Notes: generated by a model from the sequence alone, not told the origin. Counted from the stretch's first letter, positions 1-64,000 are shown. The stretch: DNA of 64,000 nt from Candidatus Eiseniibacteriota bacterium (GCA_965224245.1 OZ245046.1:1600001-1664000), one strand, 5' to 3'. Translations and numbers: made by a program.

Positions 1-379
1 GCGCACGTGACGTCGGCAACGGTGTTGCGTTCGGCCCACGGTCTGGCATCATCGTTCTCCGGCAAAACGGGCGCCCGGATGCGGAACGCGCCGCCTCGCG
101 CGACGGGAGCCGGCGCGGCGCGATTGTGACAAACATCCTGCGCGCTCAGTCGATAAACGAGACGAGTTGCCGAGTCAAACCCGGCCCGCGGCCGCGCGCT
201 CGTTGCGGCGTTCGATCCCGAGCTCGGCGCGAGTTCGGCGTGGCGCTCGGTGAGCCGCATCGGTGGGCGCGCTCGCGCCGGCCCGAGTCGACGTGCCGCT
301 TGACTCGCGGCCACGGATTACGTACACGCGTTGACCCTCGACGAGCCGGGGGACGACCGCCACGACCAATGAGGACCTC

Positions 380-1147
380 ATGATCGCGCGACGTTTGCTT
401 CTGACCGTGCTGGGCGGGCTCGTTCTGGCCGCGACGGCCGAGGCCCAGCCCGCCGGTGACGACGGCGGCACGTTCGGCACCCGGCGCGGGTCGCTGACGA
501 TCCTCTCGCAGCCGCGTGGAGCCGTGTTCCGGCTCGAGGGCACGCAGATCGAGCTGACCGGACGGACCCCGTGGTCGATCGCGCGCGGCCTGGAGGGAAT
601 CTACACCCTCCGCGCCGAGAACTCCGGCTACGAGTCCTGGTCCCAGACGGTCTACCTGGATCCCACGAGCCAGGACACGCTCCGCATCCAGCTCACGCCG
701 AAGACCCGTTTCCGGGCGCTGGCGCGCTCGATCGTCGTTCCCGGCTGGGGACAGACGTACACCGATCAGCGCGGAAAGGGCGTTGCGTTCTTCCTGACGA
801 CGGCCGCGGCCGGGGTCACCGCGCTGGTCCTGGACGATCGGTACGACGACCAGGTGGACGATCTCGAGCTGGCCTTCGACGCCTACGAGGACGAGAACGA
901 GGCCGCGGTGAAGGCGGAGCTGTGGAAGGTCGTCCAGCGCGAGCTGAAGACCGCCGAAGACTACGATCGAGACCGCGACATCGCCGTCGCGATCACCGGT
1001 GCGCTGTACGCCGCCAACCTCCTGGACGCGTTCTTCCTGTTCCCCAAGCGGGGCACCAGCCTCTTCGCCGCGACGCCGGACGGTCGCGGTCTGTATGCCG
1101 CGATGTCGCCGCGCCAGACCAACGTGGGTCTGCGATGGACCTTCTGA
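380..1147 (+). CDS. Exported PEGA-domain + DUF5683-like protein
   Basis: Signal peptide (AEA|Q). PEGA-like segment GSLTILSQPRGA...GRTP...GYESW. DUF5683-like ARSIVVPGWGQTY followed by hydrophobic helices. GAGGA RBS upstream. Confidence 0.75.
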   Translation: MIARRLLLTVLGGLVLAATAEAQPAGDDGGTFGTRRGSLTILSQPRGAVFRLEGTQIELTGRTPWSIARGLEGIYTLRAENSGYESWSQTVYLDPTSQDTLRIQLTPKTRFRALARSIVVPGWGQTYTDQRGKGVAFFLTTAAAGVTALVLDDRYDDQVDDLELAFDAYEDENEAAVKAELWKVVQRELKTAEDYDRDRDIAVAITGALYAANLLDAFFLFPKRGTSLFAATPDGRGLYAAMSPRQTNVGLRWTF

Positions 1148-1161
1148 GAAAGGGACGTGTC

Positions 1162-3042
1162 ATGACCACCTCGACGATGAGCCGCGGCGGCCTCGGGCTG
1201 GCGCTGATCGCCCTTTCCGTGTCCGCGTTCACGTCCTGCGACAACACGCACGAGAACTTCGACCAGCTCGTGGGGAACGACCCCGGCGTCACCGGCCTGA
1301 CCCCGCCCGTCCCGCACGAGGTCCGCGTCGAGGTCGGCGATCTGGCGATCACGCTCACCTGGACCGTCGACGACGCCTCCGGCGTCGCGTCCTACGTCGT
1401 GTACCGCTCGGAAGGCGGGGGCCCCGAGGAGGAGATCGCCGACGGCATCGCGGACACGCGCTACGTGGACACGGGCGTCTCCAACGGCGTGACCTATGGC
1501 TACCGCGTGGCATCGGTGCTCACCAACGGTCTGATCGGGGATCGGTCCACGCGGGTGGCGGTCACCCCTGGCGTCTACGGCGTCGCGATCAACGGTGGCG
1601 CGGCGTACGCGAACTCGCGGAACGTCACGCTGAACCTGACGGCTCCAGCGGGCACGACGGGTCTGCGCGTCGGGGAGGACCCCGACCTCGGCGCCGAGCC
1701 GTGGCGCGCCTTCACGGTCACGACGGCGTTCCAGCTGGCCGCCGGCGACGGTGCCCGCACCGTGTACGCGCAGTTCCGCGACGCCGCGGGCAACGTCAGC
1801 ACGGTGTTCTCCGACGAGATCACGCTGGACACCATCGCCGAGATCCTGTCGGTCGATCACTCCGTGACCGACGGGATGGCCGACCCCGGCGAGGCCATCG
1901 ACTTCCGGCTGGAGACCCGCGAGACCGGGGGGCAGGCCACGATCAGCATCGGGACCGCGCGCACCGGCATCGCGCTCTTCGACGACGGGGCCCACGGGGA
2001 CGACGATCCCGACGACGGGGTGTACGCGACGCGGTTCGTGGTGCCGGTGGGGCTGGAGGCCGCGGACGCCGACGTCATCGGACGGTTCACCGATGCCGCC
2101 GGGAACCGTGCCGACGATGTCTCCGCACCGACCACGCTGACCATCAACGCGCCACCGGGTGCCGTCGTGCTCGCGTCGCCATTCAACGTGCGGGAGACCC
2201 GGCTGAACCTCAGCTGGACGCAGAGCCCGGCACGCGACTTCTCGCGCTACGCGGTCATCCGGGCCGAGGCGCCCGGGGCCGCGACCGACCCCGACCGCAT
2301 GGTCGTGGCCACGATCACCGACGTGGCCGAGACCACGTTCGAGGACTCGGGCCTCGAAGCGGATACGGCGTACTTCTACGTGGTCGAGGTCGTCGACGCG
2401 CTCGGCGCGGCCACGCCGAGCAACGAGGTCTCGGCTACCACCCGGGGCGCTCCGCCGGCGGTCACGCTGGTCTCGCCGACCGACATCACGGCCGCCGAGA
2501 TGACGCTGTCGTGGGCCCGGAGCGACGCGGCGGACTTCGCCGCCTACGTGCTCTACCGGTCCGAGGCGTCGAGCGTGGACGAGACCGACGATCGCGTGGC
2601 GCGCATCACCGACGTCGACGTCCTGACCGCCACGGCACGGGAGCTCCTGGACAACCAGCGGTACTACTTCCGCGTCTACGTGGAGGACGAGGGCGGCGCG
2701 ACCACCGGGAGCAACGTCGTGAACGGCACCACGGCCAACGCCCCGCCCGACCCCGTCGATCTGACCGACCAGAGCGCGACGTCGGTCAGCGTGAGCCTGG
2801 GCTGGACCCAGTCGGACGCGCACGACTTCGATCGGTACGACGTGCTCAAGGCCGGGGAGGCGTCACCAGGGACGTTCACGCTCCTGGGATCGCTCACCGA
2901 GCCCAACCAGCGCACCTACACCGACTTCTTCAGCGAGCCCGCGGACACGACGGTCTTCTTCTACAAGGTCACCACGTTCGATACCGCCGGCGGGTCGACC
3001 GACAGCAACGTGGTCACGGTCACCGTGGCGCCGAGTCCCTAG
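1162..3042 (+). CDS. Lipoprotein with multiple fibronectin type III repeats and a choice-of-anchor X-like acidic motif
   Basis: Start reassigned to ATG 1162 within ORF 571..3042. Lipobox-like AFTS-C. Repeated LSW...Y.V.R...Y.D.GL...Y.Y.V FN3 units. LFDDGAHGDDDPDDGVY motif. AINGGAAYANSRNVTL domain. Confidence 0.75.
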   Translation: MTTSTMSRGGLGLALIALSVSAFTSCDNTHENFDQLVGNDPGVTGLTPPVPHEVRVEVGDLAITLTWTVDDASGVASYVVYRSEGGGPEEEIADGIADTRYVDTGVSNGVTYGYRVASVLTNGLIGDRSTRVAVTPGVYGVAINGGAAYANSRNVTLNLTAPAGTTGLRVGEDPDLGAEPWRAFTVTTAFQLAAGDGARTVYAQFRDAAGNVSTVFSDEITLDTIAEILSVDHSVTDGMADPGEAIDFRLETRETGGQATISIGTARTGIALFDDGAHGDDDPDDGVYATRFVVPVGLEAADADVIGRFTDAAGNRADDVSAPTTLTINAPPGAVVLASPFNVRETRLNLSWTQSPARDFSRYAVIRAEAPGAATDPDRMVVATITDVAETTFEDSGLEADTAYFYVVEVVDALGAATPSNEVSATTRGAPPAVTLVSPTDITAAEMTLSWARSDAADFAAYVLYRSEASSVDETDDRVARITDVDVLTATARELLDNQRYYFRVYVEDEGGATTGSNVVNGTTANAPPDPVDLTDQSATSVSVSLGWTQSDAHDFDRYDVLKAGEASPGTFTLLGSLTEPNQRTYTDFFSEPADTTVFFYKVTTFDTAGGSTDSNVVTVTVAPSP

Positions 3043-3227
3043 TCGGCGCGCTCTCCCTCGGGAGGCCACCGGGCCTGCCGAGCGGGCCCCTGGCGGACTG
3101 TCGTCGCGCCGGTGGGGGCCGGCCTCGAGCCGGCCCGCGGGGCGCCGCATCCCTGGTGGCCGCGGACCAGGCCGGACACGCCACCAGGGGCTCCGAACCC
3201 CGCACGATGGTCGCTCCAAGCCACTGG

Positions 3228-3267
3228 TGATCAATGCCTTTACACGACCTGTCAGCTTATTTTACAC
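3228..3267 (+). promoter_or_regulatory. Tandem TGT-N11-ACA (…TTTACA) enhancer-like boxes upstream of the EPS/exosortase operon
   Basis: AT-rich island. TGTcagcttattttACA at 3250-3266 and imperfect TGAtcaatgcctttACA at 3228-3244. TTTACAC repeated 22 bp apart. Confidence 0.45.
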
Positions 3268-3473
3268 TCATCGTTTCCAGGCCACGGCCGACAACTAGAA
3301 CTGGTGGAGTAGGCTGGCGCCTCACCGTGCGCCCAGCCGGCGCCGCCCGAACCAGGAGTCGGACCGACGACGCGGCGGACGGGACCGCTACCGCCGGCGG
3401 GCGTCTTCGGGGTGGGTGGAACGAATGTGCCCAAGGTCCGACATCTCGGGTTCGCGACAAGGAGCCGTCTTCC

Positions 3474-6122
3474 ATGCCTCGCCACCTCAGGGGATCCATC
3501 TACGCCACGCTCGACGCAATACTCGTGGCCGGCGCGCTGTGGATCGCTCTCGCTCTTCGATTCGACGGCCAGATCCCCCCCGCGGTCGTCCGCCACTACA
3601 TCCTGGTCGCTCCGTGGGTCGCGCTGGTCTCCACGGCGGCGCTCAACGTCGCCGGGGTCCATCGGGTCATATGGCGCTATGCGGGGCTCCATGCGCTGGT
3701 CGACATCACGCGCGCGCTCTCCATCACGAGCCTCGCGCTGGGCATCGTGAATCTGCTGCCGACGCCGCAGCTGTTTCCGCGCTCGGTACCGTTCATCTTC
3801 TGGATGCTGCAGCTCCTGCTCGTGGGGGGCGTCCGTCTGGCGGGCCGGCTCTCCAGCCGGCGTCGCCCGCTCCCGGCCGAGCGCAGCGAGCGCCGGGGCC
3901 GAAAGCGCGTGCTGGTGTTCGGTGCCGGTGACGTCGGAGAAGCGCTCGTTCGGGACCTGATGCGGGGACGGCGCGAGGACTGGGAGCCCGTCGGGTTCGT
4001 CGACGACGATCCCGGCAAGCAGGGGCGCACGATCCATGGGCTCAGGGTCCGCGGTGCCACGATGGACATCCCGAAGCTCGCCCGGCAGCTCGAGGTGGAC
4101 GACGTCATCATCGCCGCTCCGTCGGCCCCCTCGACGCTCGTGTCGTCGATCTTCCGCTGCTGCCAGGAGCACGGGATCGGCTGCAAGACCGTCCCGTCAC
4201 TCTCGGACTACGTCGTCGGCAAGAGTCCGCTGTCGCAGGTGCGCGAGGTTCGCATCGAGGATCTCCTCGGCCGCGAGCCCGTCGAGATCGACATGGACGA
4301 GGTCGGACAGTTTCTGCGTGGGCGCTCGGTGCTGGTCACCGGCGCGGGCGGGAGCATCGGGTCCGAGCTCTGCCGGCAGATCGCGAGGTTCCAGCCGGGG
4401 CGTCTGGTGGCCCTCGATCACGACGAGAACAAGCTCCTGTACATGAGCCTCGAGCTCCGACGCGATCATCCGGAGCTGGATCTCGTGGTGGTGGTCGGCG
4501 ACGTCAAGGAACGAAACGGCATCCGGCACGCGTTCGGCGAGCACCGCCCGCAGGTGATCTTCCACGCCGCCGCGCACAAGCACGTGAACTTCATGGAAAG
4601 CAACCCGCGGGCGGCCATTCTGAACAACGTCCTCGGTACGCGCATCGTGGCCGAGGAGGCCGTCGACTTCGGCGTGAGGCACTTCGTCCTGATCTCCACC
4701 GACAAGGCCGTGAACCCCACGAACGTGATGGGGGCCTCGAAGCGGCTGTGCGAGAAGATCGTCAAGGCGCTCTCGGAGACGCAGGACGTCACGACGTTCA
4801 ACGCCGTTCGGTTCGGGAACGTGCTGGGCTCGGCGGGCAGCGTGATCCCGATCTTCCGCAAGCAGATCGCGGGCGGCGGACCGGTCACCATCACGCACCC
4901 CGAAGCCCGCCGCTACTTCATGACCATTCCCGAGGCGTCGCAGCTGGTGATCCAGGCCGGCGCGTTCGGGCAGAAGGGAACGGTGTTCGTCCTCGACATG
5001 GGAGAGCAGGTGCGGGTCCTCGACGTGGCGCGCCAGCTCATCCGCCTCTCGGGCTTCGCGCCCGATCGCGACGTGCCGATCACCTTCATCGGTCTGCGTC
5101 CGGGGGAGAAGCTCTACGAAGAGCTCCTGACCGACTCGGAGCGAACGACCGCCAGCGTGCACCGGAAGATCCTCATCTGGGAGTCCGACCCCGAGGACTG
5201 GTCCACGCTCGCGGCCACATGCGCCGAGCTGGTGACGATGGCCGATTCCGGGGCGGTCGACGCCGTGAAGGCCAAGCTGGCCGAGATCGTTCCCGAGTAT
5301 CGGATCGACGAGCCGGTGGTGGCGCTGACCGACACGGAGAGCACGATCGAGGCGGCCGTCCCGACGCGGCGCTTCGACGACCGCTACGCGTTGCCGCACG
5401 ACCTGCGGCCGCTTCGCGAATCCCCGGTGACCCACGTGGGACGCGCGGTCGCGCGCGTCCTGATCGCGGTCCCCGCGCTGGTCGGCGTGAGCGTCCTGTC
5501 GCTGGCGCACCTGATCGCCGCTCCCGGAGCGTCGGTGTTCGCGTCGTCCGACCGCATCGGACGGAATCGGCGTTCCGGACCGCGCCGCATGTTCTCCTCG
5601 ACCGTTCCGATCGATCGCCGCGGCCGTGATCGGCGCCTGCGCAACCTCTACGGGCGGCCGTTTCGGCGCGTGCAGTTCAACGTGACGCCGAGGCCGACGG
5701 CCGGTCGCGTCGAGCGCGGGTTCTACGCGTTCCTCGTCCGGCACCGCCTGCACACGCTTCCCAGCGTCATCCACGTTCTGAAGGGTGAGATGGCGCTGAT
5801 CGGTCCCCGGGCGTTGTCGCCCGCGGAGATCGAGGCGGAGCACGCGGTGGATGAGGTCCGGCGTCGCTTCGTCGTGCATCCGGGCGTGACCGGCCTGACG
5901 CACGTGCTCGCGGCCTCCGGTCGGCTGTCGCCGACTCGAGCCGTCGAGATCGACAAGTTCTATGTCTCGCATCGATCGCTCGGGCTGGATCTCAGGATCC
6001 TGACGCGGACCTTCGGTGTGGTGTTGGCTGGTAACCAGAGCGAACCTTTGCGGCTTCGCGATCGGCTCGGCGTCGGCACGCCGTCCCCGACGCGGCTCGA
6101 TGCGGTGGGAGATCAATCGTGA
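3474..6122 (+). CDS. capD: CapD/PglF-type membrane UDP-GlcNAc 4,6-dehydratase fused to a C-terminal degenerate phosphoglycosyltransferase (Bac_transf-like) domain
   Basis: N-terminal TM helices. VLVTGAGGSIGSELCRQ, FHAAAHKHV, STDKAVNPTNVMGASKR, VRFGNVLGS, GLRPGEKLYEEL. C-terminal VLKGEMALIGPR...PGVTGL...SLGLDLRIL. Start at ATG 3474 after AAGGAG. Confidence 0.9.
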   Translation: MPRHLRGSIYATLDAILVAGALWIALALRFDGQIPPAVVRHYILVAPWVALVSTAALNVAGVHRVIWRYAGLHALVDITRALSITSLALGIVNLLPTPQLFPRSVPFIFWMLQLLLVGGVRLAGRLSSRRRPLPAERSERRGRKRVLVFGAGDVGEALVRDLMRGRREDWEPVGFVDDDPGKQGRTIHGLRVRGATMDIPKLARQLEVDDVIIAAPSAPSTLVSSIFRCCQEHGIGCKTVPSLSDYVVGKSPLSQVREVRIEDLLGREPVEIDMDEVGQFLRGRSVLVTGAGGSIGSELCRQIARFQPGRLVALDHDENKLLYMSLELRRDHPELDLVVVVGDVKERNGIRHAFGEHRPQVIFHAAAHKHVNFMESNPRAAILNNVLGTRIVAEEAVDFGVRHFVLISTDKAVNPTNVMGASKRLCEKIVKALSETQDVTTFNAVRFGNVLGSAGSVIPIFRKQIAGGGPVTITHPEARRYFMTIPEASQLVIQAGAFGQKGTVFVLDMGEQVRVLDVARQLIRLSGFAPDRDVPITFIGLRPGEKLYEELLTDSERTTASVHRKILIWESDPEDWSTLAATCAELVTMADSGAVDAVKAKLAEIVPEYRIDEPVVALTDTESTIEAAVPTRRFDDRYALPHDLRPLRESPVTHVGRAVARVLIAVPALVGVSVLSLAHLIAAPGASVFASSDRIGRNRRSGPRRMFSSTVPIDRRGRDRRLRNLYGRPFRRVQFNVTPRPTAGRVERGFYAFLVRHRLHTLPSVIHVLKGEMALIGPRALSPAEIEAEHAVDEVRRRFVVHPGVTGLTHVLAASGRLSPTRAVEIDKFYVSHRSLGLDLRILTRTFGVVLAGNQSEPLRLRDRLGVGTPSPTRLDAVGDQS

Positions 6123-7102
6123 AAAAGCGTGCGTGGTGGATCTGGCTCCTCGTGAGCCTCGTTTGGGGGACGAGCGCGAGCGCGCAGTACGTGGTCGGCC
6201 CCGGTGACGTGCTCCAGGTGACCGTGTGGAAGGAGTCCTCACTGGATCGACAGGTTCGTGTGCGCGAGGACGGCTACTTCACGTTCCCGCCGGTCGGAGA
6301 CGTCGAGGCGGTCGGTCTGACCACCGAGAACCTGGCCAGCCGGCTGGAGGAGCAGCTGTTCACGTTCACGCGCTCGACGACGCGCGTCACGATCACCGTC
6401 GTGGAGTTCAACAGCAAGTACGTGATCCTGTCCGGGGCGGTGAACCAGCCCGGTCGCTACGCGTTCGAGATCATCCCGTCGCTCCCGCGCGTCATCGGTC
6501 TGGCCGGGGGCGCGACCCCGGGCGCCCGTCTCTCCGAGGTGAGCATCGTGCGCACGATCGGCGCGCGCGAGGAGGTGCTTCGCGTCAACCTGAGCCAGTT
6601 CCTGGAGAGCGGGAATCTGGAGCAGGTCCCCGAGCTGAAGCCCGGCGACGTGGTCAACGTCCCGGGATCGGTGGTCGGCGATCAGGCGCTGCAGCCCGGC
6701 GTGGCCGCGCCGGGACCGGGCACGATCTCCATTCTCGGCGCCGTGGGACGCCCGGGCACCTATCCGGTCGAGACGTCGTTCGCGCTTCCCGAGGTGCTGG
6801 GTCTCGCCGGGGGACTCCGTCCCGACGCCGACCTGCGCAAGATCAGCGTGCTCTCGCGCGAGCCGGACGGCTCGGAGTTCGTGGCCACGCTCGATCTCGA
6901 GGCCATCTTCTACGCCGGAGAGCCGGTCAGCTACCCGATCCGTCCCGGTGATGCGCTCTACATCCATGCGCGCGAGCCCAGCGTGCTCGGTCAGGTCGGG
7001 CGGGGCGTCCTCACCGCGATGTCGCTGTCGCGCGACATCCTGAACTTCGTACTGCTGTGGGACGTCCTGAAAGACGACAACTCCACGAACACGAGGAACT
7101 AG
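6119..7102 (+). CDS. wza: Polysaccharide export protein (Wza-like; Poly_export + SLBB domains)
   Basis: YVVGPGDVLQVTVW, VREDGYFTFPPVG, two GAV..PG.Y SLBB repeats, signal peptide. Confidence 0.88.
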   Translation: MKKRAWWIWLLVSLVWGTSASAQYVVGPGDVLQVTVWKESSLDRQVRVREDGYFTFPPVGDVEAVGLTTENLASRLEEQLFTFTRSTTRVTITVVEFNSKYVILSGAVNQPGRYAFEIIPSLPRVIGLAGGATPGARLSEVSIVRTIGAREEVLRVNLSQFLESGNLEQVPELKPGDVVNVPGSVVGDQALQPGVAAPGPGTISILGAVGRPGTYPVETSFALPEVLGLAGGLRPDADLRKISVLSREPDGSEFVATLDLEAIFYAGEPVSYPIRPGDALYIHAREPSVLGQVGRGVLTAMSLSRDILNFVLLWDVLKDDNSTNTRN

Positions 7103-7103
7103 C

Positions 7104-9380
7104 ATGTCGTTCTACGACCAGCGCAAGGTGGACCTTCGCGACTACCTGCGGATCGTCCTCAGGCGCGTCTGGCTGGTCATCATACCGATCGTCGTGGCCG
7201 TGTCGGCCGCGTTCGTGGCGACGATGCCGCGCTTCAAGAAGCCGGTCTACCGGGCCAGCGCGCGCCTCGAACTCGAGTTTCCGCAGCCGCTCTCGCGCGA
7301 GCTGCAGGGCATCGTCTCTCAGCCGGGGGCCCGCGAGCAGTTCGCGCGACTGACCAACCTGACCCAGAGCACGAGCTTCCTGGAGGACGTGATCCGGCAG
7401 ACGCGGCTGGCCGAGGATCCCGGAGCGCGCGAGTGGGCGCGCGAGCAACGGACGAAGTACCCGTCGCTCTCGGAGGAGGACCTGGTCGAGCTGTACCTGA
7501 TCCGCTATCTCAGGGACGCGATCTCGACGGGGTCGGGACGGCGTGACGACAACTCGTTCACGGTGACCGTGCTCGACTACTATCCCCGCCGTGCGCTCGA
7601 GCTGTGCAACGCCATCACCGACGGCGTGGTCAGCGCGTCGAAGAGCCAGCTGCTGGAGCAGATGAAGGCGACGCAGGACTTCGCCACCGAGCAGGTCGCC
7701 AACTACAAGCGCCAGCTCGAGGAGGCGGAGGCCGCCCTGCACGAGTACCAGAGCGGGGCCTATCTGGATGCGATCGAGGCCGGCCTGGTGAACGCCCGGA
7801 ATCACTCGCTGGCCGATCGCTTGCTGCGCAACGCCGGTGTTCAGGTGGACGAGGCGCGCGGGAAGCGGGACCGTCTGGCGTCCGAGGTCATCGATCTCGG
7901 AGAGGATGCCGAGCGGTGGCTCCGGCTCGCCCGGCCGTCCGACCTGGAGGCCGCCGTCCGGGAGCTCGCCGACCTCGTCACGTCGCTGACCCGGAGCGAG
8001 CTTCGGGATCTGGGGTCGGACGACATCGACGGGACCACGACCTCGCTCAGCGTCCAGCTGGCGAACAAGAACCGGGACGTGCGGGCGGCGTTTCAACGTC
8101 GCCTGGCCGGCGAGGGGCTGGCGCCCGACGCCGAGCGCCTCGTTCTCGATCTGATCATGGCCGACCTGGATCTCGAGAACGCACAGCAGCGGCGGAGCTT
8201 CATCGACCGCGAGATCCAGGACTATCGGCAGCGCGCGGCCCAGATCCCGTTGCTGGAGGCGAAGGCCCGACAGAAACAGCAAGAGGTCGACACGATTCGC
8301 GCGATGTTCGACACGTTCGTGCGCCAGGTCTACACGACGACCGTCTCGGTCGCGTTCGAGATGCAGAAGAGCGGCGGCAACCTTCAGGTCGCCGAGCCGG
8401 CCCAGCTGCCGCTGGATCCGGTGAACTCGAACCGACTGATCATGCTGATCGTCGCCGGCGTCGGTGGGCTCTGCATGGGCATCCTGCTCGTCTTCCTGGT
8501 CGAGCACCACGACACGACGGTTCGCGACGTGAGCGAGCTCCCCGAGCCGTTGCGCGAGCACATCATCGGAAGCATGCCGCTGATCAAGGATCGGCTGCGC
8601 AAGGAGCGCGAGTACAAGAAGGCGGGGCTCAAGGAGCGCGTCGTCCCGGTCTTCGACTACTACCGCGACGAGGCCGCCTCGTCCTTCGAGTTCCGCCGCC
8701 TGGTGCTGGAGCTGGCGGGATCCGAAGGGGTCGTGCCGAAGACGATCATGGTCACCAGCTCCGAGCGAGGCGAGGGGAAGACGACGACGACGTCGCTCCT
8801 GGCCCTCACGCTGGCCCGGCATCGCCGGCTGCGCACGGTGGTGGTGGACCTGGACTTCCGCCGGCCGACGCTGCACCGGCAGCTCGCGCTGGCGCAGCAT
8901 CAGCCGGGCTGTGCGGAGGCGCTGTCCGAACGCTCGCTGCCGTCGGAGTGGATCCTGGCCACCGCGGAGGGCAACCTGCACCTCCTGCCCGCGGGCAGCT
9001 TCAAGCGGATCTCCGCCGAGACGCTCACACCGGAGTCGGTGGGGTGGCTCGTCGACGAGCTGAAGGCGCGCTTCGACGTGGTCCTACTGGACACGCCGCC
9101 GAACCTGGCGGTCCCCGACCCGCTGGTGGTGGGCAAGGTGACCGACGCCGTCATCTTCGTGGTCAAGGCGGGGGCGACGTCCCAGCGCGTGGTCACGCGT
9201 GGCTTCGATCTCCAGCGTCGCGCCAACGACAACGTGGTGGGCGTGTTCCTGAACAACATCCGGAACATCATGCCGTACTACTACAGCTACGACTACTACG
9301 GCTACACGGCGGAGGACGACACACCCCAGGTGACCGGAGACGGACCGAAGGCCGTGCCGACGGGAACCAACGCGACATGA
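7104..9380 (+). CDS. wzc: Polysaccharide co-polymerase / tyrosine autokinase (Wzc-like)
   Basis: VDLRDYLRIV Wzz N-terminus, coiled coil, second TM, Walker A SSERGEGKTT, VDLDFRRP, LDTPP, C-terminal Tyr cluster YYYSYDYYGY. Confidence 0.9.
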   Translation: MSFYDQRKVDLRDYLRIVLRRVWLVIIPIVVAVSAAFVATMPRFKKPVYRASARLELEFPQPLSRELQGIVSQPGAREQFARLTNLTQSTSFLEDVIRQTRLAEDPGAREWAREQRTKYPSLSEEDLVELYLIRYLRDAISTGSGRRDDNSFTVTVLDYYPRRALELCNAITDGVVSASKSQLLEQMKATQDFATEQVANYKRQLEEAEAALHEYQSGAYLDAIEAGLVNARNHSLADRLLRNAGVQVDEARGKRDRLASEVIDLGEDAERWLRLARPSDLEAAVRELADLVTSLTRSELRDLGSDDIDGTTTSLSVQLANKNRDVRAAFQRRLAGEGLAPDAERLVLDLIMADLDLENAQQRRSFIDREIQDYRQRAAQIPLLEAKARQKQQEVDTIRAMFDTFVRQVYTTTVSVAFEMQKSGGNLQVAEPAQLPLDPVNSNRLIMLIVAGVGGLCMGILLVFLVEHHDTTVRDVSELPEPLREHIIGSMPLIKDRLRKEREYKKAGLKERVVPVFDYYRDEAASSFEFRRLVLELAGSEGVVPKTIMVTSSERGEGKTTTTSLLALTLARHRRLRTVVVDLDFRRPTLHRQLALAQHQPGCAEALSERSLPSEWILATAEGNLHLLPAGSFKRISAETLTPESVGWLVDELKARFDVVLLDTPPNLAVPDPLVVGKVTDAVIFVVKAGATSQRVVTRGFDLQRRANDNVVGVFLNNIRNIMPYYYSYDYYGYTAEDDTPQVTGDGPKAVPTGTNAT

Positions 9381-10246
9381 CCGTCCACGACGCACCACGA
9401 CCCGTCGACGCGTCGTTCGCCCGGCCTGCGACACGAACCCTCGTTCAGGGGGCCGTGCTGCTGGTGCTGATGGTGGCGATCTACCGCACGACGTTCGTGA
9501 CGCTGTGGAACGTCTGGATGGACAACCCCAACTACTCGCACGGCGTCCTGATGCCGCTGGTGTCGGGGTTTCTGGTCTGGCTCCGACGCCACGAGCTCAT
9601 GCGCCTGCCGTCGTCGCCGTCGTCGTGGGGGCTCGTGGTCATCGTGGCCGCGCTCGGGCTGCAGCTCGCGGGTCTCCGGGGCGACGTGCTGATCTTCCAG
9701 GGCGACTCGTTCGTGCTTCTGCTCGGTGGGCTCGTCCTCCACTTCGGCGGGTGGGCGTGGGCGCGCGTGTTTGCCTTTCCCGTCGGGTATCTCCTGTTCA
9801 TGGTCCCGTTTCTCCCGATCTTCGAGACGCAGGTCAGCTTCCGCCTGAGGCAGCTCGCCGCGTCCGGCGCGATCCGGATCAGCGACGCGCTCGGGGTGCT
9901 TGTACACAAGCCGGGCGCCGGGACGATCCTCTACCTGCAGGACGGGGGACAGCTGGAGGTCGCCAACGCGTGCAGCGGCATGCAATCGCTGATCTCGCTC
10001 CTGGCCCTGGGAGCCCTCTTCGCGTACTTCGCCAGGGTGGGCCCGGTTCGCCGGATGCTCCTGTTCCTGGCGTCGGTCCCGATCGCGCTGGGTGTGAACG
10101 TCCTCCGGATCACGTCGCTGTGCGTGGTGGGGACGGCGGCCGGCGTCGAGACGGCGACCGGTCTCTTCCACGACGTGATCGGGTTCGTGCTGTTCGGAAT
10201 CGCGTTCGTCACGCTCCTCATGGTCAGGAGGGTGCTGCGATGCTGA
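9377..10246 (+). CDS. xrt: Exosortase (EpsH/Xrt family)
   Basis: ATGA overlap with wzc. NPNYSHG. Catalytic Cys (VANACSG), Arg (NVLRI) and His (FHD). Multiple TM helices. Confidence 0.92.
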   Translation: MTVHDAPRPVDASFARPATRTLVQGAVLLVLMVAIYRTTFVTLWNVWMDNPNYSHGVLMPLVSGFLVWLRRHELMRLPSSPSSWGLVVIVAALGLQLAGLRGDVLIFQGDSFVLLLGGLVLHFGGWAWARVFAFPVGYLLFMVPFLPIFETQVSFRLRQLAASGAIRISDALGVLVHKPGAGTILYLQDGGQLEVANACSGMQSLISLLALGALFAYFARVGPVRRMLLFLASVPIALGVNVLRITSLCVVGTAAGVETATGLFHDVIGFVLFGIAFVTLLMVRRVLRC

Positions 10247-10908
10247 GGGGTAGCTTTCTCGCGGTGGCCGCGCTGTTCGTCCTGACCGCCGCCGCCGTGA
10301 ACCTCACGCGGCCACGCGCACTCGGCCGGAGCGACCTCGCGTCGTGCCCGACGTCCATCGCCGGCTTCACCGGTCGCGACACCGAGATACGCCAGGCCGT
10401 TCTGGAAGAGCTCGATCCCACCGAGATGATCGTTCGCGAGTACACCGGTGACCACCTATACGACACCGTGTGGCTGGTGATCGAGTACTTCGAGAACGCG
10501 CGCTACGGCGCGCACGATCCCGAGGTTTGCTACATCTCCCAGGGATGGGAGATTCTCGACGAGCCGTCGATGATGCTGTCGCGTCCCGACGGAATCGCCC
10601 CGCTGGAAGCCCGGGTCTTCCGGGTACGGCGGCCGGGCGGCGACCGTCTCGTGGCCTACTGGTGGTTCATCGACGGCGACCAGGCCATGACGGACCAGAG
10701 GCGTTTTCTCGACACCATGGCGATCCAGGGGATCCTGAAAGGATCCAGCTACGGCACCTTCGTGCGCGTGTCGACGCGCGCCTGGCCCGGTGACGACGAG
10801 GCCCGCTTGCGGCTCGGGACGTTCGCACAGGAGGTACTGGACGTGCTCCCGTCTCTGTACGACGACGTCGGCGCGCAGACGCCCGAAGGGGAGGATCCCA
10901 GAGGATGA
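10240..10908 (+). CDS. epsI: EpsI family protein (exosortase-associated, DUF3485)
   Basis: HDPEVCYISQGW motif, LVAYWW, GTFVRVS; directly after the exosortase. Confidence 0.85.
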   Translation: MLRGSFLAVAALFVLTAAAVNLTRPRALGRSDLASCPTSIAGFTGRDTEIRQAVLEELDPTEMIVREYTGDHLYDTVWLVIEYFENARYGAHDPEVCYISQGWEILDEPSMMLSRPDGIAPLEARVFRVRRPGGDRLVAYWWFIDGDQAMTDQRRFLDTMAIQGILKGSSYGTFVRVSTRAWPGDDEARLRLGTFAQEVLDVLPSLYDDVGAQTPEGEDPRG

Positions 10909-11723
10909 TGAACCAGCTCAATCTCGCGTTGCTGGCGCTGCTGGAGGGCGTGAAGAGCTTCTTCGAGATGCGGCTGTGGGGCCCCCTGGTGCTCCTCGTG
11001 GCGGCCCAGCTGGTGCTGGTGCTCGCCCTGGTGAGCTGGCACCAGCCCGGGCTGGTGACCGTCATGGCGCCGTTGATCCGGGCGATGACGGGGGAGGTCG
11101 GCCTGCACTATCCGCAGTTCTATCTGGCGCTCTCGTCGATCTTCTCGCTGACCAGCCCGGTGGTGAACTTCTTCCTGGGCGCGTACCTGTGGGGCGTGGC
11201 GGTGGTGCTGGTGGCGAATCACTTCGAGAGCACCGGGCAACGGCCGTGGGGGCTGGCGCGGGCGCGCTACGGGCATCTCCTAGTGGCCGAGGTGCCCGCG
11301 ATCGTGCTCCTGACCGTGTTCTACGCCGCGTCGCGCAGCCTGTTGGGGATGGATCTCGGGGGGAACAAGCTCCGTGCGGTGCTGTACGGGCTGCCGATGG
11401 TGTTCGTGTTCTTCCAGTCGGCGTTCCTGATGGCGCCGATGTACGTGCTGTTCGACCGTCTGGACGGCGCGAGGGCCCTCGGACGGAGCATCGCGTTCTG
11501 GCGGCGCAACATCCCGGCGCTGTTCATCATCATGATCGTGCCGCAGGCGCTGCACTTCCCGTCGCAGTGGGTGTTTCGCCACAACGTCAGCGTGGTCTCG
11601 CGGTTCTCGCCCGAGACGCTCGGGTTCGTGCTGGCCGGTGACGTCGTCTTCTATCTGTTCACGTACTTCCTGCTCGTGGTGGCAGCCACGGTGACGTACT
11701 TCGCCAGACGGAGGGCCGTGTGA
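10905..11723 (+). CDS. Polytopic membrane protein of unknown function
   Basis: About 6 hydrophobic helices; translationally coupled on both sides. Confidence 0.7.
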   Translation: MMNQLNLALLALLEGVKSFFEMRLWGPLVLLVAAQLVLVLALVSWHQPGLVTVMAPLIRAMTGEVGLHYPQFYLALSSIFSLTSPVVNFFLGAYLWGVAVVLVANHFESTGQRPWGLARARYGHLLVAEVPAIVLLTVFYAASRSLLGMDLGGNKLRAVLYGLPMVFVFFQSAFLMAPMYVLFDRLDGARALGRSIAFWRRNIPALFIIMIVPQALHFPSQWVFRHNVSVVSRFSPETLGFVLAGDVVFYLFTYFLLVVAATVTYFARRRAV

Positions 11724-13216
11724 ACGCCAGACCCACGCTCCTCGCGGCGCTCTCGATCCTCGTGCTCGGCTGTGGAGACGACGATCTGGGGCTTCGGTAT
11801 CGGGCCGAGCGCGACCTCTACGGAGCGCGACGCGAGATCCGCCGCCTCACGAGCAACCCCGACGCCGCCGGCGCGATGCAGCAGCTGGCGATCGCGGACA
11901 ACTTCGTCCGTGTCGGTAATCGGTATCGAGACGTCGGCAGGGACGATCCGAGCCCGAGCGAGGCCACGCGATCGACGCGACGCATCGCCGCCAACGCATT
12001 GCTCCTGGCCACCGAGCACTACGCGGCCGCCGGCGAGCTCGATCGGGCGATGGAGATCGTCCTGGACGTCAGGACGTCGTGGCAAGACGACCCGTCGATC
12101 GCGATGGCGGCCCAGACTCAGCTCGTCGAGTTCCTGCAGCGCAACGGGGATCCCGACGAGGTGCTGGCCGCGCTGTGGGATCTGGCCGCGTACCCGCCGG
12201 TGAGCCCGGAAGGCGCGGTTCGACATCCCGTCTTCAACGCCCCGATGGTCGCGGTGCGGGTGGCCGGCGCCGACGGATCCCGCGCACCGGTGGCCGAGGT
12301 GCGCGCGCGCGCGATCGGCTTCTACGAGGACATCCACGGGTCCTGGACCCGTCGTACGCCGGCGCTCCTGGCCGACCTCCATCGTTCGACGCTCCTGGAA
12401 GGGCGCGGCGAGTGGCGCGCGGCCGGACGGCTCCTGGAGAACGCGCTCGAAGCGTATCCGGACTCGGTGCTCGCGGCGCAGGACGCCGCGTCGATCGCGT
12501 TCCGGACCGCGCGCATCTATCTGCGGGATCGGCGCGATCCGGAGGCGGCCACGCGGATGTTGAACCGGACCCGTGCGATCGATCCCGAGAGCGGTGCGGC
12601 CGGAGATGCGACGATGGGACTGGCGGCGCTGGCCTACGAGACGGGCGATCCCGCCCGGGCCATCGCGCTCTATCGAGAGGTCGTGGAGTCACGACGCTTC
12701 GACAAGGAGCGGGCCCCGGTCGCGCAGTTCAGCCTGGCGCGCGTTCTCCAGGCCGAGGGGCGCTGGGAAGAGGCGCTGACGGCGTATCAGGCCTGCCGGG
12801 CGTCGTACCCGAAGACTCCCGAGGGGCTCGAGGTGCCGTTCGTGATCGCCGCGCACCACGTGACGCTCGGAGAGCCGGAGACCGCCCGCGCCGAGCTGGC
12901 CCGGGCGTCGATCGAGTTCCGCAACGTGATCGACACGTTTCCGGGCACCGTGGAGGCCTTCACGGCTTACCGCTACCTGACGCGGGCCTTGCTCGAGCAG
13001 GAGGACTGGTCGGGAGCCGTCCTGACGATGCGCGAGTTCGCCGAGGCGTTTCCGAACCGGGAGGAGGCGCCGGTCGCATTGCTGGAGGCGGCGTCGGTGA
13101 CCCGCTCGAACCTCGAGGACGCCACGGGGAGCGACGCGATCCTCGGCTTGATCGAGGAGCGCTATCCGAACACGCGGTTCGCCGCCGAGGCGCGACGACT
13201 TCGCGAGCAGGGCTGA
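11720..13216 (+). CDS. TPR-repeat lipoprotein (possible PrsT analogue)
   Basis: Lipobox LVLG-C, tandem TPR-like helices (A.F.LA...G.W.EAL..Y....YP); immediately upstream of prsK. Confidence 0.75.
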   Translation: MNARPTLLAALSILVLGCGDDDLGLRYRAERDLYGARREIRRLTSNPDAAGAMQQLAIADNFVRVGNRYRDVGRDDPSPSEATRSTRRIAANALLLATEHYAAAGELDRAMEIVLDVRTSWQDDPSIAMAAQTQLVEFLQRNGDPDEVLAALWDLAAYPPVSPEGAVRHPVFNAPMVAVRVAGADGSRAPVAEVRARAIGFYEDIHGSWTRRTPALLADLHRSTLLEGRGEWRAAGRLLENALEAYPDSVLAAQDAASIAFRTARIYLRDRRDPEAATRMLNRTRAIDPESGAAGDATMGLAALAYETGDPARAIALYREVVESRRFDKERAPVAQFSLARVLQAEGRWEEALTAYQACRASYPKTPEGLEVPFVIAAHHVTLGEPETARAELARASIEFRNVIDTFPGTVEAFTAYRYLTRALLEQEDWSGAVLTMREFAEAFPNREEAPVALLEAASVTRSNLEDATGSDAILGLIEERYPNTRFAAEARRLREQG

Positions 13217-13291
13217 GCCGCCCGGTTGAACCCGCCGCCGCGCGGCGAGCGTCCTGCCGACGCTCGTGGCCGGTGGCACGGAGTGAGTGGG

Positions 13292-15430
13292 ATGGGTGAT
13301 CAGGCACCACAGCTGTTGATCAGCATCGGGGGCAGCGTCGTGGCCATGGGCGTCCTCGCCTGGAAGACACGACGGCGTCCCGAGCGTGCGCTGATCCTGG
13401 CCAGCATGGCGACGTACGTTCTGGTGCTCGTCACGCTGCTCCGGGTCGCGGTGGGAGGGCCGGACGAGACGCGCGACGCCACTCGCGGGCTGTTCCTCCT
13501 GTGCGCACTGGGAGCGATCCCCTGGATGGCGCTGGCGAGCGTGATCCAGTCCGGTCGCTCGTGGCCGGCGCTGCGCGGTCAGGGGGCGTTCGTGGCGGCG
13601 ATGTCGGCGGTGGGAATCGCGCTGGCCACCCTGTGGCGGTCGGATCTCGTGTTCACCGACATCGTGCGCGCCGACGGCCACACGTCGATCCTGCTGGGGA
13701 TCGGCGGCCGACTCGTGATCGTGTACCTGACCGCCGTGGCCGCATACGTTCTCACGCAGGTCGAGATGCTGCTCCGGGCGTCGCTACGAATCGACGACCG
13801 CGGGCCACGGCTTGGGGTGACGCTGGCTGGACTGACGATCATGGTCTACGTGTACGTCAGCACCGAGGCATTCCTGTTCGGTCGACTCTGGGTTCCGAGC
13901 CTGATCACCGCCACCGTACCTGCGACGGTCACCTGGATCGTGGGCGCCGCCATCGGACTGCGTCGCTCCCTGGACGACATGCGGGTGCCGCTGGGACGCG
14001 GGGTCGTGTACTCCTCGTTCACGCTGTTCGTGCTCGGGCTCATGATGATCTTCCTCGGTCTCTTCGCCCGTGCGGCCGAGGCGGCCGGGCTGGGGGTGGG
14101 ACGCACGTTCGCGGCGGTGGTGGCGACGATCGGCGTCGTCACCGCGATCGCGTTGTGGATCTCACCGGCCTGGAAGCGCCGCGTCGCGATGTTCATCGAT
14201 GAGAACTTCTACGCGAACCGACACGACTATCGCCGCGAGTGGCAACGTGTTGCCCGGTCGGTTCGTCCGACTCCGGATCGGCGATACATGGTCGAGGAGA
14301 TCGGCGGCACGGTCTCGGAGATCTTCGACACCGGTGGCGTCTACGTGGCCATCCTGAACCGGACCGTCCAGCGCCACCACGTCCACGACGCGTCGGGAGC
14401 GCTGGTCCCCGGGTTCACGATCGCGGCCGACGGGGAGCTGGCCGACCTCCTCTTGGAGCGGCGCGACGTCCTCGTCATCTCCGAGCGCACGAGCGACCTG
14501 GATCTCATCGCTCCCCTGATGGAGAACGACGCCGATCTGTCCCGGACCGGGATCGAGGTCATCGTCCCGATGATCTCGGGAGACACGCTGTGCGGCATGC
14601 TGCTCTTGACCGCGGCGAAGTCCGGCGCGCCGTACTCTCCGGAAGACCTGAGCCTGATGTCCGTGATCGGCGCCGAGCTGGCCAACACCGTCCACGGTCA
14701 CCTGCTGCTTCGCGAGGTCGAGGAGCGTCGCGACGGAGAGACGTTGATGAAGCTCTCGGCCTTCGTGCTCCACGACCTGAAGAACTGCGTCACCGCGATC
14801 CGCGGGCTGGGTGAGTCCGCCGAGGAACATCTGGACGATCCCGAGTTCCGGCGCGATCTGGTCGCATCCCTGGCGGCGACCGGAGACCGGATGGGCGCGC
14901 TGATGGACCGCCTGGGCCAGGTGCGGTCCGCGTCGCGACCGTGGCCGTCGCGGAAGACCGACTCGATCGTGCTCGACGACGTGGTCTCGCAGGCGATGGA
15001 GGAGGCCGCGGACGCGCTGGCCGAGACGAGCGTGGTGCACCACGTGGATCGCGCGTGGCGCGTGAACGGCGATCGCGAGCAGCTCGTCCAGGTGTTCGTG
15101 AACCTCGTGCGAAACGCCTCCGACGCGATGCGGGGCACGGATCGGCGCCTGCGACTCGTCTCGCGCGCCGTCGACGACGGCATGGTCGCCGTAGACGTCA
15201 TCGACACCGGATGCGGGATGACGGACGAGTTCATCGCCGAGTCGCTCTTCCGGCCCTTCGCCACCACGAAGTCCCGGGGGCTGGGGATCGGGCTCTACCA
15301 GTGCAAGAACATCGTGGACGATCACGGGGGACGCATTCAGGTCCGGAGCGAGGCGGGCTCGGGGACCTGCGTGTCGGTACACCTGCCGGCGGTGCGCGAA
15401 GGGAGGCTCGCGTGCGAAACCGTCTCCTAG
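13292..15430 (+). CDS. prsK: PrsK-like membrane sensor histidine kinase (exosortase system)
   Basis: Multi-TM N-terminus, FIDENFYANRHDYRREW (PrsK-type), GAF-like domain, H-box SAFVLHDLKN, NLVRNA, DTGCGM, LFRPFATTK..GLGIGLYQ. Confidence 0.85.
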   Translation: MGDQAPQLLISIGGSVVAMGVLAWKTRRRPERALILASMATYVLVLVTLLRVAVGGPDETRDATRGLFLLCALGAIPWMALASVIQSGRSWPALRGQGAFVAAMSAVGIALATLWRSDLVFTDIVRADGHTSILLGIGGRLVIVYLTAVAAYVLTQVEMLLRASLRIDDRGPRLGVTLAGLTIMVYVYVSTEAFLFGRLWVPSLITATVPATVTWIVGAAIGLRRSLDDMRVPLGRGVVYSSFTLFVLGLMMIFLGLFARAAEAAGLGVGRTFAAVVATIGVVTAIALWISPAWKRRVAMFIDENFYANRHDYRREWQRVARSVRPTPDRRYMVEEIGGTVSEIFDTGGVYVAILNRTVQRHHVHDASGALVPGFTIAADGELADLLLERRDVLVISERTSDLDLIAPLMENDADLSRTGIEVIVPMISGDTLCGMLLLTAAKSGAPYSPEDLSLMSVIGAELANTVHGHLLLREVEERRDGETLMKLSAFVLHDLKNCVTAIRGLGESAEEHLDDPEFRRDLVASLAATGDRMGALMDRLGQVRSASRPWPSRKTDSIVLDDVVSQAMEEAADALAETSVVHHVDRAWRVNGDREQLVQVFVNLVRNASDAMRGTDRRLRLVSRAVDDGMVAVDVIDTGCGMTDEFIAESLFRPFATTKSRGLGIGLYQCKNIVDDHGGRIQVRSEAGSGTCVSVHLPAVREGRLACETVS

Positions 15431-16671
15431 TCGTCGACGACGACCTGGCCGTGCGCAAGCAGCTTCGCTGGGGGCTCGCCTCGGCATTCGACGTGACCGA
15501 GGCGGCGACGGCCGATGAAGCGATGACCGCGTTCCGGGAGGTCGGCCCGGCCGTGGTGACGCTGGACGTGTGCCTGGACGAGGCCCCGGGCACCCCCGAC
15601 GGCATGTCGCTCCTGCGCGAGATGCTGCGCCTCGATCCCTCGGTGAAGGTGGTCATGGTCACCGCCGACGGCGACGAGCACAACGCGACGCGCGCCCTCG
15701 AGATCGGGGCGTGGGACTACTACGTGAAGCCGATCGAGACGAAGGAGCTGTCGGTCATCGCGCTTCGCGCCGCACACATCCGGCGTCTCCAGGGCGTCCG
15801 CGGCCCCCGGACCGAGTACGCGATCGATCCCCTCGACTTTTCCACGTGGCTGGGCGACTCCACCGTGGCGCGGCGTGTCCAGGCACTCCTCACGTCGCTG
15901 GCGCCGCTCTCGACGCCGGTGATGCTCCTCGGGGAGCCGGGCACCGGTCGGGACCTGGCGGCGCAGGCGTTGGCCGCGCTGAGCGGCGACGCGAGCCCGA
16001 TGATGGTGGAGGGCCGATCGGCCACGCTCGAACGGCGCTCTCCGGATGCGACGCGGCCGCTGTACGTCGACGGCGTACACGAGCTCTCGGCCGCGGATCA
16101 GACGCGACTGGCCGAGTGGATGCAACGGGGCGAGATCGGGCGCCTGATCGTGTCGGCCTTCACCGACGTGGGACACCTGGCCGCACGGGGTCGGCTGGAC
16201 CGGGGTCTCTTCCACGAGCTGGCGACCGCGACCATCGTGTTGCCGCCGCTGAGGGAGCGACCGGACGACGTGGGCACGATCGCCGACCGGCTGGTCTCGA
16301 CCTATGCGCGCCGATTCCGGGACGGCACCGCCGAGCTGTCGCCCGAGGCGCGGGTGGCCCTGATCCGCCACCGCTGGCCCGGCAATCTCCGTGAGCTGGA
16401 GCGCCGCCTCCTGGGAGCGGTTCTGACATCCAGGTCCGATCTCATCCAGGAGGAGGATCTCTGGCCCTCCGAACGACCGACCTCGTCCGGATCGCTCAAG
16501 GCCAACATCTCCGAGCTCGAGCGAACCCTGGTCGAGCAGGCCCTGATCGACTCGAACGGAAACGTCTCGCAGGCCGCCCGGGAGCTGGACGTGAGTCGGC
16601 CGACCTTGCACGCGCTTCTGCGCAAGCACGGGATCGATCCCAAGCCGTACCGCGAAGCGGCGGGGGCCTGA
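15412..16671 (+). CDS. prsR: PrsR-like response regulator (REC + degenerate AAA+ + Fis HTH)
   Basis: LLVVDDD..VRKQLRW, VVTLD (PrsR-type REC), GEPGTGR, LPPLRER, WPGNLREL, NVSQAARELDVSRPTL. The GAFTGA loop is absent. Confidence 0.8.
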   Translation: MRNRLLVVDDDLAVRKQLRWGLASAFDVTEAATADEAMTAFREVGPAVVTLDVCLDEAPGTPDGMSLLREMLRLDPSVKVVMVTADGDEHNATRALEIGAWDYYVKPIETKELSVIALRAAHIRRLQGVRGPRTEYAIDPLDFSTWLGDSTVARRVQALLTSLAPLSTPVMLLGEPGTGRDLAAQALAALSGDASPMMVEGRSATLERRSPDATRPLYVDGVHELSAADQTRLAEWMQRGEIGRLIVSAFTDVGHLAARGRLDRGLFHELATATIVLPPLRERPDDVGTIADRLVSTYARRFRDGTAELSPEARVALIRHRWPGNLRELERRLLGAVLTSRSDLIQEEDLWPSERPTSSGSLKANISELERTLVEQALIDSNGNVSQAARELDVSRPTLHALLRKHGIDPKPYREAAGA

Positions 16672-16679
16672 GGAGCAAC

Positions 16680-18095
16680 ATGGCCTCACACCTGGATCGC
16701 TATCACGACACGACGCTCGCCCAGAAGGCGCTGCTCGTCCTGGTCGCCGTGGTGCTGGGTCTCGTCGCGGCCACGCTGGCGCTGACCTTTCAGGTGAAGA
16801 TCGTCATCGGTCTCATCGCCGGGCTGTGTTTCGGTGCCCTAATCCTGTTGAAGCCCCTCGTCGGCATGGTGTTCCTCCTGATCACGATGCCGGTGCTCGA
16901 GATCTTCCCGTCCGACTTCTTCGGGTCGGGGCTCTTGAACCCGACGAACTTGATTCTGGCCACGATCACGGTCTCGGTCACGCTCTATCGGACGTTCGTG
17001 CTGAAGATCGGCATCTCCAGGCGAAGCTGGGTGGCTCCGATCCTCGTGTACGGGATCGTGCTCACGTTCTCGATTGGGTTGAACCTGATCAAGGGAGAGG
17101 CCTCGGTGGCGGCGGTGGCCGGGCTCACGCGAACCTATCTGAACGGGGCGTACCTGTACTTCCTGACCACCAACTGCATCGAGAGCGAGCGGGATGCCCG
17201 TTACATCTTCTACACCGTGCTGTTCACGGTCATCTTCGTGGCGCTGTGGGGGCTGTTCGAGTATCGAAACGACATCCTCGCCGGCATGGCTTCCTCGCGC
17301 GTCCGGATCAGTGGCCGCGTGGGTCAGCCGAACTCGTTCGGGGCGTTTCTGTGCTACTACCTGCCGTTCCTGATCGGCGCGCTCCGCGTCCGGAACGTGC
17401 CCAGGCTCTGGCGGCTCTACGCGCTGGGGGGGACGGTGGCCGTGCTCTTCGCCCTCATGTTCACCCAGTCGCGGGGCGCCTACCTGGGGCTCGTGTGTTC
17501 GCTCGTGTTTCTCGCGGTGGCGGTCAATCGGCGACTGCTCCTGGTGATGCTGGTGGCCGGGCTCCTGCATCCGCTGTGGCTCCCTTCGCAGGTGGTCGAG
17601 CGGATCCAGTACACGTTCGATGGCCAGGGTGCGTACGGCGTGGACAGCTCCTCGGAGTCGCGTATCAAGTTCTACAAGGCGGGCGTCCGGCTCTGGACCG
17701 AGAGTCCGGTCTGGGGTCACGGGTTCGGTGGCTTCTCACGCATGTCGGCCGAGAGAGGAATCACCGAGACGCGCCGCGCCGCACACAGCCTCTACATCCA
17801 GATGCTGGTGGACACGGGGCTGGTGGGGCTGACCGCCATCTTCTACATGTGGGGACATCTCTGGCGCCGGTCGTGGCGCCTGTGGAAGACGGCGACGGAT
17901 CCGTCTCGGAGAATCTTCGGCGAGTGCTTTCTCGCGTGCCTGGTGGCCATCGTGATGGTCAACATCTTCGGCATCCGTTTCTACAATTTCATGGAGATCG
18001 GGTACTTCTGGGCGCTGTGCGCGGTGCTGGTCTTCTACACCGAGCCGGCCCGCGACCGGATTCGTGCCGGGAGCGAGGCGAGGAGAGCCGCGTGA
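16680..18095 (+). CDS. wzy: O-antigen ligase / Wzy polymerase family protein
   Basis: Many TM helices, GQPNSFG, TQSRGAYLG, SSESR...PVWGHGFG, AHSLYIQMLVDTGLVG. Confidence 0.85.
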   Translation: MASHLDRYHDTTLAQKALLVLVAVVLGLVAATLALTFQVKIVIGLIAGLCFGALILLKPLVGMVFLLITMPVLEIFPSDFFGSGLLNPTNLILATITVSVTLYRTFVLKIGISRRSWVAPILVYGIVLTFSIGLNLIKGEASVAAVAGLTRTYLNGAYLYFLTTNCIESERDARYIFYTVLFTVIFVALWGLFEYRNDILAGMASSRVRISGRVGQPNSFGAFLCYYLPFLIGALRVRNVPRLWRLYALGGTVAVLFALMFTQSRGAYLGLVCSLVFLAVAVNRRLLLVMLVAGLLHPLWLPSQVVERIQYTFDGQGAYGVDSSSESRIKFYKAGVRLWTESPVWGHGFGGFSRMSAERGITETRRAAHSLYIQMLVDTGLVGLTAIFYMWGHLWRRSWRLWKTATDPSRRIFGECFLACLVAIVMVNIFGIRFYNFMEIGYFWALCAVLVFYTEPARDRIRAGSEARRAA

Positions 18096-19354
18096 GAATC
18101 CTCTACCTGGCTCAATTCTTCAATCGTCCCGACGAGGCCGGGGCCGGGCGACACTACGCGTTCGCCAGCGAATGGGTACGCCGGGGGCACGACGTCACCG
18201 TGATCACCGGGCAGCAGAACTACCGCACCGGCGCGACGCGACGCGCGAGCCTGCGCCCGTACGTCGAGACCGTGGACGGCGTCCGGGTCGTTCGGACCTA
18301 CGTGTACACCGGCTACCGGGGCAGCTTCCGCCGCCGGTACCTGAACTTCGCGTCGTTCACCGCCTCGTCGGTGGTGGCGGCGCTCTCGGAGCGCCGCCCC
18401 GACGTGGTCTTCGCATCGTCGCCGCCGTTGACGGTGGGCGTGGCCGGGGAGTGGGTTTCCCGGCTCAGGCGGGTGCCGCTCGTGGCCGACATCCGCGACC
18501 TGTGGCCGGAATCGGCGGTCGCCCTCGGCGTCGTCTCCGATGGTCGCTTCGTGCGCCTCGCGTCCGGGACGGCCCGCCGGGTCTACCGGCGGGCGTCGCG
18601 CGTGGTCGGGGTCACCGGTGGCATCGTCGAGGGCCTGGTGGCCGCGGGGGTGCCGGAGGGCAAGATCGTCAAGATCACCAACGGCGTGGACGTCGGCCTG
18701 TACGAGTCACCGGCGGCGCCGGATTCACTGCGCACGGAGCTGGGACTGGACGATCGCTTTCTATGCGTCTACGTGGGGGGAATGGGCATTCTCCACGACG
18801 TGGGGACGGTCGTCGAGGCTGCGGCGCGGCTCCGGGACGTCCCCGTTCATTTCCTCCTGATCGGACAGGGTGACGACCGCCCACGCCTCGAGGCCCGGCT
18901 GGATCGGGAGGGCATCACGAACGTGACGTTCCGCGATCCGATCCCCAAGGAGCGCGTGCCGGGGGTCATCGCGAGCGCCGATTGCGCGGTCTACTCGCTC
19001 AGGGACGATCCGTTCTTCCGGGGGACCTTTCCCAACAAGAACTTCGACTATCTGGCCGCGGCGTGCCCGGTGGTGCTGGCGGTCGAGGGGGAGTCGGCCG
19101 AGCTCGTCCGCGCCGCGGGGGCGGGATTCGTCACGCCGCCGGGATCGGGAGCGGGGCTCGCCGAGGGGATTCGCCGGATGCTGGCGCTGCGGCCCGCCGA
19201 GCGCCAGCAGATGGGTGAGCGTGGGCGGGCGCACGTTCTGGCCAACTACCGTCGCGTGGATCTGGCGGCGAGGCTCGAGACGATCCTCCAGGACGTCGTG
19301 GGCGATCGCACGGTCGATCCGGGACGCGAGGACGGAAGACGAGGGGTTGCATGA
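18092..19354 (+). CDS. Glycosyltransferase family 4 (WbuB/CapI-like)
   Basis: RILYLAQFF, GHDVTVIT, NFASF, ASSPPLTV, IRDLWPES, ITNGVD, FPNKNFDYLAAACPV. Confidence 0.88.
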   Translation: MRILYLAQFFNRPDEAGAGRHYAFASEWVRRGHDVTVITGQQNYRTGATRRASLRPYVETVDGVRVVRTYVYTGYRGSFRRRYLNFASFTASSVVAALSERRPDVVFASSPPLTVGVAGEWVSRLRRVPLVADIRDLWPESAVALGVVSDGRFVRLASGTARRVYRRASRVVGVTGGIVEGLVAAGVPEGKIVKITNGVDVGLYESPAAPDSLRTELGLDDRFLCVYVGGMGILHDVGTVVEAAARLRDVPVHFLLIGQGDDRPRLEARLDREGITNVTFRDPIPKERVPGVIASADCAVYSLRDDPFFRGTFPNKNFDYLAAACPVVLAVEGESAELVRAAGAGFVTPPGSGAGLAEGIRRMLALRPAERQQMGERGRAHVLANYRRVDLAARLETILQDVVGDRTVDPGREDGRRGVA

Positions 19355-20490
19355 GCATCGATGACCGTACGTTCCAGATCAGCCGTCCGGTGTGTCCCGA
19401 CGTCGACGCCCTCGTGCCCGAGCTCCGCGAGATCCTGGAGTCGGGTCAGCTGACGAACGGTCGCCACGTGCGCCGGCTGGAAGAGGCCGTCTCGGCGTAC
19501 ACGGGGGCCGAGGTGGTCGCGCTGGCGTCGAACACATCGGGCATGATGCTGAGCTGGAGCGCGTTCGACCTGGCCGGCGAGGTGCTGGTCCCGGCGTTCA
19601 CGTTCCCCGCCACCGCGCACGCTCTTCGCTGGAACGGGCTCGAGCCGGTGCTCGTGGATTGCGACCGCGAGACGTTCAACATCGACCCGGACGACGTCGA
19701 GCGGAAGTGCACGTCGCGCACGGTCGGGATCGCGCCGGTGTACATCTTCGGGAATGCGCCGGACTGGGAGCGACTCGGTGCGATCGCGCGCCGCCACGAT
19801 CTTCGGGTGGTCTCGGATGCGGCCCATGCGTTCGGCACGACCATCCACGGTCGACACGCCGGTCACTTCGGGGACGTCGAGATCTTCTCCCTGGCCCCCA
19901 CGAAGATCCTGACCACGGCCGAGGGCGGGCTTGCGATCACGCGTGACGCCGAGCTGGCCGACGTCCTCAGGCGAACGCGGAACTACGGCAATCCCGGCGA
20001 TTACAACTGCCGCGAGCTGGGTCTGAACGCGCGGATGACCGAGGTGCACGCACTTCTCGGGCTGCACGGCCTGGCCGGTCACGAGGCGCAGCTCGAGCAC
20101 CGGCAGCGCCTGGCCGCCCGTTATCGCGAGCTCCTCGGCGACGTGCCGGGCATCGCGTTCCAGTCGATCGGGGCGGGCGTGCGCACAACCTACAACTACT
20201 TCGCGATCGTGGTCGAGCCGGGGGCGTTCGGTCTCACCAACCATGAGCTGAAGGCGTTTTTGGCCGGGCACGGCGTCGAGAGCAAGGTGTACTTCCATCC
20301 GCCCATTCACCGGCAGACGCTGTACGCGTCGCTGGCCGGCGCGGAGGTCCCCAATACCGAGTGGCTGTGCGAGCGGATCCTGTGCATCCCGCTGACCGGT
20401 CACCTCGACGAGGCCGACGTCGAGACCATCGCCGGACTCGTCGTCGATGCGCGGCGGACGGCGCGCTCCCGAGAGGACGCGGTGACGTGA
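19351..20490 (+). CDS. DegT/DnrJ/EryC1/StrS sugar aminotransferase
   Basis: PAFTFPAT, SDAAHAFG, PLP-lysine motif FSLAPTKILTTAEGG. Confidence 0.9.
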   Translation: MSIDDRTFQISRPVCPDVDALVPELREILESGQLTNGRHVRRLEEAVSAYTGAEVVALASNTSGMMLSWSAFDLAGEVLVPAFTFPATAHALRWNGLEPVLVDCDRETFNIDPDDVERKCTSRTVGIAPVYIFGNAPDWERLGAIARRHDLRVVSDAAHAFGTTIHGRHAGHFGDVEIFSLAPTKILTTAEGGLAITRDAELADVLRRTRNYGNPGDYNCRELGLNARMTEVHALLGLHGLAGHEAQLEHRQRLAARYRELLGDVPGIAFQSIGAGVRTTYNYFAIVVEPGAFGLTNHELKAFLAGHGVESKVYFHPPIHRQTLYASLAGAEVPNTEWLCERILCIPLTGHLDEADVETIAGLVVDARRTARSREDAVT

Positions 20491-21140
20491 AGCACGAGGG
20501 CCTCTATGCGCGGGCGCTGAAGCCCGCCCTCGATCGTCTGGTCGCGCTCGCGATCGTCGTGATCGGTGCGTTGCCCGGTCTGGCGCTGGCGCTCGCGGTG
20601 CGCCTGGACTCGCGCGGACCGGTCTTCTATCGACAGGTACGTGTGGGGAAGAACGGTCGTGTGTTCCAGATGCTGAAGTTCCGGTCCATGGTGGTGGGAG
20701 CCGAGCACCAGGGGGCGGGCATCCGCGTCGAGAGGAACGACGCCCGGATCACCCGCGTCGGGAGGCTCCTCCGCCGGACGAGCCTCGACGAGCTGCCGCA
20801 GGTCTTCAACATCCTGCGGGGCGAGATGAGCGTCGTCGGACCCCGGCCGGGGCTCGAGTTTCAGGTGGCGAAGTACACGCCGGAGCAGCGCCGCCGCCTG
20901 CTGGTGGCACCGGGCATCACGGGATGGGCCCAGGTGAACGGCCGGAACGCGATTCCGTGGGACGAGCGCATCCGGCGCGACCTCGAGTACGTGGATCGGA
21001 TCTCGCCGGCGCTCGACCTCGAGATCCTCTGGCGGACGATCGGCACCGTCCTGAACCCGCGGGATCAGATCGCGGCCAAGGCGTTCTTCGGCGAGCGGCC
21101 GGGTGACGATCGCCCTACCGCGTCGGGGGACCGCGCATGA
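20487..21140 (+). CDS. Initiating phosphoglycosyltransferase (PglC/Bac_transf)
   Basis: [20 protein letters not shown], intact catalytic [30 protein letters not shown]. Confidence 0.9.
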
Positions 21141-22306
21141 GCCCGATCCGGACGATACGTCGGGCCGCGGCGCTCCTGGCCTCATCGGCCGCGCTCGTGG
21201 TGCCGGCCACCGCGGATCCGACCGTGGCCGAGCCGATGCCCGCGGCGCGAGACGTGCAAGTGGATCCGGACTTCGACCCCGGGCACCTGTCGCCGCTGGC
21301 CCGGACGTGGTACGACCGCGTGGTCGAGTCCATCGAGGCCAGCCGCGAGACGATCGAGACGCGCGCCGCGTCCGACGATCTCTACCTCCTGGGCCGGTTC
21401 GTCGGCGACTATCAGGCCGCGCTGGTGGCGGCGCTACGGGCCACCGGAGATCGGCGGTTCCTCGATCGAGTGTACGAGGTGGCCGAGATCGCGCGCGCGA
21501 GCCTCCGGGACGCCTGGGACGACGGCACGACCGACGGTCACCTGAACTGGCGGATGCGGACGGCGGACGCGCCGCCGTACCACGGCAACGACCGGCACCA
21601 GATGGACGAGGCGATGGTGCACGGCAACGTCGCGCTGTGGGCGGCCGTGCTCGACGCGAACCGGGACGTGGACGCCCGCTTCGCGGAGGCGGCCGACTTC
21701 TGGCGCGACTATCTCGAGAACCACTTCCTGGCCAAGTGGCGCGTGCGAGCCGGCGGTGACCGCGTCGCGAGCTGGGACGGACCGCGCGGGTTCTACAAGC
21801 GCTTCGTTCACCCCCGGATCAATCAGCTCCGGGCGGCCCACTACCTCTGGCGCCTCACGGGGGACGGGTTCTACCGGGAGCGGGAGCGGAGCGTCTCGGC
21901 GGACGTGCTGGGTGCGATCGTCGAGAACCCGACGCACCCGGGTGCCGTGCGCTGGAAGCACCAGGTATCCGGCAAGGACGAGGGCTGGCAGAAGCTGAAC
22001 TACGCGCAGTATGCGCTGCGCGTGATGATCGAGCTGTACGAGGAGCAGGTCGACGGCTTCGACGAGTGGCTGATGACGCGTCTCGCGACGACGGTTCGCG
22101 ACGTCGTGTTCGCCGAGGCGGATGAGCACCGGATGACCGCCCGCATCTCGGGCGAGGGCAGCACGGGACTTCGCGTGTTCGCGCTCAGCGCGTACGCGGC
22201 CTGGGATCCCACCGGACGCATCCTCAGGATCGCCGATGCGACCTACAAGCCCGGATCGTACGGCCTGTCCACGGCCGCGTACGCGTTGTGGGCCCTCTGC
22301 CCATGA
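21137..22306 (+). CDS. Secreted hypothetical protein, probable (alpha/alpha)-toroid fold
   Basis: Signal peptide (ATA|D); ATGDRRFLD and LTGDGFYRE helix-repeat motifs; coupled to the PGT gene. Confidence 0.6.
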   Translation: MSPIRTIRRAAALLASSAALVVPATADPTVAEPMPAARDVQVDPDFDPGHLSPLARTWYDRVVESIEASRETIETRAASDDLYLLGRFVGDYQAALVAALRATGDRRFLDRVYEVAEIARASLRDAWDDGTTDGHLNWRMRTADAPPYHGNDRHQMDEAMVHGNVALWAAVLDANRDVDARFAEAADFWRDYLENHFLAKWRVRAGGDRVASWDGPRGFYKRFVHPRINQLRAAHYLWRLTGDGFYRERERSVSADVLGAIVENPTHPGAVRWKHQVSGKDEGWQKLNYAQYALRVMIELYEEQVDGFDEWLMTRLATTVRDVVFAEADEHRMTARISGEGSTGLRVFALSAYAAWDPTGRILRIADATYKPGSYGLSTAAYALWALCP

Positions 22307-22435
22307 CGCCCACGGTCGCGAGGACGGGACGCGCCGCGCGGCGGCGCCGGAGACGGCGACGACACGCCCTCACGCCCCGTGCGTGGCGGCGATCACTCGA
22401 CGCGCCTCGGCGCGCGTGAAACGAGGAAGGACGAC

Positions 22436-24112
22436 GTGGCAAACCGACCTGACGGCACCGGCGCCCGATCGGCCGAGGTGACCGGCGTACGGCGCATCCA
22501 GATCTACGACACGACGCTGCGCGACGGAACGCAGGGGCTCGGCTTCAACCTCTCGGTCGGCCAGAAGCTCGAGGTGCTCAAGCAGCTCGATCGCATGGGT
22601 GTGGACTACGTCGAGGGAGGCTACCCGCTCTCCAACCCGAAGGACGCGGCGTTCTTCGCCGAGGCTCGCGACGTCCGGCTGAACCGGACGAAGCTCGCCG
22701 CGTTCGGCATGACGCGGCGAAAGGGCGTCTCCGCGGCCGAGGACACCGGAATGCGGGCGCTCGTGGCGGCCGAGACGCCGGTGGTCACCGTGGTCGGCAA
22801 GACCTGGGACTTCCACGTGCGGGAGGTCCTGCGGGTGAGCCTGGACGAGAACCTGGCCATGATCCGCGACTCTCTCGGGTTCCTGGCCGACGCGGGGCGC
22901 GAGGTCATCTACGACGCGGAGCACTTCTTCGACGGCTACCGGGAGAATCCCACCTATGCGCTCGAGACGCTCCGGGCGGCCCTCGACGGACGGGCCACCA
23001 CGCTCGTCCTCTGCGATACGAACGGCGGCACGATGCCGTCGGTGCTCGGGGACATCGTGGGCGAGGTCCGGCGCACGTTCCCCGACGTCGCGATCGGGAT
23101 CCACCCGCACAACGACTCGGCGCTGGCGGTGGCCAACGCGCTCGAGGCGGTGCTCCGGGGCGCCTCTCAGGTGCAGGGCACGATCAACGGCGTCGGCGAG
23201 CGCTGCGGCAACGTCGATCTGATCCCGGTCGTGGCGAACCTGAGCCTGAAGCTCGGGTTCGACGTCCTGGGGGGCGCGCCCGACGTCTCGCGTCTCACCG
23301 AGCTCAGCCGCTTCGTGAACCACATCGCCGATCGGGACCCCGAGCGCAACCAGGCCTACGTCGGCGAGTCCGCGTTCGCGCACAAGGGCGGCATGCACGT
23401 CCACGCCGTTCAGCGCAACGTCGCCACCTACGAGCACGTGCCGCCCGAGTCGGTGGGCAACGAGCGGCGCATTCTGGTCAGTGAGCTGAGTGGCGTCTCG
23501 AACATCCAGGACCGGATCGCGACGCTGATGGGGCGGCGGGAGCTCGATCGCGATACGCTACGGATGATCCTCGATGCGGTCAACCGCCTCGAGAAAGAGG
23601 GGTACGTGTTCGAGGAGGCCGAGGCCAGCTTCGAGCTGCTCGTGCGCCGCCTGATCGGCGAGGAACACCGTCACTTCCGGCTGGATCACTACCAGGCCAG
23701 CGTGTTCAAGATGGAGGGCGCTCACCCGGTCTCGACGGGGCTCGTCCGCGCACGTGTCGACGGCGAGGTCGTCCGGGGCACGTCCGAGGGCGAGGATCCG
23801 CTCTCGGCGCTGGACGGCGCGCTCCGGCGCGCGCTCGAGACGCACTTCCCCGAGCTGGACACGGTCGACTGCATCGATCGGAAGTTCCGCGCGATCGACA
23901 AGCCCGGCACGCGCTCGTGCCCGGTTCGTGTGCTGACCACGTTCGCCTGCGGGACGCGTCACTGGACCACGGTGGCCATCGGGGAGAACGTGATCGATGC
24001 CGGCCTCCAGTGTCTGGTAGAGGGCTTCGAGTGGCATCTCCTTCACGCGAACGAGATGCTGGACGGTGACCTGGCAGGCACGCCGGGCCGTGCGGAAGGG
24101 AGCACCCGGTGA
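22436..24112 (+). CDS. cimA: Citramalate synthase (CimA-type DRE-TIM) with divergent regulatory domain
   Basis: IYDTTLRDGTQG, EGGYPLSNPKD, GKTWDFHV, YDAEHFFDG, LCDTNGG, GIHPHND, GERCGN, AFAHKGGMHV, SELSG, EAEASFEL. GTG start after GAGGAAGG. Confidence 0.85.
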   Translation: MANRPDGTGARSAEVTGVRRIQIYDTTLRDGTQGLGFNLSVGQKLEVLKQLDRMGVDYVEGGYPLSNPKDAAFFAEARDVRLNRTKLAAFGMTRRKGVSAAEDTGMRALVAAETPVVTVVGKTWDFHVREVLRVSLDENLAMIRDSLGFLADAGREVIYDAEHFFDGYRENPTYALETLRAALDGRATTLVLCDTNGGTMPSVLGDIVGEVRRTFPDVAIGIHPHNDSALAVANALEAVLRGASQVQGTINGVGERCGNVDLIPVVANLSLKLGFDVLGGAPDVSRLTELSRFVNHIADRDPERNQAYVGESAFAHKGGMHVHAVQRNVATYEHVPPESVGNERRILVSELSGVSNIQDRIATLMGRRELDRDTLRMILDAVNRLEKEGYVFEEAEASFELLVRRLIGEEHRHFRLDHYQASVFKMEGAHPVSTGLVRARVDGEVVRGTSEGEDPLSALDGALRRALETHFPELDTVDCIDRKFRAIDKPGTRSCPVRVLTTFACGTRHWTTVAIGENVIDAGLQCLVEGFEWHLLHANEMLDGDLAGTPGRAEGSTR

Positions 24113-24756
24113 AGTTCCTCATGATCGGGGCCGGACAGACCGGCCGGCTCCTGGCCGAGATCGTTCACCGGATCCCCGGGCTCGAGTGTGTCGGCATGCT
24201 CGACCGGGATCCGGCGCTGCACGGACAGTCGTTCTACGGCGTCTCCGTGCTGGGCGGGGAGGAGCTCCTGGAGGCGCACGTGGGCAAGGTGGAGGGGGCG
24301 CTGCCGGTCGTGGGCGACCTGACGGCCCGTCTTCGCCTGTTTAGACGGGTGCAGGCCATGGGGTATCGCGTGCCGACGATCATCGAGCCCTCGGTGGTGG
24401 CCGCCTCGGACGTGCAGTACGGCGCGGGCGTCTTCATCTCGATGAACACGGCGATCCTGACCAACGTCCGCATCGGCGACTACGGGTTCATCGGAACCGG
24501 TGTCAACGTGCTCCACGACACGACGATCGGCTCGAACTGCGTCGTCGGCGGCGGCACGGTCATCGGGGCGTCGGTCACGGTGGGCAACAACGTGGCATTC
24601 GGGACCGGCGTCACGGTGGCCTCGGGTCACAAGCGAATCGGCGACAACGCGAACGTCGCCGCCGGCTCGGTCATTCTGAAGGACGTGCCCGACAACGCGT
24701 TCGTGCTCGGCAACCCGGCGCGCGTGATCGGCTTCAACCCGTCCGTGGAGCTGTAG
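24109..24756 (+). CDS. NeuD/PglD-family sugar acyltransferase
   Basis: N-terminal Rossmann-like IGAG, hexapeptide repeats, His in VLHD, KDVP...GNPAR. Confidence 0.85.
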   Translation: MKFLMIGAGQTGRLLAEIVHRIPGLECVGMLDRDPALHGQSFYGVSVLGGEELLEAHVGKVEGALPVVGDLTARLRLFRRVQAMGYRVPTIIEPSVVAASDVQYGAGVFISMNTAILTNVRIGDYGFIGTGVNVLHDTTIGSNCVVGGGTVIGASVTVGNNVAFGTGVTVASGHKRIGDNANVAAGSVILKDVPDNAFVLGNPARVIGFNPSVEL

Positions 24757-24765
24757 GAGGACGCC

Positions 24766-26256
24766 GTGAGCTCGATCTTTCAGGACATCCTCGGTCGCAC
24801 CGACGGGCTCGATCGCCCGGCGTTCCACGGCGACCGTGCGTTCACCCACGGGGCGTTCCTCGACCACGTGGCGCGCTTCGTCGGCGCGTTCGAGCGGGCC
24901 GCCATCACGCCGGGCGATCGCGTCGCGCTGTGCGTGGATCAAGGGGCCGACTACGCGGCCGCGCTGGTGGCGCTGCGCCGCGTGGGCGCGGTCGCGGTGC
25001 TGATGGCCCCCGACTGGACGGATGCCGAGAAGGACCGCGTGGCCGACGTGGCCGAGGTCCGCTTCGCGGTGGCCGACATGCCGCTTCTGGGCACACGCGC
25101 CGTCGCGTCGGCCGAGAACGTGAGCGGCGACGCGACGCTCCTCGCGTTCGACGTCGTGCCGACCGAGCCGAGCGGTCCCGACGACGCGGTGCTGATCTTC
25201 ACGTCCGGTACGACCGGGGCTCCGAAGGGCGTGATTCTGACCGAGTCGTGCATCTCGGCCAACGTGCGAGCCGTGTCGCGCTACCTGTCGCTGGGTCCCG
25301 CCGACGGCTCACCGGTGTTCACTCCGCCGTGCTACGCCTACTCGCTCTCGCTGAACCTGACCCATCTATGGTCGGGCGCGGCCATGCTGCCGGTGCCGGC
25401 GGGGCTGATGTTCCCGATCGAGATCCTTCAGGGCATCGCGCAGCATCGGTTGACCGGCGTCTCCGCCACGCCGACCGCGTTCCGGCTCCTGGCCCAGGTC
25501 GACCCGGACGCACCGGTGGATCTCACCTCGGTGCGCTACGTGATGACCGGCGGACAGTTCCTCGATCTCCGCCTCGTGCGGACACTGGGCGAGCTGTTCC
25601 CGAAGGCCGACGTCGTGAACATGTACGGGTGCTCGGAGAACTCGCCCCGCATCAGCTATCTCGTCGTGGACGGCCAGCACGGGCTGGACGACGCGGGCTA
25701 CTACGCGGTGGGCCGCGCCGTCGACGGCACGCGGATCGAGATCCTCGACGGCGAGGGCCGTCCGGTGGCGCCGGGCACGACCGGCGAGGTGGTGATCTCG
25801 GGGACGAGCCTGATGCGCGGGTACTGGCGGGATCCGGAGAGCACCGCCGAGCGCCTCGTGGACGGGCGGTTCCACACGCGTGACCTCGGATATCTGGACG
25901 CCGAGGGGCTGTTGCACCTGACCGGCCGCGCCACCAGCATCATCAACATCGGCAACGAGAAGGTGTCGCCCGAGGAGGTCGAGAAGGTGCTGGCCGGGGT
26001 CGAGGGTGTCCGCGAGGCGGCCGTCTACGGCGCGCCCGATCCGATGCTGGGCGAGAGCGTGCACGCCCTAGTGGTGCTGGAGCCCGGGGCACGGGTGCAG
26101 GTGACCGACCTCCAGCGTCACTGCCGTCGCGTGGTGTCCGGGTACAAGGTGCCCAGACGGATCGACATCGTGGCCACGCTTCCGCGCACGTTGTACGGCA
26201 AGATCGATCGCACGCGTCTGACCGAGATGGCTCGCGAGAACGCGACCATCGGCTGA
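24766..26256 (+). CDS. Class I adenylate-forming enzyme (acyl-CoA/acyl-ACP ligase)
   Basis: IFTSGTTGAPKG, NMYGCSE, FHTRDLGY, GR...INIGNEKVSPEEVE, LPRTLYGKIDR. Confidence 0.88.
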   Translation: MSSIFQDILGRTDGLDRPAFHGDRAFTHGAFLDHVARFVGAFERAAITPGDRVALCVDQGADYAAALVALRRVGAVAVLMAPDWTDAEKDRVADVAEVRFAVADMPLLGTRAVASAENVSGDATLLAFDVVPTEPSGPDDAVLIFTSGTTGAPKGVILTESCISANVRAVSRYLSLGPADGSPVFTPPCYAYSLSLNLTHLWSGAAMLPVPAGLMFPIEILQGIAQHRLTGVSATPTAFRLLAQVDPDAPVDLTSVRYVMTGGQFLDLRLVRTLGELFPKADVVNMYGCSENSPRISYLVVDGQHGLDDAGYYAVGRAVDGTRIEILDGEGRPVAPGTTGEVVISGTSLMRGYWRDPESTAERLVDGRFHTRDLGYLDAEGLLHLTGRATSIINIGNEKVSPEEVEKVLAGVEGVREAAVYGAPDPMLGESVHALVVLEPGARVQVTDLQRHCRRVVSGYKVPRRIDIVATLPRTLYGKIDRTRLTEMARENATIG

Positions 26257-26314
26257 CGTCGGGCTCGGGAAACGGCTCTCGGCGTCCCGCCGCCGGGCGG
26301 GAGGAGGTTCCACG

Positions 26315-26557
26315 GTGAGTGTTCGCGACGACGTCCTTGGGTATCTGAAGCGCATCAACCCGACCGTCATCGAGCGGATGCCCGAGCCCGAGGGCCTCAA
26401 GCTCCGGCGGGTGCTGGACTCGCTCGACATGATGGACTTCATCACGCATCTCGAGCAGAGCTACTCGATCAAGGTAACCGACGAGGACGTCCTGACGCGG
26501 AACTTCGAGACGGTGGGGTCCGTGATCCAGTTCGTGGAGTCGAAGACGACCTCGTGA
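26315..26557 (+). CDS. Acyl carrier protein
   Basis: 80 aa; phosphopantetheine site LDSLD; NFETV; GGAGGAGG RBS. Confidence 0.85.
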   Translation: MSVRDDVLGYLKRINPTVIERMPEPEGLKLRRVLDSLDMMDFITHLEQSYSIKVTDEDVLTRNFETVGSVIQFVESKTTS

Positions 26558-26613
26558 TCGTTCGAGGCCCCGACCTCGACCCGCGGCTCCGAGGCGGGCT
26601 CCGTCCCGTAGCG

Positions 26614-26646
26614 GAACGCCCCTCCGCCGGATGACGAAGGGGCGTC
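26614..26646 (-). terminator. Hairpin between the convergent ACP and ctpA genes
   Basis: Minus strand ACGCCCCTTCG-8nt-CGGAGGGGCGT stem; weak U tail. Confidence 0.5.
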
Positions 26647-26666
26647 TTGCGGACGGTGCGGTCGAG

Positions 26667-28334
26667 CTACTGATCCTGGACGGCCGGCTCCTGCGCGCTG
26701 CCCTCCTGCACCACGTCCAGGAACGCCTCGATCTCTCCGTTGGCGAGCAGCGTCGCCTCGTAGAAGTGCGTGAGCGCCTCGCGCACCCCCGGGTCGTTGT
26801 CGATGATCACCTGATAGCGCCGGTTGGGTCCCCAGACGTTGCTGGCGATCTCGACCCGGAGCCAGTGATCGACGAACGGTCGCTCTGCGGTGATGGTGTC
26901 CGCCGTGAGGTCCTCGTTCTCGGGGGCTCGCCCGAGCACGTAGCTCGTGAACTGGCCGAACATCTCGTCGCTGGTCTTCCAGGAGGCGAGGAAGTCCTCG
27001 AACGATCCCAGATCGGGATGCTCGTTGCCGATGGTCTCGTTGGCGAAGTTGAAGAAGTAGCGGTCCTGCGGGTTCAGGAGAGCGGCCTGCGTGTCGTTCA
27101 GCGAGTAGTCGGGATCGACGACCACGTCGGGCATGATGCCGCCGCCGCCGTAGACGGGGCGCCCGGCGGCCGTCATGTAGGTCGGACGCTCGTCGATCTC
27201 GTGGCCTTCCTCGACGAGCTCGGCCGCGCCGGCGTCGGTGCCGGCCTCGGTCAGGTACTCGTGACGGTCCTTGCCCTTGTACGGGCGCTGGATCAGCCGG
27301 CCGCTCGGGGTGTAGTACTTGGCCACGGTCAACAGGAGGGCGCCGCCGCCGCGGATGGGGAACTGGCGCTGAACGAGCCCCTTGCCGAACGACGTGGTGC
27401 CCACGACCAGCCCGCGATCCCAGTCCTGGACGGCGCCCGAGACGATCTCGGACGCGGACGCGCTGCCCTGATCGATCATCACGATCAGGGGATAGCGCGG
27501 GTGCGTGGAGCCCTCGGTCGAGAAGTACTCCTCGGACGAGCCGCGAATGCGACCCTTGGTGTAGACGACGAGCTTGCCGCCCGACACGAACTTGTCGGCC
27601 ACGGCGATGGCCTGGTTGAGGTAGCCGCCGGTGTTGCCGCGCAGGTCCAGGACGAGCCTCTCCATGCCCTGATCGGCCAGCTCGTTGATCGCCTCCTCGA
27701 GCTCGTCGGCGGTGTGCGCCGAGAACCGGTTGGCCCGGATGAAGCCCGTGTCCGCGCTCAGCATGAAGTAGTGAGAGACCGACTTGATGGCGATCTTGGA
27801 TCGCTTGATCTCGACGTGGATGAGCGCGTCCTCGCCCGGCCTCTCGATGCCGACCTCGACGACGGATCCCTCCGGTCCGCGCAGACGCTCCATGACCTCG
27901 GGATTGGTGATGCCGATGGCGCTCTCGCCCTCGATCTCGACGATGCGGTCGCCGGGCTTGATGCCGAGGTCCCACGACGGTGAGCCCTCGATCGGCGAGA
28001 TGACGGTCAGCACGTCGTCGACGATCTCGAACGAGATGCCGATGCCCGAGTACTCGCCGGTGTTGAGCTCCTGCATGCGGCGGTTGGCGTCGGGCCGGAG
28101 GTAGTTCGTATGGGGATCGAGGTCCTTCAGCATGCCCTCGATCGCGTCGTTGATCATGGCCTCGGTGTCGACCGTGTCGACGTAGTTGTGCTTGACCAGG
28201 GTCAGGATCTTGTTGAAGCGCTGGATCTGCTCGAGCAGGTCGGAGCTGTCCGCGCGGGCGATCGACGGCGGCACCAGAGCCAGCGTCGTGGTGATCAGCA
28301 GCAGTGCGAGCGATCGGGTCCGGGGCGTCGTCAT
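26667..28334 (-). CDS. ctpA: S41 carboxyl-terminal processing protease (CtpA/Prc)
   Basis: Signal peptide, LDPHT, PDZ (GIKPGDRIVEI), LDLRGNTGG, catalytic SASASEI, FGKGLVQ, AKYYTPSGR. Confidence 0.92.
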   Translation of the reverse strand: MTTPRTRSLALLLITTTLALVPPSIARADSSDLLEQIQRFNKILTLVKHNYVDTVDTEAMINDAIEGMLKDLDPHTNYLRPDANRRMQELNTGEYSGIGISFEIVDDVLTVISPIEGSPSWDLGIKPGDRIVEIEGESAIGITNPEVMERLRGPEGSVVEVGIERPGEDALIHVEIKRSKIAIKSVSHYFMLSADTGFIRANRFSAHTADELEEAINELADQGMERLVLDLRGNTGGYLNQAIAVADKFVSGGKLVVYTKGRIRGSSEEYFSTEGSTHPRYPLIVMIDQGSASASEIVSGAVQDWDRGLVVGTTSFGKGLVQRQFPIRGGGALLLTVAKYYTPSGRLIQRPYKGKDRHEYLTEAGTDAGAAELVEEGHEIDERPTYMTAAGRPVYGGGGIMPDVVVDPDYSLNDTQAALLNPQDRYFFNFANETIGNEHPDLGSFEDFLASWKTSDEMFGQFTSYVLGRAPENEDLTADTITAERPFVDHWLRVEIASNVWGPNRRYQVIIDNDPGVREALTHFYEATLLANGEIEAFLDVVQEGSAQEPAVQDQ

Positions 28335-28493
28335 CGGCCGCTCCATCAGGTGGGAGTCTCGTCGTTTCGGGGGCTCGGTCGCGGCCCTCGTCGTGTCCGG
28401 AGGCTGGGCCGCCGAAGGTCGCGTGCGAGGGGTCGCCGACTCCGCGCCGACGGTCACCTCGGCGGGTGCGCGGCGCGTCGACCGTAACTACCG

Positions 28494-28567
28494 GCGGACT
28501 ATACCACAGGTTCCGTTAAACTCTATGTCGGCAGGCTCTTGCGCGCTCATGACGGTTTACCTACCCT
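28494..28567. promoter_or_regulatory. Divergent sigma70-like promoters (ctpA / SDR operon)
   Basis: Minus strand: extended -10 TGgTATAGT (ACTATA at 28498-28503). Plus strand: TTGCGC (28539)-17 nt-TACCCT (28562). Confidence 0.4.
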
Positions 28568-28614
28568 CGGCGATCGGTTTCTGTGTTCGAACACGGCGAA
28601 GGGATGGGACGGGC

Positions 28615-29607
28615 GTGGAGATCTTCCTGACCGGCGGCACCGGATACCTCGGAGCGCGGCTGGCGCAAACCCTTGTGGCCAGAGGGCATCGGTTGCGCGC
28701 GCTGTACCGCTCCCCCGAGCGGGCGCCCCGCGCCGGTGCCTCGGTGCTGCCCGTTCGAGGGGATCTCGAGCGCCCGGACGCGTTGCGCGACGCGATCGAC
28801 GGTGTGGATGCAATCGTGCACACCGCCGCGATGGTCCAGAGCTACGTGCGCGATCCCGACCGGATGCGCCGGGTGAACGTGGACGCCGTCGAGCGCGTGG
28901 TTCAGCTCGGCCGCGAGCTCGGTGTTCCGCGTATCGTGTACACGTCGAGCTTCATGGCGCTGGGGCCCAGCTCGTCGCACCCGCGCACCGAGGACGATCC
29001 GTACGCGCGCGAGACCTTCCACAATCACTACGAACGCACGAAGTACCTCGGCGACCAGGTCGCGCGTCGCCTGCAGTCCGAGGGGGCACCGCTGACGATC
29101 CTGTACCCGACGGTCATCTTCGGACCGGGCGGGCTCACGCAGGGCAACTTCGTGGGCAAGATCGTGCGCGACTTCGTGAACCGGAAGCTCCCGGGACGGC
29201 TCGGACGCGGCGACGCGCTGTGGAACTACGCGTTCGTGACCGACGTGGTCGACGCGCATCTGCTGGCGCTGGAGCACGCACCACCGGGATCGCGATACAT
29301 CATCGGCGGTGACAACATCACGCTGGACGGGTTCATCGCCACGCTCGAGGAGGTCTCGGGCGTCCCCGCGCCCACGCGACGCGTGCCCCGGGCCGCCGCC
29401 AAGGTGATCGCCGCGCTGATGGAGGCCAAGTGCGCCGTCCTGGGCGGGCAGCCCGATCTGACGCGCGAGGTCGTCGACGTGTACTACCGGGACTGGGCGT
29501 TCTCCTCGGACCGGGCCATGCACGACCTGGGGTACCGGCCGCGCCCGTTCCGGGATGCGCTGTCCGACACCGTGGACTGGGCGCGCGCGAGCGGGGCGTC
29601 CGCGTGA
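28615..29607 (+). CDS. Extended SDR, farnesol dehydrogenase (FLDH)/HpnA-like
   Basis: TGGTGYLGARL, YTSSFMALG, YERTK, LYPTVIFGPGGLT..N, LPG..G.G, W.FSSDRA..DLGYRPR. Confidence 0.8.
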   Translation: MEIFLTGGTGYLGARLAQTLVARGHRLRALYRSPERAPRAGASVLPVRGDLERPDALRDAIDGVDAIVHTAAMVQSYVRDPDRMRRVNVDAVERVVQLGRELGVPRIVYTSSFMALGPSSSHPRTEDDPYARETFHNHYERTKYLGDQVARRLQSEGAPLTILYPTVIFGPGGLTQGNFVGKIVRDFVNRKLPGRLGRGDALWNYAFVTDVVDAHLLALEHAPPGSRYIIGGDNITLDGFIATLEEVSGVPAPTRRVPRAAAKVIAALMEAKCAVLGGQPDLTREVVDVYYRDWAFSSDRAMHDLGYRPRPFRDALSDTVDWARASGASA

Positions 29608-30332
29608 ACGCCTGGCTGGAGGCGACGTTCGTCACCGGCCTCGCGGCCGTGCTCGGCCTGGCCACGCGGGCCGTGCGGCCCAGCGCGGCATGGGGCGGCC
29701 TCGTGGTGGGCACCCTCATCTACCGGGGCGCGGGGCGCGGCGGCTTCGTCGTGCTCGTCACGTTCTTCGTCGTGGGCGTCGCACTGACGCGCCTCGGCTA
29801 CGCACGCAAGGCGGCGCAGGGACTGGCCGAGCCCCACGGGGGACGCCGCGGGAGCGCACACGCCGTGGCGAACGGTGGCGTGGCCACGCTGATCGCGATC
29901 GGGATGATGCTCGTGCCCGAGGCGCGAGATCTCCTGGCGCCGGCGTTCCTGGGGGCCTTTGCGGCCGCGCTCTCCGACACCGCCGGCAGCGAGGTGGGGC
30001 AGCTCTACGGCCGACGCGCGATGTCCCCGCTGACGTTTCGGCCCGTCCCTCCGGGGACCGACGGCGCCGTGTCGCTGGAGGGAACGCTCGGCGGCGCGGC
30101 CGCCGCACTCCTGATCGGAGGCGTGGCGCTGGCGACTCGCTTCGTGGGGCCGGCGGGGGCGCTGGCCGGTGTGGTCGGGGGGCTCGTGGGGTCGCTCCTG
30201 GAGAGCGTCGTCGGCAGCCTTCCGGGCCGACGGCGACCCGGACACATGGCGATGAACGCCGCCAACACCTTCGTGGGCGCGGCGGTCGCGGCCGCGATGG
30301 CGTGGCTCCTTCGGGGGATGACCCATGGGTGA
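29604..30332 (+). CDS. DUF92 (TMEM19/VTE6-like) membrane protein
   Basis: GRRG..HAVANGG, SDTAGSEVG, PPGTDGAVSLEGT, LLESVVG. Confidence 0.88.
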   Translation: MNAWLEATFVTGLAAVLGLATRAVRPSAAWGGLVVGTLIYRGAGRGGFVVLVTFFVVGVALTRLGYARKAAQGLAEPHGGRRGSAHAVANGGVATLIAIGMMLVPEARDLLAPAFLGAFAAALSDTAGSEVGQLYGRRAMSPLTFRPVPPGTDGAVSLEGTLGGAAAALLIGGVALATRFVGPAGALAGVVGGLVGSLLESVVGSLPGRRRPGHMAMNAANTFVGAAVAAAMAWLLRGMTHG

Positions 30333-32091
30333 TCGGCCCGATCGGGGGAACGTCCGCGCCGCGTCGGCGGCCGGCCGCCGGCGCGCCATCTGGCGGCGCA
30401 CGTGGCTGAACGGATCGATCTTCCTGTCCGCGTTGCTGGTCACCGCGGTGGTGGCCGGGGGGTTCATCGCGGACCGCACGGCCGCCGAGTCGGTGGCACG
30501 TGCCGCCCGATGGACGCTGGGCGGTCTCCTGGCCACCGTCTGGATCGGCGTCGTGGGCACGCTGCCCGTGCTCCTGTTCGGGCTTCGGTGGGTGGGGAGC
30601 CGGCGGCCCGGCCGCCTGCGCCAGATCGTGCGGGTGATGGCGATCTGGTCCGCCCTGGTGGCCACGATCGTTCTCGTGGCCTGGCTTCGCTCGTCACCGT
30701 TCGACGGGTCGCTGGCGTCCCGATCGCCGGCGGTCCGTCAGGCCGTCCCGGTCCTGCTGTTTGCCCTGATCGCCAACGGTCTCTGGTGGTGGTACCGCCT
30801 CGAGCTGCGCCACGCGATGCGCCGCCACCGGCACGGCGGGGCCCACCGGTGGCAGGTCGCCGCGATCGGGGTCCCGGCCGTGGTCCTGATGGCCGGCGTG
30901 CTCTCGCACGTGGGCATCGGACCTCGGATCGCGCTGCACGAGCCGTCGGTGGGGCTGGCCGAGCCGCCGGTCACCCGCGTGGTCTGGTGGACGGTGGACG
31001 GCGTGAATCAACGCACGCTGACGTACTGGACCGCTCTCCGCGAGCGCTCGGCGATCGCGCGCCTGGCGCTCCGAGGCTCCTCCGCCTACTTCGAGTGGGA
31101 CGCGAATCGACCCATGGCGGCCTGGCTCGATCTGACACGAGGTTTCGTCCCCAAGCGAAAGGATGGCCGTGTCGTACGCGATCGGTGGACGTTCGGCGCG
31201 GTGATCCGGCGACACCTCCGGTTCCTGCCGGGCGTCCGGCGAGTCGAGACGTCGGTTCTGGAGCGTCCGTCCCTGTGGGAGCTGGTGACGCGGACCGGCC
31301 GCGCGGTCGAGGTCGTCGGATGGACGCCCCCCATGCTGCCCGGCGACGCCATCGCGGGGCGGGTGGTCACCGGGGACGCGCTGAGCGGAATCCGCCAGCT
31401 CCTCGACGGGGCCGGCGGCCCCGTGGCGAGCGGCCGGTACGGCGATCCGGCGCTCCTGCGGACGCTCCGCGACGATGCCAGGAGCCCCTGGACGGACTGG
31501 CGACGCGGCTTTCCCGCCACCGAGGCCGACGACGCGCTGCTGGCGGCGGTGGCGGCGCTGGCGGTGCCGCCCGCCTCGATGATGTCCGACTACTTCCGGC
31601 TGAACGTGGCCGAGCGCTTCCTGGCCGAGGGCCGGGTCGCGTTGCACACGGCGCTGTTCGAGTTCCCGCGTGTGATCGCGGCCCAGGAGTCGGCGCTCGA
31701 CACCGAGTCGTTCGACCAGGTCCAGGACGCCATGCGCGCGTACCTCGACGTGCTGGACGCACGCGTGGAGCGCGTCCTCGCCACGCTGAAGGCCGGCGAT
31801 GCGTTCATCCTGACGTTCATGCCCCCGCCCATCGCCGACGGCCCGGCGGCGGGGCAGAGCGGTGCGGGAACCGCCTTCTTCATGGGCGAGAAGATCCGTC
31901 CCGAGAACGCCCGGGGCGAGGTCATCGCGACCGCCGACCTGGCCAAGACGCTCGTGTACCTCGCAGGGTGCCGGGTGTCTTCCTCGCTGGAAGGCCAGGT
32001 GGCGTGGCCGCTTCTCTCGGAGGACCTCGCCGAGCACTTTCCCCCCGAGCCCGTGGCCGACTACCCCCCGGCGCCGCGGGTGCGTCACTGA
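30325..32091 (+). CDS. Membrane protein with a degenerate alkaline-phosphatase-superfamily domain
   Basis: About 5 N-terminal TM helices, then VVWWTVDGV, W.DL.RG, SLWELV...VVGW, and DLAKTLVYLAG...LEGQ, matching the AlkP/NPP fold layout. Confidence 0.55.
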   Translation: MGDRPDRGNVRAASAAGRRRAIWRRTWLNGSIFLSALLVTAVVAGGFIADRTAAESVARAARWTLGGLLATVWIGVVGTLPVLLFGLRWVGSRRPGRLRQIVRVMAIWSALVATIVLVAWLRSSPFDGSLASRSPAVRQAVPVLLFALIANGLWWWYRLELRHAMRRHRHGGAHRWQVAAIGVPAVVLMAGVLSHVGIGPRIALHEPSVGLAEPPVTRVVWWTVDGVNQRTLTYWTALRERSAIARLALRGSSAYFEWDANRPMAAWLDLTRGFVPKRKDGRVVRDRWTFGAVIRRHLRFLPGVRRVETSVLERPSLWELVTRTGRAVEVVGWTPPMLPGDAIAGRVVTGDALSGIRQLLDGAGGPVASGRYGDPALLRTLRDDARSPWTDWRRGFPATEADDALLAAVAALAVPPASMMSDYFRLNVAERFLAEGRVALHTALFEFPRVIAAQESALDTESFDQVQDAMRAYLDVLDARVERVLATLKAGDAFILTFMPPPIADGPAAGQSGAGTAFFMGEKIRPENARGEVIATADLAKTLVYLAGCRVSSSLEGQVAWPLLSEDLAEHFPPEPVADYPPAPRVRH

Positions 32092-32150
32092 CGACCCTGT
32101 AACCCATTTGTTTGAATGTCGTTAGCAGCCCGCCCGGACCGCCGCGCGCA

Positions 32151-32179
32151 TTGACTTCGCGTCGGCGCTGCTCTAGCAT
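32151..32179 (+). promoter_or_regulatory. Sigma70-like promoter of the wbp operon
   Basis: TTGACT (32151)-17 nt-TAGCAT (32174) in an AT-richer intergenic region. Confidence 0.55.
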
Positions 32180-32296
32180 CTTCCATTCTCTTTTCAACAT
32201 CGGGATCGCCCGTCCGATGCATCCATTCGAGAGTCTGTCGCAACGACTTCGAGCCCACGGGCCGCCCGTTCGGGAGCTGTGAAAGGGAGTCCAACG

Positions 32297-33598
32297 TTGG
32301 AACTCAAGGACAAGATCCTCAGCAAAGAGGCTCATCTCGGCGTCATCGGCATGGGATATGTCGGCCTGCCGCTGATGGTCGAGTACGCGAAGGCGGGGTT
32401 TCGCGTATCGGGGCTCGACAAGTCGCAGTCACGCGTGGATCAGATGATGGCCGGCGAGAGCTATATCGGGGACGTGCCGTCGTGGGAGCTCAAGGAGCAC
32501 GTCGATGCCGGGCGCTTGATGGGCACGACGGATTCCGCGATGCTGGCCGAGGTCGACACGGTCAACATCTGCGTGCCGACGCCCCTTCGCAAGACCAAGG
32601 ACCCCGACGTCTCGTACATCGTGGACGCGGTGGAGAAGATCGCCGAGCATCTGCATCCGGGACAGCTCATCATCCTCGAGTCGACCACCTACCCCGGGAC
32701 GACGGTGGAGCTGATGCTCCCGCGGCTCGAGTCCACCGGGCTGAAGGTGGGTAAGGACTTCTTCCTGGCGTTCTCTCCCGAGCGCGTGGACCCCGGCAAC
32801 CCGAAGTTCACGACCAAGAACATCCCGAAGGTCGTGGGGGGCGTGACCCCGGCGTGCACCGAGGTGGCCGTCATCCTGTATCAACGCTCACTCGAGACGG
32901 TCGTGCCGGTTTCGTCGCCGGTCGTGGCCGAGATGGTCAAGCTGCTGGAGAACACCTTCCGGAGCGTCAACATCGGTCTGGTGAACGAGCTGGCCCTGAT
33001 GTGCGACAAGATGCACATCGACGTCTGGGAGGTCATCGACGCCGCCGCGACCAAGCCGTTCGGCTTCATGCCGTTCTATCCCGGGCCGGGCCTGGGCGGA
33101 CACTGCATTCCCATCGATCCGTTCTATCTGTCGTGGAAGGCGAAGCAGGCTGGATTCGAGCCCCGTTTCATCGAGCTGGCCGGCGTGATCAACGCCCAGA
33201 TGCCCGAGCACGTGGTGAACCTGGTGGGTCGCGCGCTGAACGACGACTCGAAATCACTGAAGGGCTCGAAGGTGCTCGCGCTGGGCGTCGCCTACAAGCG
33301 CAACATCGACGACTGCCGCGAGTCCCCGTCGCTGGACGTCATGCAGGAGATGATGATGCGCGGCGCGGACGTGGCATACTCGGACTCGTACGTTCCGTCG
33401 GTTCAGATCGCCGAGCACACGCTCACGCATCAGCCTCTGTCGCCCGAGATGATCGCCGGCTATGATTGCGTGGTGATCCTGACCGATCACACGGATGTGA
33501 ACTACGACCACGTGGTGTCCGCGGCGAGGTGCATCGTCGACACGCGCAACGTGCTGAAGGCACGCGGCCACCGCCACGACAAGATCTACAAGCTGTAA
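32297..33598 (+). CDS. wbpA: UDP-N-acetylhexosamine 6-dehydrogenase (WbpA/WecC family)
   Basis: GMGYVGLPL, ICVPTP, ESTTYPGTT, FSPERVDPG, KLLENTFR, catalytic GGHCIP. TTG start after GGGAG; alternative start 32279. Confidence 0.9.
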   Translation: MELKDKILSKEAHLGVIGMGYVGLPLMVEYAKAGFRVSGLDKSQSRVDQMMAGESYIGDVPSWELKEHVDAGRLMGTTDSAMLAEVDTVNICVPTPLRKTKDPDVSYIVDAVEKIAEHLHPGQLIILESTTYPGTTVELMLPRLESTGLKVGKDFFLAFSPERVDPGNPKFTTKNIPKVVGGVTPACTEVAVILYQRSLETVVPVSSPVVAEMVKLLENTFRSVNIGLVNELALMCDKMHIDVWEVIDAAATKPFGFMPFYPGPGLGGHCIPIDPFYLSWKAKQAGFEPRFIELAGVINAQMPEHVVNLVGRALNDDSKSLKGSKVLALGVAYKRNIDDCRESPSLDVMQEMMMRGADVAYSDSYVPSVQIAEHTLTHQPLSPEMIAGYDCVVILTDHTDVNYDHVVSAARCIVDTRNVLKARGHRHDKIYKL

Positions 33599-33646
33599 CC
33601 GGGCCGGGCAGGGGCGGTCGCTCGAGCGCCCGGCCGGCCGAAGGAG

Positions 33647-34618
33647 ATGTCCGTGCCGACCTACCTCGTGACCGGCGCGGCGGGATTCATCGGATCCAAT
33701 CTCGTCGAGCAGCTCCTGGCCGCCGGCCATACGGTGCGCGGGTTGGACAGCTTCCTGACCGGGAAGTCCGAGAATCTCGACGCGGCGGTGTCCGACCCCA
33801 CGCGCGAGCGCTTCACGTTCCTCGAGGGCGACATCCGGAGTGCCGAGGACGCGACGGCCGCGATGGCCGGCGTGGACTACGTGCTCCACCAGGCCGCGCT
33901 GCCGTCGGTGCCGCGCTCGGTCGACGATCCGATGCAGTCCCACGACGTGAACGTCAACGGCACGTTGAACCTCTTGAACGTGGCACGGGCCACCGGCGTC
34001 AAGCGCTTCGTGTACGCGGCGTCGTCCTCGGCCTACGGCGACAGCGAGACCCTGCCGAAGGTCGAGGACATGGTGCCCAATCCGCTGTCTCCTTACGCGG
34101 TCAACAAGCTCGCGGGAGAGTATTACTGCCGCGTGTACACGACGATCTTCGGCGTGCCGTCGGTGGGGCTCCGATACTTCAACGTGTTCGGACCGCGCCA
34201 GGACCCGACGTCGCAGTACGCGGCCGTGATCCCGAAGTTCATCACCGCGCTGTTGAGCGGTGAGAAGCCGACCGTCTACGGCGACGGCGAGCAGTCTCGC
34301 GACTTCACGTACATCGACAACGTCGTCCAGGCGAACGTACTGGCCTGCGAGTCCGAGCGCGCGCCCGGACACGTGGTCAACGTGGCGTGCGGCGATCGCT
34401 TCACGCTGAACCAGCTTCTCGGCGAGATCGCGGATCTCCTCGGTGTCCCGGCCGATGCGACCTACGTGGATAGCCGGGCCGGCGACGTCAAGCACTCGCT
34501 CGCCGACATCTCGGCCGCCCGCGACCTCCTCGGCTACGAGCCGGGGGTTTCGTTCCGCGACGGGCTCCGCCGGACGGTCGACTTCTTCAAGGATGCGGCA
34601 TGTCGCAGCAAGAGCTAG
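33647..34618 (+). CDS. UDP-HexNAc(A) 4-epimerase (WbpP-like SDR)
   Basis: TGAAGFIGSNL, HQAALPSVPRS, AASSSAYG, SPYAVNK, LRYFNVFGPRQDP. Confidence 0.88.
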   Translation: MSVPTYLVTGAAGFIGSNLVEQLLAAGHTVRGLDSFLTGKSENLDAAVSDPTRERFTFLEGDIRSAEDATAAMAGVDYVLHQAALPSVPRSVDDPMQSHDVNVNGTLNLLNVARATGVKRFVYAASSSAYGDSETLPKVEDMVPNPLSPYAVNKLAGEYYCRVYTTIFGVPSVGLRYFNVFGPRQDPTSQYAAVIPKFITALLSGEKPTVYGDGEQSRDFTYIDNVVQANVLACESERAPGHVVNVACGDRFTLNQLLGEIADLLGVPADATYVDSRAGDVKHSLADISAARDLLGYEPGVSFRDGLRRTVDFFKDAACRSKS

Positions 34619-35643
34619 AGCCGACGCGTCCGGTCGGCGTCGCCGTGGTCGGGGCGGGCGCCTGGGGCGCCAATCACGTTCGCACGATCTCGCGCCTGCC
34701 GGACGCCCGCCTGGTCGCCGTGTGCGATCGCACGCCCGACGTGCTGGCCAAGGTGAACGCCACGTACCCGGGTGTGCGCTGTGTCGACGAGGTCGACGAC
34801 CTCCTGGCGATGGACGACGTGGAGGCGGTGGTCGTCGCGACGTCGGCGGCGGCGCATGCCCCGGTGGCCGGCGCGTGCCTGTCCGCGGGGCGGGACGTGC
34901 TCGTGGAGAAGCCGCTGACGCTGTCCACGCGCGAGTCCGAGGCGCTCGTGCGCCAGGCGAGCGACGGGCAACGGATCCTGATGGTCGGGCATCTCCTGTT
35001 GTTCCATCCGGCCGTGATCGCGCTCAAGGACATGATCGACCGGGGCGAGCTCGGTGAAGTGCGGTACGTCTACAGCCAGCGCCTGAACCTGGGCAAGGTC
35101 CGGCAGGACGAGAACGCCTGGTGGTCGCTGGCGCCGCACGACGTCTCGGTCGTGAACTACCTGCTCGACGCCGAGCCGGTGATGGTCTCGGCCACCGGGC
35201 ACGCGTACCTGCAGTCGGACATCGAGGACGTCGTGTTCGCGAACCTGACGTATCCCGGTGGATCGATGGCCAACGTGCACGTCTCGTGGCTCGATCCCCA
35301 CAAGGTCCGCCGCTTCACGATCGTGGGCAGCCAGAAGATGGCGGTGTTCGACGACATGGAGAGCGTCGAGAAGGTGCGGATCTACGACAAGGGGGTCGAG
35401 ACCGCCGACTTCGTGTCGTACGGCGAGTCTCTCACGCTTCGGTTCGGCGACATTCACATCCCCCGGATCGACATGACCGAGCCGCTTCGCGTGGAGTGTC
35501 AGCACTTCGTGGAGTGCGTGAGGACCCGACGGACACCCCGCACACCGGGCACGCAGGGGCTCGGCGTCGTGCGGACGCTCAACGGTGGGCAGGAGTCTCT
35601 GAAGCTCGAGGGCGAGCCCGTGTCGCTGGGAGGAGCCCCGTGA
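34600..35643 (+). CDS. Gfo/Idh/MocA oxidoreductase (WbpB/WlbA-like sugar 3-oxidase)
   Basis: VGAGAWG, VLVEKPL, LAPHDVS, VSWLDPHK; context between wbpA and the acetyltransferase/aminotransferase. Confidence 0.82.
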   Translation: MSQQELEPTRPVGVAVVGAGAWGANHVRTISRLPDARLVAVCDRTPDVLAKVNATYPGVRCVDEVDDLLAMDDVEAVVVATSAAAHAPVAGACLSAGRDVLVEKPLTLSTRESEALVRQASDGQRILMVGHLLLFHPAVIALKDMIDRGELGEVRYVYSQRLNLGKVRQDENAWWSLAPHDVSVVNYLLDAEPVMVSATGHAYLQSDIEDVVFANLTYPGGSMANVHVSWLDPHKVRRFTIVGSQKMAVFDDMESVEKVRIYDKGVETADFVSYGESLTLRFGDIHIPRIDMTEPLRVECQHFVECVRTRRTPRTPGTQGLGVVRTLNGGQESLKLEGEPVSLGGAP

Positions 35644-36416
35644 TGGACGGCCACGTCCACCCCGAATCCCGCATCGGCGAGGGCTGTCACCTCGGCCACG
35701 GCGTCGTCGTCGAGGAGGGGTGCGTTCTGGGCGACGGGTGCCAGATCGGCCACCACGTGGTCATCCGGCGGGGATCGCGGCTGGGAGACGGCGTACGCGT
35801 CGACGATCACACGGTCATCGGCAAGCTCCCGATGCGTTCGTCGATCAGCATCTTCAGCGATGATGCGACCTACGACGGTTCCGAGATCGGCGACGGCTGC
35901 ATGATCGGGGCATCGGTCGTGATCTACGTGGGAGCACGGCTGGGGGAGAAGGTCCTGGTGGCCGACCAGGCCGCCGTCCGCGAGGAGGTCACGATCGGAC
36001 GCAACACGATCGTCGGTCGCGGAGCGCTCGTGGAGAACAAGTGCACGGTGGGGCAGTTCGTGAAGATCGAGAGCGAGGCGTACATCACCGCGTACTCGAT
36101 CATCGAGGATCGCGTCTTCATCGCGCCGGGCGTGGTGACGACGAACGACAACTACGCGGGACGCTCCGAGGAGCGGTTCAAGCACTTCAAGGGCGTCACC
36201 GTGCGCCGGGGCGGTCGCCTCGGCGGGGGATGCGTGATTCTGCCCGGCATCGAGATCGGACCCGACGCGCTGGTGGCCGCCGGTAGCGTGGTGACCCGGG
36301 ACGTGCCGGCACGCAAGATCGTCGCGGGGACGCCGGCCCGCGTCATGCGCGACGTGCCCGAGGATCAGCTGCTCGAGAATCAAGATTGGCCCGACGTGAA
36401 GGCGGCGGCGAGCTGA
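35643..36416 (+). CDS. Hexapeptide N-acetyltransferase (WbpD/WlbB-like)
   Basis: Left-handed beta-helix repeats, FIAPGVVTTND, AAGSVVTRDVP...GTPAR. Confidence 0.85.
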   Translation: MDGHVHPESRIGEGCHLGHGVVVEEGCVLGDGCQIGHHVVIRRGSRLGDGVRVDDHTVIGKLPMRSSISIFSDDATYDGSEIGDGCMIGASVVIYVGARLGEKVLVADQAAVREEVTIGRNTIVGRGALVENKCTVGQFVKIESEAYITAYSIIEDRVFIAPGVVTTNDNYAGRSEERFKHFKGVTVRRGGRLGGGCVILPGIEIGPDALVAAGSVVTRDVPARKIVAGTPARVMRDVPEDQLLENQDWPDVKAAAS

Positions 36417-36456
36417 GGGGCGCACCACGCCCACGCACCTGGAAGAGAGCAAGACG

Positions 36457-37554
36457 ATGCCGATCCCACTTCTGGATCTGAAGACGCAGTTCGCGGGCCT
36501 CGAGTCCGAGATGATGTCCGCGATCTCCGACGTTCTGCGCAGCGGCGCGTACGTCCTCGGTCCGACCGTGAAGGGCTTCGAGGCCGAGATCGCGGCCTAC
36601 ACCGGTGCCGAGCACGCCGTGGCCTGTGCGTCGGGAACGGACGCGCTGCTCCTGTGCCTGATGGCCAGGGGTATCGGTCCGGGCGACGAGGTCATCGTGC
36701 CCACGTACACGTTCTTCGCCACCGCCGGCGTGGTGCATCGCCTCGGCGCGACGCCGGTGTTCGTGGACATCGACCCCGAGCACTACAACATGGACGTCCC
36801 CGGGCTGGAGGCCGCAATCACGCCCCGGACGAAGGCCGTGATCCCGGTGCACCTGTTCGGTCAGAGCGCTCCGATGGCGCCGATCATGGAGATCTGTCGC
36901 TCGCGCGGCATCCCGGTGATCGAGGACGCGGCCCAGGCGCTGGGCGCCACGTACCGGGGCCAGTCGGCCGGCACCATCGGTGACTTCGGCTGCTTCTCGT
37001 TCTATCCCACGAAGAACCTGGGCGGGTACGGCGACGGCGGCATCATCACGACGAGCTCCGATGCCGACGCCGAGAACCTCAGGCGGCTCCGCGTGCACGG
37101 GGCACGCCCGAAGTACCATCATCAGGTGGTGGGGGTGAACAGCCGCCTCGATGCGATCCAGGCCGCGATCCTCCAGGTGAAGCTGCCGCACCTGGCCGGC
37201 TGGGCGGAGGCCCGGCGCGAGCACGCCGACCACTACCGCGCGAAGTTCGCGGGTACGCCGGTGAAGACACCGTCCCAGGCCGAGGACTGCTACCACGTGT
37301 ACAACCAGTTCGTCATCCAGGTCGGCCGCCGGGACGCGGTGATGGCGGCGCTGAAGGAGAAGAGCATCGGGTGTGAGATCTACTACCCGGTCGCGATGCA
37401 CCAGCAGGAGTGCTTCGGGCACCTCGGCTATCGCGAGGGCCAGTTCCCGGTCTCCGAGCGGGCCGCGCGCGAAACGCTCTCGATCCCGGTCTACCCCGAG
37501 CTGACGACGGCGATGATGGACGAGGTCGTCGACACCGTGCTGGGCGCGCTCTAG
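36457..37554 (+). CDS. DegT-family aminotransferase (WbpE/WlbC-like)
   Basis: IPLLDL, SGTDAL, IEDAAQA, SFYPTKNLGGYGDGG, NSRLDAIQAA. Confidence 0.9.
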   Translation: MPIPLLDLKTQFAGLESEMMSAISDVLRSGAYVLGPTVKGFEAEIAAYTGAEHAVACASGTDALLLCLMARGIGPGDEVIVPTYTFFATAGVVHRLGATPVFVDIDPEHYNMDVPGLEAAITPRTKAVIPVHLFGQSAPMAPIMEICRSRGIPVIEDAAQALGATYRGQSAGTIGDFGCFSFYPTKNLGGYGDGGIITTSSDADAENLRRLRVHGARPKYHHQVVGVNSRLDAIQAAILQVKLPHLAGWAEARREHADHYRAKFAGTPVKTPSQAEDCYHVYNQFVIQVGRRDAVMAALKEKSIGCEIYYPVAMHQQECFGHLGYREGQFPVSERAARETLSIPVYPELTTAMMDEVVDTVLGAL

Positions 37555-37581
37555 CTCGCCCCGCTCGCTCGCTCCCCATCG

Positions 37582-37613
37582 GCGAGTCGGGAGACGGCAC
37601 GCTCCCGACTCGC
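37582..37613 (+). terminator. Perfect 12-bp hairpin after the wbp operon
   Basis: GCGAGTCGGGAG-acggcacg-CTCCCGACTCGC, 28 nt after the stop codon; no poly-U tail. Confidence 0.5.
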
Positions 37614-37872
37614 GTCCCCTGCTCCCCGCGCCCGCCGCATGACGTTCTCGTGATGTCTCTCGGCTCCGACCGCGTCCGGCCCGGCGCTCGTGAGACAATG
37701 GTGGGCCATCACCAACCACCGAACCCCGGCCACGGCCGGCGACTCCGGACCCCGGGCGGGCACGCGCACCAGCGCGGCTGCCCCGGAGTCCCGGTGAGCT
37801 CGGCCGTCGGCCTCGGCCCCGCGAGAGCGACGCATTGGGTGTCGGCGCCACCCCACGGAATGCACTACCCTC

Positions 37873-40800
37873 GTGAGCATGTTCTCCGAGGCCACGCAAA
37901 CCTGGTTCGATGGCGCCTTCCCGTCTCCGACGCCCGTGCAGGAGCGCGGCTGGGCGGCGATCGCCACCGGCCGTCACGCGCTCCTGGTCGCTCCCACCGG
38001 CAGCGGCAAGACACTGGCCGCCTTCCTGTTCGGGATCGACGCGCTCGCGCGCCGCGAGCCGGCGCCCGACGACGCGGCGGGCACGCGCGTGCTCTACGTC
38101 TCGCCGTTGAAGGCGCTCGTGTACGACATCGAGCGGAACCTCCGGGTACCGCTGGCGGGCATCCGGCGCACCGCGGAGCGCCTCGGAACCACGATACCCA
38201 CCATCGAGGTGGCCGTCCGCACCGGGGACACGCCCCAGCGCGAGCGCCAGCGGCAGCTGCGGGCGCCCGGCGACATCCTCGTGACCACTCCGGAGTCCCT
38301 GTTCCTGATCCTCGGCTCACGTGCGCGAGAGACGCTCTCGCGCGTCGAGACGGTCATCGTGGACGAGGTCCACGCGCTCGCTCCCACCAAGCGGGGCGCG
38401 CACCTCGCGCTGTCGCTGGAGCGCCTGGCGGACGTGACCGAGCGCGAGCCGCAGCGGATCGGCCTCTCGGCGACCGTGCGACCGCTGGATGAGATGGCCG
38501 CGTTCGTGGCCGGCACGAGACCGATCGAGATCGTCGACGCGTCGATGGCGCCCAGGCTGGATCTGACGGTGACGGTTCCGGTGCCCGACATGACGAACGT
38601 GGCGCCGCCACCCCAGACTCGCTCCGATGGCGAGGCGCCCGCGAACGCGAGCTGGAACTCGATGATCGGCGGTTCCGCGCGACGCGGAGGCCCGATCCTG
38701 GCCGAGATCCGCGAACGCACGGCCCCGGTGCCGCCGCCCGAGCGCGGCATCTGGTCGGCGCTGTATCCGCAGATCCTGGAGGAGATCCGGGGCCATCGCT
38801 CCACGATCGTGTTCGTGAACAGCCGGGGCCTCTGCGAACGCCTGGCGCGCCGGCTGAACGAGCTGGCCGGCGAGGAGCTGGTCCGGGCGCACCACGGCAG
38901 CGTCTCGCACGAGAAACGAGCGGAGATCGAGGAGGGGCTGAAGGCGGGCCGCATTCGCGGCATCGTGGCCACGAGCTCGCTGGAGCTCGGCATCGACATG
39001 GGCGCGCTCGACCGCGTGATCCTGGTGGAGTCGCCGGGCTCGGTCGCCCGAGGGCTTCAGCGCGTGGGCCGGGCCGGCCACGACGTGGGGGCGACCAGCG
39101 TGGGTCGCATCTATCCGAAGTTCAAGGGTGATCTGCTCGAGTCGGCGGTGGTCGCCGAGCGCATGTTGCGAGGAGATCTGGAGCGCGTCCGCATGCCCGA
39201 GAACGCGCTGGACGTGCTGGCCCAGCAGATCGTCGCGATGTGCTGCGATCGCGAGCGCGCGGTGGACGAGATCGATGCGATCGTGCGGCGTGCGACGCCG
39301 TACCGGAATCTGACCCGGGCGGGGCTCGAGTCCGTACTCGACATGCTCTCGGGGCGCTACCCGAGCGCCGACTTCGCCGATCTGCGCCCCCTTCTCCGCT
39401 GGGACCGGGCCACCGACCGTCTCTCCGCGCGACGCGGCACGGTCATGGTATCGCGCATGAACCCCGGCACGATCCCCGATCGCGGCGCGTACCCCGTCAT
39501 GGCCGGACCCGACGGGCCGCGCGTGGGGGAGCTGGACGAGGAGATGGTGTTCGAGAGCCGGGTCGGTGACGTCTTCCTCCTCGGCGCGAGCGCGTGGCGG
39601 GTGGAGGAGATCACGCGCGATCGCGTCGTCGCGTCCCCGGCACCCGGTGAGCCCGGTCGACTGCCCTTCTGGCACGGGGACGGCGTGGGACGACCGATGG
39701 AGCTGGGGCGGGCCATCGGCGCGTTCACGCGCGAGCTTGCCGCCGTGCCCCGCGAGGAGGCCGAGGCATGGATCCGCGGGAGGAGCCCCCTCGATCGGTT
39801 CGCGGCCCGGAACCTGGCCGACTACGTGCACGACCAGCGCGCGCACGCGGGTGTCGTCCCGACCGACACGACGATCGTGGTCGAGCGATTCCGGGACGAG
39901 CTCGGGGACTGGCGCGTCTGCATCCTCACCCCGTTCGGGGCTCGCGTGCACGCGCCGTGGGCCACGGCGATCCAGCGCCTCGTGTCGGCCGAGAGCGGGA
40001 TGGACGTGCAGATCAGCTACGCGGACGACGGCATCACGCTCCGCGTGGCGGACGTCGAGGATCCGCTCCCCGTGGAGTCGCTCGTGCCCGATTCCGACGA
40101 TGTGGAGACGCTGGTCACCGAGCAGCTCGCGGACACCTCGCTGTTCGCCGGACTGTTCCGCGAGAACGCGGTGCGCTCGCTTCTCGTTCCGCGCCGGCGA
40201 CCGACGCAGCGCAATCCGCTCTGGGCGCAGCGGCTCAAGTCGCAGCAGCTCTTCGCCAGCGTGCGCCGCCACGCCTCGTTCCCGATCGTGCTGGAGACGT
40301 ACCGCCAGGCCCTGGCGGACGTGTTCGACATCCGCGGACTGCAGGAGGTTCTGAGCGGGATACGATCCCGCCAGATCCGGGTGGCCGAGGTCGAGACCCG
40401 CTCGGCGTCGCCGTTCGCGCGGTCGCTGGTCTTCGCGTTCGTGACGCAGTATCTCTACGAGCAGGACTCCCCGGTGGCCGAGCGCCGCGCACAGGCGCTG
40501 ACGCTCGACCGTGCGCTCCTGGCCGAGCTTCTCGGGCGCACGGAGCTGCGCGAGCTGATCGACCGCGACGTTCTGGCCGAGCTGGAGCGTGCGCTCCAGT
40601 GCGTGGCCCCCGACCGACGCGCGCGTGACGCGGACGAGCTACACGATCTTCTGCGACGCCTCGGAGACCTGACCGCAAACGAGCTGGAGGCGCGCGCGAC
40701 CGCCGATCCCGCGGACTGGCTGGAGGCGCTCGGGCATCAGCGGAGAGCCATCCCGGTGTCGATCGCGGGGGAGACGCGCTGGATCGTCGCCGAGGAGGCG

Positions 40801-42423
40801 GGGCTCTACCGCGATGCCCTCGGCGTGCAGCCGCCGGCCGGTGTGCCGGCGGCGTTTCTGGATCCGGTGGCGTCGCCGATCGAGGCGCTCGTTCGGCGCT
40901 ACGCCCGCACGCACGGTCCGTTCGCCCCGGGGGCGCCCGCCGCGCGCTTCGGGCTCACGATCGGTCAGCTGGCTCCGGTGCTCGCCGCGCTGGTGACCGA
41001 CGGGACGCTCGTGTTCGGCGAGATCCGGCCCGACGGCGTGGAAGGCGAGTACTGCGACGCCGACGTCCTCCGCCGCCTGAAGCGCCGCACGCTCGCCGTC
41101 CTTCGCAACGCGGTCACGCCGACCGACCTGACGACCTACGCGCGGTTTCTCGTCGAGTGGCACGGGATCGGAGGCGAATCCGCCGGACCCGATGCGCTCA
41201 TGGAGGTGCTCGTTCAGCTCGAGAGTCTCCCTTTGTGCTGGAGCGAGCTCTGCGAGGTGATCCTGCCCGCGCGCGTCCGGGACTTCGTGCCCTCGGACCT
41301 GGACGTGCTCACCGCGAGCGGCTCCCTGGTGTGGGTAGGACGCGGGGCGCTCGGTCCGCGCGACGGACGCATCTCGATCCATCGGCGCGATGCGGTGCCG
41401 GAGACCGGCGAGGCGTCCCATGACGCGAGCCCCGGCGCCGCCGCGCCATCGCCGCTGGATGCGCCGCTCCACCGCGCGATCCTGAGCGCGCTCGACACGC
41501 ACGGGGCGAGCTTCGCCGTCGAGCTCGAGCGAGCGGCTCGCGCGGAGGTGTCCGATGCGACCGCGGCCGAGATCGACGGTGCGCTCTGGGATCTCGTGTG
41601 GGCGGGGCTCGTCACCAACGACACGTTCGTTCCGCTGCGCGAGCTGCGGGGGACGTCGCGCGCCCGTGGATCCCGCCGCCCGCCTCGCCGCGCGCACACG
41701 TGGGCCTCGACGCGAGGGCGGCTCGAGGCGGGTGCGTTCGCCGGACGCTGGTCGCTCGTGTCGACCCTCGGAGCTCCGCGGGTCAGCGACACCGAGCGGG
41801 TGCTCGCCACGGCCCACGAGCTTCTCCAGCGCTACGGGATCGTCAGCCGGGAGGTGGCAGCGGTAGAGGCGCTCGAGGGCGGCTTCGGCACGACGTACCG
41901 CGTGCTGCGCGCGATGGAGGAGTCGGGGCGGGTCCAGCGCGGATACTTCGTGGAGGGCCTCTCCGGGGGACAGTTCGCGTTCGCCGGGGCGGTGGATCGT
42001 CTCCGCGCACTGGACGAAGCCCCGACCGTCGCATCGGATCGCGAGGCCGCGATTCTCGTCCTGGCCGCCACCGATCCCGCCAACGTGTACGGGGGGCTCG
42101 TTCCGTGGCCCGACGGCCCCGACGGCGCACCCCGTCCCCGGCGGGTGCCGGGCGCCTACGTCGCACTCCGGCACGGTCGGCTCGTCCTCTACGTGGGGCC
42201 GGGCGGTCGCCAGATGCTGACGTTCACGTCCACGGCGGAGGGCGGCGAGGTGATCCCGCGCGCGCTGGATGCCGTTCGGAAGACGCATCGCGCGGCCGGC
42301 CGGCGACGCCTGCGAGTCGAGACGATCGATGGCCTGGCCGTCCGCGACTCACCACGCCTGCCGTGGTTCGAGGCGGCCGGCTTCCAGGTGAGCTATCGAT
42401 CCCTCCTGGACGCGGCGCTCTGA
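37873..42423 (+). CDS. lhr: Lhr ATP-dependent helicase (long form with C-terminal winged-helix domain)
   Basis: APTGSGKT, SPLKAL, VTTPESL, DEVH, GLSAT, HHGS, TSSLELGIDMG, QRVGRAGH, GTIPDRG; C-terminal RGYFVEGLSGGQFA and ATDPAN. Confidence 0.93.
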   Translation: MSMFSEATQTWFDGAFPSPTPVQERGWAAIATGRHALLVAPTGSGKTLAAFLFGIDALARREPAPDDAAGTRVLYVSPLKALVYDIERNLRVPLAGIRRTAERLGTTIPTIEVAVRTGDTPQRERQRQLRAPGDILVTTPESLFLILGSRARETLSRVETVIVDEVHALAPTKRGAHLALSLERLADVTEREPQRIGLSATVRPLDEMAAFVAGTRPIEIVDASMAPRLDLTVTVPVPDMTNVAPPPQTRSDGEAPANASWNSMIGGSARRGGPILAEIRERTAPVPPPERGIWSALYPQILEEIRGHRSTIVFVNSRGLCERLARRLNELAGEELVRAHHGSVSHEKRAEIEEGLKAGRIRGIVATSSLELGIDMGALDRVILVESPGSVARGLQRVGRAGHDVGATSVGRIYPKFKGDLLESAVVAERMLRGDLERVRMPENALDVLAQQIVAMCCDRERAVDEIDAIVRRATPYRNLTRAGLESVLDMLSGRYPSADFADLRPLLRWDRATDRLSARRGTVMVSRMNPGTIPDRGAYPVMAGPDGPRVGELDEEMVFESRVGDVFLLGASAWRVEEITRDRVVASPAPGEPGRLPFWHGDGVGRPMELGRAIGAFTRELAAVPREEAEAWIRGRSPLDRFAARNLADYVHDQRAHAGVVPTDTTIVVERFRDELGDWRVCILTPFGARVHAPWATAIQRLVSAESGMDVQISYADDGITLRVADVEDPLPVESLVPDSDDVETLVTEQLADTSLFAGLFRENAVRSLLVPRRRPTQRNPLWAQRLKSQQLFASVRRHASFPIVLETYRQALADVFDIRGLQEVLSGIRSRQIRVAEVETRSASPFARSLVFAFVTQYLYEQDSPVAERRAQALTLDRALLAELLGRTELRELIDRDVLAELERALQCVAPDRRARDADELHDLLRRLGDLTANELEARATADPADWLEALGHQRRAIPVSIAGETRWIVAEEAGLYRDALGVQPPAGVPAAFLDPVASPIEALVRRYARTHGPFAPGAPAARFGLTIGQLAPVLAALVTDGTLVFGEIRPDGVEGEYCDADVLRRLKRRTLAVLRNAVTPTDLTTYARFLVEWHGIGGESAGPDALMEVLVQLESLPLCWSELCEVILPARVRDFVPSDLDVLTASGSLVWVGRGALGPRDGRISIHRRDAVPETGEASHDASPGAAAPSPLDAPLHRAILSALDTHGASFAVELERAARAEVSDATAAEIDGALWDLVWAGLVTNDTFVPLRELRGTSRARGSRRPPRRAHTWASTRGRLEAGAFAGRWSLVSTLGAPRVSDTERVLATAHELLQRYGIVSREVAAVEALEGGFGTTYRVLRAMEESGRVQRGYFVEGLSGGQFAFAGAVDRLRALDEAPTVASDREAAILVLAATDPANVYGGLVPWPDGPDGAPRPRRVPGAYVALRHGRLVLYVGPGGRQMLTFTSTAEGGEVIPRALDAVRKTHRAAGRRRLRVETIDGLAVRDSPRLPWFEAAGFQVSYRSLLDAAL

Positions 42424-42424
42424 G

Positions 42425-43227
42425 ATGCCCGAGGGCGACACGCTGCACACGATCGCGCGGCATCTCGATCAGACGCTGGCCGGGCGGCGGCTCGTGGATG
42501 GATCGCTGCGCGACCGACCCGACGTCCCGGTCGCCGGCCGGCGGGTCACGGCCGTCGACGTCCACGGGAAGCACCTGTGGATCGAGCTCGACGGGTCGCT
42601 CGTCGTGTGCTCACACCTGGGGCTCCACGGGTCGTGGCATCGCTACGCACGCGGTGAGAGGTGGCAACGCCCGCGACATCGCGCCGCCATCGTGCTGGTG
42701 ACCGAGCGCGACGGGGTGTTCGTGTGCTTCGACGCGCGCGAGGTCGCGCTGGTGCGAAAGGGCGGTGTTCGCGATCGCGCGAGTCGCTCGCGGATCGGGC
42801 CCGATCTGCTCGCACCGGACTGGGATCGCGACGAGGTGCGCCGGCGCGCGTCGCGGCACGGGTCGATCCCACGACCCGCGTCGTCGATCTCCTCCTGGAC
42901 CAACGCGTCGCGGCGGGAGTCGGCAACGTCTACAAGTCCGAGGTCCTGTTCCTCGAGTCCCTGGCGCCCGACCGCACGGTGGGGTCGATCTCCGTTCGAT
43001 CGCGCGACGCGCTCTTCGAGCGTGCCGCGTCGCTCCTGGCCGCGAACGTGGGTGGGGAGCCCCGCCGGACGCGTCGCGGCCCGTTTCGAGACGGACCGCG
43101 CTCGGGCGGACTCTGGGTCTACGGCCGCGCGCGACGCCCGTGCTGGCAGTGCGAGACCCCGATCCGGTCCGCCCCCATGGGGTGGGGACGCCGCATCACC
43201 TACTGGTGCCCGGACTGCCAGCGCTGA
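42425..43227 (+). pseudogene. nei: Fpg/Nei DNA glycosylase with a frameshift near 42845-42860 (true pseudogene or assembly error)
   Basis: One frame has MPEGD, GKHL, HLGLHGSW, IGPDLL. Another frame has H2TH LLDQRVAAGVGNVYKSE and zinc finger C..C...YWCPDCQ. Confidence 0.8.
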
Positions 43228-43331
43228 GCCCCGAGGTCCGTGTCCACGGCTGACCTCCGCCGCACGCCGTGGAATGTCTCCTGCATCGGCCGCCCGATGG
43301 CACGACCGGGAGACATCATCGGGAGGACATC

Positions 43332-44678
43332 ATGCGCCCTGTCTTCGTCGGGGGGCTCGCCACCGCCGCGTGCGCGCTCGCGCCGGCCGTTCTGGCCGGA
43401 AGCGTGGAGTCGACCGCCGCCTCGTTCCTCGACATCGACGTGAGCCCCAGGAGCGTGGCGCTGGCCGCCTCGGCGTCCGCCTCGCGCGGCGATCTGGCGT
43501 CCAGCCAGTGGAACCCCGCCGGTCTCTCGGACGTCCGGTCACCTCGGGTGGGCCTGATGCACGGCGCGTGGTTCGAGGGGCTCTCGCTGGAGTGGCTCGG
43601 GTACGGCATCGACGTCGGCGACCGCGGCGGCGCGGCCGTGGCGCTGACCTTCCTCCGGTCCGACGCGATCGCCCGCTTCGATGCGTTCGGCGAGCCCGAC
43701 GGCGAGTTCCACGTGTACGACGCGGCGCTGTCGGCCGGCTACGGACATCGCTTCGGAGACCGACTGGCCCTCGGTGTCACCGCGCGCGGCATCCGTCAGA
43801 GCGTGGACGGACGCGGTGCGTCGGGGTTCGCGGCCGACGTGGGCCTGTCCACCCGAGCCGGATCCACGAGCCTGTCCGCGGTGGCGCGGAACCTCGGCCC
43901 CGACGTCGACTTCGACGGCGACGCGGCGCCGCTTCCGACGACGTACGTCGTGGCGGCCGCGCAGCCGCTCCTCGGCGAGCGCGTGGTCCTGACGGGTGCG
44001 GCGAACCTCCCCGTGCACTACCACGACGATCTCCGCGTGGGCGCCGAGTGGATGGCCACGCGTCAGGTGGCGCTGCGGGCGGGCTATCGCTACGTGCTCG
44101 AAGCCGGAACCGACGATCAGCTGACCGGGCCGACCTTCGGCGTGGGGTTCGGCATGTCGGGGATCCGTCTGGACTACGCGTATCAGCCGTTCGAGGATCT
44201 CGGCGACACGCACCACATCGCGCTGACGATCGCGCTGAATCGTAGCGCCGCGACGCCCCGGCCGGCCGGGCGCGATGCGCTCGTCGACACCGCGCCGGAG
44301 CTGCCCGAGGACCGCGAGCCGGTTGCGGCGCCGCGCGCGCGCCGGAGCCCGGCTCCCGACGCACCCGCGGCGGTGGCGCCACCCGCGTCGAAGACGCCGG
44401 AAACGACGGCGAGCGCGACGCGGGTCGAGGCGGCCGCGCCGGCGTCCCGGACCTACGCGGTCGCGGCCGGCATACACGGCTCGCGCCTCTCGGCGCTGCT
44501 CGAGCTGCGCGCGCTGCGCGTGAAGGGCCTCGAGGGCGGCACCATCCGTCGCCTCGAGGATGGCCGGTACCGCGTCCTGATGAAGGAGTTCGATTCTCGC
44601 GAGAAGGCGGCCCGCTGGGTCTCCGAGCACCGTGCCTCGTTCGGGTTCAAGACGCTCGAGATCGTCGCGCTGGACTGA
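43332..44678 (+). CDS. PorV/PorQ-family outer-membrane barrel with Pro/Ala linker and C-terminal SPOR-like domain
   Basis: Signal peptide; FLDIDVSPRSVALA...WNPAGL, GAEW, LRAGY, TFGVG...RLDYAYQPFEDLGDTHHI; C-terminal GRYRV...FDSREKA. Confidence 0.72.
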   Translation: MRPVFVGGLATAACALAPAVLAGSVESTAASFLDIDVSPRSVALAASASASRGDLASSQWNPAGLSDVRSPRVGLMHGAWFEGLSLEWLGYGIDVGDRGGAAVALTFLRSDAIARFDAFGEPDGEFHVYDAALSAGYGHRFGDRLALGVTARGIRQSVDGRGASGFAADVGLSTRAGSTSLSAVARNLGPDVDFDGDAAPLPTTYVVAAAQPLLGERVVLTGAANLPVHYHDDLRVGAEWMATRQVALRAGYRYVLEAGTDDQLTGPTFGVGFGMSGIRLDYAYQPFEDLGDTHHIALTIALNRSAATPRPAGRDALVDTAPELPEDREPVAAPRARRSPAPDAPAAVAPPASKTPETTASATRVEAAAPASRTYAVAAGIHGSRLSALLELRALRVKGLEGGTIRRLEDGRYRVLMKEFDSREKAARWVSEHRASFGFKTLEIVALD

Positions 44679-44860
44679 GTGCCCGTCACGTGTCCCACTC
44701 GATGCTCGCGGGGCCCCGGGACCATCCGGTGGGCCGCGCGCCGTCGTCAGGGGGCCGTCGGTTGCCGCGCTTCGTCAGGCCGTGCTAGCGTCTCGCCCAG
44801 CCTCGCGTCTCGGGGCGAGTGGGCCGGTGGGGACGGCGGGCGGAAGGGACGGCACGGGCA

Positions 44861-45913
44861 ATGTCGCAGCGGATGGTGGTCACCGGCGGAGCGGGCTTCA
44901 TCGGGTCGCACGCCGCGGAGTACTTCGCCGATCGAGGATACCGGGTCCGCGTCGTCGACAACCTCTCCCGGGCGACGCTCCTCAAGCGCGACGACGTGAA
45001 CGCCCGCTTCAACTGGGACCATCTCGCCGCCCGGGGCGACATCGAGCTCGTCGAGGCCGACGTGCGCGACCGCGAGCGTACGATCTCGCTGCTGGCCGAC
45101 GCCGACGTCATCGTGCACGCCGCGGCCCAGACCGCCGTCACCACGTCGGTCACCGATCCCGAACCGGACTTCACCAGCAACGCCGTCGGCACGTTTCACG
45201 TGCTCGAGGCGGCGCGCCTGGGGGGCAAGCGCCCGATCGTCGTCTACTGCTCCACGAACAAGGTCTACGGCGAGAACGTGAACGCGATCGGCGTAAATGC
45301 CCGGGAGACGCGGTACGTGTTCGAGGACGCGTTCGCGCACGGCGTCCCCGAGAGCTTCTCGGTGGATCGATGCGAGCACACTCCCTACGGCTGCTCGAAG
45401 CTCACCGGCGACCTCTACGCGCAGGACTACGCGCATCTCTACGGCATCCGCACCGGGGTCTTTCGCATGTCCTGCATCTACGGAACGAGGCAGTTCGGGG
45501 TCGAGGACCAGGGGTGGTTGGCCTGGTTCACGATCGCCGCTCTCACCGATCAGCCGATCACGATCTTCGGGGACGGAAAGCAGGTTCGCGACATCCTCTG
45601 GGTCGAGGACCTCGTCCGGGCCTACGACGCCTTCATCCGTTCGGACGTGGCCCATGGCGTGTTCAACATGGGTGGCGGCCCGGCGAACACTCTCTCGCTT
45701 CTGGAGCTGCTGGAGATCCTGGGCGATCGAACCGGTCGACGTCCATCGCCCGCGTTCGCCGATTGGCGACCGAGCGATCAGAAGGTCTTCATCTCGGACA
45801 TCCGGCACGCCGAGCGCGTGCTCGGCTGGTCGCCGGCGGTCTCGCCCGCCGACGGCGTCGATGCGCTCGTCGACTGGGTCGAGGCGAACCGAGATCGCTT
45901 CCGTTCCCGCTGA
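44861..45913 (+). CDS. NAD-dependent epimerase, CDP-paratose 2-epimerase (RfbE/Tyv)-like
   Basis: TGGAGFIGS, AQTAVTTS, STNKVYG, PYGCSK, FRMSCIYG.RQFGVEDQGW, DWRPSDQKVFISD. Confidence 0.85.
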   Translation: MSQRMVVTGGAGFIGSHAAEYFADRGYRVRVVDNLSRATLLKRDDVNARFNWDHLAARGDIELVEADVRDRERTISLLADADVIVHAAAQTAVTTSVTDPEPDFTSNAVGTFHVLEAARLGGKRPIVVYCSTNKVYGENVNAIGVNARETRYVFEDAFAHGVPESFSVDRCEHTPYGCSKLTGDLYAQDYAHLYGIRTGVFRMSCIYGTRQFGVEDQGWLAWFTIAALTDQPITIFGDGKQVRDILWVEDLVRAYDAFIRSDVAHGVFNMGGGPANTLSLLELLEILGDRTGRRPSPAFADWRPSDQKVFISDIRHAERVLGWSPAVSPADGVDALVDWVEANRDRFRSR

Positions 45914-46085
45914 CCCGCGCGTTCGATCCCGTCAGCCACCCTCGTCTCGCCGTCCCGGTCGCGCTCGGCCGCCCGTCGAGGAACGCGACTTGCAGACGCC
46001 CCGAACGGCACCGGCGATCGCCGCCCGATCGCCCACGCACCCGACATGCCGCTCGGCCCACCTCTCGCAACTCGAGGACGAACGC

Positions 46086-47261
46086 GTGCGCCCACCGATC
46101 TTCGCCTCGGCCGTTCTCTGGCTCGCGTCGGCCGCCGGCGCCGGCGCCGAGACCTTCCAGCATACGATCACCGATCTGGATCGCGGTCACGTCTACGAGG
46201 TGCTCGTCAACGGCTCGGTGGCGGTCACCGACGCCGCGCCGGATCCGGACGGCGTCCTGCGTTTCGAGACCGATGCGGTGGGGTACGTCCAGGTCGTGCC
46301 GGTGGGTGAGGGAGACGCCGTGGCCCCCGGTGCGATGGGCGCGCCCGAGCTCGTCGACGTCGACGGCACGAGCGCCGTCGTGCGCTTCGTGGCCCCTGGC
46401 GACGACGGTCTCTCCGGGGTGGTCGACCGATACGACGTGCGCGCGAGCCTGGACTCGCTGGAGACGGTGGCCTGGCAGTTCGCGCGGATCCTGCCCCGGC
46501 CGCCGGGCACGGTGGCGGGGGGGGAGGTGCAGATCGTGACGCTCGACGGGCTCACGCCGGGGAGTCTCAACTACGTCGCGATGCGCCCCGTGGACGACGG
46601 CGGCAACCGGGGACCGATCAGCGCCGTGGTCGCCATCCGCGCCGAGGGCGAGGCGCCAGGCACGGGCGACGGGGCCGCCGTGGCCCCGCCGGGCGTCCCG
46701 CGGGCGCGGTTCCGGGACGGGTCGATCTTCCTGTCGTGGACGCCGAGCGCGGACCCCCGGGTCACCGGCTACCACGTCTACCGGCGCGAGGAGGACGGTG
46801 CGCGCGAGCGACTGACCGGACCGCCGCTGATCGAACCGGCGTTCACCGACGCGGCCGTGGTCGAGAACCGGGCCTACGTCTACCGGCTGACGGCCGTGGA
46901 TTCGGGGCTGAACGAATCGCCCCTGGGGGCCGAAATGTGGATCAGGGCCGCGCCCGAGGCGCCGCCGGCGCTCGTTCTGGAGCGCATCTACCCGAACCCG
47001 ATCCGGTCGGGCGCGGTGTTTCGGTTCTCGGTTCCCGAGTTCGGACCGGGCCATCCGGAGGGGATGCGGGTCACGATCGACCTCTACGACGTGGCCGGTC
47101 GCAAGATGACGCGCGTGCTCGACGAACACGTGTTTCCGGGGACCCGCGAGGTCAGCTGGCGGATGGGCACCGACGGACCGATGCTCGTTCCCGGCGTGTA
47201 CACCAGCGTGCTGAAGGCGGGACGCCACCTGACCCGGGAGCGCATCGCCGTCAGTCCATGA
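46086..47261 (+). CDS. Secreted FN3-domain protein with C-terminal T9SS-type/FlgD-Ig sorting domain
   Basis: Signal peptide; APGDDG..G....YDVR FN3 variant; second FN3 GYHVYR...YRLTAVD..NES; C-terminal IYPNP...IDLYDVAGR...PGVY. Confidence 0.72.
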   Translation: MRPPIFASAVLWLASAAGAGAETFQHTITDLDRGHVYEVLVNGSVAVTDAAPDPDGVLRFETDAVGYVQVVPVGEGDAVAPGAMGAPELVDVDGTSAVVRFVAPGDDGLSGVVDRYDVRASLDSLETVAWQFARILPRPPGTVAGGEVQIVTLDGLTPGSLNYVAMRPVDDGGNRGPISAVVAIRAEGEAPGTGDGAAVAPPGVPRARFRDGSIFLSWTPSADPRVTGYHVYRREEDGARERLTGPPLIEPAFTDAAVVENRAYVYRLTAVDSGLNESPLGAEMWIRAAPEAPPALVLERIYPNPIRSGAVFRFSVPEFGPGHPEGMRVTIDLYDVAGRKMTRVLDEHVFPGTREVSWRMGTDGPMLVPGVYTSVLKAGRHLTRERIAVSP

Positions 47262-47285
47262 CGCGGCGGCGGCGTCGGGGAGCCC

Positions 47286-48992
47286 GTGCCGGCGCGCATC
47301 GATGGGGCAGAGGTGAGCGTTCTGGAGCCGACGCCGTCGATCCTGTCGGACGAGCTGCCGCTCGTCGAGCTTCTCTCCGCGCCCGCGGCGCGGGACGCGG
47401 CGCGCGTGCTCGCCATGCACCTGGCCGAGCGATTCCGCGAGCGTGACGCGGTCGTCGCGACGGTCGATCCCCACGATGGACACCTCCGAGGCTGGCGTGC
47501 GCTCGCGGTCGGTCCGCCCGCGCCGCTGGACCTCGATCCGGTGGCGGTCCCGAGCGCGCTCGTGGGTGTCCTCGACGCGGACTCGTGCGTCCGCCGGTCG
47601 CTCGACCCGGGCGATCCCGCGGCCCTCGAGCACGACCGCGAGCTCCTGGCCGTCCGGCTCGTGCTGCCGTCCGACCGGGACCCGGGCATGTGCCCGCGCC
47701 TGGACTGTCCCGAGCGCTGCGGGCGCTTCGGCGTGTGCGGCGCGGGAACGCTCCCCCGGGGCGGGTGGACACGCGATCGGCTGACCTGCGGGCTTCTGCC
47801 CGTCGTCGGTCTCGTCGGTCTCGTTCGAAGGGCGGGCACGGCGCCGTTCGGTGGAGACGACCCGCCACACCTGGAGCGCCGGGCGGCGTCGGTCGCGCCG
47901 ATCTTCCGCGGCTACCGGTTCCAGGAGGCGTGGAGCGACGCCGAATACCTGCGGGAGGACCTCTTCGACAGCATGTCCGAGGCCATCCTGGCCACGAACC
48001 ACCGTGGGGACGTGCTCTTCCTGAACCGGGCCGCCGAGGAGCTCCTGGGCGTCGAGCGCCACGACGTGCTCGGTCGCCCGCTGGAATCGGTGTATCGCGA
48101 GCGGGACCGCCGCGTGGCCACGCCGCGCGAGACGCTCCGCTCTGGGCGCTCGGTGGTCCGCGTGGAGCGAACGCTCGTGCGGCCCGACGGTCGGGAGATA
48201 CCGGTGAGCGTGACGACGTCACCCATGACGGCGCGCGGGTGGGGGATCAGGGGCGCGGTGCTGTCCTTCGTCGACGCACGCGCGCGCAAGGCCATGGAGG
48301 CCGAGATCCAGCACCTCGATCGCCTGGCCACGCTCGGTCGGTTCGCGGCGGCGGTCGCGCACGAGATCCGAAACCCGCTCGGCGGCATCTCCGCCGGCGT
48401 GCAGTACCTGCGCACGACGGCGGCGCTGGACGCGGACAGCGCCGATCACCTTCGCTTCGTCGAGGCCGAGATCGCGCGACTCGATCGCATCGTGGGCGAG
48501 CTCGGCACCGTGACGCGGGTGCGGGTCCCCAGCCGCGTCCCGAGCCGACTCGACGTGCTTCTGGCGCGCGCGATCCACGCCTTCGAGCCGCTGGCCGCCG
48601 AACGCGACGTCGAGCTGTCGGCCACCGACTCCGACCTGGAGTTCGACCTGGACCCCGACCACATCCAGCAGGTCATTCACAACCTGGTGAAGAACGCGAT
48701 CGAGGCCTGCGCACCCGGCGGGCACGTGCGCGTCGCCTGTGACGTCGGCGAGGACGAGTCGCTCTCGGTGACCGTCACCGACGACGGGCCGGGCATGACC
48801 GCCGAGGTCATCGCACACATGTTCGAGCCGTTCTCGACCACCAAGTCCGCCGGGACGGGACTCGGGCTGTACCTCTGCCACAGCCTCGTCGAGGGGCACG
48901 GCGGCAGCATCGCCGTCACCAGCGCGCCCGGATGCGGGACCGAGGTGACCGTCACGCTTCCGGTACCCCGAACCGACGGGAGCTCGACATGA
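47286..48992 (+). CDS. Cytoplasmic PAS sensor histidine kinase (NtrB/AtoS-like) with Cys-rich N-terminal region
   Basis: PAS (FLNRAAEELLG), H-box AHEIRNPL, NLVKNA, DDGPG, FEPF.TTK..GTGLGL; exact start uncertain. Confidence 0.85.
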   Translation: MPARIDGAEVSVLEPTPSILSDELPLVELLSAPAARDAARVLAMHLAERFRERDAVVATVDPHDGHLRGWRALAVGPPAPLDLDPVAVPSALVGVLDADSCVRRSLDPGDPAALEHDRELLAVRLVLPSDRDPGMCPRLDCPERCGRFGVCGAGTLPRGGWTRDRLTCGLLPVVGLVGLVRRAGTAPFGGDDPPHLERRAASVAPIFRGYRFQEAWSDAEYLREDLFDSMSEAILATNHRGDVLFLNRAAEELLGVERHDVLGRPLESVYRERDRRVATPRETLRSGRSVVRVERTLVRPDGREIPVSVTTSPMTARGWGIRGAVLSFVDARARKAMEAEIQHLDRLATLGRFAAAVAHEIRNPLGGISAGVQYLRTTAALDADSADHLRFVEAEIARLDRIVGELGTVTRVRVPSRVPSRLDVLLARAIHAFEPLAAERDVELSATDSDLEFDLDPDHIQQVIHNLVKNAIEACAPGGHVRVACDVGEDESLSVTVTDDGPGMTAEVIAHMFEPFSTTKSAGTGLGLYLCHSLVEGHGGSIAVTSAPGCGTEVTVTLPVPRTDGSST

Positions 48993-50431
48993 ACGCCGAG
49001 ATCGTCATCATCGACGACCAGGAATCGATCGCGCACTTCCTGTCCCGCGCGCTGAGCGACGACGGGCACGCGGTGCGGGTCGCGCACACGGCCGGCGAGG
49101 GGGTGCGCCTCGTCCGCGACGAGATGCCCGACGTCGTGTTCCTGGATCTGAAGCTCCCGGACGGAAACGGACTGGACGTCCTGCGCGAGATCAAGTCGAT
49201 CGCCGACGAGATCGAGGTCGTCCTGATGACGGCGTACGCGGACGTGGATTCGGCCGTGCGTGCGATGAAGGACGGCGCCACCGACTACCTGACCAAGCCC
49301 GTGAACCTCGAGCAGCTCCGGCTCATCGTGGCCAAGGCGCTCGAGCGCCGGGCGCTCTGGCGAGAGCTCCGGCACTATCGGGCCGAGCAGGATCGGCGTC
49401 TCGACGTCGACATGATCCGGGGCGAGAGCGCCCGGATGCACGAGGTGTTCGAGATCGTCGAGCGCGTGGCGGGATCGGACCTGACGAGCGTTCTGATCGA
49501 GGGCGAGAGTGGCACCGGCAAGCAGGTCATCGCGAGCCTTCTGCATCGCCTCTCACCGCGGCGCGCGCATCCGTTCATCGAGCTGAACTGCGCGGCGATC
49601 CCCTCCGAGCTCCTGGAGAGCGAGCTCTTCGGATACGAGAAGGGTGCATTCACCGACGCGAAGACGCAGAAGCCCGGACTCCTGGAGACGGCGGACGGCG
49701 GCACGCTCTTCCTCGACGAGGTCGGGGAGATGCCGCTCACGTTGCAGGTGAAGCTCCTGAAGGTCCTGGAGGGGATGACGTTCCGGCGCGTCGGGGGCAC
49801 CAAGGACGTGACGGTCAGCGTCCGGATCGTGTCCGCGACCAATCGCGATCTCCGAGCGCAGTGTCGCGATGGCGGCTTCCGGGAGGATCTCTACTATCGC
49901 CTGAAGGTGGTTCCGATCCACGTTCCCGCGCTGCGCGAGCGCGGCCGCGACGTACTGATCTTCGCGAAGTATTTCCTGCACCACTTCTCCAAGCAGTTCG
50001 GCCGTCGGTTCCGTGCGATCAGTCCCGAGGCCGAGGCGCGGCTCCTCGACCACGACTGGCCCGGCAACATCCGAGAGCTCCGGAACCTGTTCGAGCAGAC
50101 GGTGTTGCTAGAGGATGGCGAGGTGCTCGAGGCCCACCAGCTCCGGCTGCCGGGCCGTGCGGGCGCCGGCGGCGGTGACGGCCACGACGCCGACGAACGG
50201 GGTGGCGCGCTGGCGACGATCGCGCGTATCCTCCGCGACGAACGACTCCCGGAAACCGGCGTGGACTTCGAGGCCGTGATCGGCGAGCTGGAACGGCGCC
50301 TTCTCCTGGTGGCCTGCGAGCACACGAGCTGGAACCAGAGCCGGACGGCCCGCCTCCTCGAGCTCGGGCGCGACAAGCTGCGCTATCGGATGAAGGTGCA
50401 TGGCATCACGCGCGACACGAAGGCCGCATGA
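48989..50431 (+). CDS. Sigma54-dependent response regulator (NtrC/AtoC family)
   Basis: REC domain, GESGTGK, LLESELFGYEKGAFTDA, LFLDEVG, FREDLYYRL, WPGNIREL, HTH. Confidence 0.92.
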   Translation: MNAEIVIIDDQESIAHFLSRALSDDGHAVRVAHTAGEGVRLVRDEMPDVVFLDLKLPDGNGLDVLREIKSIADEIEVVLMTAYADVDSAVRAMKDGATDYLTKPVNLEQLRLIVAKALERRALWRELRHYRAEQDRRLDVDMIRGESARMHEVFEIVERVAGSDLTSVLIEGESGTGKQVIASLLHRLSPRRAHPFIELNCAAIPSELLESELFGYEKGAFTDAKTQKPGLLETADGGTLFLDEVGEMPLTLQVKLLKVLEGMTFRRVGGTKDVTVSVRIVSATNRDLRAQCRDGGFREDLYYRLKVVPIHVPALRERGRDVLIFAKYFLHHFSKQFGRRFRAISPEAEARLLDHDWPGNIRELRNLFEQTVLLEDGEVLEAHQLRLPGRAGAGGGDGHDADERGGALATIARILRDERLPETGVDFEAVIGELERRLLLVACEHTSWNQSRTARLLELGRDKLRYRMKVHGITRDTKAA

Positions 50432-50948
50432 TCTCCTCCTCGCCATCGGCGTGTGCGTCAGCCTGCTTTTAACATCCTGTACCTACTCGTTTTCCGGCGC
50501 GTCCGTACCAAGTCACATCAACACGATCGCGGTCAGCACCTTCCGCAACGACACGCTCCAGCCGAGCCTCGACCAGGACGTCACGAACGCGCTGATCGAC
50601 CTGTTCGCCAACGACAGCCGTCTGAACCTCGGAACCCCGGGCCAGTCCGACGCGGTCGTCGAGGGCACGATCACGCGTTACGACCACAGCGTGTTCGGTC
50701 TCTCGGGAACGGGTGATTCCAGCCTGGGGGCCCAGGCCGAGGAGTACCGGGTCACGCTGCAGGCCGCGGTCACCGTCAAGGATCGGGTCAAGGGCAAGGA
50801 CCTGTGGCGCAAGGATTCGATGGTGGTCTGGAGCAACTACCGGATCGACGGCAGCGGCGACGGGCCCACCAACGAGACCGAGGCGCGCGCCGAGGCCATC
50901 GACAAGCTGATCGAGGACATCCTGTCGAACACGCTGGAGGACTGGTGA
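50400..50948 (+). CDS. lptE: LPS assembly lipoprotein LptE (FCB-type)
   Basis: Lipobox LTS-C, YSFSGAS....TIAV..F.N, C-terminal W; upstream of holA. Confidence 0.75.
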   Translation: MASRATRRPHDLLLAIGVCVSLLLTSCTYSFSGASVPSHINTIAVSTFRNDTLQPSLDQDVTNALIDLFANDSRLNLGTPGQSDAVVEGTITRYDHSVFGLSGTGDSSLGAQAEEYRVTLQAAVTVKDRVKGKDLWRKDSMVVWSNYRIDGSGDGPTNETEARAEAIDKLIEDILSNTLEDW

Positions 50949-52018
50949 TGGCGTACGCGCCGCGTCCCGGCTTCGACGTGCTGTCCAGGGAGCTGAAGGG
51001 GGGGAAGGTCCGCCCCGCATACCTCGTCTGGGGCGACGAGTCGTTCCTGATCGACCGAGCGGTGAGCGATCTGTGCCGGGCGGCGCTGGGTGAGGACGCC
51101 GACGACCCGTTCAACATGTCGCGCTTCGAAGCGGGCAACGCGACCCTCACCGATGCGCTTCGCGAGGCCGACGAGCTTCCGATGCTGCGCGAGCGGCGCG
51201 TGGTGATCTTCAGCGGGCTCACCTCACGCGATGCCTACGGATTCGCCAAGGTGCACGCGAAGAAGGCCGAGCGCGATCGGCTCGCGCATTACCTGTCGGA
51301 CCCGAACCCGACCACGGTGTTGATCCTGACCGGGTCGGTCGCGGACTACAAGCAGACGTTCCTCGTCGGATCGAAGGCGCTCGCGGTGTACCAGATGAAC
51401 GCCCCCGCGCCGGATCGTCTCCTGAAGTGGATCCCCGGCAAGGCGAAGGCCGAGGGCGTCGAGGTGTCCGACGAGGCCGCCGAGGCGCTCCTGGGCGCGG
51501 TGGGTCCGTCGATGCAGCTGTTGAGCCTCGAGATCGAGAAGCTCTCGCTGTATGCCGAGCCCGGCGCGCCCACGAGCGTGGAGACGGTCCGGGCGCTCGT
51601 CGAGGGGAGCTCGGATGACAGCGTGTTCGACGTCTCCGACGCGCTGGCGCGGGGCGACGTCCGATCGGCGCTGCGCACGATGCGACGCGTGGCATCGCTT
51701 CACGCCGACGGCGAGCTCCGGCTCCTGAACGAGCTCCGCCGGAGCGTGACGTTGTGGTTTCGGATCCGCGAACGCCTGGACCGCGGACAGACTGCGAAGC
51801 AGATCGCCGGCGCGCTGCGCGTGCCCGCGTTCATCGTGAATCGCAACCTGGCCGGCGCACGCCGACGCCCGGCCCCGGCCCTGCGCGCGATGCTGGGCGA
51901 GCTCCTGGCCATCGAGCGCCGGATGAAGCAGGGCACGGGAGACGTGGCCCTGGCTCTCGAGCTCCTCGTGCTGGACGGGGAGGCCGCCGTGGGAGCCGGG
52001 GGGAGGGGGGGGCGTTGA
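50948..52018 (+). CDS. holA: DNA polymerase III delta subunit
   Basis: PAYLVWGDESFL, LPML.ERRVVI, EIEKLSLY, SVFD; lptE-holA synteny. Confidence 0.85.
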   Translation: MAYAPRPGFDVLSRELKGGKVRPAYLVWGDESFLIDRAVSDLCRAALGEDADDPFNMSRFEAGNATLTDALREADELPMLRERRVVIFSGLTSRDAYGFAKVHAKKAERDRLAHYLSDPNPTTVLILTGSVADYKQTFLVGSKALAVYQMNAPAPDRLLKWIPGKAKAEGVEVSDEAAEALLGAVGPSMQLLSLEIEKLSLYAEPGAPTSVETVRALVEGSSDDSVFDVSDALARGDVRSALRTMRRVASLHADGELRLLNELRRSVTLWFRIRERLDRGQTAKQIAGALRVPAFIVNRNLAGARRRPAPALRAMLGELLAIERRMKQGTGDVALALELLVLDGEAAVGAGGRGGR

Positions 52019-52083
52019 CACCCGCGGCCGGTCGACGGTACGATCGGCCGCGCATGCCTTATCGATTGTAAATCAAACACTTA
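52015..52083 (+). promoter_or_regulatory. trxA promoter with IHF-consensus site
   Basis: TTGACA (52015)-18 nt-TACGAT (52039); AATCAAACACTTA (52071-52083) matches WATCAANNNNTTR. Confidence 0.5.
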
Positions 52084-52134
52084 GCTGGCGCGCGACGATG
52101 TCCGAGCCATTCCGACGACGGGAGGTCCCGCATC

Positions 52135-52461
52135 ATGTCCCTCACGCACTTTCAAGAGTCCACGTTCCAGGGCGACGTTCTCGAGTCCGAGATGCCGGCG
52201 CTCGTCGATTTCACGGCGACCTGGTGCGGCCCGTGCAAGCAGCTGGCGCCGGTCGTCGAGCAGATCGCCGGCGAGTACGACGGCCGGGTCAACGTGGGGA
52301 AGGTCGACGTGGACGAGTGCCCGAACATCGCGGCCAAGTACGGGATCCGGTCGGTACCGACACTGCTGTTCATCCGCGACGGCGAGGTCGTCGACAAGAT
52401 CACCGGCGTCGTCGGGAAGGACCAGCTCGTGGCCAAGATGAAGTCGTCGTTCGAGCTGTAG
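52135..52461 (+). CDS. trxA: Thioredoxin
   Basis: WCGPC active site, YGIRSVPTL, 108 aa. Confidence 0.95.
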   Translation: MSLTHFQESTFQGDVLESEMPALVDFTATWCGPCKQLAPVVEQIAGEYDGRVNVGKVDVDECPNIAAKYGIRSVPTLLFIRDGEVVDKITGVVGKDQLVAKMKSSFEL

Positions 52462-52552
52462 CCTCAAGTTCGGGCGAGTCCGAGCCGATTGTAGAGACGA
52501 CGCGGGTCGTTCCGATCCGGACGTCACGATGCCTCGATCCCGAAGGACCCAG

Positions 52553-54046
52553 ATGCACTCCATCCGCGGTGTGATCGGCTGGATCACCGGGCTGGCCGTC
52601 GCCGGTGCGCTCGTCTCGTGCGAGGAGGGCGTGCTCGACGTCAACCACATGCCCGTCGTGCTGAACGTCACGTATTCACCCACCGTCGTGCTGTCGGGGG
52701 GCGACGAGGTGACGTTGCGGGTCGACGCCATCGACGAGGACGGGGACGACCTGTCCTACAGCTGGTCCAGCGACGCGGGCTCGCTGGTGCAGCTCACCGG
52801 GCAGTCGGTCAGCTGGCAATCGCCGGAGTTCGGAGGCGACTACGAGATACGGGTCAACGTGAGCGACGGCCAGGCGGTGGCCAGCGCCGTGGTGCGCGTC
52901 TCGGTGACCGCGAACCAGGCATCGGGGACGATCACCGTGAACTCGAATCCGCAGGGAGCGCAGGTCGTTCTCGACGGGGTCAACACCGAGTTCATCACGC
53001 CGTTCGAGCTCGAGAGCCTGCCCGTCGGCGACCACACGGTCTCGCTCCACGTGGTCGACTGCGACAACGAGACGTTCGCGGAGACCGAGTGCGTGACCTT
53101 TCCCACGTCGCAGACCGAGCTCGTGACCGACGGCGAGGACGTGGTGTTCGACTTCACGTTCGTGACCTCCAAGCGCCTGAGCTTCGTGCCCGGTCCCGAC
53201 ACGTTCCTGTCTCCTCCGCAGGTCGCGCCCACCGGCGGCATCGTGTGGAGCGACGACGTGCTCGGGAGCTTCGCGCTGCGGCTGGCCGGGGTCGCCGACA
53301 CCGGTCCCGGACAGGGGATCAGCATCGAGTCGTTCACGAACTACGACGGTGAGATCCACTTCCCGAACTGGCGCTTCAAGGGCGTCAACACGTTCATCGT
53401 GTTCCAGACCACCGACGCCGACCTCGGCTCGGAGGTCGGGGAGTTCAACGTGTTCGCGTCGCCCACGATCCAGTTCTTCGACCTGGGGGGCGACGTCCGC
53501 AACGTGAGCTTCAACCCGACCGGTACCCGATTCGCGTTCGTGCGACACACGATGGCCGGGAGCGTGTTCCGGACCGAGGTCCGGCTCACCGAGGAGTTCG
53601 CCGACCCCGTGTTCAATCCGTCGTCCGAGGTCGTGGCGACGTACGACGACCCCGGCGGCCGGGTTCGCGTGTCGACGCCGGAGTTCGGCAGCGATGGGAA
53701 CACGCTGGTCTACTCGGTCACCCAGCCCGGCGGATCGTCGGATCTGTACCTCCACGACTTCTCGTCCGGCACCGGGCATCGCCTGTCGACCGACGGCCAG
53801 CGGGCGTGGCCGACGTTCAGCGTGTCCCAGAGCTTCGTCTTCTACCACGACACCGGGGCGGACGCAGTCTACGGCGCCGAGCTCGACACCGACCTCTTCC
53901 AGCTCGGACCGCCGATGCGCCTGACGCGCTCGGGCACGCGGACGCCGGCCTTCACCCAGCTCCTGACGAACAGCTACGTGATCGCCCGGTCGCAGGACCG
54001 GGGGATCATCGTCGTCGAGAACTTCGACCTCGACGACGGCCCTTAG
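52553..54046 (+). CDS. Lipoprotein with Ig-like, PEGA and TolB-like beta-propeller domains
   Basis: Lipobox LVS-C; DEDGDDLSYSW Ig-like unit; VNSNPQGAQV.LDG PEGA; SFNPTG..FAF and PEFGSDG..LVY PD40-like blades. Confidence 0.68.
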   Translation: MHSIRGVIGWITGLAVAGALVSCEEGVLDVNHMPVVLNVTYSPTVVLSGGDEVTLRVDAIDEDGDDLSYSWSSDAGSLVQLTGQSVSWQSPEFGGDYEIRVNVSDGQAVASAVVRVSVTANQASGTITVNSNPQGAQVVLDGVNTEFITPFELESLPVGDHTVSLHVVDCDNETFAETECVTFPTSQTELVTDGEDVVFDFTFVTSKRLSFVPGPDTFLSPPQVAPTGGIVWSDDVLGSFALRLAGVADTGPGQGISIESFTNYDGEIHFPNWRFKGVNTFIVFQTTDADLGSEVGEFNVFASPTIQFFDLGGDVRNVSFNPTGTRFAFVRHTMAGSVFRTEVRLTEEFADPVFNPSSEVVATYDDPGGRVRVSTPEFGSDGNTLVYSVTQPGGSSDLYLHDFSSGTGHRLSTDGQRAWPTFSVSQSFVFYHDTGADAVYGAELDTDLFQLGPPMRLTRSGTRTPAFTQLLTNSYVIARSQDRGIIVVENFDLDDGP

Positions 54047-54245
54047 CCACGCCGGGGCCGCCGTCCGATCCTCCAGTGCCGCCACCGGTTGTGCCGCCCG
54101 ACCGGCCAGCCCCGGCCGTACACCCGGGGCACGCTTTCCGGCCGCGGATGGTGGAACCCCGCGCGCCCGGGACGGGTATCACACGGCTCTACCCGGTTGC
54201 GGACGCTCGGCGGTGCGCCAGGCTCGCACTGCCTCATGCATCCGG

Positions 54246-54277
54246 AAGGCCGGCTCCTCGCGGGGCTGGCCTTTTTC
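54246..54277 (+). terminator. Rho-independent terminator
   Basis: AAGGCCGGCTCC-tcgc-GGGGCTGGCCTT followed by TTT (T5 run). Confidence 0.7.
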
Positions 54278-54400
54278 GTGCCACGGAATGCGCCAGCAAG
54301 CCGATCCGAGAGGCCGCGACAGATGGACTCCCGTGCTGGCGGGACCGGGGAAACGGGCAAGAACGGGGAGTGAGGTACCGGACGATGACGGGCCGAATGA

Positions 54401-54428
54401 ACTTAACATAATATATATTATGCGCAGA
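54401..54428 (-). other. dif: dif chromosome dimer-resolution site (XerC/XerD target)
   Basis: Minus strand TCTGCGCATAA-TATATA-TTATGTTAAGT versus E. coli GGTGCGCATAA-TGTATA-TTATGTTAAAT (24/28). Intergenic, at the gene-orientation switch. Confidence 0.92.
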
Positions 54429-54521
54429 TCGCGCGGCCGGCACACGGGGTCGCTCCGTCTCGGTCTGGGCTCGCGCCTGGGAGTTCATTTCCGACCCGGC
54501 GATTCGCGATCGGCCTCGTGG

Positions 54522-55223
54522 CTACGGCGTGGCGGCGTGCGTCCACTCCGCCTTGCTGACCCGTGCCAGGTGGACCTGGTCCAGCACGAGGCGCTCCTCG
54601 GAGCCTTCGTAGCGCTCGATCAGGTCGTCCAGGAGCGCCAGTGCCTTCGGCGTGTCGCCCGCGACATGGTACGCGCGAGCCGCGGCGCGCAGATCGAACA
54701 CGCGCGCGCCGGCCGGCGTACCCTCGGCGGCCAGGGACTCGTAGATCGCGGCGGCCTCGGCCGGCCGGTCGGTGTCCTCGAGGACGACGGCCAGTCCGCG
54801 CCGGGCCGCGGTGAGCTGCATCGGATCGCCGGACAACGCGTCGGCGGCCTCGCGATACGCGGCAGCGGCCTCCTCCTGGCGCCCGAGGCCCGCCAGTGCT
54901 TCGGCCCGGATCAGGATGGCGCTCTTGCCGCTCGACGTGCCGCCGTAGCGGTCCTCGAGGGTTCGGGCGACCTCCAGTGCCGCACCGTAGTCCCCTTGCT
55001 CCGCGTCGCGCGTGGCGCGGCTCCAGAGATCCACCGCTTCGCCGCTGGTGGCCGCGCGGTTGCGGCCGATCAGGCCGGTGGCGATGACGGCGGTCGCGAT
55101 GACCAGCACGCCGATTGCGAGCATCTGCCAGTGCTGGGTCAGGAAGTTCTGAAAGGCGGCGACGGCATGGTCGAGCGGATCCTCATGCTCGACCTGGCGG
55201 TGTCCCGGCAGCTTCGTGGTCAC
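54522..55223 (-). CDS. YfgM-like membrane-anchored TPR protein
   Basis: One N-terminal TM (WQMLAIGVLVIA), TPR helices, YGGTSSG; GTG start after GAGGAG. Confidence 0.7.
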   Translation of the reverse strand: MTTKLPGHRQVEHEDPLDHAVAAFQNFLTQHWQMLAIGVLVIATAVIATGLIGRNRAATSGEAVDLWSRATRDAEQGDYGAALEVARTLEDRYGGTSSGKSAILIRAEALAGLGRQEEAAAAYREAADALSGDPMQLTAARRGLAVVLEDTDRPAEAAAIYESLAAEGTPAGARVFDLRAAARAYHVAGDTPKALALLDDLIERYEGSEERLVLDQVHLARVSKAEWTHAATP

Positions 55224-55417
55224 GTTCGAACGACTCCTCATTCCATGAACGACTCACCGGCGGCGCGGGCAGCGACGCCGGTGCTGATCTTGCCAGACGA
55301 CGGGCCCGAGGACGGGGTCCCCGGGTTTCGAGGCGGAGAGTATGCCACGGCCGACCGCGGGACGGGAAACGCCGAGTTGGGACGCTCACCGGCAGGTCCG
55401 CGCGGGCAATCTCCCCC

Positions 55418-57022
55418 TCAGTGATCCGCCGCCGCGCGCTCGCCGAGGGCCGCGGCGGACACGTCGTCGACGAGAATGCTCGGGTCCAGGTCCGGAATGC
55501 CCAGCGCCGACGCGTAGTCGTCGAGCGACTTCCGGACCCCTTCCGACCAGATCGCGTTCAGCTCCTTGGCCGCGTCCTTCTTGGAGAACCAGTCGGGTCC
55601 GAGCCGCTTCTCCAGCGTCTGCTGGATCGCCACCGCCAGCACCGAGCCGTGGAACTTGGCCACGCACTCGAAACCGTCGTCGGCGCTCATGAACATCGCC
55701 CGATCGATCTGGGTGCTGCCCCAGAGTCGGATCGGCTCGAAGATGCTCTCGTAGACCTCGTCCGGCTGCTTGGTGTCGCCGTACAGCTCGGGCAGGAACA
55801 GCACGCGGCCGGCGTGGTCCCGTGCCTGGGCCAGCCGAAGGAACATGTGCGCGCGGCGTGCCGCCTCGATCTGGTCGGCGTCGAGCTTCGAGTTCTGGTC
55901 GAGGAACGCGGCGCTCTCCATCAGGTTCTCGAACAGGTAGCCGATCGCGTATCCCATCGTGGGATCGCCGAAGAAGTGATTCTCGAAGTATGCGCCCCCT
56001 CCGCGTCCGTGGAAGACCTGTCGCCCGGCCTCGCGCAGCATGCCCGTGTACGCCTGGAAGCCGCTCGCGGGCTTCCAGCCGACCGTCGAGGCGCTCTGGG
56101 TGAGCTTGTTGAAGTACGTGTGCGCGCCGTCGAGTGCGTGCTCGACCTTCGCCTCCTCGTCGTCCACCTGCCACGAGTCGGACTTGTCGAGCGACAGACC
56201 GGCCCGCTCGAAGGCCTTCTCGATGACCTGGAAGGGCTTCTTCTTGTCGAGACCGCGATCGAACCGGGTCGCCGCCCAGACCTGCGGCATGTCGTAGAAA
56301 CGCACGTCCTCGGGCGTGAGCGCGCCGCCGAACGTGGCCTCGATCTGCTCGTGCAGAAGCTCGCGGTAGAGATCGGTCGACGCGTCCAGGAACGCGCGCG
56401 CACGTGTCCTGGCGGCCGCGAGATCGAATCCGTGGTATTGCTGGATGAAATCGATGTAACCTTCATAGCCGAGGTCGGTTGCCGCCTCGTTCGAGAGGTG
56501 GACGGCCTGCTGCAGGTAGACGTTCACGTTCTCGAGAAACTCGGTGAAGGCGAAGCTCCACTGGCGCCTGGCGGAACGATCTTCCTCCTCCGCCATCCGG
56601 TGGACGACGTTCCGCAGCGTGATCTCCTCCCCCCCCACGACGATGCGCGTGTCGGCCAGGTAGTTGTTGCCGCCGTCGATCTCGGCGGCGCTGCGCGCCC
56701 GGATCGTCTGGTAGGTCAGCCACATCTTCAGACGCCGGTAGGCGGACTCGGCCTCGGCATCCGGCGCGGACGGGATGTAGCCGGCGACCTCGGCGATCTT
56801 GTCCGGTGTCACGAGGTAGTGGAACGTGGAGTACGTCCGCTCGAAGTCCGACTCACGGCCCTTGACGTACGTCGTCAGCGACTTGTCCTCGACCGCCTGG
56901 AAGAACTCGAGGCTCTTCTCGCGGATCCTGTCGATCGACGCGTCCGGTTGTGCGACTGCCTCGTGGGCGACGCACAGAACGACGCCGAACACCGACGCGG
57001 TTACGTACGCTCGCGGGCTCAA
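55418..57022 (-). CDS. Secreted M3/zincin-like protein with degenerate zinc motif
   Basis: Signal peptide; EEDRSARR, AATDLGY..Y; LREAGRQVFH at the position where related proteins have LHExGHxxH; GYLFENL. Confidence 0.5.
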   Translation of the reverse strand: MSPRAYVTASVFGVVLCVAHEAVAQPDASIDRIREKSLEFFQAVEDKSLTTYVKGRESDFERTYSTFHYLVTPDKIAEVAGYIPSAPDAEAESAYRRLKMWLTYQTIRARSAAEIDGGNNYLADTRIVVGGEEITLRNVVHRMAEEEDRSARRQWSFAFTEFLENVNVYLQQAVHLSNEAATDLGYEGYIDFIQQYHGFDLAAARTRARAFLDASTDLYRELLHEQIEATFGGALTPEDVRFYDMPQVWAATRFDRGLDKKKPFQVIEKAFERAGLSLDKSDSWQVDDEEAKVEHALDGAHTYFNKLTQSASTVGWKPASGFQAYTGMLREAGRQVFHGRGGGAYFENHFFGDPTMGYAIGYLFENLMESAAFLDQNSKLDADQIEAARRAHMFLRLAQARDHAGRVLFLPELYGDTKQPDEVYESIFEPIRLWGSTQIDRAMFMSADDGFECVAKFHGSVLAVAIQQTLEKRLGPDWFSKKDAAKELNAIWSEGVRKSLDDYASALGIPDLDPSILVDDVSAAALGERAAADH

Positions 57023-58134
57023 CGTTGGACCTCCTCGGTTTCGTCATCGATGTCCGTGGCCGGATCATCGTCGGTTGGTTCGTCCCTGGGTGCCATGCCG
57101 TCTCGAGATCGGGACAGCCAGCGGCCGTCCGACGCGATCTCCCACGGTCCGAGCTCGTGTCCGCTCGCGGCGCACACGACCCCGTCCAGCGTGCCGAGGA
57201 AGTGGTTGAAGTAGCATTCGGTCGGTGACGTCCACCGGTCGCAGGCGATCGTCAACGCCGTGCGTGGCATGTAGGCCACGGCGACGTTCACGAGCCGGAT
57301 GTGGACACGACACTGATGGTGACGCTGCTCCTCGGCGATGCGCCGCTTCCAGTCGAGCTGGTAGCGACGGATGCGCTTCTCGCGCTCGGCCGCCTCCTTG
57401 GGCGACGTGCGCGAGAGCCGGTTCATGACTTCTTTCTCCTCCGCGATCAGCTGCCGGTAGTAATCCTCCACGCTCTGAATCTCGCGGTCGAGATAGCGCT
57501 GTGTGTTCCGCTTCGCTCTGGCCGCCTTCCGGTGAATGCGCGAGTCGAGGACGTCGAGCACGCGCGGGAGGAGCGATCCGGGTTCCGGAGCATCGATCTG
57601 ACCCCATCTCTCGGGGCTCGACGGGAGCGTCTCGGACCAGACGCTGTGCAGCGCGTCGATCACTTCGGGCTCCCGAAATGCGTCTCGCACAACGTCATAG
57701 CCGATTGAAAGGAGGTCGTCCGACGTTACCACGGACTGATACGAGATTGCAAAATTGAACACGACGTGCGGGTGCAGCGCTCGCTTTCCGGCCGTCCACG
57801 TGACGCCGGGACCGTCGATCATGCGCGACGGCGGCGCATCGGACAGCGGCTCGACGACGGGTGTATACACGTGCGTGACCGCGCCTCCCGAGCGCGCGGA
57901 GTCGAGCAGCTTCAGGTAGAACGGACTGCCGGCCTTGGCCAGGATCGCGTCGGGGTACATGTCGATGGACTTGCGCTCGAACGCGACGGTGATCTCGGGC
58001 TTCTCGGCGAACGGCGGCGTCTTCTCGAACACCGCGCGCACCGTGTTCTTCTTCAGCTGAGAGACGCGCGCGCCGTGACGCCTGAGCGTGTCCATGACGA
58101 ATGCGTCCGTCGTTCCGCGGTCACGGGTGGACAT
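57019..58134 (-). CDS. Hypothetical coiled-coil protein, YqhG-like partner of the SNF2 helicase
   Basis: Starts 5 nt after the SNF2 stop; VVFNFAISYQS and EIQSVEDYY coiled-coil segment. Confidence 0.6.
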   Translation of the reverse strand: MSTRDRGTTDAFVMDTLRRHGARVSQLKKNTVRAVFEKTPPFAEKPEITVAFERKSIDMYPDAILAKAGSPFYLKLLDSARSGGAVTHVYTPVVEPLSDAPPSRMIDGPGVTWTAGKRALHPHVVFNFAISYQSVVTSDDLLSIGYDVVRDAFREPEVIDALHSVWSETLPSSPERWGQIDAPEPGSLLPRVLDVLDSRIHRKAARAKRNTQRYLDREIQSVEDYYRQLIAEEKEVMNRLSRTSPKEAAEREKRIRRYQLDWKRRIAEEQRHHQCRVHIRLVNVAVAYMPRTALTIACDRWTSPTECYFNHFLGTLDGVVCAASGHELGPWEIASDGRWLSRSRDGMAPRDEPTDDDPATDIDDETEEVQR

Positions 58135-58139
58135 ACCGA

Positions 58140-60203
58140 TCAGCTCCCCGAGTCGAAGACGTCGCGGTCGAGGCCCTTGACCTTCTCGTAGCGCTGCCGG
58201 GCGCTCGCCAGCTCGTCGCCGAACTCCTCGAACTGGCTCGCGATCTCGGAGCGATCGCGCGAGGAGCTCCAGATCTGGAAGACCCGGTTCTCGAACGCGC
58301 CCTTCTCCTCGATGGAACCCAGGATCATGTCCATTTCTCCGATCACCAGCTCGAACATGCGGATCTTCTTGACCAGGAGCTCCAGAACGTACGCCTCGAC
58401 GGTGTTTTCGGTGGTGAAGTTGTAGACGTAGATGTCCCGCTTCTGGCCCAGCCGGTGGACGCGGCCGATCCGTTGCTCGACCTTCATCGGGTTCCACGGG
58501 AGGTCGTAGTTCACCACCGACCGGCAGAACTGGAGGTTTCTTCCCTCCCCCCCGGCCTCGCTGCTGATCAGCACCTGGGCGCTTCGCCGGAAGCGATCGA
58601 TCGCGGTCTCCTTCTCCGATGCGGTCAGCCCGCCGTGGAACACGCTGGTCCGCACACCGTGCGCGCTCAGGGTGCGATCGATGTAGTGCAGCGTTTCCAG
58701 GAACTGCGTGAACACGATGACCTTCTCGCCCTGGCGCCGCTCGAGCACGTCCAGGAGCCCCTGGATCTTGTTGTTCTCGGTGATCGCGTCGGCCCGCTCG
58801 ACCAGGCGCTGGAGACGTCCCGTCTCGTCGGTGAGGCGCTTGTCGTCGAAACACTTGCGCAGCGTGCCGCGCGCGGCGAACGAGGACGAGCCGATCTCCT
58901 TCTGGAGCACCATCAGGATGAAGTGCCACTTCTGGTACAGGTTGTCGCGGCCGGTGCGCGCGGTCTGATAGATGAAGTCGGACACGTCGTCGTAGAGCTC
59001 GCGTTCGGCGTCGCTGAGCGTGAACGTGACCGTCTCCACGTGGCGGTCGGGAAAGCGGATCGACGTCGACGAGCGCGTGGTCCGGATCATGACCTTGCCC
59101 AGCAGGCGGGCCAGCTCGCGCGTGTTCTTCGGGAGGCGCTTGTCACCGCGCACCATGAACAGGCGCCGGAACTCGCGATACGTGCCGAGCGCGCCCGGCT
59201 TCAGCAGCGTGACGAGGTTGTACAGCTCGCGGAGGTCGTTCTGAACCGGCGTGGCGGTCAGGAGCAGGATGTGCTTCACGCTGAGGGCGTCGATGAACTT
59301 CCATCCCAGCGTCTGGTGGTTGCGCAGGCGGTGCGCCTCGTCCACGACGACCATGTCGTAGTCCTGCGACAGGATGACCTCGCGGTTGCGCAGCGTCTTG
59401 GCGGTGTCCAGGCTCGCGATCAGGAAGTCGGTCTGCCAGGCGTTCTCCTTGCCGTACGTCTCGAACTCGATGTCGAACTTCTGGTACATCTCCTCGCGCC
59501 ACTGCTCGACCAGGCTGACCGGGACCAGCACCAGACAGCGGCGCACGAGCCCGCGCAGCACGTATTCCTTCAGGATGATGCCGGCCTCGATCGTCTTGCC
59601 CAGCCCGACCTCGTCGGCCAGGAGCGCACGCCCGTTCATCTCGCGCAGGACCTTCAGGCACGCCCGAACCTGATACTGGTAGCGCTGGATGCCGCTGATC
59701 GACTCGAGCGAGATCAGACGCTCGAACCCGCGGTTCAGGCCCAGTCGCTCGGCCTCCAGGCGGAGCGCGTAGTCGGCGGGATCGGCCTTCGGGGGCGCGC
59801 CGTCGAGAACGGCGAAGCTCTGGGCGTCCAGCCGGACCACGTCCGCGTCGTGGAACGCGAAGCGCTTGGCGATGTCCACCGGATCGCCGGGGTCGGCCGG
59901 GGCGTGCGGCGCGTGAACCCGTCCGTTGACGGGCGCCTCGCCGCGCTCCACCGCGGTGTCGGTCGCGACCGCGGGCGCGGCGTCCGAGCGGCGCTTGGAC
60001 TTCTTGCGCTTCTTCGTGGGAGGTGCCGCGGCCTCGGCGTCCTCGGGGCGAATCTGGGGATGGATGGACGTGATCTTGCGGACGCCGTCGCCGAAAGCGA
60101 CCTCGAGGATGTCGTAGAACGGCCGCCGCCGCACGTCGACGACGAGCCCTTCGCCGAAACCGTCGTGAATGATCTTGTCGCCGACCTCGTATACGTGCCG
60201 CAT
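58140..60203 (-). CDS. SNF2-family ATPase (YqhH/RapA-like) with N-terminal Tudor-like domain
   Basis: LLADEVGLGKTIEAG, DEAH, LTATPVQN, EAGGEGRNLQ, YDLPWNP..VEQRIGRVHRLGQ. Confidence 0.9.
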   Translation of the reverse strand: MRHVYEVGDKIIHDGFGEGLVVDVRRRPFYDILEVAFGDGVRKITSIHPQIRPEDAEAAAPPTKKRKKSKRRSDAAPAVATDTAVERGEAPVNGRVHAPHAPADPGDPVDIAKRFAFHDADVVRLDAQSFAVLDGAPPKADPADYALRLEAERLGLNRGFERLISLESISGIQRYQYQVRACLKVLREMNGRALLADEVGLGKTIEAGIILKEYVLRGLVRRCLVLVPVSLVEQWREEMYQKFDIEFETYGKENAWQTDFLIASLDTAKTLRNREVILSQDYDMVVVDEAHRLRNHQTLGWKFIDALSVKHILLLTATPVQNDLRELYNLVTLLKPGALGTYREFRRLFMVRGDKRLPKNTRELARLLGKVMIRTTRSSTSIRFPDRHVETVTFTLSDAERELYDDVSDFIYQTARTGRDNLYQKWHFILMVLQKEIGSSSFAARGTLRKCFDDKRLTDETGRLQRLVERADAITENNKIQGLLDVLERRQGEKVIVFTQFLETLHYIDRTLSAHGVRTSVFHGGLTASEKETAIDRFRRSAQVLISSEAGGEGRNLQFCRSVVNYDLPWNPMKVEQRIGRVHRLGQKRDIYVYNFTTENTVEAYVLELLVKKIRMFELVIGEMDMILGSIEEKGAFENRVFQIWSSSRDRSEIASQFEEFGDELASARQRYEKVKGLDRDVFDSGS

Positions 60204-60258
60204 GTGCGTCCGTGTCCGATCGTGGGAGCGCGAGCCCCGCGGGCGTCCGACGGGGCGG

Positions 60259-60900
60259 TCAGCGCCGCCGTCGCGTCAGGTGATAGAAGCGAAGTCCCAG
60301 GGAGGCTTCAGCGGAGCTCGACGTCCCCTCGTCGTGAAAGAGCGCGTGCGATCGCACCGACAGCTCCAGCGACACGGTTCTCGAGAAGAAGTGCTCGAGC
60401 CCCCCGCCGAACGTCAGCGTGAGTCCGGACCCCGGAAAGCGAGTCGCGAAGTCGCCGAAGCGGATCTCGGGGCGGAACCAGCCCAGCCCCGCCACCACGT
60501 ACGGCGTGTCCTTCGCCTTTCTCGCGAAGTACCGGTAGTACTCGCCGGTCACCACGGCCGCGTGCATCGTCTGTGCGGTATCGCGGGCGGCCTCCTCGAA
60601 CGCGGCAATCTCGGCGCCCGTTCGATCGAAGCCGAGCGTCTCGAAGCTGATCCCGAAGGCAGACTGACGGTCGATCGCCATGCGCAGTCGCACCGCCACC
60701 CCGGCCCTGACGCCATCCAGCCCGTCCAGCTCGAACAGGCCGTACTCCACGCCGGACCCCGAGAAGAGGCCCGACACCTGCCCCTGCACACCGGCGCTGA
60801 ACGTGCCGGTGGGTTGCTCGTAAGCCATTGCCTTGTTAATGGTTATGTCATGTCCGACGAGCGCGAGAGTCACCACCGCCCACCTCACCCAGCGCTGCAT
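60259..60900 (-). CDS. Outer-membrane beta-barrel protein (OmpA/PorT-like)
   Basis: Signal peptide (AMA|Y), alternating beta-strands, PYVVAGLG, GGGLEHF, SLGLRFY. Confidence 0.68.
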   Translation of the reverse strand: MQRWVRWAVVTLALVGHDITINKAMAYEQPTGTFSAGVQGQVSGLFSGSGVEYGLFELDGLDGVRAGVAVRLRMAIDRQSAFGISFETLGFDRTGAEIAAFEEAARDTAQTMHAAVVTGEYYRYFARKAKDTPYVVAGLGWFRPEIRFGDFATRFPGSGLTLTFGGGLEHFFSRTVSLELSVRSHALFHDEGTSSSAEASLGLRFYHLTRRRR

Positions 60901-60955
60901 CACCGCCTCCCCAAGTCGAGCGTCGATACGGACTCCCCCCGTTTTGACGCTGGCG

Positions 60956-60984
60956 AGTATACGGGACGGCGTGTCGATGGCGAA
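60956..60984 (-). promoter_or_regulatory. Sigma70-like promoter upstream of the OMP-SNF2 block
   Basis: Minus strand TTCGCC-17 nt-TATACT (AGTATA at 60956-60961). Confidence 0.4.
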
Positions 60985-61028
60985 AGGGCCTTGGGGGCAC
61001 GCGCCGTGGCTTCGCTTTGGGGCGTGGC

Positions 61029-61958
61029 TCACGCCCGGGGGTGACACGCGCGATGCGTCTCGGTCAGTCGCGTCAGGTCGAGGTGGGTGTAGATCTGCGT
61101 GGTCGCGATCGAGGCGTGGCCCAGGAGCTCCTGCACGACCCGGAGATCGGCGCCGCCGTCGAGCAGGTGCGTGGCGAAGGAGTGCCGGAGCACGTGCGGA
61201 TGTGCCTGCTCCTGGAGATCCACCGCGCCGGCGTGCCGCTTCAGGATCAGCCAGAACCCGACCCGCGAGAGCGGCCCGCCGCGGTGATTGACGAAGAGCG
61301 CGTCGACGCGCCGCCCGCGCACGAGCTCGGGTCGCGCGAGCGTGAGGTAGTCCGAGAGGCGCGAGGCGGCCTCCCGCCCGAACGGGACGATCCGCTCGCG
61401 TCCGCCCTTGCCGATCACGCGCACGAACTGCTCGTCGCGATTCACGGTGGCGTGGGTCAGGCCCACGAGCTCCGAGGCGCGGAGCCCGGTGCCGTAGGCC
61501 ATCTCCAGGAGCGCGCGATCGCGCACGGCCAGCGGTGCCCCTCCACGCGGAGCGGACACGAGACGCGCGACGTCCTCGATGGACAGGACCTTGGGGAGCG
61601 GCCGTGCCCGCCGCGCGGCCGGGAGCCGCAGCGCCGGGTTGCTCTCGGCGAGCCCTTCGGAGACCAGGAAGCGATGGAACGCGCGCACGGCCGCGACGGC
61701 GCGCGCGATGCTGGTCGCGGCGCGTCCGGCACGCCGCAGCCCCGCGACGTGTCGCTCGACGTGCTCGCGCTGGGCCGTGCCGGGACGCGTGACGCCGGCG
61801 GCGACGAGATCCTGGACGTAGCGCATCACGTCGTTGGCGTAGGCGGCCACGGTGTTGTCGGTGAGGCCGCGCTCGACCCGGAGATGATCGAGGAACGGCC
61901 CCACGTAGCGCTCCCGCACGCGCGCGAGCGCGGCGCTCGGCGGTCGATCATCGGACAC
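61029..61958 (-). CDS. xerD: Tyrosine recombinase XerD
   Basis: LRVERGL..NTV.AY, RDRALLE..YGTGLRASEL, GKGGRERIVP, HPHVLRHSFATHLL.GGADLRVVQELLGH..IATTQIYTH...HPRA. Confidence 0.92.
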   Translation of the reverse strand: MSDDRPPSAALARVRERYVGPFLDHLRVERGLTDNTVAAYANDVMRYVQDLVAAGVTRPGTAQREHVERHVAGLRRAGRAATSIARAVAAVRAFHRFLVSEGLAESNPALRLPAARRARPLPKVLSIEDVARLVSAPRGGAPLAVRDRALLEMAYGTGLRASELVGLTHATVNRDEQFVRVIGKGGRERIVPFGREAASRLSDYLTLARPELVRGRRVDALFVNHRGGPLSRVGFWLILKRHAGAVDLQEQAHPHVLRHSFATHLLDGGADLRVVQELLGHASIATTQIYTHLDLTRLTETHRACHPRA

Positions 61959-62490
61959 GCCGGCGTCTCCGCGGTCGATCGATCGGGACCTGCAGCGACT
62001 CGAGCTCCAGCAGGAACCGCTTCCAGCGCACGCCCCCCACGTACCCGGCCAGCTCCCCCTCCTTGGTCACCACGCGATGACAGGGCACCAGGAGCGGCAC
62101 CGGATTCAGCGCGAGCGCGCGACCCACCGCGCGCGCCGAGCGAGGCGCGCCGATGTCGTGGGCCAGGTCGTCGTAGGTCCGGACGCTGCCCCGCACGATC
62201 GCCCTCACCGCCCCGAACACGCTGGCCTGGAACGTCGTCACGTCCGCGAGATCGCAGGCCGGCGGCGCGCCGACGGGCTCCCCCGCCACGTACCGGCGGA
62301 TCCAGTCCACCGCCGGCGAGAGCGGGCCCGCGCTTCGGTGGATGCGCAGGACGCGGTTTCGGGTCAGTGCGCCGTGGGACGGCACGACGGGCGCGGCGCC
62401 GAACCCCAGTCGGAACGGGCCCCGCTCGGTGCCGGCCAGCCACAGCCGTCCGGCGGGCGTGGTCAGGCTCGCGAGATGGAGATCGATCAT
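61948..62490 (-). CDS. ogt: Methylated-DNA-protein-cysteine methyltransferase
   Basis: TTFQ..V, ARAVGRAL..NPVPLLVPCHRVV, K.FLL.LE. Confidence 0.9.
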   Translation of the reverse strand: MIDLHLASLTTPAGRLWLAGTERGPFRLGFGAAPVVPSHGALTRNRVLRIHRSAGPLSPAVDWIRRYVAGEPVGAPPACDLADVTTFQASVFGAVRAIVRGSVRTYDDLAHDIGAPRSARAVGRALALNPVPLLVPCHRVVTKEGELAGYVGGVRWKRFLLELESLQVPIDRPRRRRRVR

Positions 62491-64000
62491 GTCACCTCCT
62501 CGCCGTCGGTCGGATCGGACTCGGGGCGCGGGTTCAGCGACTCGAGAATCCGGGCCGCGGTCGCCCGGCCGATCCCCGGGAGCGACGCGAGATCCTCGAG
62601 GCTCGCGCGGCGGACGGCGCGCGCCGAGCCGAAGTGCCGGAGGATCTGCGCCTTTCGCGCCGGGCCGATGCCGGGCACGTCGTCGAGCGAAGAGGCCCGA
62701 AGGCGTCGGCCCCGCAGCTGGCGATGATACGTCACCGCGAACCGGTGCGCTTCGTCCCGGATGCGCTGCAGGAGCTGGAGCGCCTCGGAGCGCCTGGGCA
62801 GCCGCAGCGTCGGTCGTGCATCGGGAAACACCACGCGCTCCTCGCGCTTGGCCAGCCCGATCGTGGGCAGGGACTCGCGATCGTACTTGGCCAGCGCACG
62901 CCGGGCGGCCGCGAGCTGCCCCTCCCCGCCGTCGATCAGGAGCAGATCGGGCAGCTCGGTCCCCTCCGCGATCGCCCGGCTCACCCGCCGATCCACGACC
63001 TCCTGAATGGAGGCGAAGTCGTCGGCGCCGGTCACCGTCTTGATTCGATATCGACGATAGAGCTTCCGCGCGGGCTTGCCGGCCACGAACACCACCAGCG
63101 AGGCGACCTTGTCCGTCCCCTGGATGTTGGACACGTCGATGCCCTCGACGCGCATCGGAAGCTCGGACAGACCGAGCACATCGCGGAGCGCATAGAGCTC
63201 GGGCCCGGCGTGCGATCCGCCGCGATCGCGGACGCGCGCCTCCTCCAGCGCGAGGGTCGCGTTGCGCCTCGCGACCCGCACGAGCCCCGCGAGCTTGCCA
63301 CGCTTGGGCATGACGAGCTCGACGCGCTGCGCGCGGCGACGCTCGAGCCATGCGTGAAGGAGATCGTGCTCGGACGGGGGATCCGCCAGCGCCACCCGTC
63401 CCGGCACCGCGTCCTGACCGAGGTAGTACTGGATGACGAAGTGCTGGATCAGCTCGCCGCCGTCGAGCCCGTCGGTGCGTGCGAGCGCGCGGGTCTCCTT
63501 CCCCACGAGCTTCCCCGAGCGCAGGCGGAGCACCAGGCCCAGCCCGTCGTTCTCGCTCGACACGACCGCGAAGATGTCCACGTCCCGTCCGCCGGGGGTC
63601 TCGATCTTCTGCTTTCGCAGAACCGACTGCACCGCGCGCAGGCGATCGCGGAACACGGCCGCGCGCTCGTACTCGCGCGCCTCGGCCGCGCGCGTCATCT
63701 CGTGCTCGAGGTCGGAGACCACATCGTCGCCGTGGCCGCTCAGGAAGCGGCCGAAGGCGCCCACGATCTCGCCGTACTCGGCCTCGGTCACCCGCTTCGT
63801 GCACGGCGCCACGCAGCTGCCGATGAAGTAGTCGAGGCACTCGCGCCGGTCGTGCTGAGCGACGCGGTGATCGCTGCACACCCGGAGCGGAAACGCGCGC
63901 CGGAGGCGCTTGACCGTGTGACGGAGCGACGCCACGTCCGCGTAGGGCCCGAAGTAGCGCGAGGTGGAGTCGCCGCTCTGCCGGGTGATCTCGACGCCGG
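62487..64000 (-). CDS. uvrC: Excinuclease ABC subunit C (5' end outside window)
   Basis: RYFGPY, CLDYFIGSCVAPC, UVR domain YERAAVFRD, EGIDVSNIQG, LIDGGEGQ, GLAKREE, RDEAHRFA, HhH PGIG. Confidence 0.95.
   Translation of the reverse strand, partial: GVEITRQSGDSTSRYFGPYADVASLRHTVKRLRRAFPLRVCSDHRVAQHDRRECLDYFIGSCVAPCTKRVTEAEYGEIVGAFGRFLSGHGDDVVSDLEHEMTRAAEAREYERAAVFRDRLRAVQSVLRKQKIETPGGRDVDIFAVVSSENDGLGLVLRLRSGKLVGKETRALARTDGLDGGELIQHFVIQYYLGQDAVPGRVALADPPSEHDLLHAWLERRRAQRVELVMPKRGKLAGLVRVARRNATLALEEARVRDRGGSHAGPELYALRDVLGLSELPMRVEGIDVSNIQGTDKVASLVVFVAGKPARKLYRRYRIKTVTGADDFASIQEVVDRRVSRAIAEGTELPDLLLIDGGEGQLAAARRALAKYDRESLPTIGLAKREERVVFPDARPTLRLPRRSEALQLLQRIRDEAHRFAVTYHRQLRGRRLRASSLDDVPGIGPARKAQILRHFGSARAVRRASLEDLASLPGIGRATAARILESLNPRPESDPTDGEEVT

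Follow-up and report, generated by a model that had tools for sequence, protein, structure and literature searches.

The last four genes of an exosortase-type EPS operon in a Candidatus Eiseniibacteriota genome encode a CimA-type citramalate synthase, a PglD-like N-acyltransferase, an adenylate-forming ligase and an acyl carrier protein (ACP), and this four-gene unit probably attaches a citramalate-type acid to an amino sugar. The window studied here is the whole 64,000-nucleotide stretch of DNA that holds the operon. The preliminary description had read the cassette as a glycan-acylation pathway, and comparative evidence supports that reading: a search for co-located genes recovered the same four, identically ordered, from 7 of the phylum's 206 genomes and from a single Acidobacteriota MAG.

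We consider it reasonably likely, from sequence comparison, that citramalate made by CimA is loaded onto the ACP by the ligase, amide-linked by the PglD-like enzyme to a UDP-4-amino-6-deoxyhexose and passed on by a small phosphoglycosyl transferase (PGT). The four genes would together supply everything needed to make and deliver the acyl group of an amino sugar. CimA, judging by its family membership and conserved catalytic columns, would form free (R)-citramalate from pyruvate and acetyl-CoA, and the ANL ligase would adenylate one citramalate carboxylate (the choice of carboxylate is likewise presumed) and form a thioester on the dedicated ACP. The PglF-like dehydratase and DegT aminotransferase of the operon would supply UDP-4-amino-4,6-dideoxy-hexose, the putative acceptor, whose 4-amino group would receive the citramalyl group from the phosphopantetheine arm of the ACP through the PglD/PerB-type transferase. 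The PglC-like PGT would then transfer the N-citramalyl sugar phosphate to undecaprenyl phosphate, so that this sugar would begin a repeat unit polymerised by Wzy and exported by Wza/Wzc. If this is true, the product would be an anionic EPS bearing an alpha-hydroxy acid.

All seven genes from the aminotransferase to the ACP lie where the preliminary description had placed them, according to Pfam and NCBIfam (Table 1). Its label of an EPS operon also holds, as a PglF-like dehydratase, Wza, Wzc, an EpsI-domain protein, PrsK/PrsR-like proteins, Wzy and GT4 are encoded upstream on the same strand.

Table 1. Genes of the EPS operon and its 3' neighbour, in window coordinates
Feature	Position	Strand	Evidence or remark
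963-aa ORF: WbaP-like N-terminal region, PglF-type UDP-GlcNAc 4,6-dehydratase, C-terminal Bac_transf	3231-6122	+	Pfam, NCBIfam
Remaining exosortase/PEP-CTERM-type EPS operon	6035-19354	+	Pfam, NCBIfam
Wza	6035-7102	+	
Wzc-like	7071-9380	+	
EpsI-domain protein	9505-10908	+	
TPR protein	11720-13216	+	
PrsK-like kinase	13226-15430	+	
PrsR-like sigma-54 regulator	14941-16671	+	
Wzy/O-antigen-ligase-like	16680-18095	+	
GT4	about 18056-19354	+	
DegT/DnrJ/EryC1 PLP aminotransferase, PglE-like	19351-20490	+	PF01041 309.6 bits (Pfam, NCBIfam)
Small PglC-like PGT	20487-21140	+	Bac_transf 210.7 bits
Secreted hypothetical protein	21137-22306	+	no Pfam/NCBIfam family match
CimA-type (R)-citramalate synthase	22436-24112	+	TIGR00977 598.4 bits
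PglD/PerB/PglB-type N-acyltransferase (NeuD/PglB/VioB hexapeptide type)	24109-24756	+	Pfam/NCBIfam, fold, His136
ANL-superfamily adenylate-forming ligase; candidate citramalate:ACP ligase	24766-26256	+	AMP-binding + AMP-binding_C
Dedicated ACP	26315-26557	+	PP-binding 24.0 bits
S41 protease, convergent	26667-28457	-	next gene after ACP

The 963-aa ORF matches Polysacc_synt_2 (373.7 bits, residues 367-649) and Bac_transf (82.5 bits, residues 744-932), and its dehydratase is the probable first step toward a 4-keto-6-deoxy sugar. The top NCBIfam matches of the aminotransferase are DesI and PseC, each below its own cut-off. For the PGT, GTG at 20487 is the likelier start, the longest ORF beginning at 20361. 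The longest cimA ORF runs from 22379; the GTG start at 22436 is preceded by a AGGAAGGA ribosome-binding site and agrees with a 558-aa database gene call. The GTGA overlap described between cimA and pglD is present (24109-24112), and overlaps of the same 4 nt join the aminotransferase to the PGT (GTGA, 20487-20490) and the PGT to the hypothetical gene (ATGA, 21137-21140). A gap of 129 nt separates cimA from the gene upstream, so it is uncertain whether cimA shares a transcript with the sugar genes. The ACP gene ends the operon, since the next gene is convergent on the minus strand. The window also contains a WbpA/B/D/E-like block 6 kb downstream and a second LbH acetyltransferase (35640-36416) that lies beside its own sugar genes.

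The order cimA–pglD–ligase–ACP is found in G000, G013, G462, G463, G470, G472 and G474 (divided between two contig ends in the last), and the Acidobacteriota MAG G061 has cimA–pglD-like–ligase–ACP. The window genes are 64, 67, 57 and 54% identical to the Acidobacteriota copies and 53-55, 50-54, 49-54 and 31-53% identical to the copies in their own phylum; because all four are closer to the Acidobacteriota, the cassette appears to travel as a unit. A single 725-aa ORF of G061 spans both the PglD-like and the ligase domain and is also present in an independent NCBI call (PglD_N, Hexapep and AMP-binding domains), and the open frame of cimA in that MAG stops 4 nt beyond the pglD start. A variant order, PGT–ACP–NifV-like homocitrate synthase–PglD-like–ligase, occurs in G006. 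The NifV-like enzyme that replaces CimA there (338.8 bits) is without a LeuA_dimer domain, the PglD-like protein is 53% identical to that of the window, and the ligase is 40% identical to the window ligase versus 49-57% in the other cassettes. The window, G061, G462 and G463 each have both a PGT and a DegT aminotransferase next to the cassette, a PGT also adjoins it in G006, and WbpB/D-like genes adjoin the G061 cassette. The cassettes of G470 and G472 are surrounded by housekeeping genes, and neither a PGT nor an aminotransferase was found in the roughly 8 kb around them.

The transferase scores just under the family thresholds (TIGR03570, 155.5 bits vs a cut-off of 160.8; PglD_N, 22.6 bits vs a gathering score of 23.4), and its predicted model (mean pLDDT 77.7) has two domains, an N-terminal alpha/beta domain and an LbH. 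The model superimposes on PerB (4eaa) with a TM-score of 0.85 and on PglB-ATD with 0.81. Its best solved relatives are PerB (E 4e-19), PglB-ATD, VioB and PglD, all of them 4-amino-sugar N-acetyltransferases, and its His136, aligned with the catalytic His141 of PerB, is invariant in all 39 family members. Together with the 4,6-dehydratase, the DegT aminotransferase and the small PGT of the operon, this His-bearing PglD/PerB fold recalls the bacillosamine route (PglF-PglE-PglD-PglC) and Caulobacter PerB. The Campylobacter and Neisseria bacillosamine enzymes and PerB use acetyl-CoA, however, whereas the window transferase is tied to a ligase (to which it is fused in G061), an ACP and CimA, which implies a non-acetyl, ACP-borne donor.

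The transferase could instead be an ordinary acetyl-CoA-dependent N-acetyltransferase, while CimA, the ligase and the ACP serve some other product, either an O-linked acyl group that a different enzyme attaches or a small molecule with no part in the glycan. All solved relatives are acetyl-CoA-dependent; to our knowledge the same is true of every characterised PglD/PerB-class enzyme, and we know of no acyl-ACP-dependent member. The cassettes of G470 and G472, away from sugar genes, point the same way, as does the weak predicted complex of three PglD-like chains with the ACP. That complex scored 0.53 against 0.00 for the best of three controls, which is graded as weak support for docking of the ACP on the transferase. 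In calibration, 58 of 80 solved complexes pass the mark, as do 2 of 110 mismatched pairs, but at scores of at most 0.60 just 7 of the 80 pass, together with both mismatches; a pass in this range is usually wrong if the interaction was not already likely. Contact agreement between runs was at least 94% and partner pLDDT at least 84. We nevertheless regard this alternative as unlikely, given that a single G061 polypeptide carries both transferase and ligase and that the four-gene order is kept in 8 genomes with no other transferase conserved alongside; moreover, the second LbH acetyltransferase of the window means that acetylation would be possible without the PglD-like enzyme.

The ligase has both expected domains (PF00501, 200.2 bits; PF13193, 62.6 bits), and its core motifs T146-S147-G148, K154-G155 and Y477-G478-K479, which include the C-terminal catalytic Lys, are invariant in 23 cassette-type ligases. 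Its top curated matches are generic fatty-acid and acyl-CoA ligases, all below their cut-offs, and oxalate- and malonate-CoA ligases are among its solved relatives, though not the closest. No feature of the ligase sequence singles out citramalate as substrate. The ACP exceeds its family cut-off (PF00550, 24.0 bits vs 20.8), and its D35-S36 phosphopantetheine site is invariant in 9 of 9 sequences.

The window CimA is well above the equivalog cut-off (450 bits) of TIGR00977, and its HMGL-like (PF00682), HCS_D2 (PF22617) and LeuA_dimer (PF08502) domains each exceed the gathering score. Its catalytic part keeps 161 of 178 (90%) of the columns that are at least 90% conserved among 100 other CimAs, while the LeuA_dimer domain is retained with 31 of 57 (54%); these 100 proteins were taken as housekeeping enzymes, the IlvD check having been done on a separate Planctomycetota genome sample. 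All 8 cassette CimAs and 16 metagenome proteins fall on one side of a branch, with the 100 others on the opposite side (FastTree support 99), and the same branch has an SH-aLRT of 99.9 against 30 sampled others, which are Planctomycetota-type (IQ-TREE). For 7 of the 16 metagenome CimAs, the longest contig is as long as that of a PglD-like and/or ligase match.

A direct route to the thioester, with the same end product, is conceivable, in which the ACP is charged by the ligase with acetate or another short acid and the CimA homologue joins acyl-S-ACP to pyruvate with the thioester left intact, delivering citramalyl-S-ACP, linked via C4, to the transferase. This would spare thioester hydrolysis and re-activation. 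HMG-CoA lyase, which is also an HMGL-like family enzyme, acts on an intact thioester, and the separate clade and diverged C-terminal domain of the cassette CimAs could reflect a changed partner. On the other hand, the 90% of catalytic columns kept argues for the ordinary reaction including hydrolysis, and the ligase is not acetyl-CoA-synthetase-like; we therefore judge the direct route improbable.

The identity of the acid and its position on the sugar may also differ from the pathway proposed above: the CimA-clade enzyme could prefer a different 2-oxo acid and so yield another product (2-ethylmalate or homocitrate, for example), or the acceptor could be a 2,3-diamino uronic acid, acylated at its 3-amino group. 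The NifV-like enzyme of G006 indicates that the module tolerates different condensing enzymes, and H163, next to the catalytic Glu, is changed to Q in clade B CimAs. The window enzyme, in contrast, keeps H163 along with its conserved catalytic columns, and scores 598 bits as a citramalate synthase against 173-189 bits, far below the cut-offs, for homocitrate-synthase models. A 3-amino acceptor would fit the WbpA/B/D/E-like block of the window, the WbpB/D-like genes of G061 and the N-malyl groups known on the 3-amino group of GlcNAc3NA, as given in the available text of a review (PMC3210612). The PglD_N-type N-terminal domain of the transferase, its fold like that of 4-amino-sugar enzymes and its position directly behind the DegT aminotransferase and PglC-like PGT genes speak against it, and we find these variants of the proposal quite improbable.

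The window is free of leu and ilv genes, as had been reported for leuB, leuCD and ilv. The preliminary description had also raised the objection that this might be the only cimA of the genome and might cluster with housekeeping enzymes. No second cimA or leuA was indeed found, the window gene being the sole HMGL-like/LeuA-family gene of a 97.4%-complete genome, but the objection has little force, because IlvD and LeuC/LeuD are missing as well and cimA is not among housekeeping genes. IlvD (PF00920) has no match in G000, nor in any of G061 (a MAG whose completeness is not given), G013 and G001, and LeuD reaches the family cut-off in 0 of 4 genomes. There is no LeuC-type gene; the aconitase family is represented solely by one aconitase of mitochondrial type and one fused homoaconitase (TIGR00139, 766 bits). 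The genome also has two extra Iso_dh-family genes, IlvC and a LysA-like gene (278.8 bits vs a cut-off of 297.9) that suggests lysine synthesis by the DAP route. Without IlvD and LeuC/LeuD, the window CimA has no isoleucine pathway to serve. By comparison, a TIGR00977 CimA is found in 14 of 41 sampled Planctomycetota genomes, IlvD accompanied it in 5 of 5 tested, and at 0 of 4 Planctomycetota loci was cimA accompanied, in the surrounding 8 kb or so, by a PglD-like gene, a ligase or an ACP.

That cimA is a housekeeping isoleucine or lysine gene beside the EPS operon by chance is thus largely refuted and highly improbable: it is the only LeuA-family gene, its allosteric domain is kept and the homoaconitase, Iso_dh-family and IlvC genes are present, but the three cassette genomes tested lack IlvD and LeuC/LeuD, 8 genomes from two phyla keep the neighbouring trio next to cimA, with a start/stop overlap, the closest relative (G001) has aconitase-family genes yet no HMGL-like gene, the LysA-like gene points to another lysine route and homocitrate-synthase models score far too low. 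The window enzyme resembles Geobacter-type CimA (TIGR00977) in score, its three domains and its catalytic columns, and differs from it in the missing downstream pathway, the separate clade, the diverged regulatory domain and the glycan-gene neighbours.

Parts of the cassette recall several other systems. The exosortase-A-associated ligase/ACP pair (TIGR03098, function unknown) also combines a ligase and an ACP in an exosortase-type EPS locus with PrsK/PrsR-like regulators; we know of no CimA or PglD-like partner in that system, and the window ligase is not a TIGR03098 member (212.5 bits vs a cut-off of 592.35). LpxA and LpxD are LbH enzymes with acyl-ACP donors and UDP-sugar acceptors, and DltA/DltC are a ligase and carrier protein that decorate a cell-envelope polymer. 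LpxA and LpxD are weak relatives of the window transferase, but both systems belong to other subfamilies and handle fatty acyl or D-alanyl groups, and the window transferase has no LpxD-like C-terminal ACP-docking domain.

By analogy, the nearest precedents appear to be the proposed tetronate pathway of V. cholerae O1 and the N-malyl sugars. The former (VC0248-VC0252, wbeK-O) was reportedly proposed by Morona et al. in 1995 (Gene 166:19), and is said to involve reduction of an activated C4 acid and to include no acid-making enzyme. The cassette is similar by gene content alone, with an ACP, a ligase and an LbH transferase, and differs in having no reductase genes and in a Claisen-condensing enzyme that would make the acid de novo. 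The perosamine of V. cholerae O1 bears on its 4-amino group tetronate, a hydroxy-acid acyl group produced by dedicated O-antigen-locus genes, and WbeL (471 aa, with a putative ATP-binding domain) is needed for O antigen, according to the available part of PMC3441752.

The available text of the review PMC3210612 describes amide-linked malic and 2-hydroxyglutaric acids on amino sugars of bacterial O-polysaccharides, with carriers of such hydroxy-dicarboxylic amides in Pseudoalteromonas rubra, Vibrio vulnificus, Shewanella algae, Flavobacterium psychrophilum and Tenacibaculum maritimum. The predicted product would share with these a C4-C5 hydroxy-dicarboxylic acid in amide linkage to a surface-polysaccharide amino sugar and would differ in the acid, theirs being malic and 2-hydroxyglutaric in that text (PMC3210612), where 'Citramal' has 0 occurrences and no biosynthetic genes for these amides are given. 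We found no literature report of an N-citramalyl-type glycan, in agreement with the preliminary description, which knew of none.

The secreted hypothetical protein has a signal-peptide-like N-terminus and is placed by language-model features in glycosyl-hydrolase-like clusters of a protein atlas. A homologue was found by tblastn in 0 of the related cassette loci, which places this gene outside the conserved cassette. The protein has a 52% paralogue elsewhere in the genome (C1:4586700-4587743).

Genes in the window, which has a G+C content of about 70%, were called from third-position G+C combined with family scans. The seven genes that the preliminary description placed at the tail of the exopolysaccharide (EPS) operon are all recovered on the + strand by family scans, and the GTGA overlap that it read between cimA and the pglD-like gene is present in the sequence. 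Overlaps of 4 nt also occur at the junctions between the aminotransferase and phosphoglycosyl transferase (PGT) genes and between the PGT and hypothetical genes. A gap of 129 nt lies 5' of cimA, whose start is most likely the GTG at 22436, preceded by a AGGAAGGA site. The ACP gene is the end of the array and is followed by a convergent S41 protease gene. A promoter and terminator scan of 16000-29000 gave no signal above shuffles, and no terminator-like site was found 3' of the ACP gene. Four sequencing runs are listed for this stretch, none of them RNA; they come from a single study and sample, possibly that from which the assembly was made.

Upstream on the same strand, the export and assembly genes form a complete set of exosortase/PEP-CTERM character, with a PglF-type dehydratase ORF, Wza, a Wzc-like kinase, an EpsI-domain protein, a TPR protein, a PrsK-like kinase, a PrsR-like sigma-54 regulator, Wzy and a GT4. 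The EpsI domain scores over its cut-off (56 bits), the PrsK-like kinase scores 273 bits against a cut-off of 300, and the PEP-CTERM-box-type sigma-54 response regulator 239 bits against 503. As called, the kinase ORF (13226-15430) and the regulator ORF (14941-16671) overlap, so the true start of the regulator is probably further downstream. Because the 963-aa ORF holds a PGT domain beside the small PGT of the operon tail, there are two PGT domains at the locus.

Features of the window, of the genome that carries it (contig G000:C1) and of cassette loci in two other genomes
Feature	Location	Coordinates	Strand	Basis or content
Three-part ORF, 963 aa	window	3231-6122	+	WbaP/WcaJ-like N-terminal membrane region (residues 94-342), PglF-type 4,6-dehydratase (362-649), C-terminal PGT catalytic domain (744-935)
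Exosortase/PEP-CTERM-type part of EPS locus	window	9505-16671	+	EpsI, PrsK-like and PEP-CTERM-box-type regulator matches
DegT aminotransferase	window	19351-20490	+	family scan
Small Bac_transf PGT	window	20487-21140	+	family scan
Secreted protein	window	21137-22306	+	no Pfam or NCBIfam match in family scans
CimA	window	22436-24112	+	family scan
NeuD/PglD-type hexapeptide transferase	window	24109-24756	+	family scan
AMP-binding ligase	window	24766-26256	+	family scan
ACP	window	26315-26557	+	family scan
Second sugar-nucleotide block	window	32177-37554	+	resembles WbpA/B/D/E route to 2,3-diacetamido uronic acid
Fused fungal-type homoaconitase	G000:C1	5164718-5166724	-	TIGR00139, 766 bits, above cut-off
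Isocitrate/homoisocitrate-dehydrogenase-like gene	G000:C1	2367459-2368640	-	extra copy
Isocitrate/homoisocitrate-dehydrogenase-like gene	G000:C1	3942397-3943611	+	extra copy
Transferase::ligase fusion ORF, 725 aa	L041 (Acidobacteriota MAG G061)	9033-11207	+	single reading frame
Variant cassette, PGT-ACP-synthase-transferase-ligase	L082 (phylum relative, G006:C57)	8010-12632	-	

The association of cimA with the transferase, ligase and ACP genes, which the preliminary description had noted in this genome only, recurs elsewhere: it is present in seven of 206 genomes of the phylum, this one included, and in an Acidobacteriota MAG (G061). A search of 61 relatives (a tally that takes in the unpublished genome G053, on which no result rests) recovered one true CimA orthologue, 55% identical, in G013, where tblastn places CimA, PglD, ligase and ACP in the same order as in the window; the remaining matches are short HMGL-like genes about 30% identical. 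A transferase search of the genome collection added the G061 cassette, whose CimA, transferase, ligase and ACP are 64, 67, 57 and 54% identical to those of the window, with a PglF fragment, two DegT aminotransferases, WbpB/D-like genes, a PGT and a GT4 around the cassette. Within the phylum, eight of the 206 genomes have a transferase orthologue at 50% identity or more; seven of these carry the CimA cassette (split over two contig ends in G474) and the eighth, G006, a variant. Only G061 itself matched among 401 sampled Acidobacteriota genomes, which shows that the cassette is rare and says nothing of its function. All four window genes have a higher identity to their Acidobacteriota counterparts than to copies from their own phylum, and therefore the unit moves as a block. 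Its immediate neighbours vary among genomes: a PGT, a GINT1_N-like protein and an aminotransferase in G462 and G463, and housekeeping genes in G470 and G472.

In a collection of 5.8 billion proteins, the transferase subfamily comprises 68 clusters at E <= 1e-40, including that of the window, and about 20 ligase relatives are 48-61% identical. Matches with equal longest-contig sizes are shared by the CimA, ligase and transferase lists (41875, 8528, 43371, 5280), by CimA and transferase (16082, 6544, 7188) and by ligase and transferase (16947, 35334, 145513, 6900), which is circumstantial evidence of co-location in metagenomes. A metagenome scan using a three-sequence PglD-like alignment (two peptide patterns) returned 15 loci with at most 45% identity over short parts, and they are not taken as support. 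The cultured alphaproteobacterium Phaeospirillum tilakii encodes a protein (WP_377318715.1) 53% identical to the cassette ligase domain. No size-matched contig was found for it among the 120 listed CimA matches or the PglD-like matches at E <= 1e-40, and the gene, which may or may not belong to a cassette, is not counted as one.

In both sequence and fold, the best solved relatives of the transferase are PerB, PglB-ATD, VioB, Pcryo_0637, WeeI and PglD. These form one class of nucleotide-linked amino-sugar N-acetyltransferases, of which PerB, VioB, PglB and PglD are known 4-amino-sugar enzymes. The structural model of the transferase (pLDDT 77.7) reaches a TM-score of up to 0.85 to these relatives, and its His136, invariant in 39 of 39 family members, aligns with the catalytic His141 of PerB. 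The ligase carries the core motifs of a standard ANL enzyme; among solved structures it comes nearest to a feruloyl/fatty-acyl-CoA synthetase and to oxalate-CoA ligases, malonyl-CoA synthetase being more distant, and R240, R257 and R295 are invariant in the cassette-type ligases. The Asp-Ser site of the ACP is also invariant. Predicted as three transferase chains with one ACP, the complex scores 0.53 (best of three controls, 0.00), with at least 94% contact agreement across runs and a partner pLDDT of at least 84, in a run (own alignments, trimer) unlike the calibration set, where 58 of 80 solved complexes pass the mark used, as do 2 of 110 mismatches; at scores of 0.60 or below, 7 of the 80 and both mismatches pass it. 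The prediction weakly supports docking of the ACP on the transferase trimer.

The simplest scheme that uses each conserved gene exactly once joins CimA, ligase, ACP, transferase and the sugar genes. CimA would produce free citramalate, the ligase would put it on the ACP, and the PglD-fold enzyme would move the citramalyl group to a 4-amino group supplied by the PglF-like dehydratase and the DegT aminotransferase; the PglC-like PGT would then start the repeat unit. Given the class to which the transferase belongs, we also considered an acetyltransferase that is uncoupled from the product of CimA, ligase and ACP, and regard this as rather unlikely. A different order of steps, in which an acyl-ACP would be the substrate of CimA, seems unlikely as well. 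Transfer of another acid, or to another acceptor such as a 3-amino group, appears quite unlikely, though a 3-amino acceptor would find some grounds in the WbpA/B/D/E-like block of the window and in the N-malyl groups on GlcNAc3NA reported in PMC3210612. That block encodes a nucleotide-sugar dehydrogenase, a TviC-like epimerase, a UDP-GlcNAc 3-dehydrogenase-like oxidoreductase, an LbH acetyltransferase (35640-36416) and a DegT aminotransferase, and might provide the cassette with another acceptor.

A housekeeping role of CimA was named in the preliminary description as a ground for refutation, and on this point the genome gives a divided answer: this is its only LeuA-family gene, but the isoleucine pathway that it would feed is missing. 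In the assembly (6.94 Mb, 97.4% complete), the window CimA is the sole match to TIGR00977, to Pfam HMGL-like and to its own sequence by tblastn, which taken alone would suggest a housekeeping role. IlvC is present in this genome, where we found no candidate for IlvD/Edd (PF00920), nothing at or above cut-off for LeuD, no LeuA or LeuCD and, besides the cassette CimA, no homocitrate synthase; its two aconitase-family members encode a mitochondrial-type aconitase and the fused homoaconitase rather than LeuC/LeuD. IlvD and LeuD are likewise missing in G013 and G061, the other cassette genomes tested, and in the nearest relative (G001), which has no HMGL-like gene. The source organism, which appears to be uncultured, thus looks auxotrophic for branched-chain amino acids, judging from its gene content. 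A Phycisphaerales MAG (G607) was unusable as a housekeeping control because it has no TIGR00977 match, so 41 Planctomycetota genomes were sampled. CimA (TIGR00977) occurs in 14 of these and IlvD in all five CimA-bearing genomes tested, and at four CimA loci no PglD-like gene, ligase or ACP lies within about 8 kb. A role in aminoadipate lysine synthesis was weighed because the genome carries the homoaconitase; homocitrate-synthase models give the window CimA only 173-189 bits, far under their cut-offs of 414-463, and a LysA-like gene is present (278.8 bits, slightly below the cut-off of 297.9). With IlvD and LeuC/LeuD not found and the homocitrate-synthase scores far from their cut-offs, a housekeeping cimA is very improbable, despite its single copy.

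Trees were built from the eight CimAs of the cassettes together with 116 of the top database matches (124 rows). One branch separates all eight cassette CimAs and 16 metagenome proteins from the remaining 100, many of which carry Phycisphaerae or Tepidisphaeraceae names, with a support of 99 in FastTree (124 rows) and an SH-aLRT of 99.9 in a quick IQ-TREE analysis (LG+G4, 54 rows, with 30 of the 100 others sampled across FastTree clades). As the trees are unrooted, the branch marks a split rather than an established clade. Inside the cassette side, the window and G061 copies fall in one sub-group and the other Eisenbacteria copies in a second. The groups differ mostly in the C-terminal LeuA_dimer domain: the window CimA keeps 161 of 178 conserved catalytic columns versus 31 of 57 regulatory columns, and the sub-group means are 88% and 91% for catalytic and 49% and 42% for regulatory columns. 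We read this pattern as an enzyme of ordinary chemistry whose feedback control may be altered or lost, which fits a CimA freed from isoleucine synthesis.

In G061 the transferase and ligase form one protein, with an Ala/Pro/Gly-rich linker between the two parts. This protein is also present in the public annotation, where it is given PglD_N, Hexapep and AMP-binding domains, and it is the sole such fusion among the 25 ligase matches listed. In G006 the synthase is a NifV-like homocitrate synthase (406 aa; 338.8 bits, below cut-off) without the LeuA_dimer domain, and the ligase and transferase are 40% and 53% identical to those of the window. A switch of condensing enzyme that goes along with a ligase more diverged than usual would be expected of a ligase that reads the synthase product, which as a single case is suggestive only. 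The variant also suggests a family of modules that may make different 2-hydroxy dicarboxylic acyl groups; the condensing enzyme is CimA in most modules and NifV-like in one. The wider reading, which we hold to be about evenly balanced between right and wrong, is an undescribed glycan-tailoring family in which a LeuA-family enzyme for Claisen condensation, drawn from amino-acid metabolism, would make a 2-hydroxy-2-alkyl dicarboxylic acid on the spot; by way of its own ligase and its own ACP, the acid would pass to a PglD-fold transferase, the first acyl-ACP-dependent member of its class, for amide linkage to an amino sugar, and sugars of the bacillosamine type with N-citramalyl (or N-homocitryl) groups would result.

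A pathway for tetronate in V. cholerae O1 was reportedly proposed by Morona et al. in 1995. Dedicated acyl-donor genes for 4-amino-sugar N-acylation are thus known in kind: according to PMC3441752, perosamine in this organism is acylated with tetronate via VC0248-VC0252, a process that needs wbeL. O-polysaccharides of marine bacteria are known to carry malic and 2-hydroxyglutaric acids in amide linkage (PMC3210612). What is new here is the condensing enzyme, along with a PglD-fold transferase that is probably ACP-dependent. Citramalate or citramalate synthase was not found tied to any polysaccharide in the literature covered, in which subscription journals, the main outlet for O-antigen structures, are thinly represented; judged by titles and abstracts, the listed work on citramalyl groups concerns itaconate or citramalyl-CoA-type metabolism, with no glycan-structure work found among it. 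Nor did this literature yield work that joins tetronate and perosamine to an acyl carrier protein, or PglD to acyl-ACP. The earlier remark that an N-citramalyl-type glycan has not been described therefore stands provisionally, as does the absence of any record of N-citramalyl or N-homocitryl groups as substituents of bacterial polysaccharides.

If the proposed scheme is true, bacterial surface glycans would gain a new acyl group, made by a new route. CimA, an enzyme of central metabolism, would have been recruited to cell-surface chemistry where branched-chain amino-acid synthesis has been lost, and a PglD-class transferase would be supplied by an ACP instead of acetyl-CoA. As a compact, portable module of four genes, the cassette is a candidate for bacillosamine-making glyco-engineering hosts, where it could equip glycans with an acyl handle that is both chiral and carboxylated. 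In annotation, a 'citramalate synthase' in such genomes is no evidence of isoleucine biosynthesis.

The family-less secreted protein of the operon tail lies outside the acyl module, because it was found at none of the related loci. A protein atlas based on language-model features places it among glycosyl-hydrolase-like clusters, and a 52% identical paralogue is encoded at G000:C1:4586700-4587743 (-); its role may be to trim EPS. Beyond the polysaccharide region, on its downstream side, the window encodes an Lhr-type large helicase (37798-42423, +), an SNF2-family helicase (58140-60275, -) and a tyrosine recombinase of the phage-integrase family (61029-62066, -).
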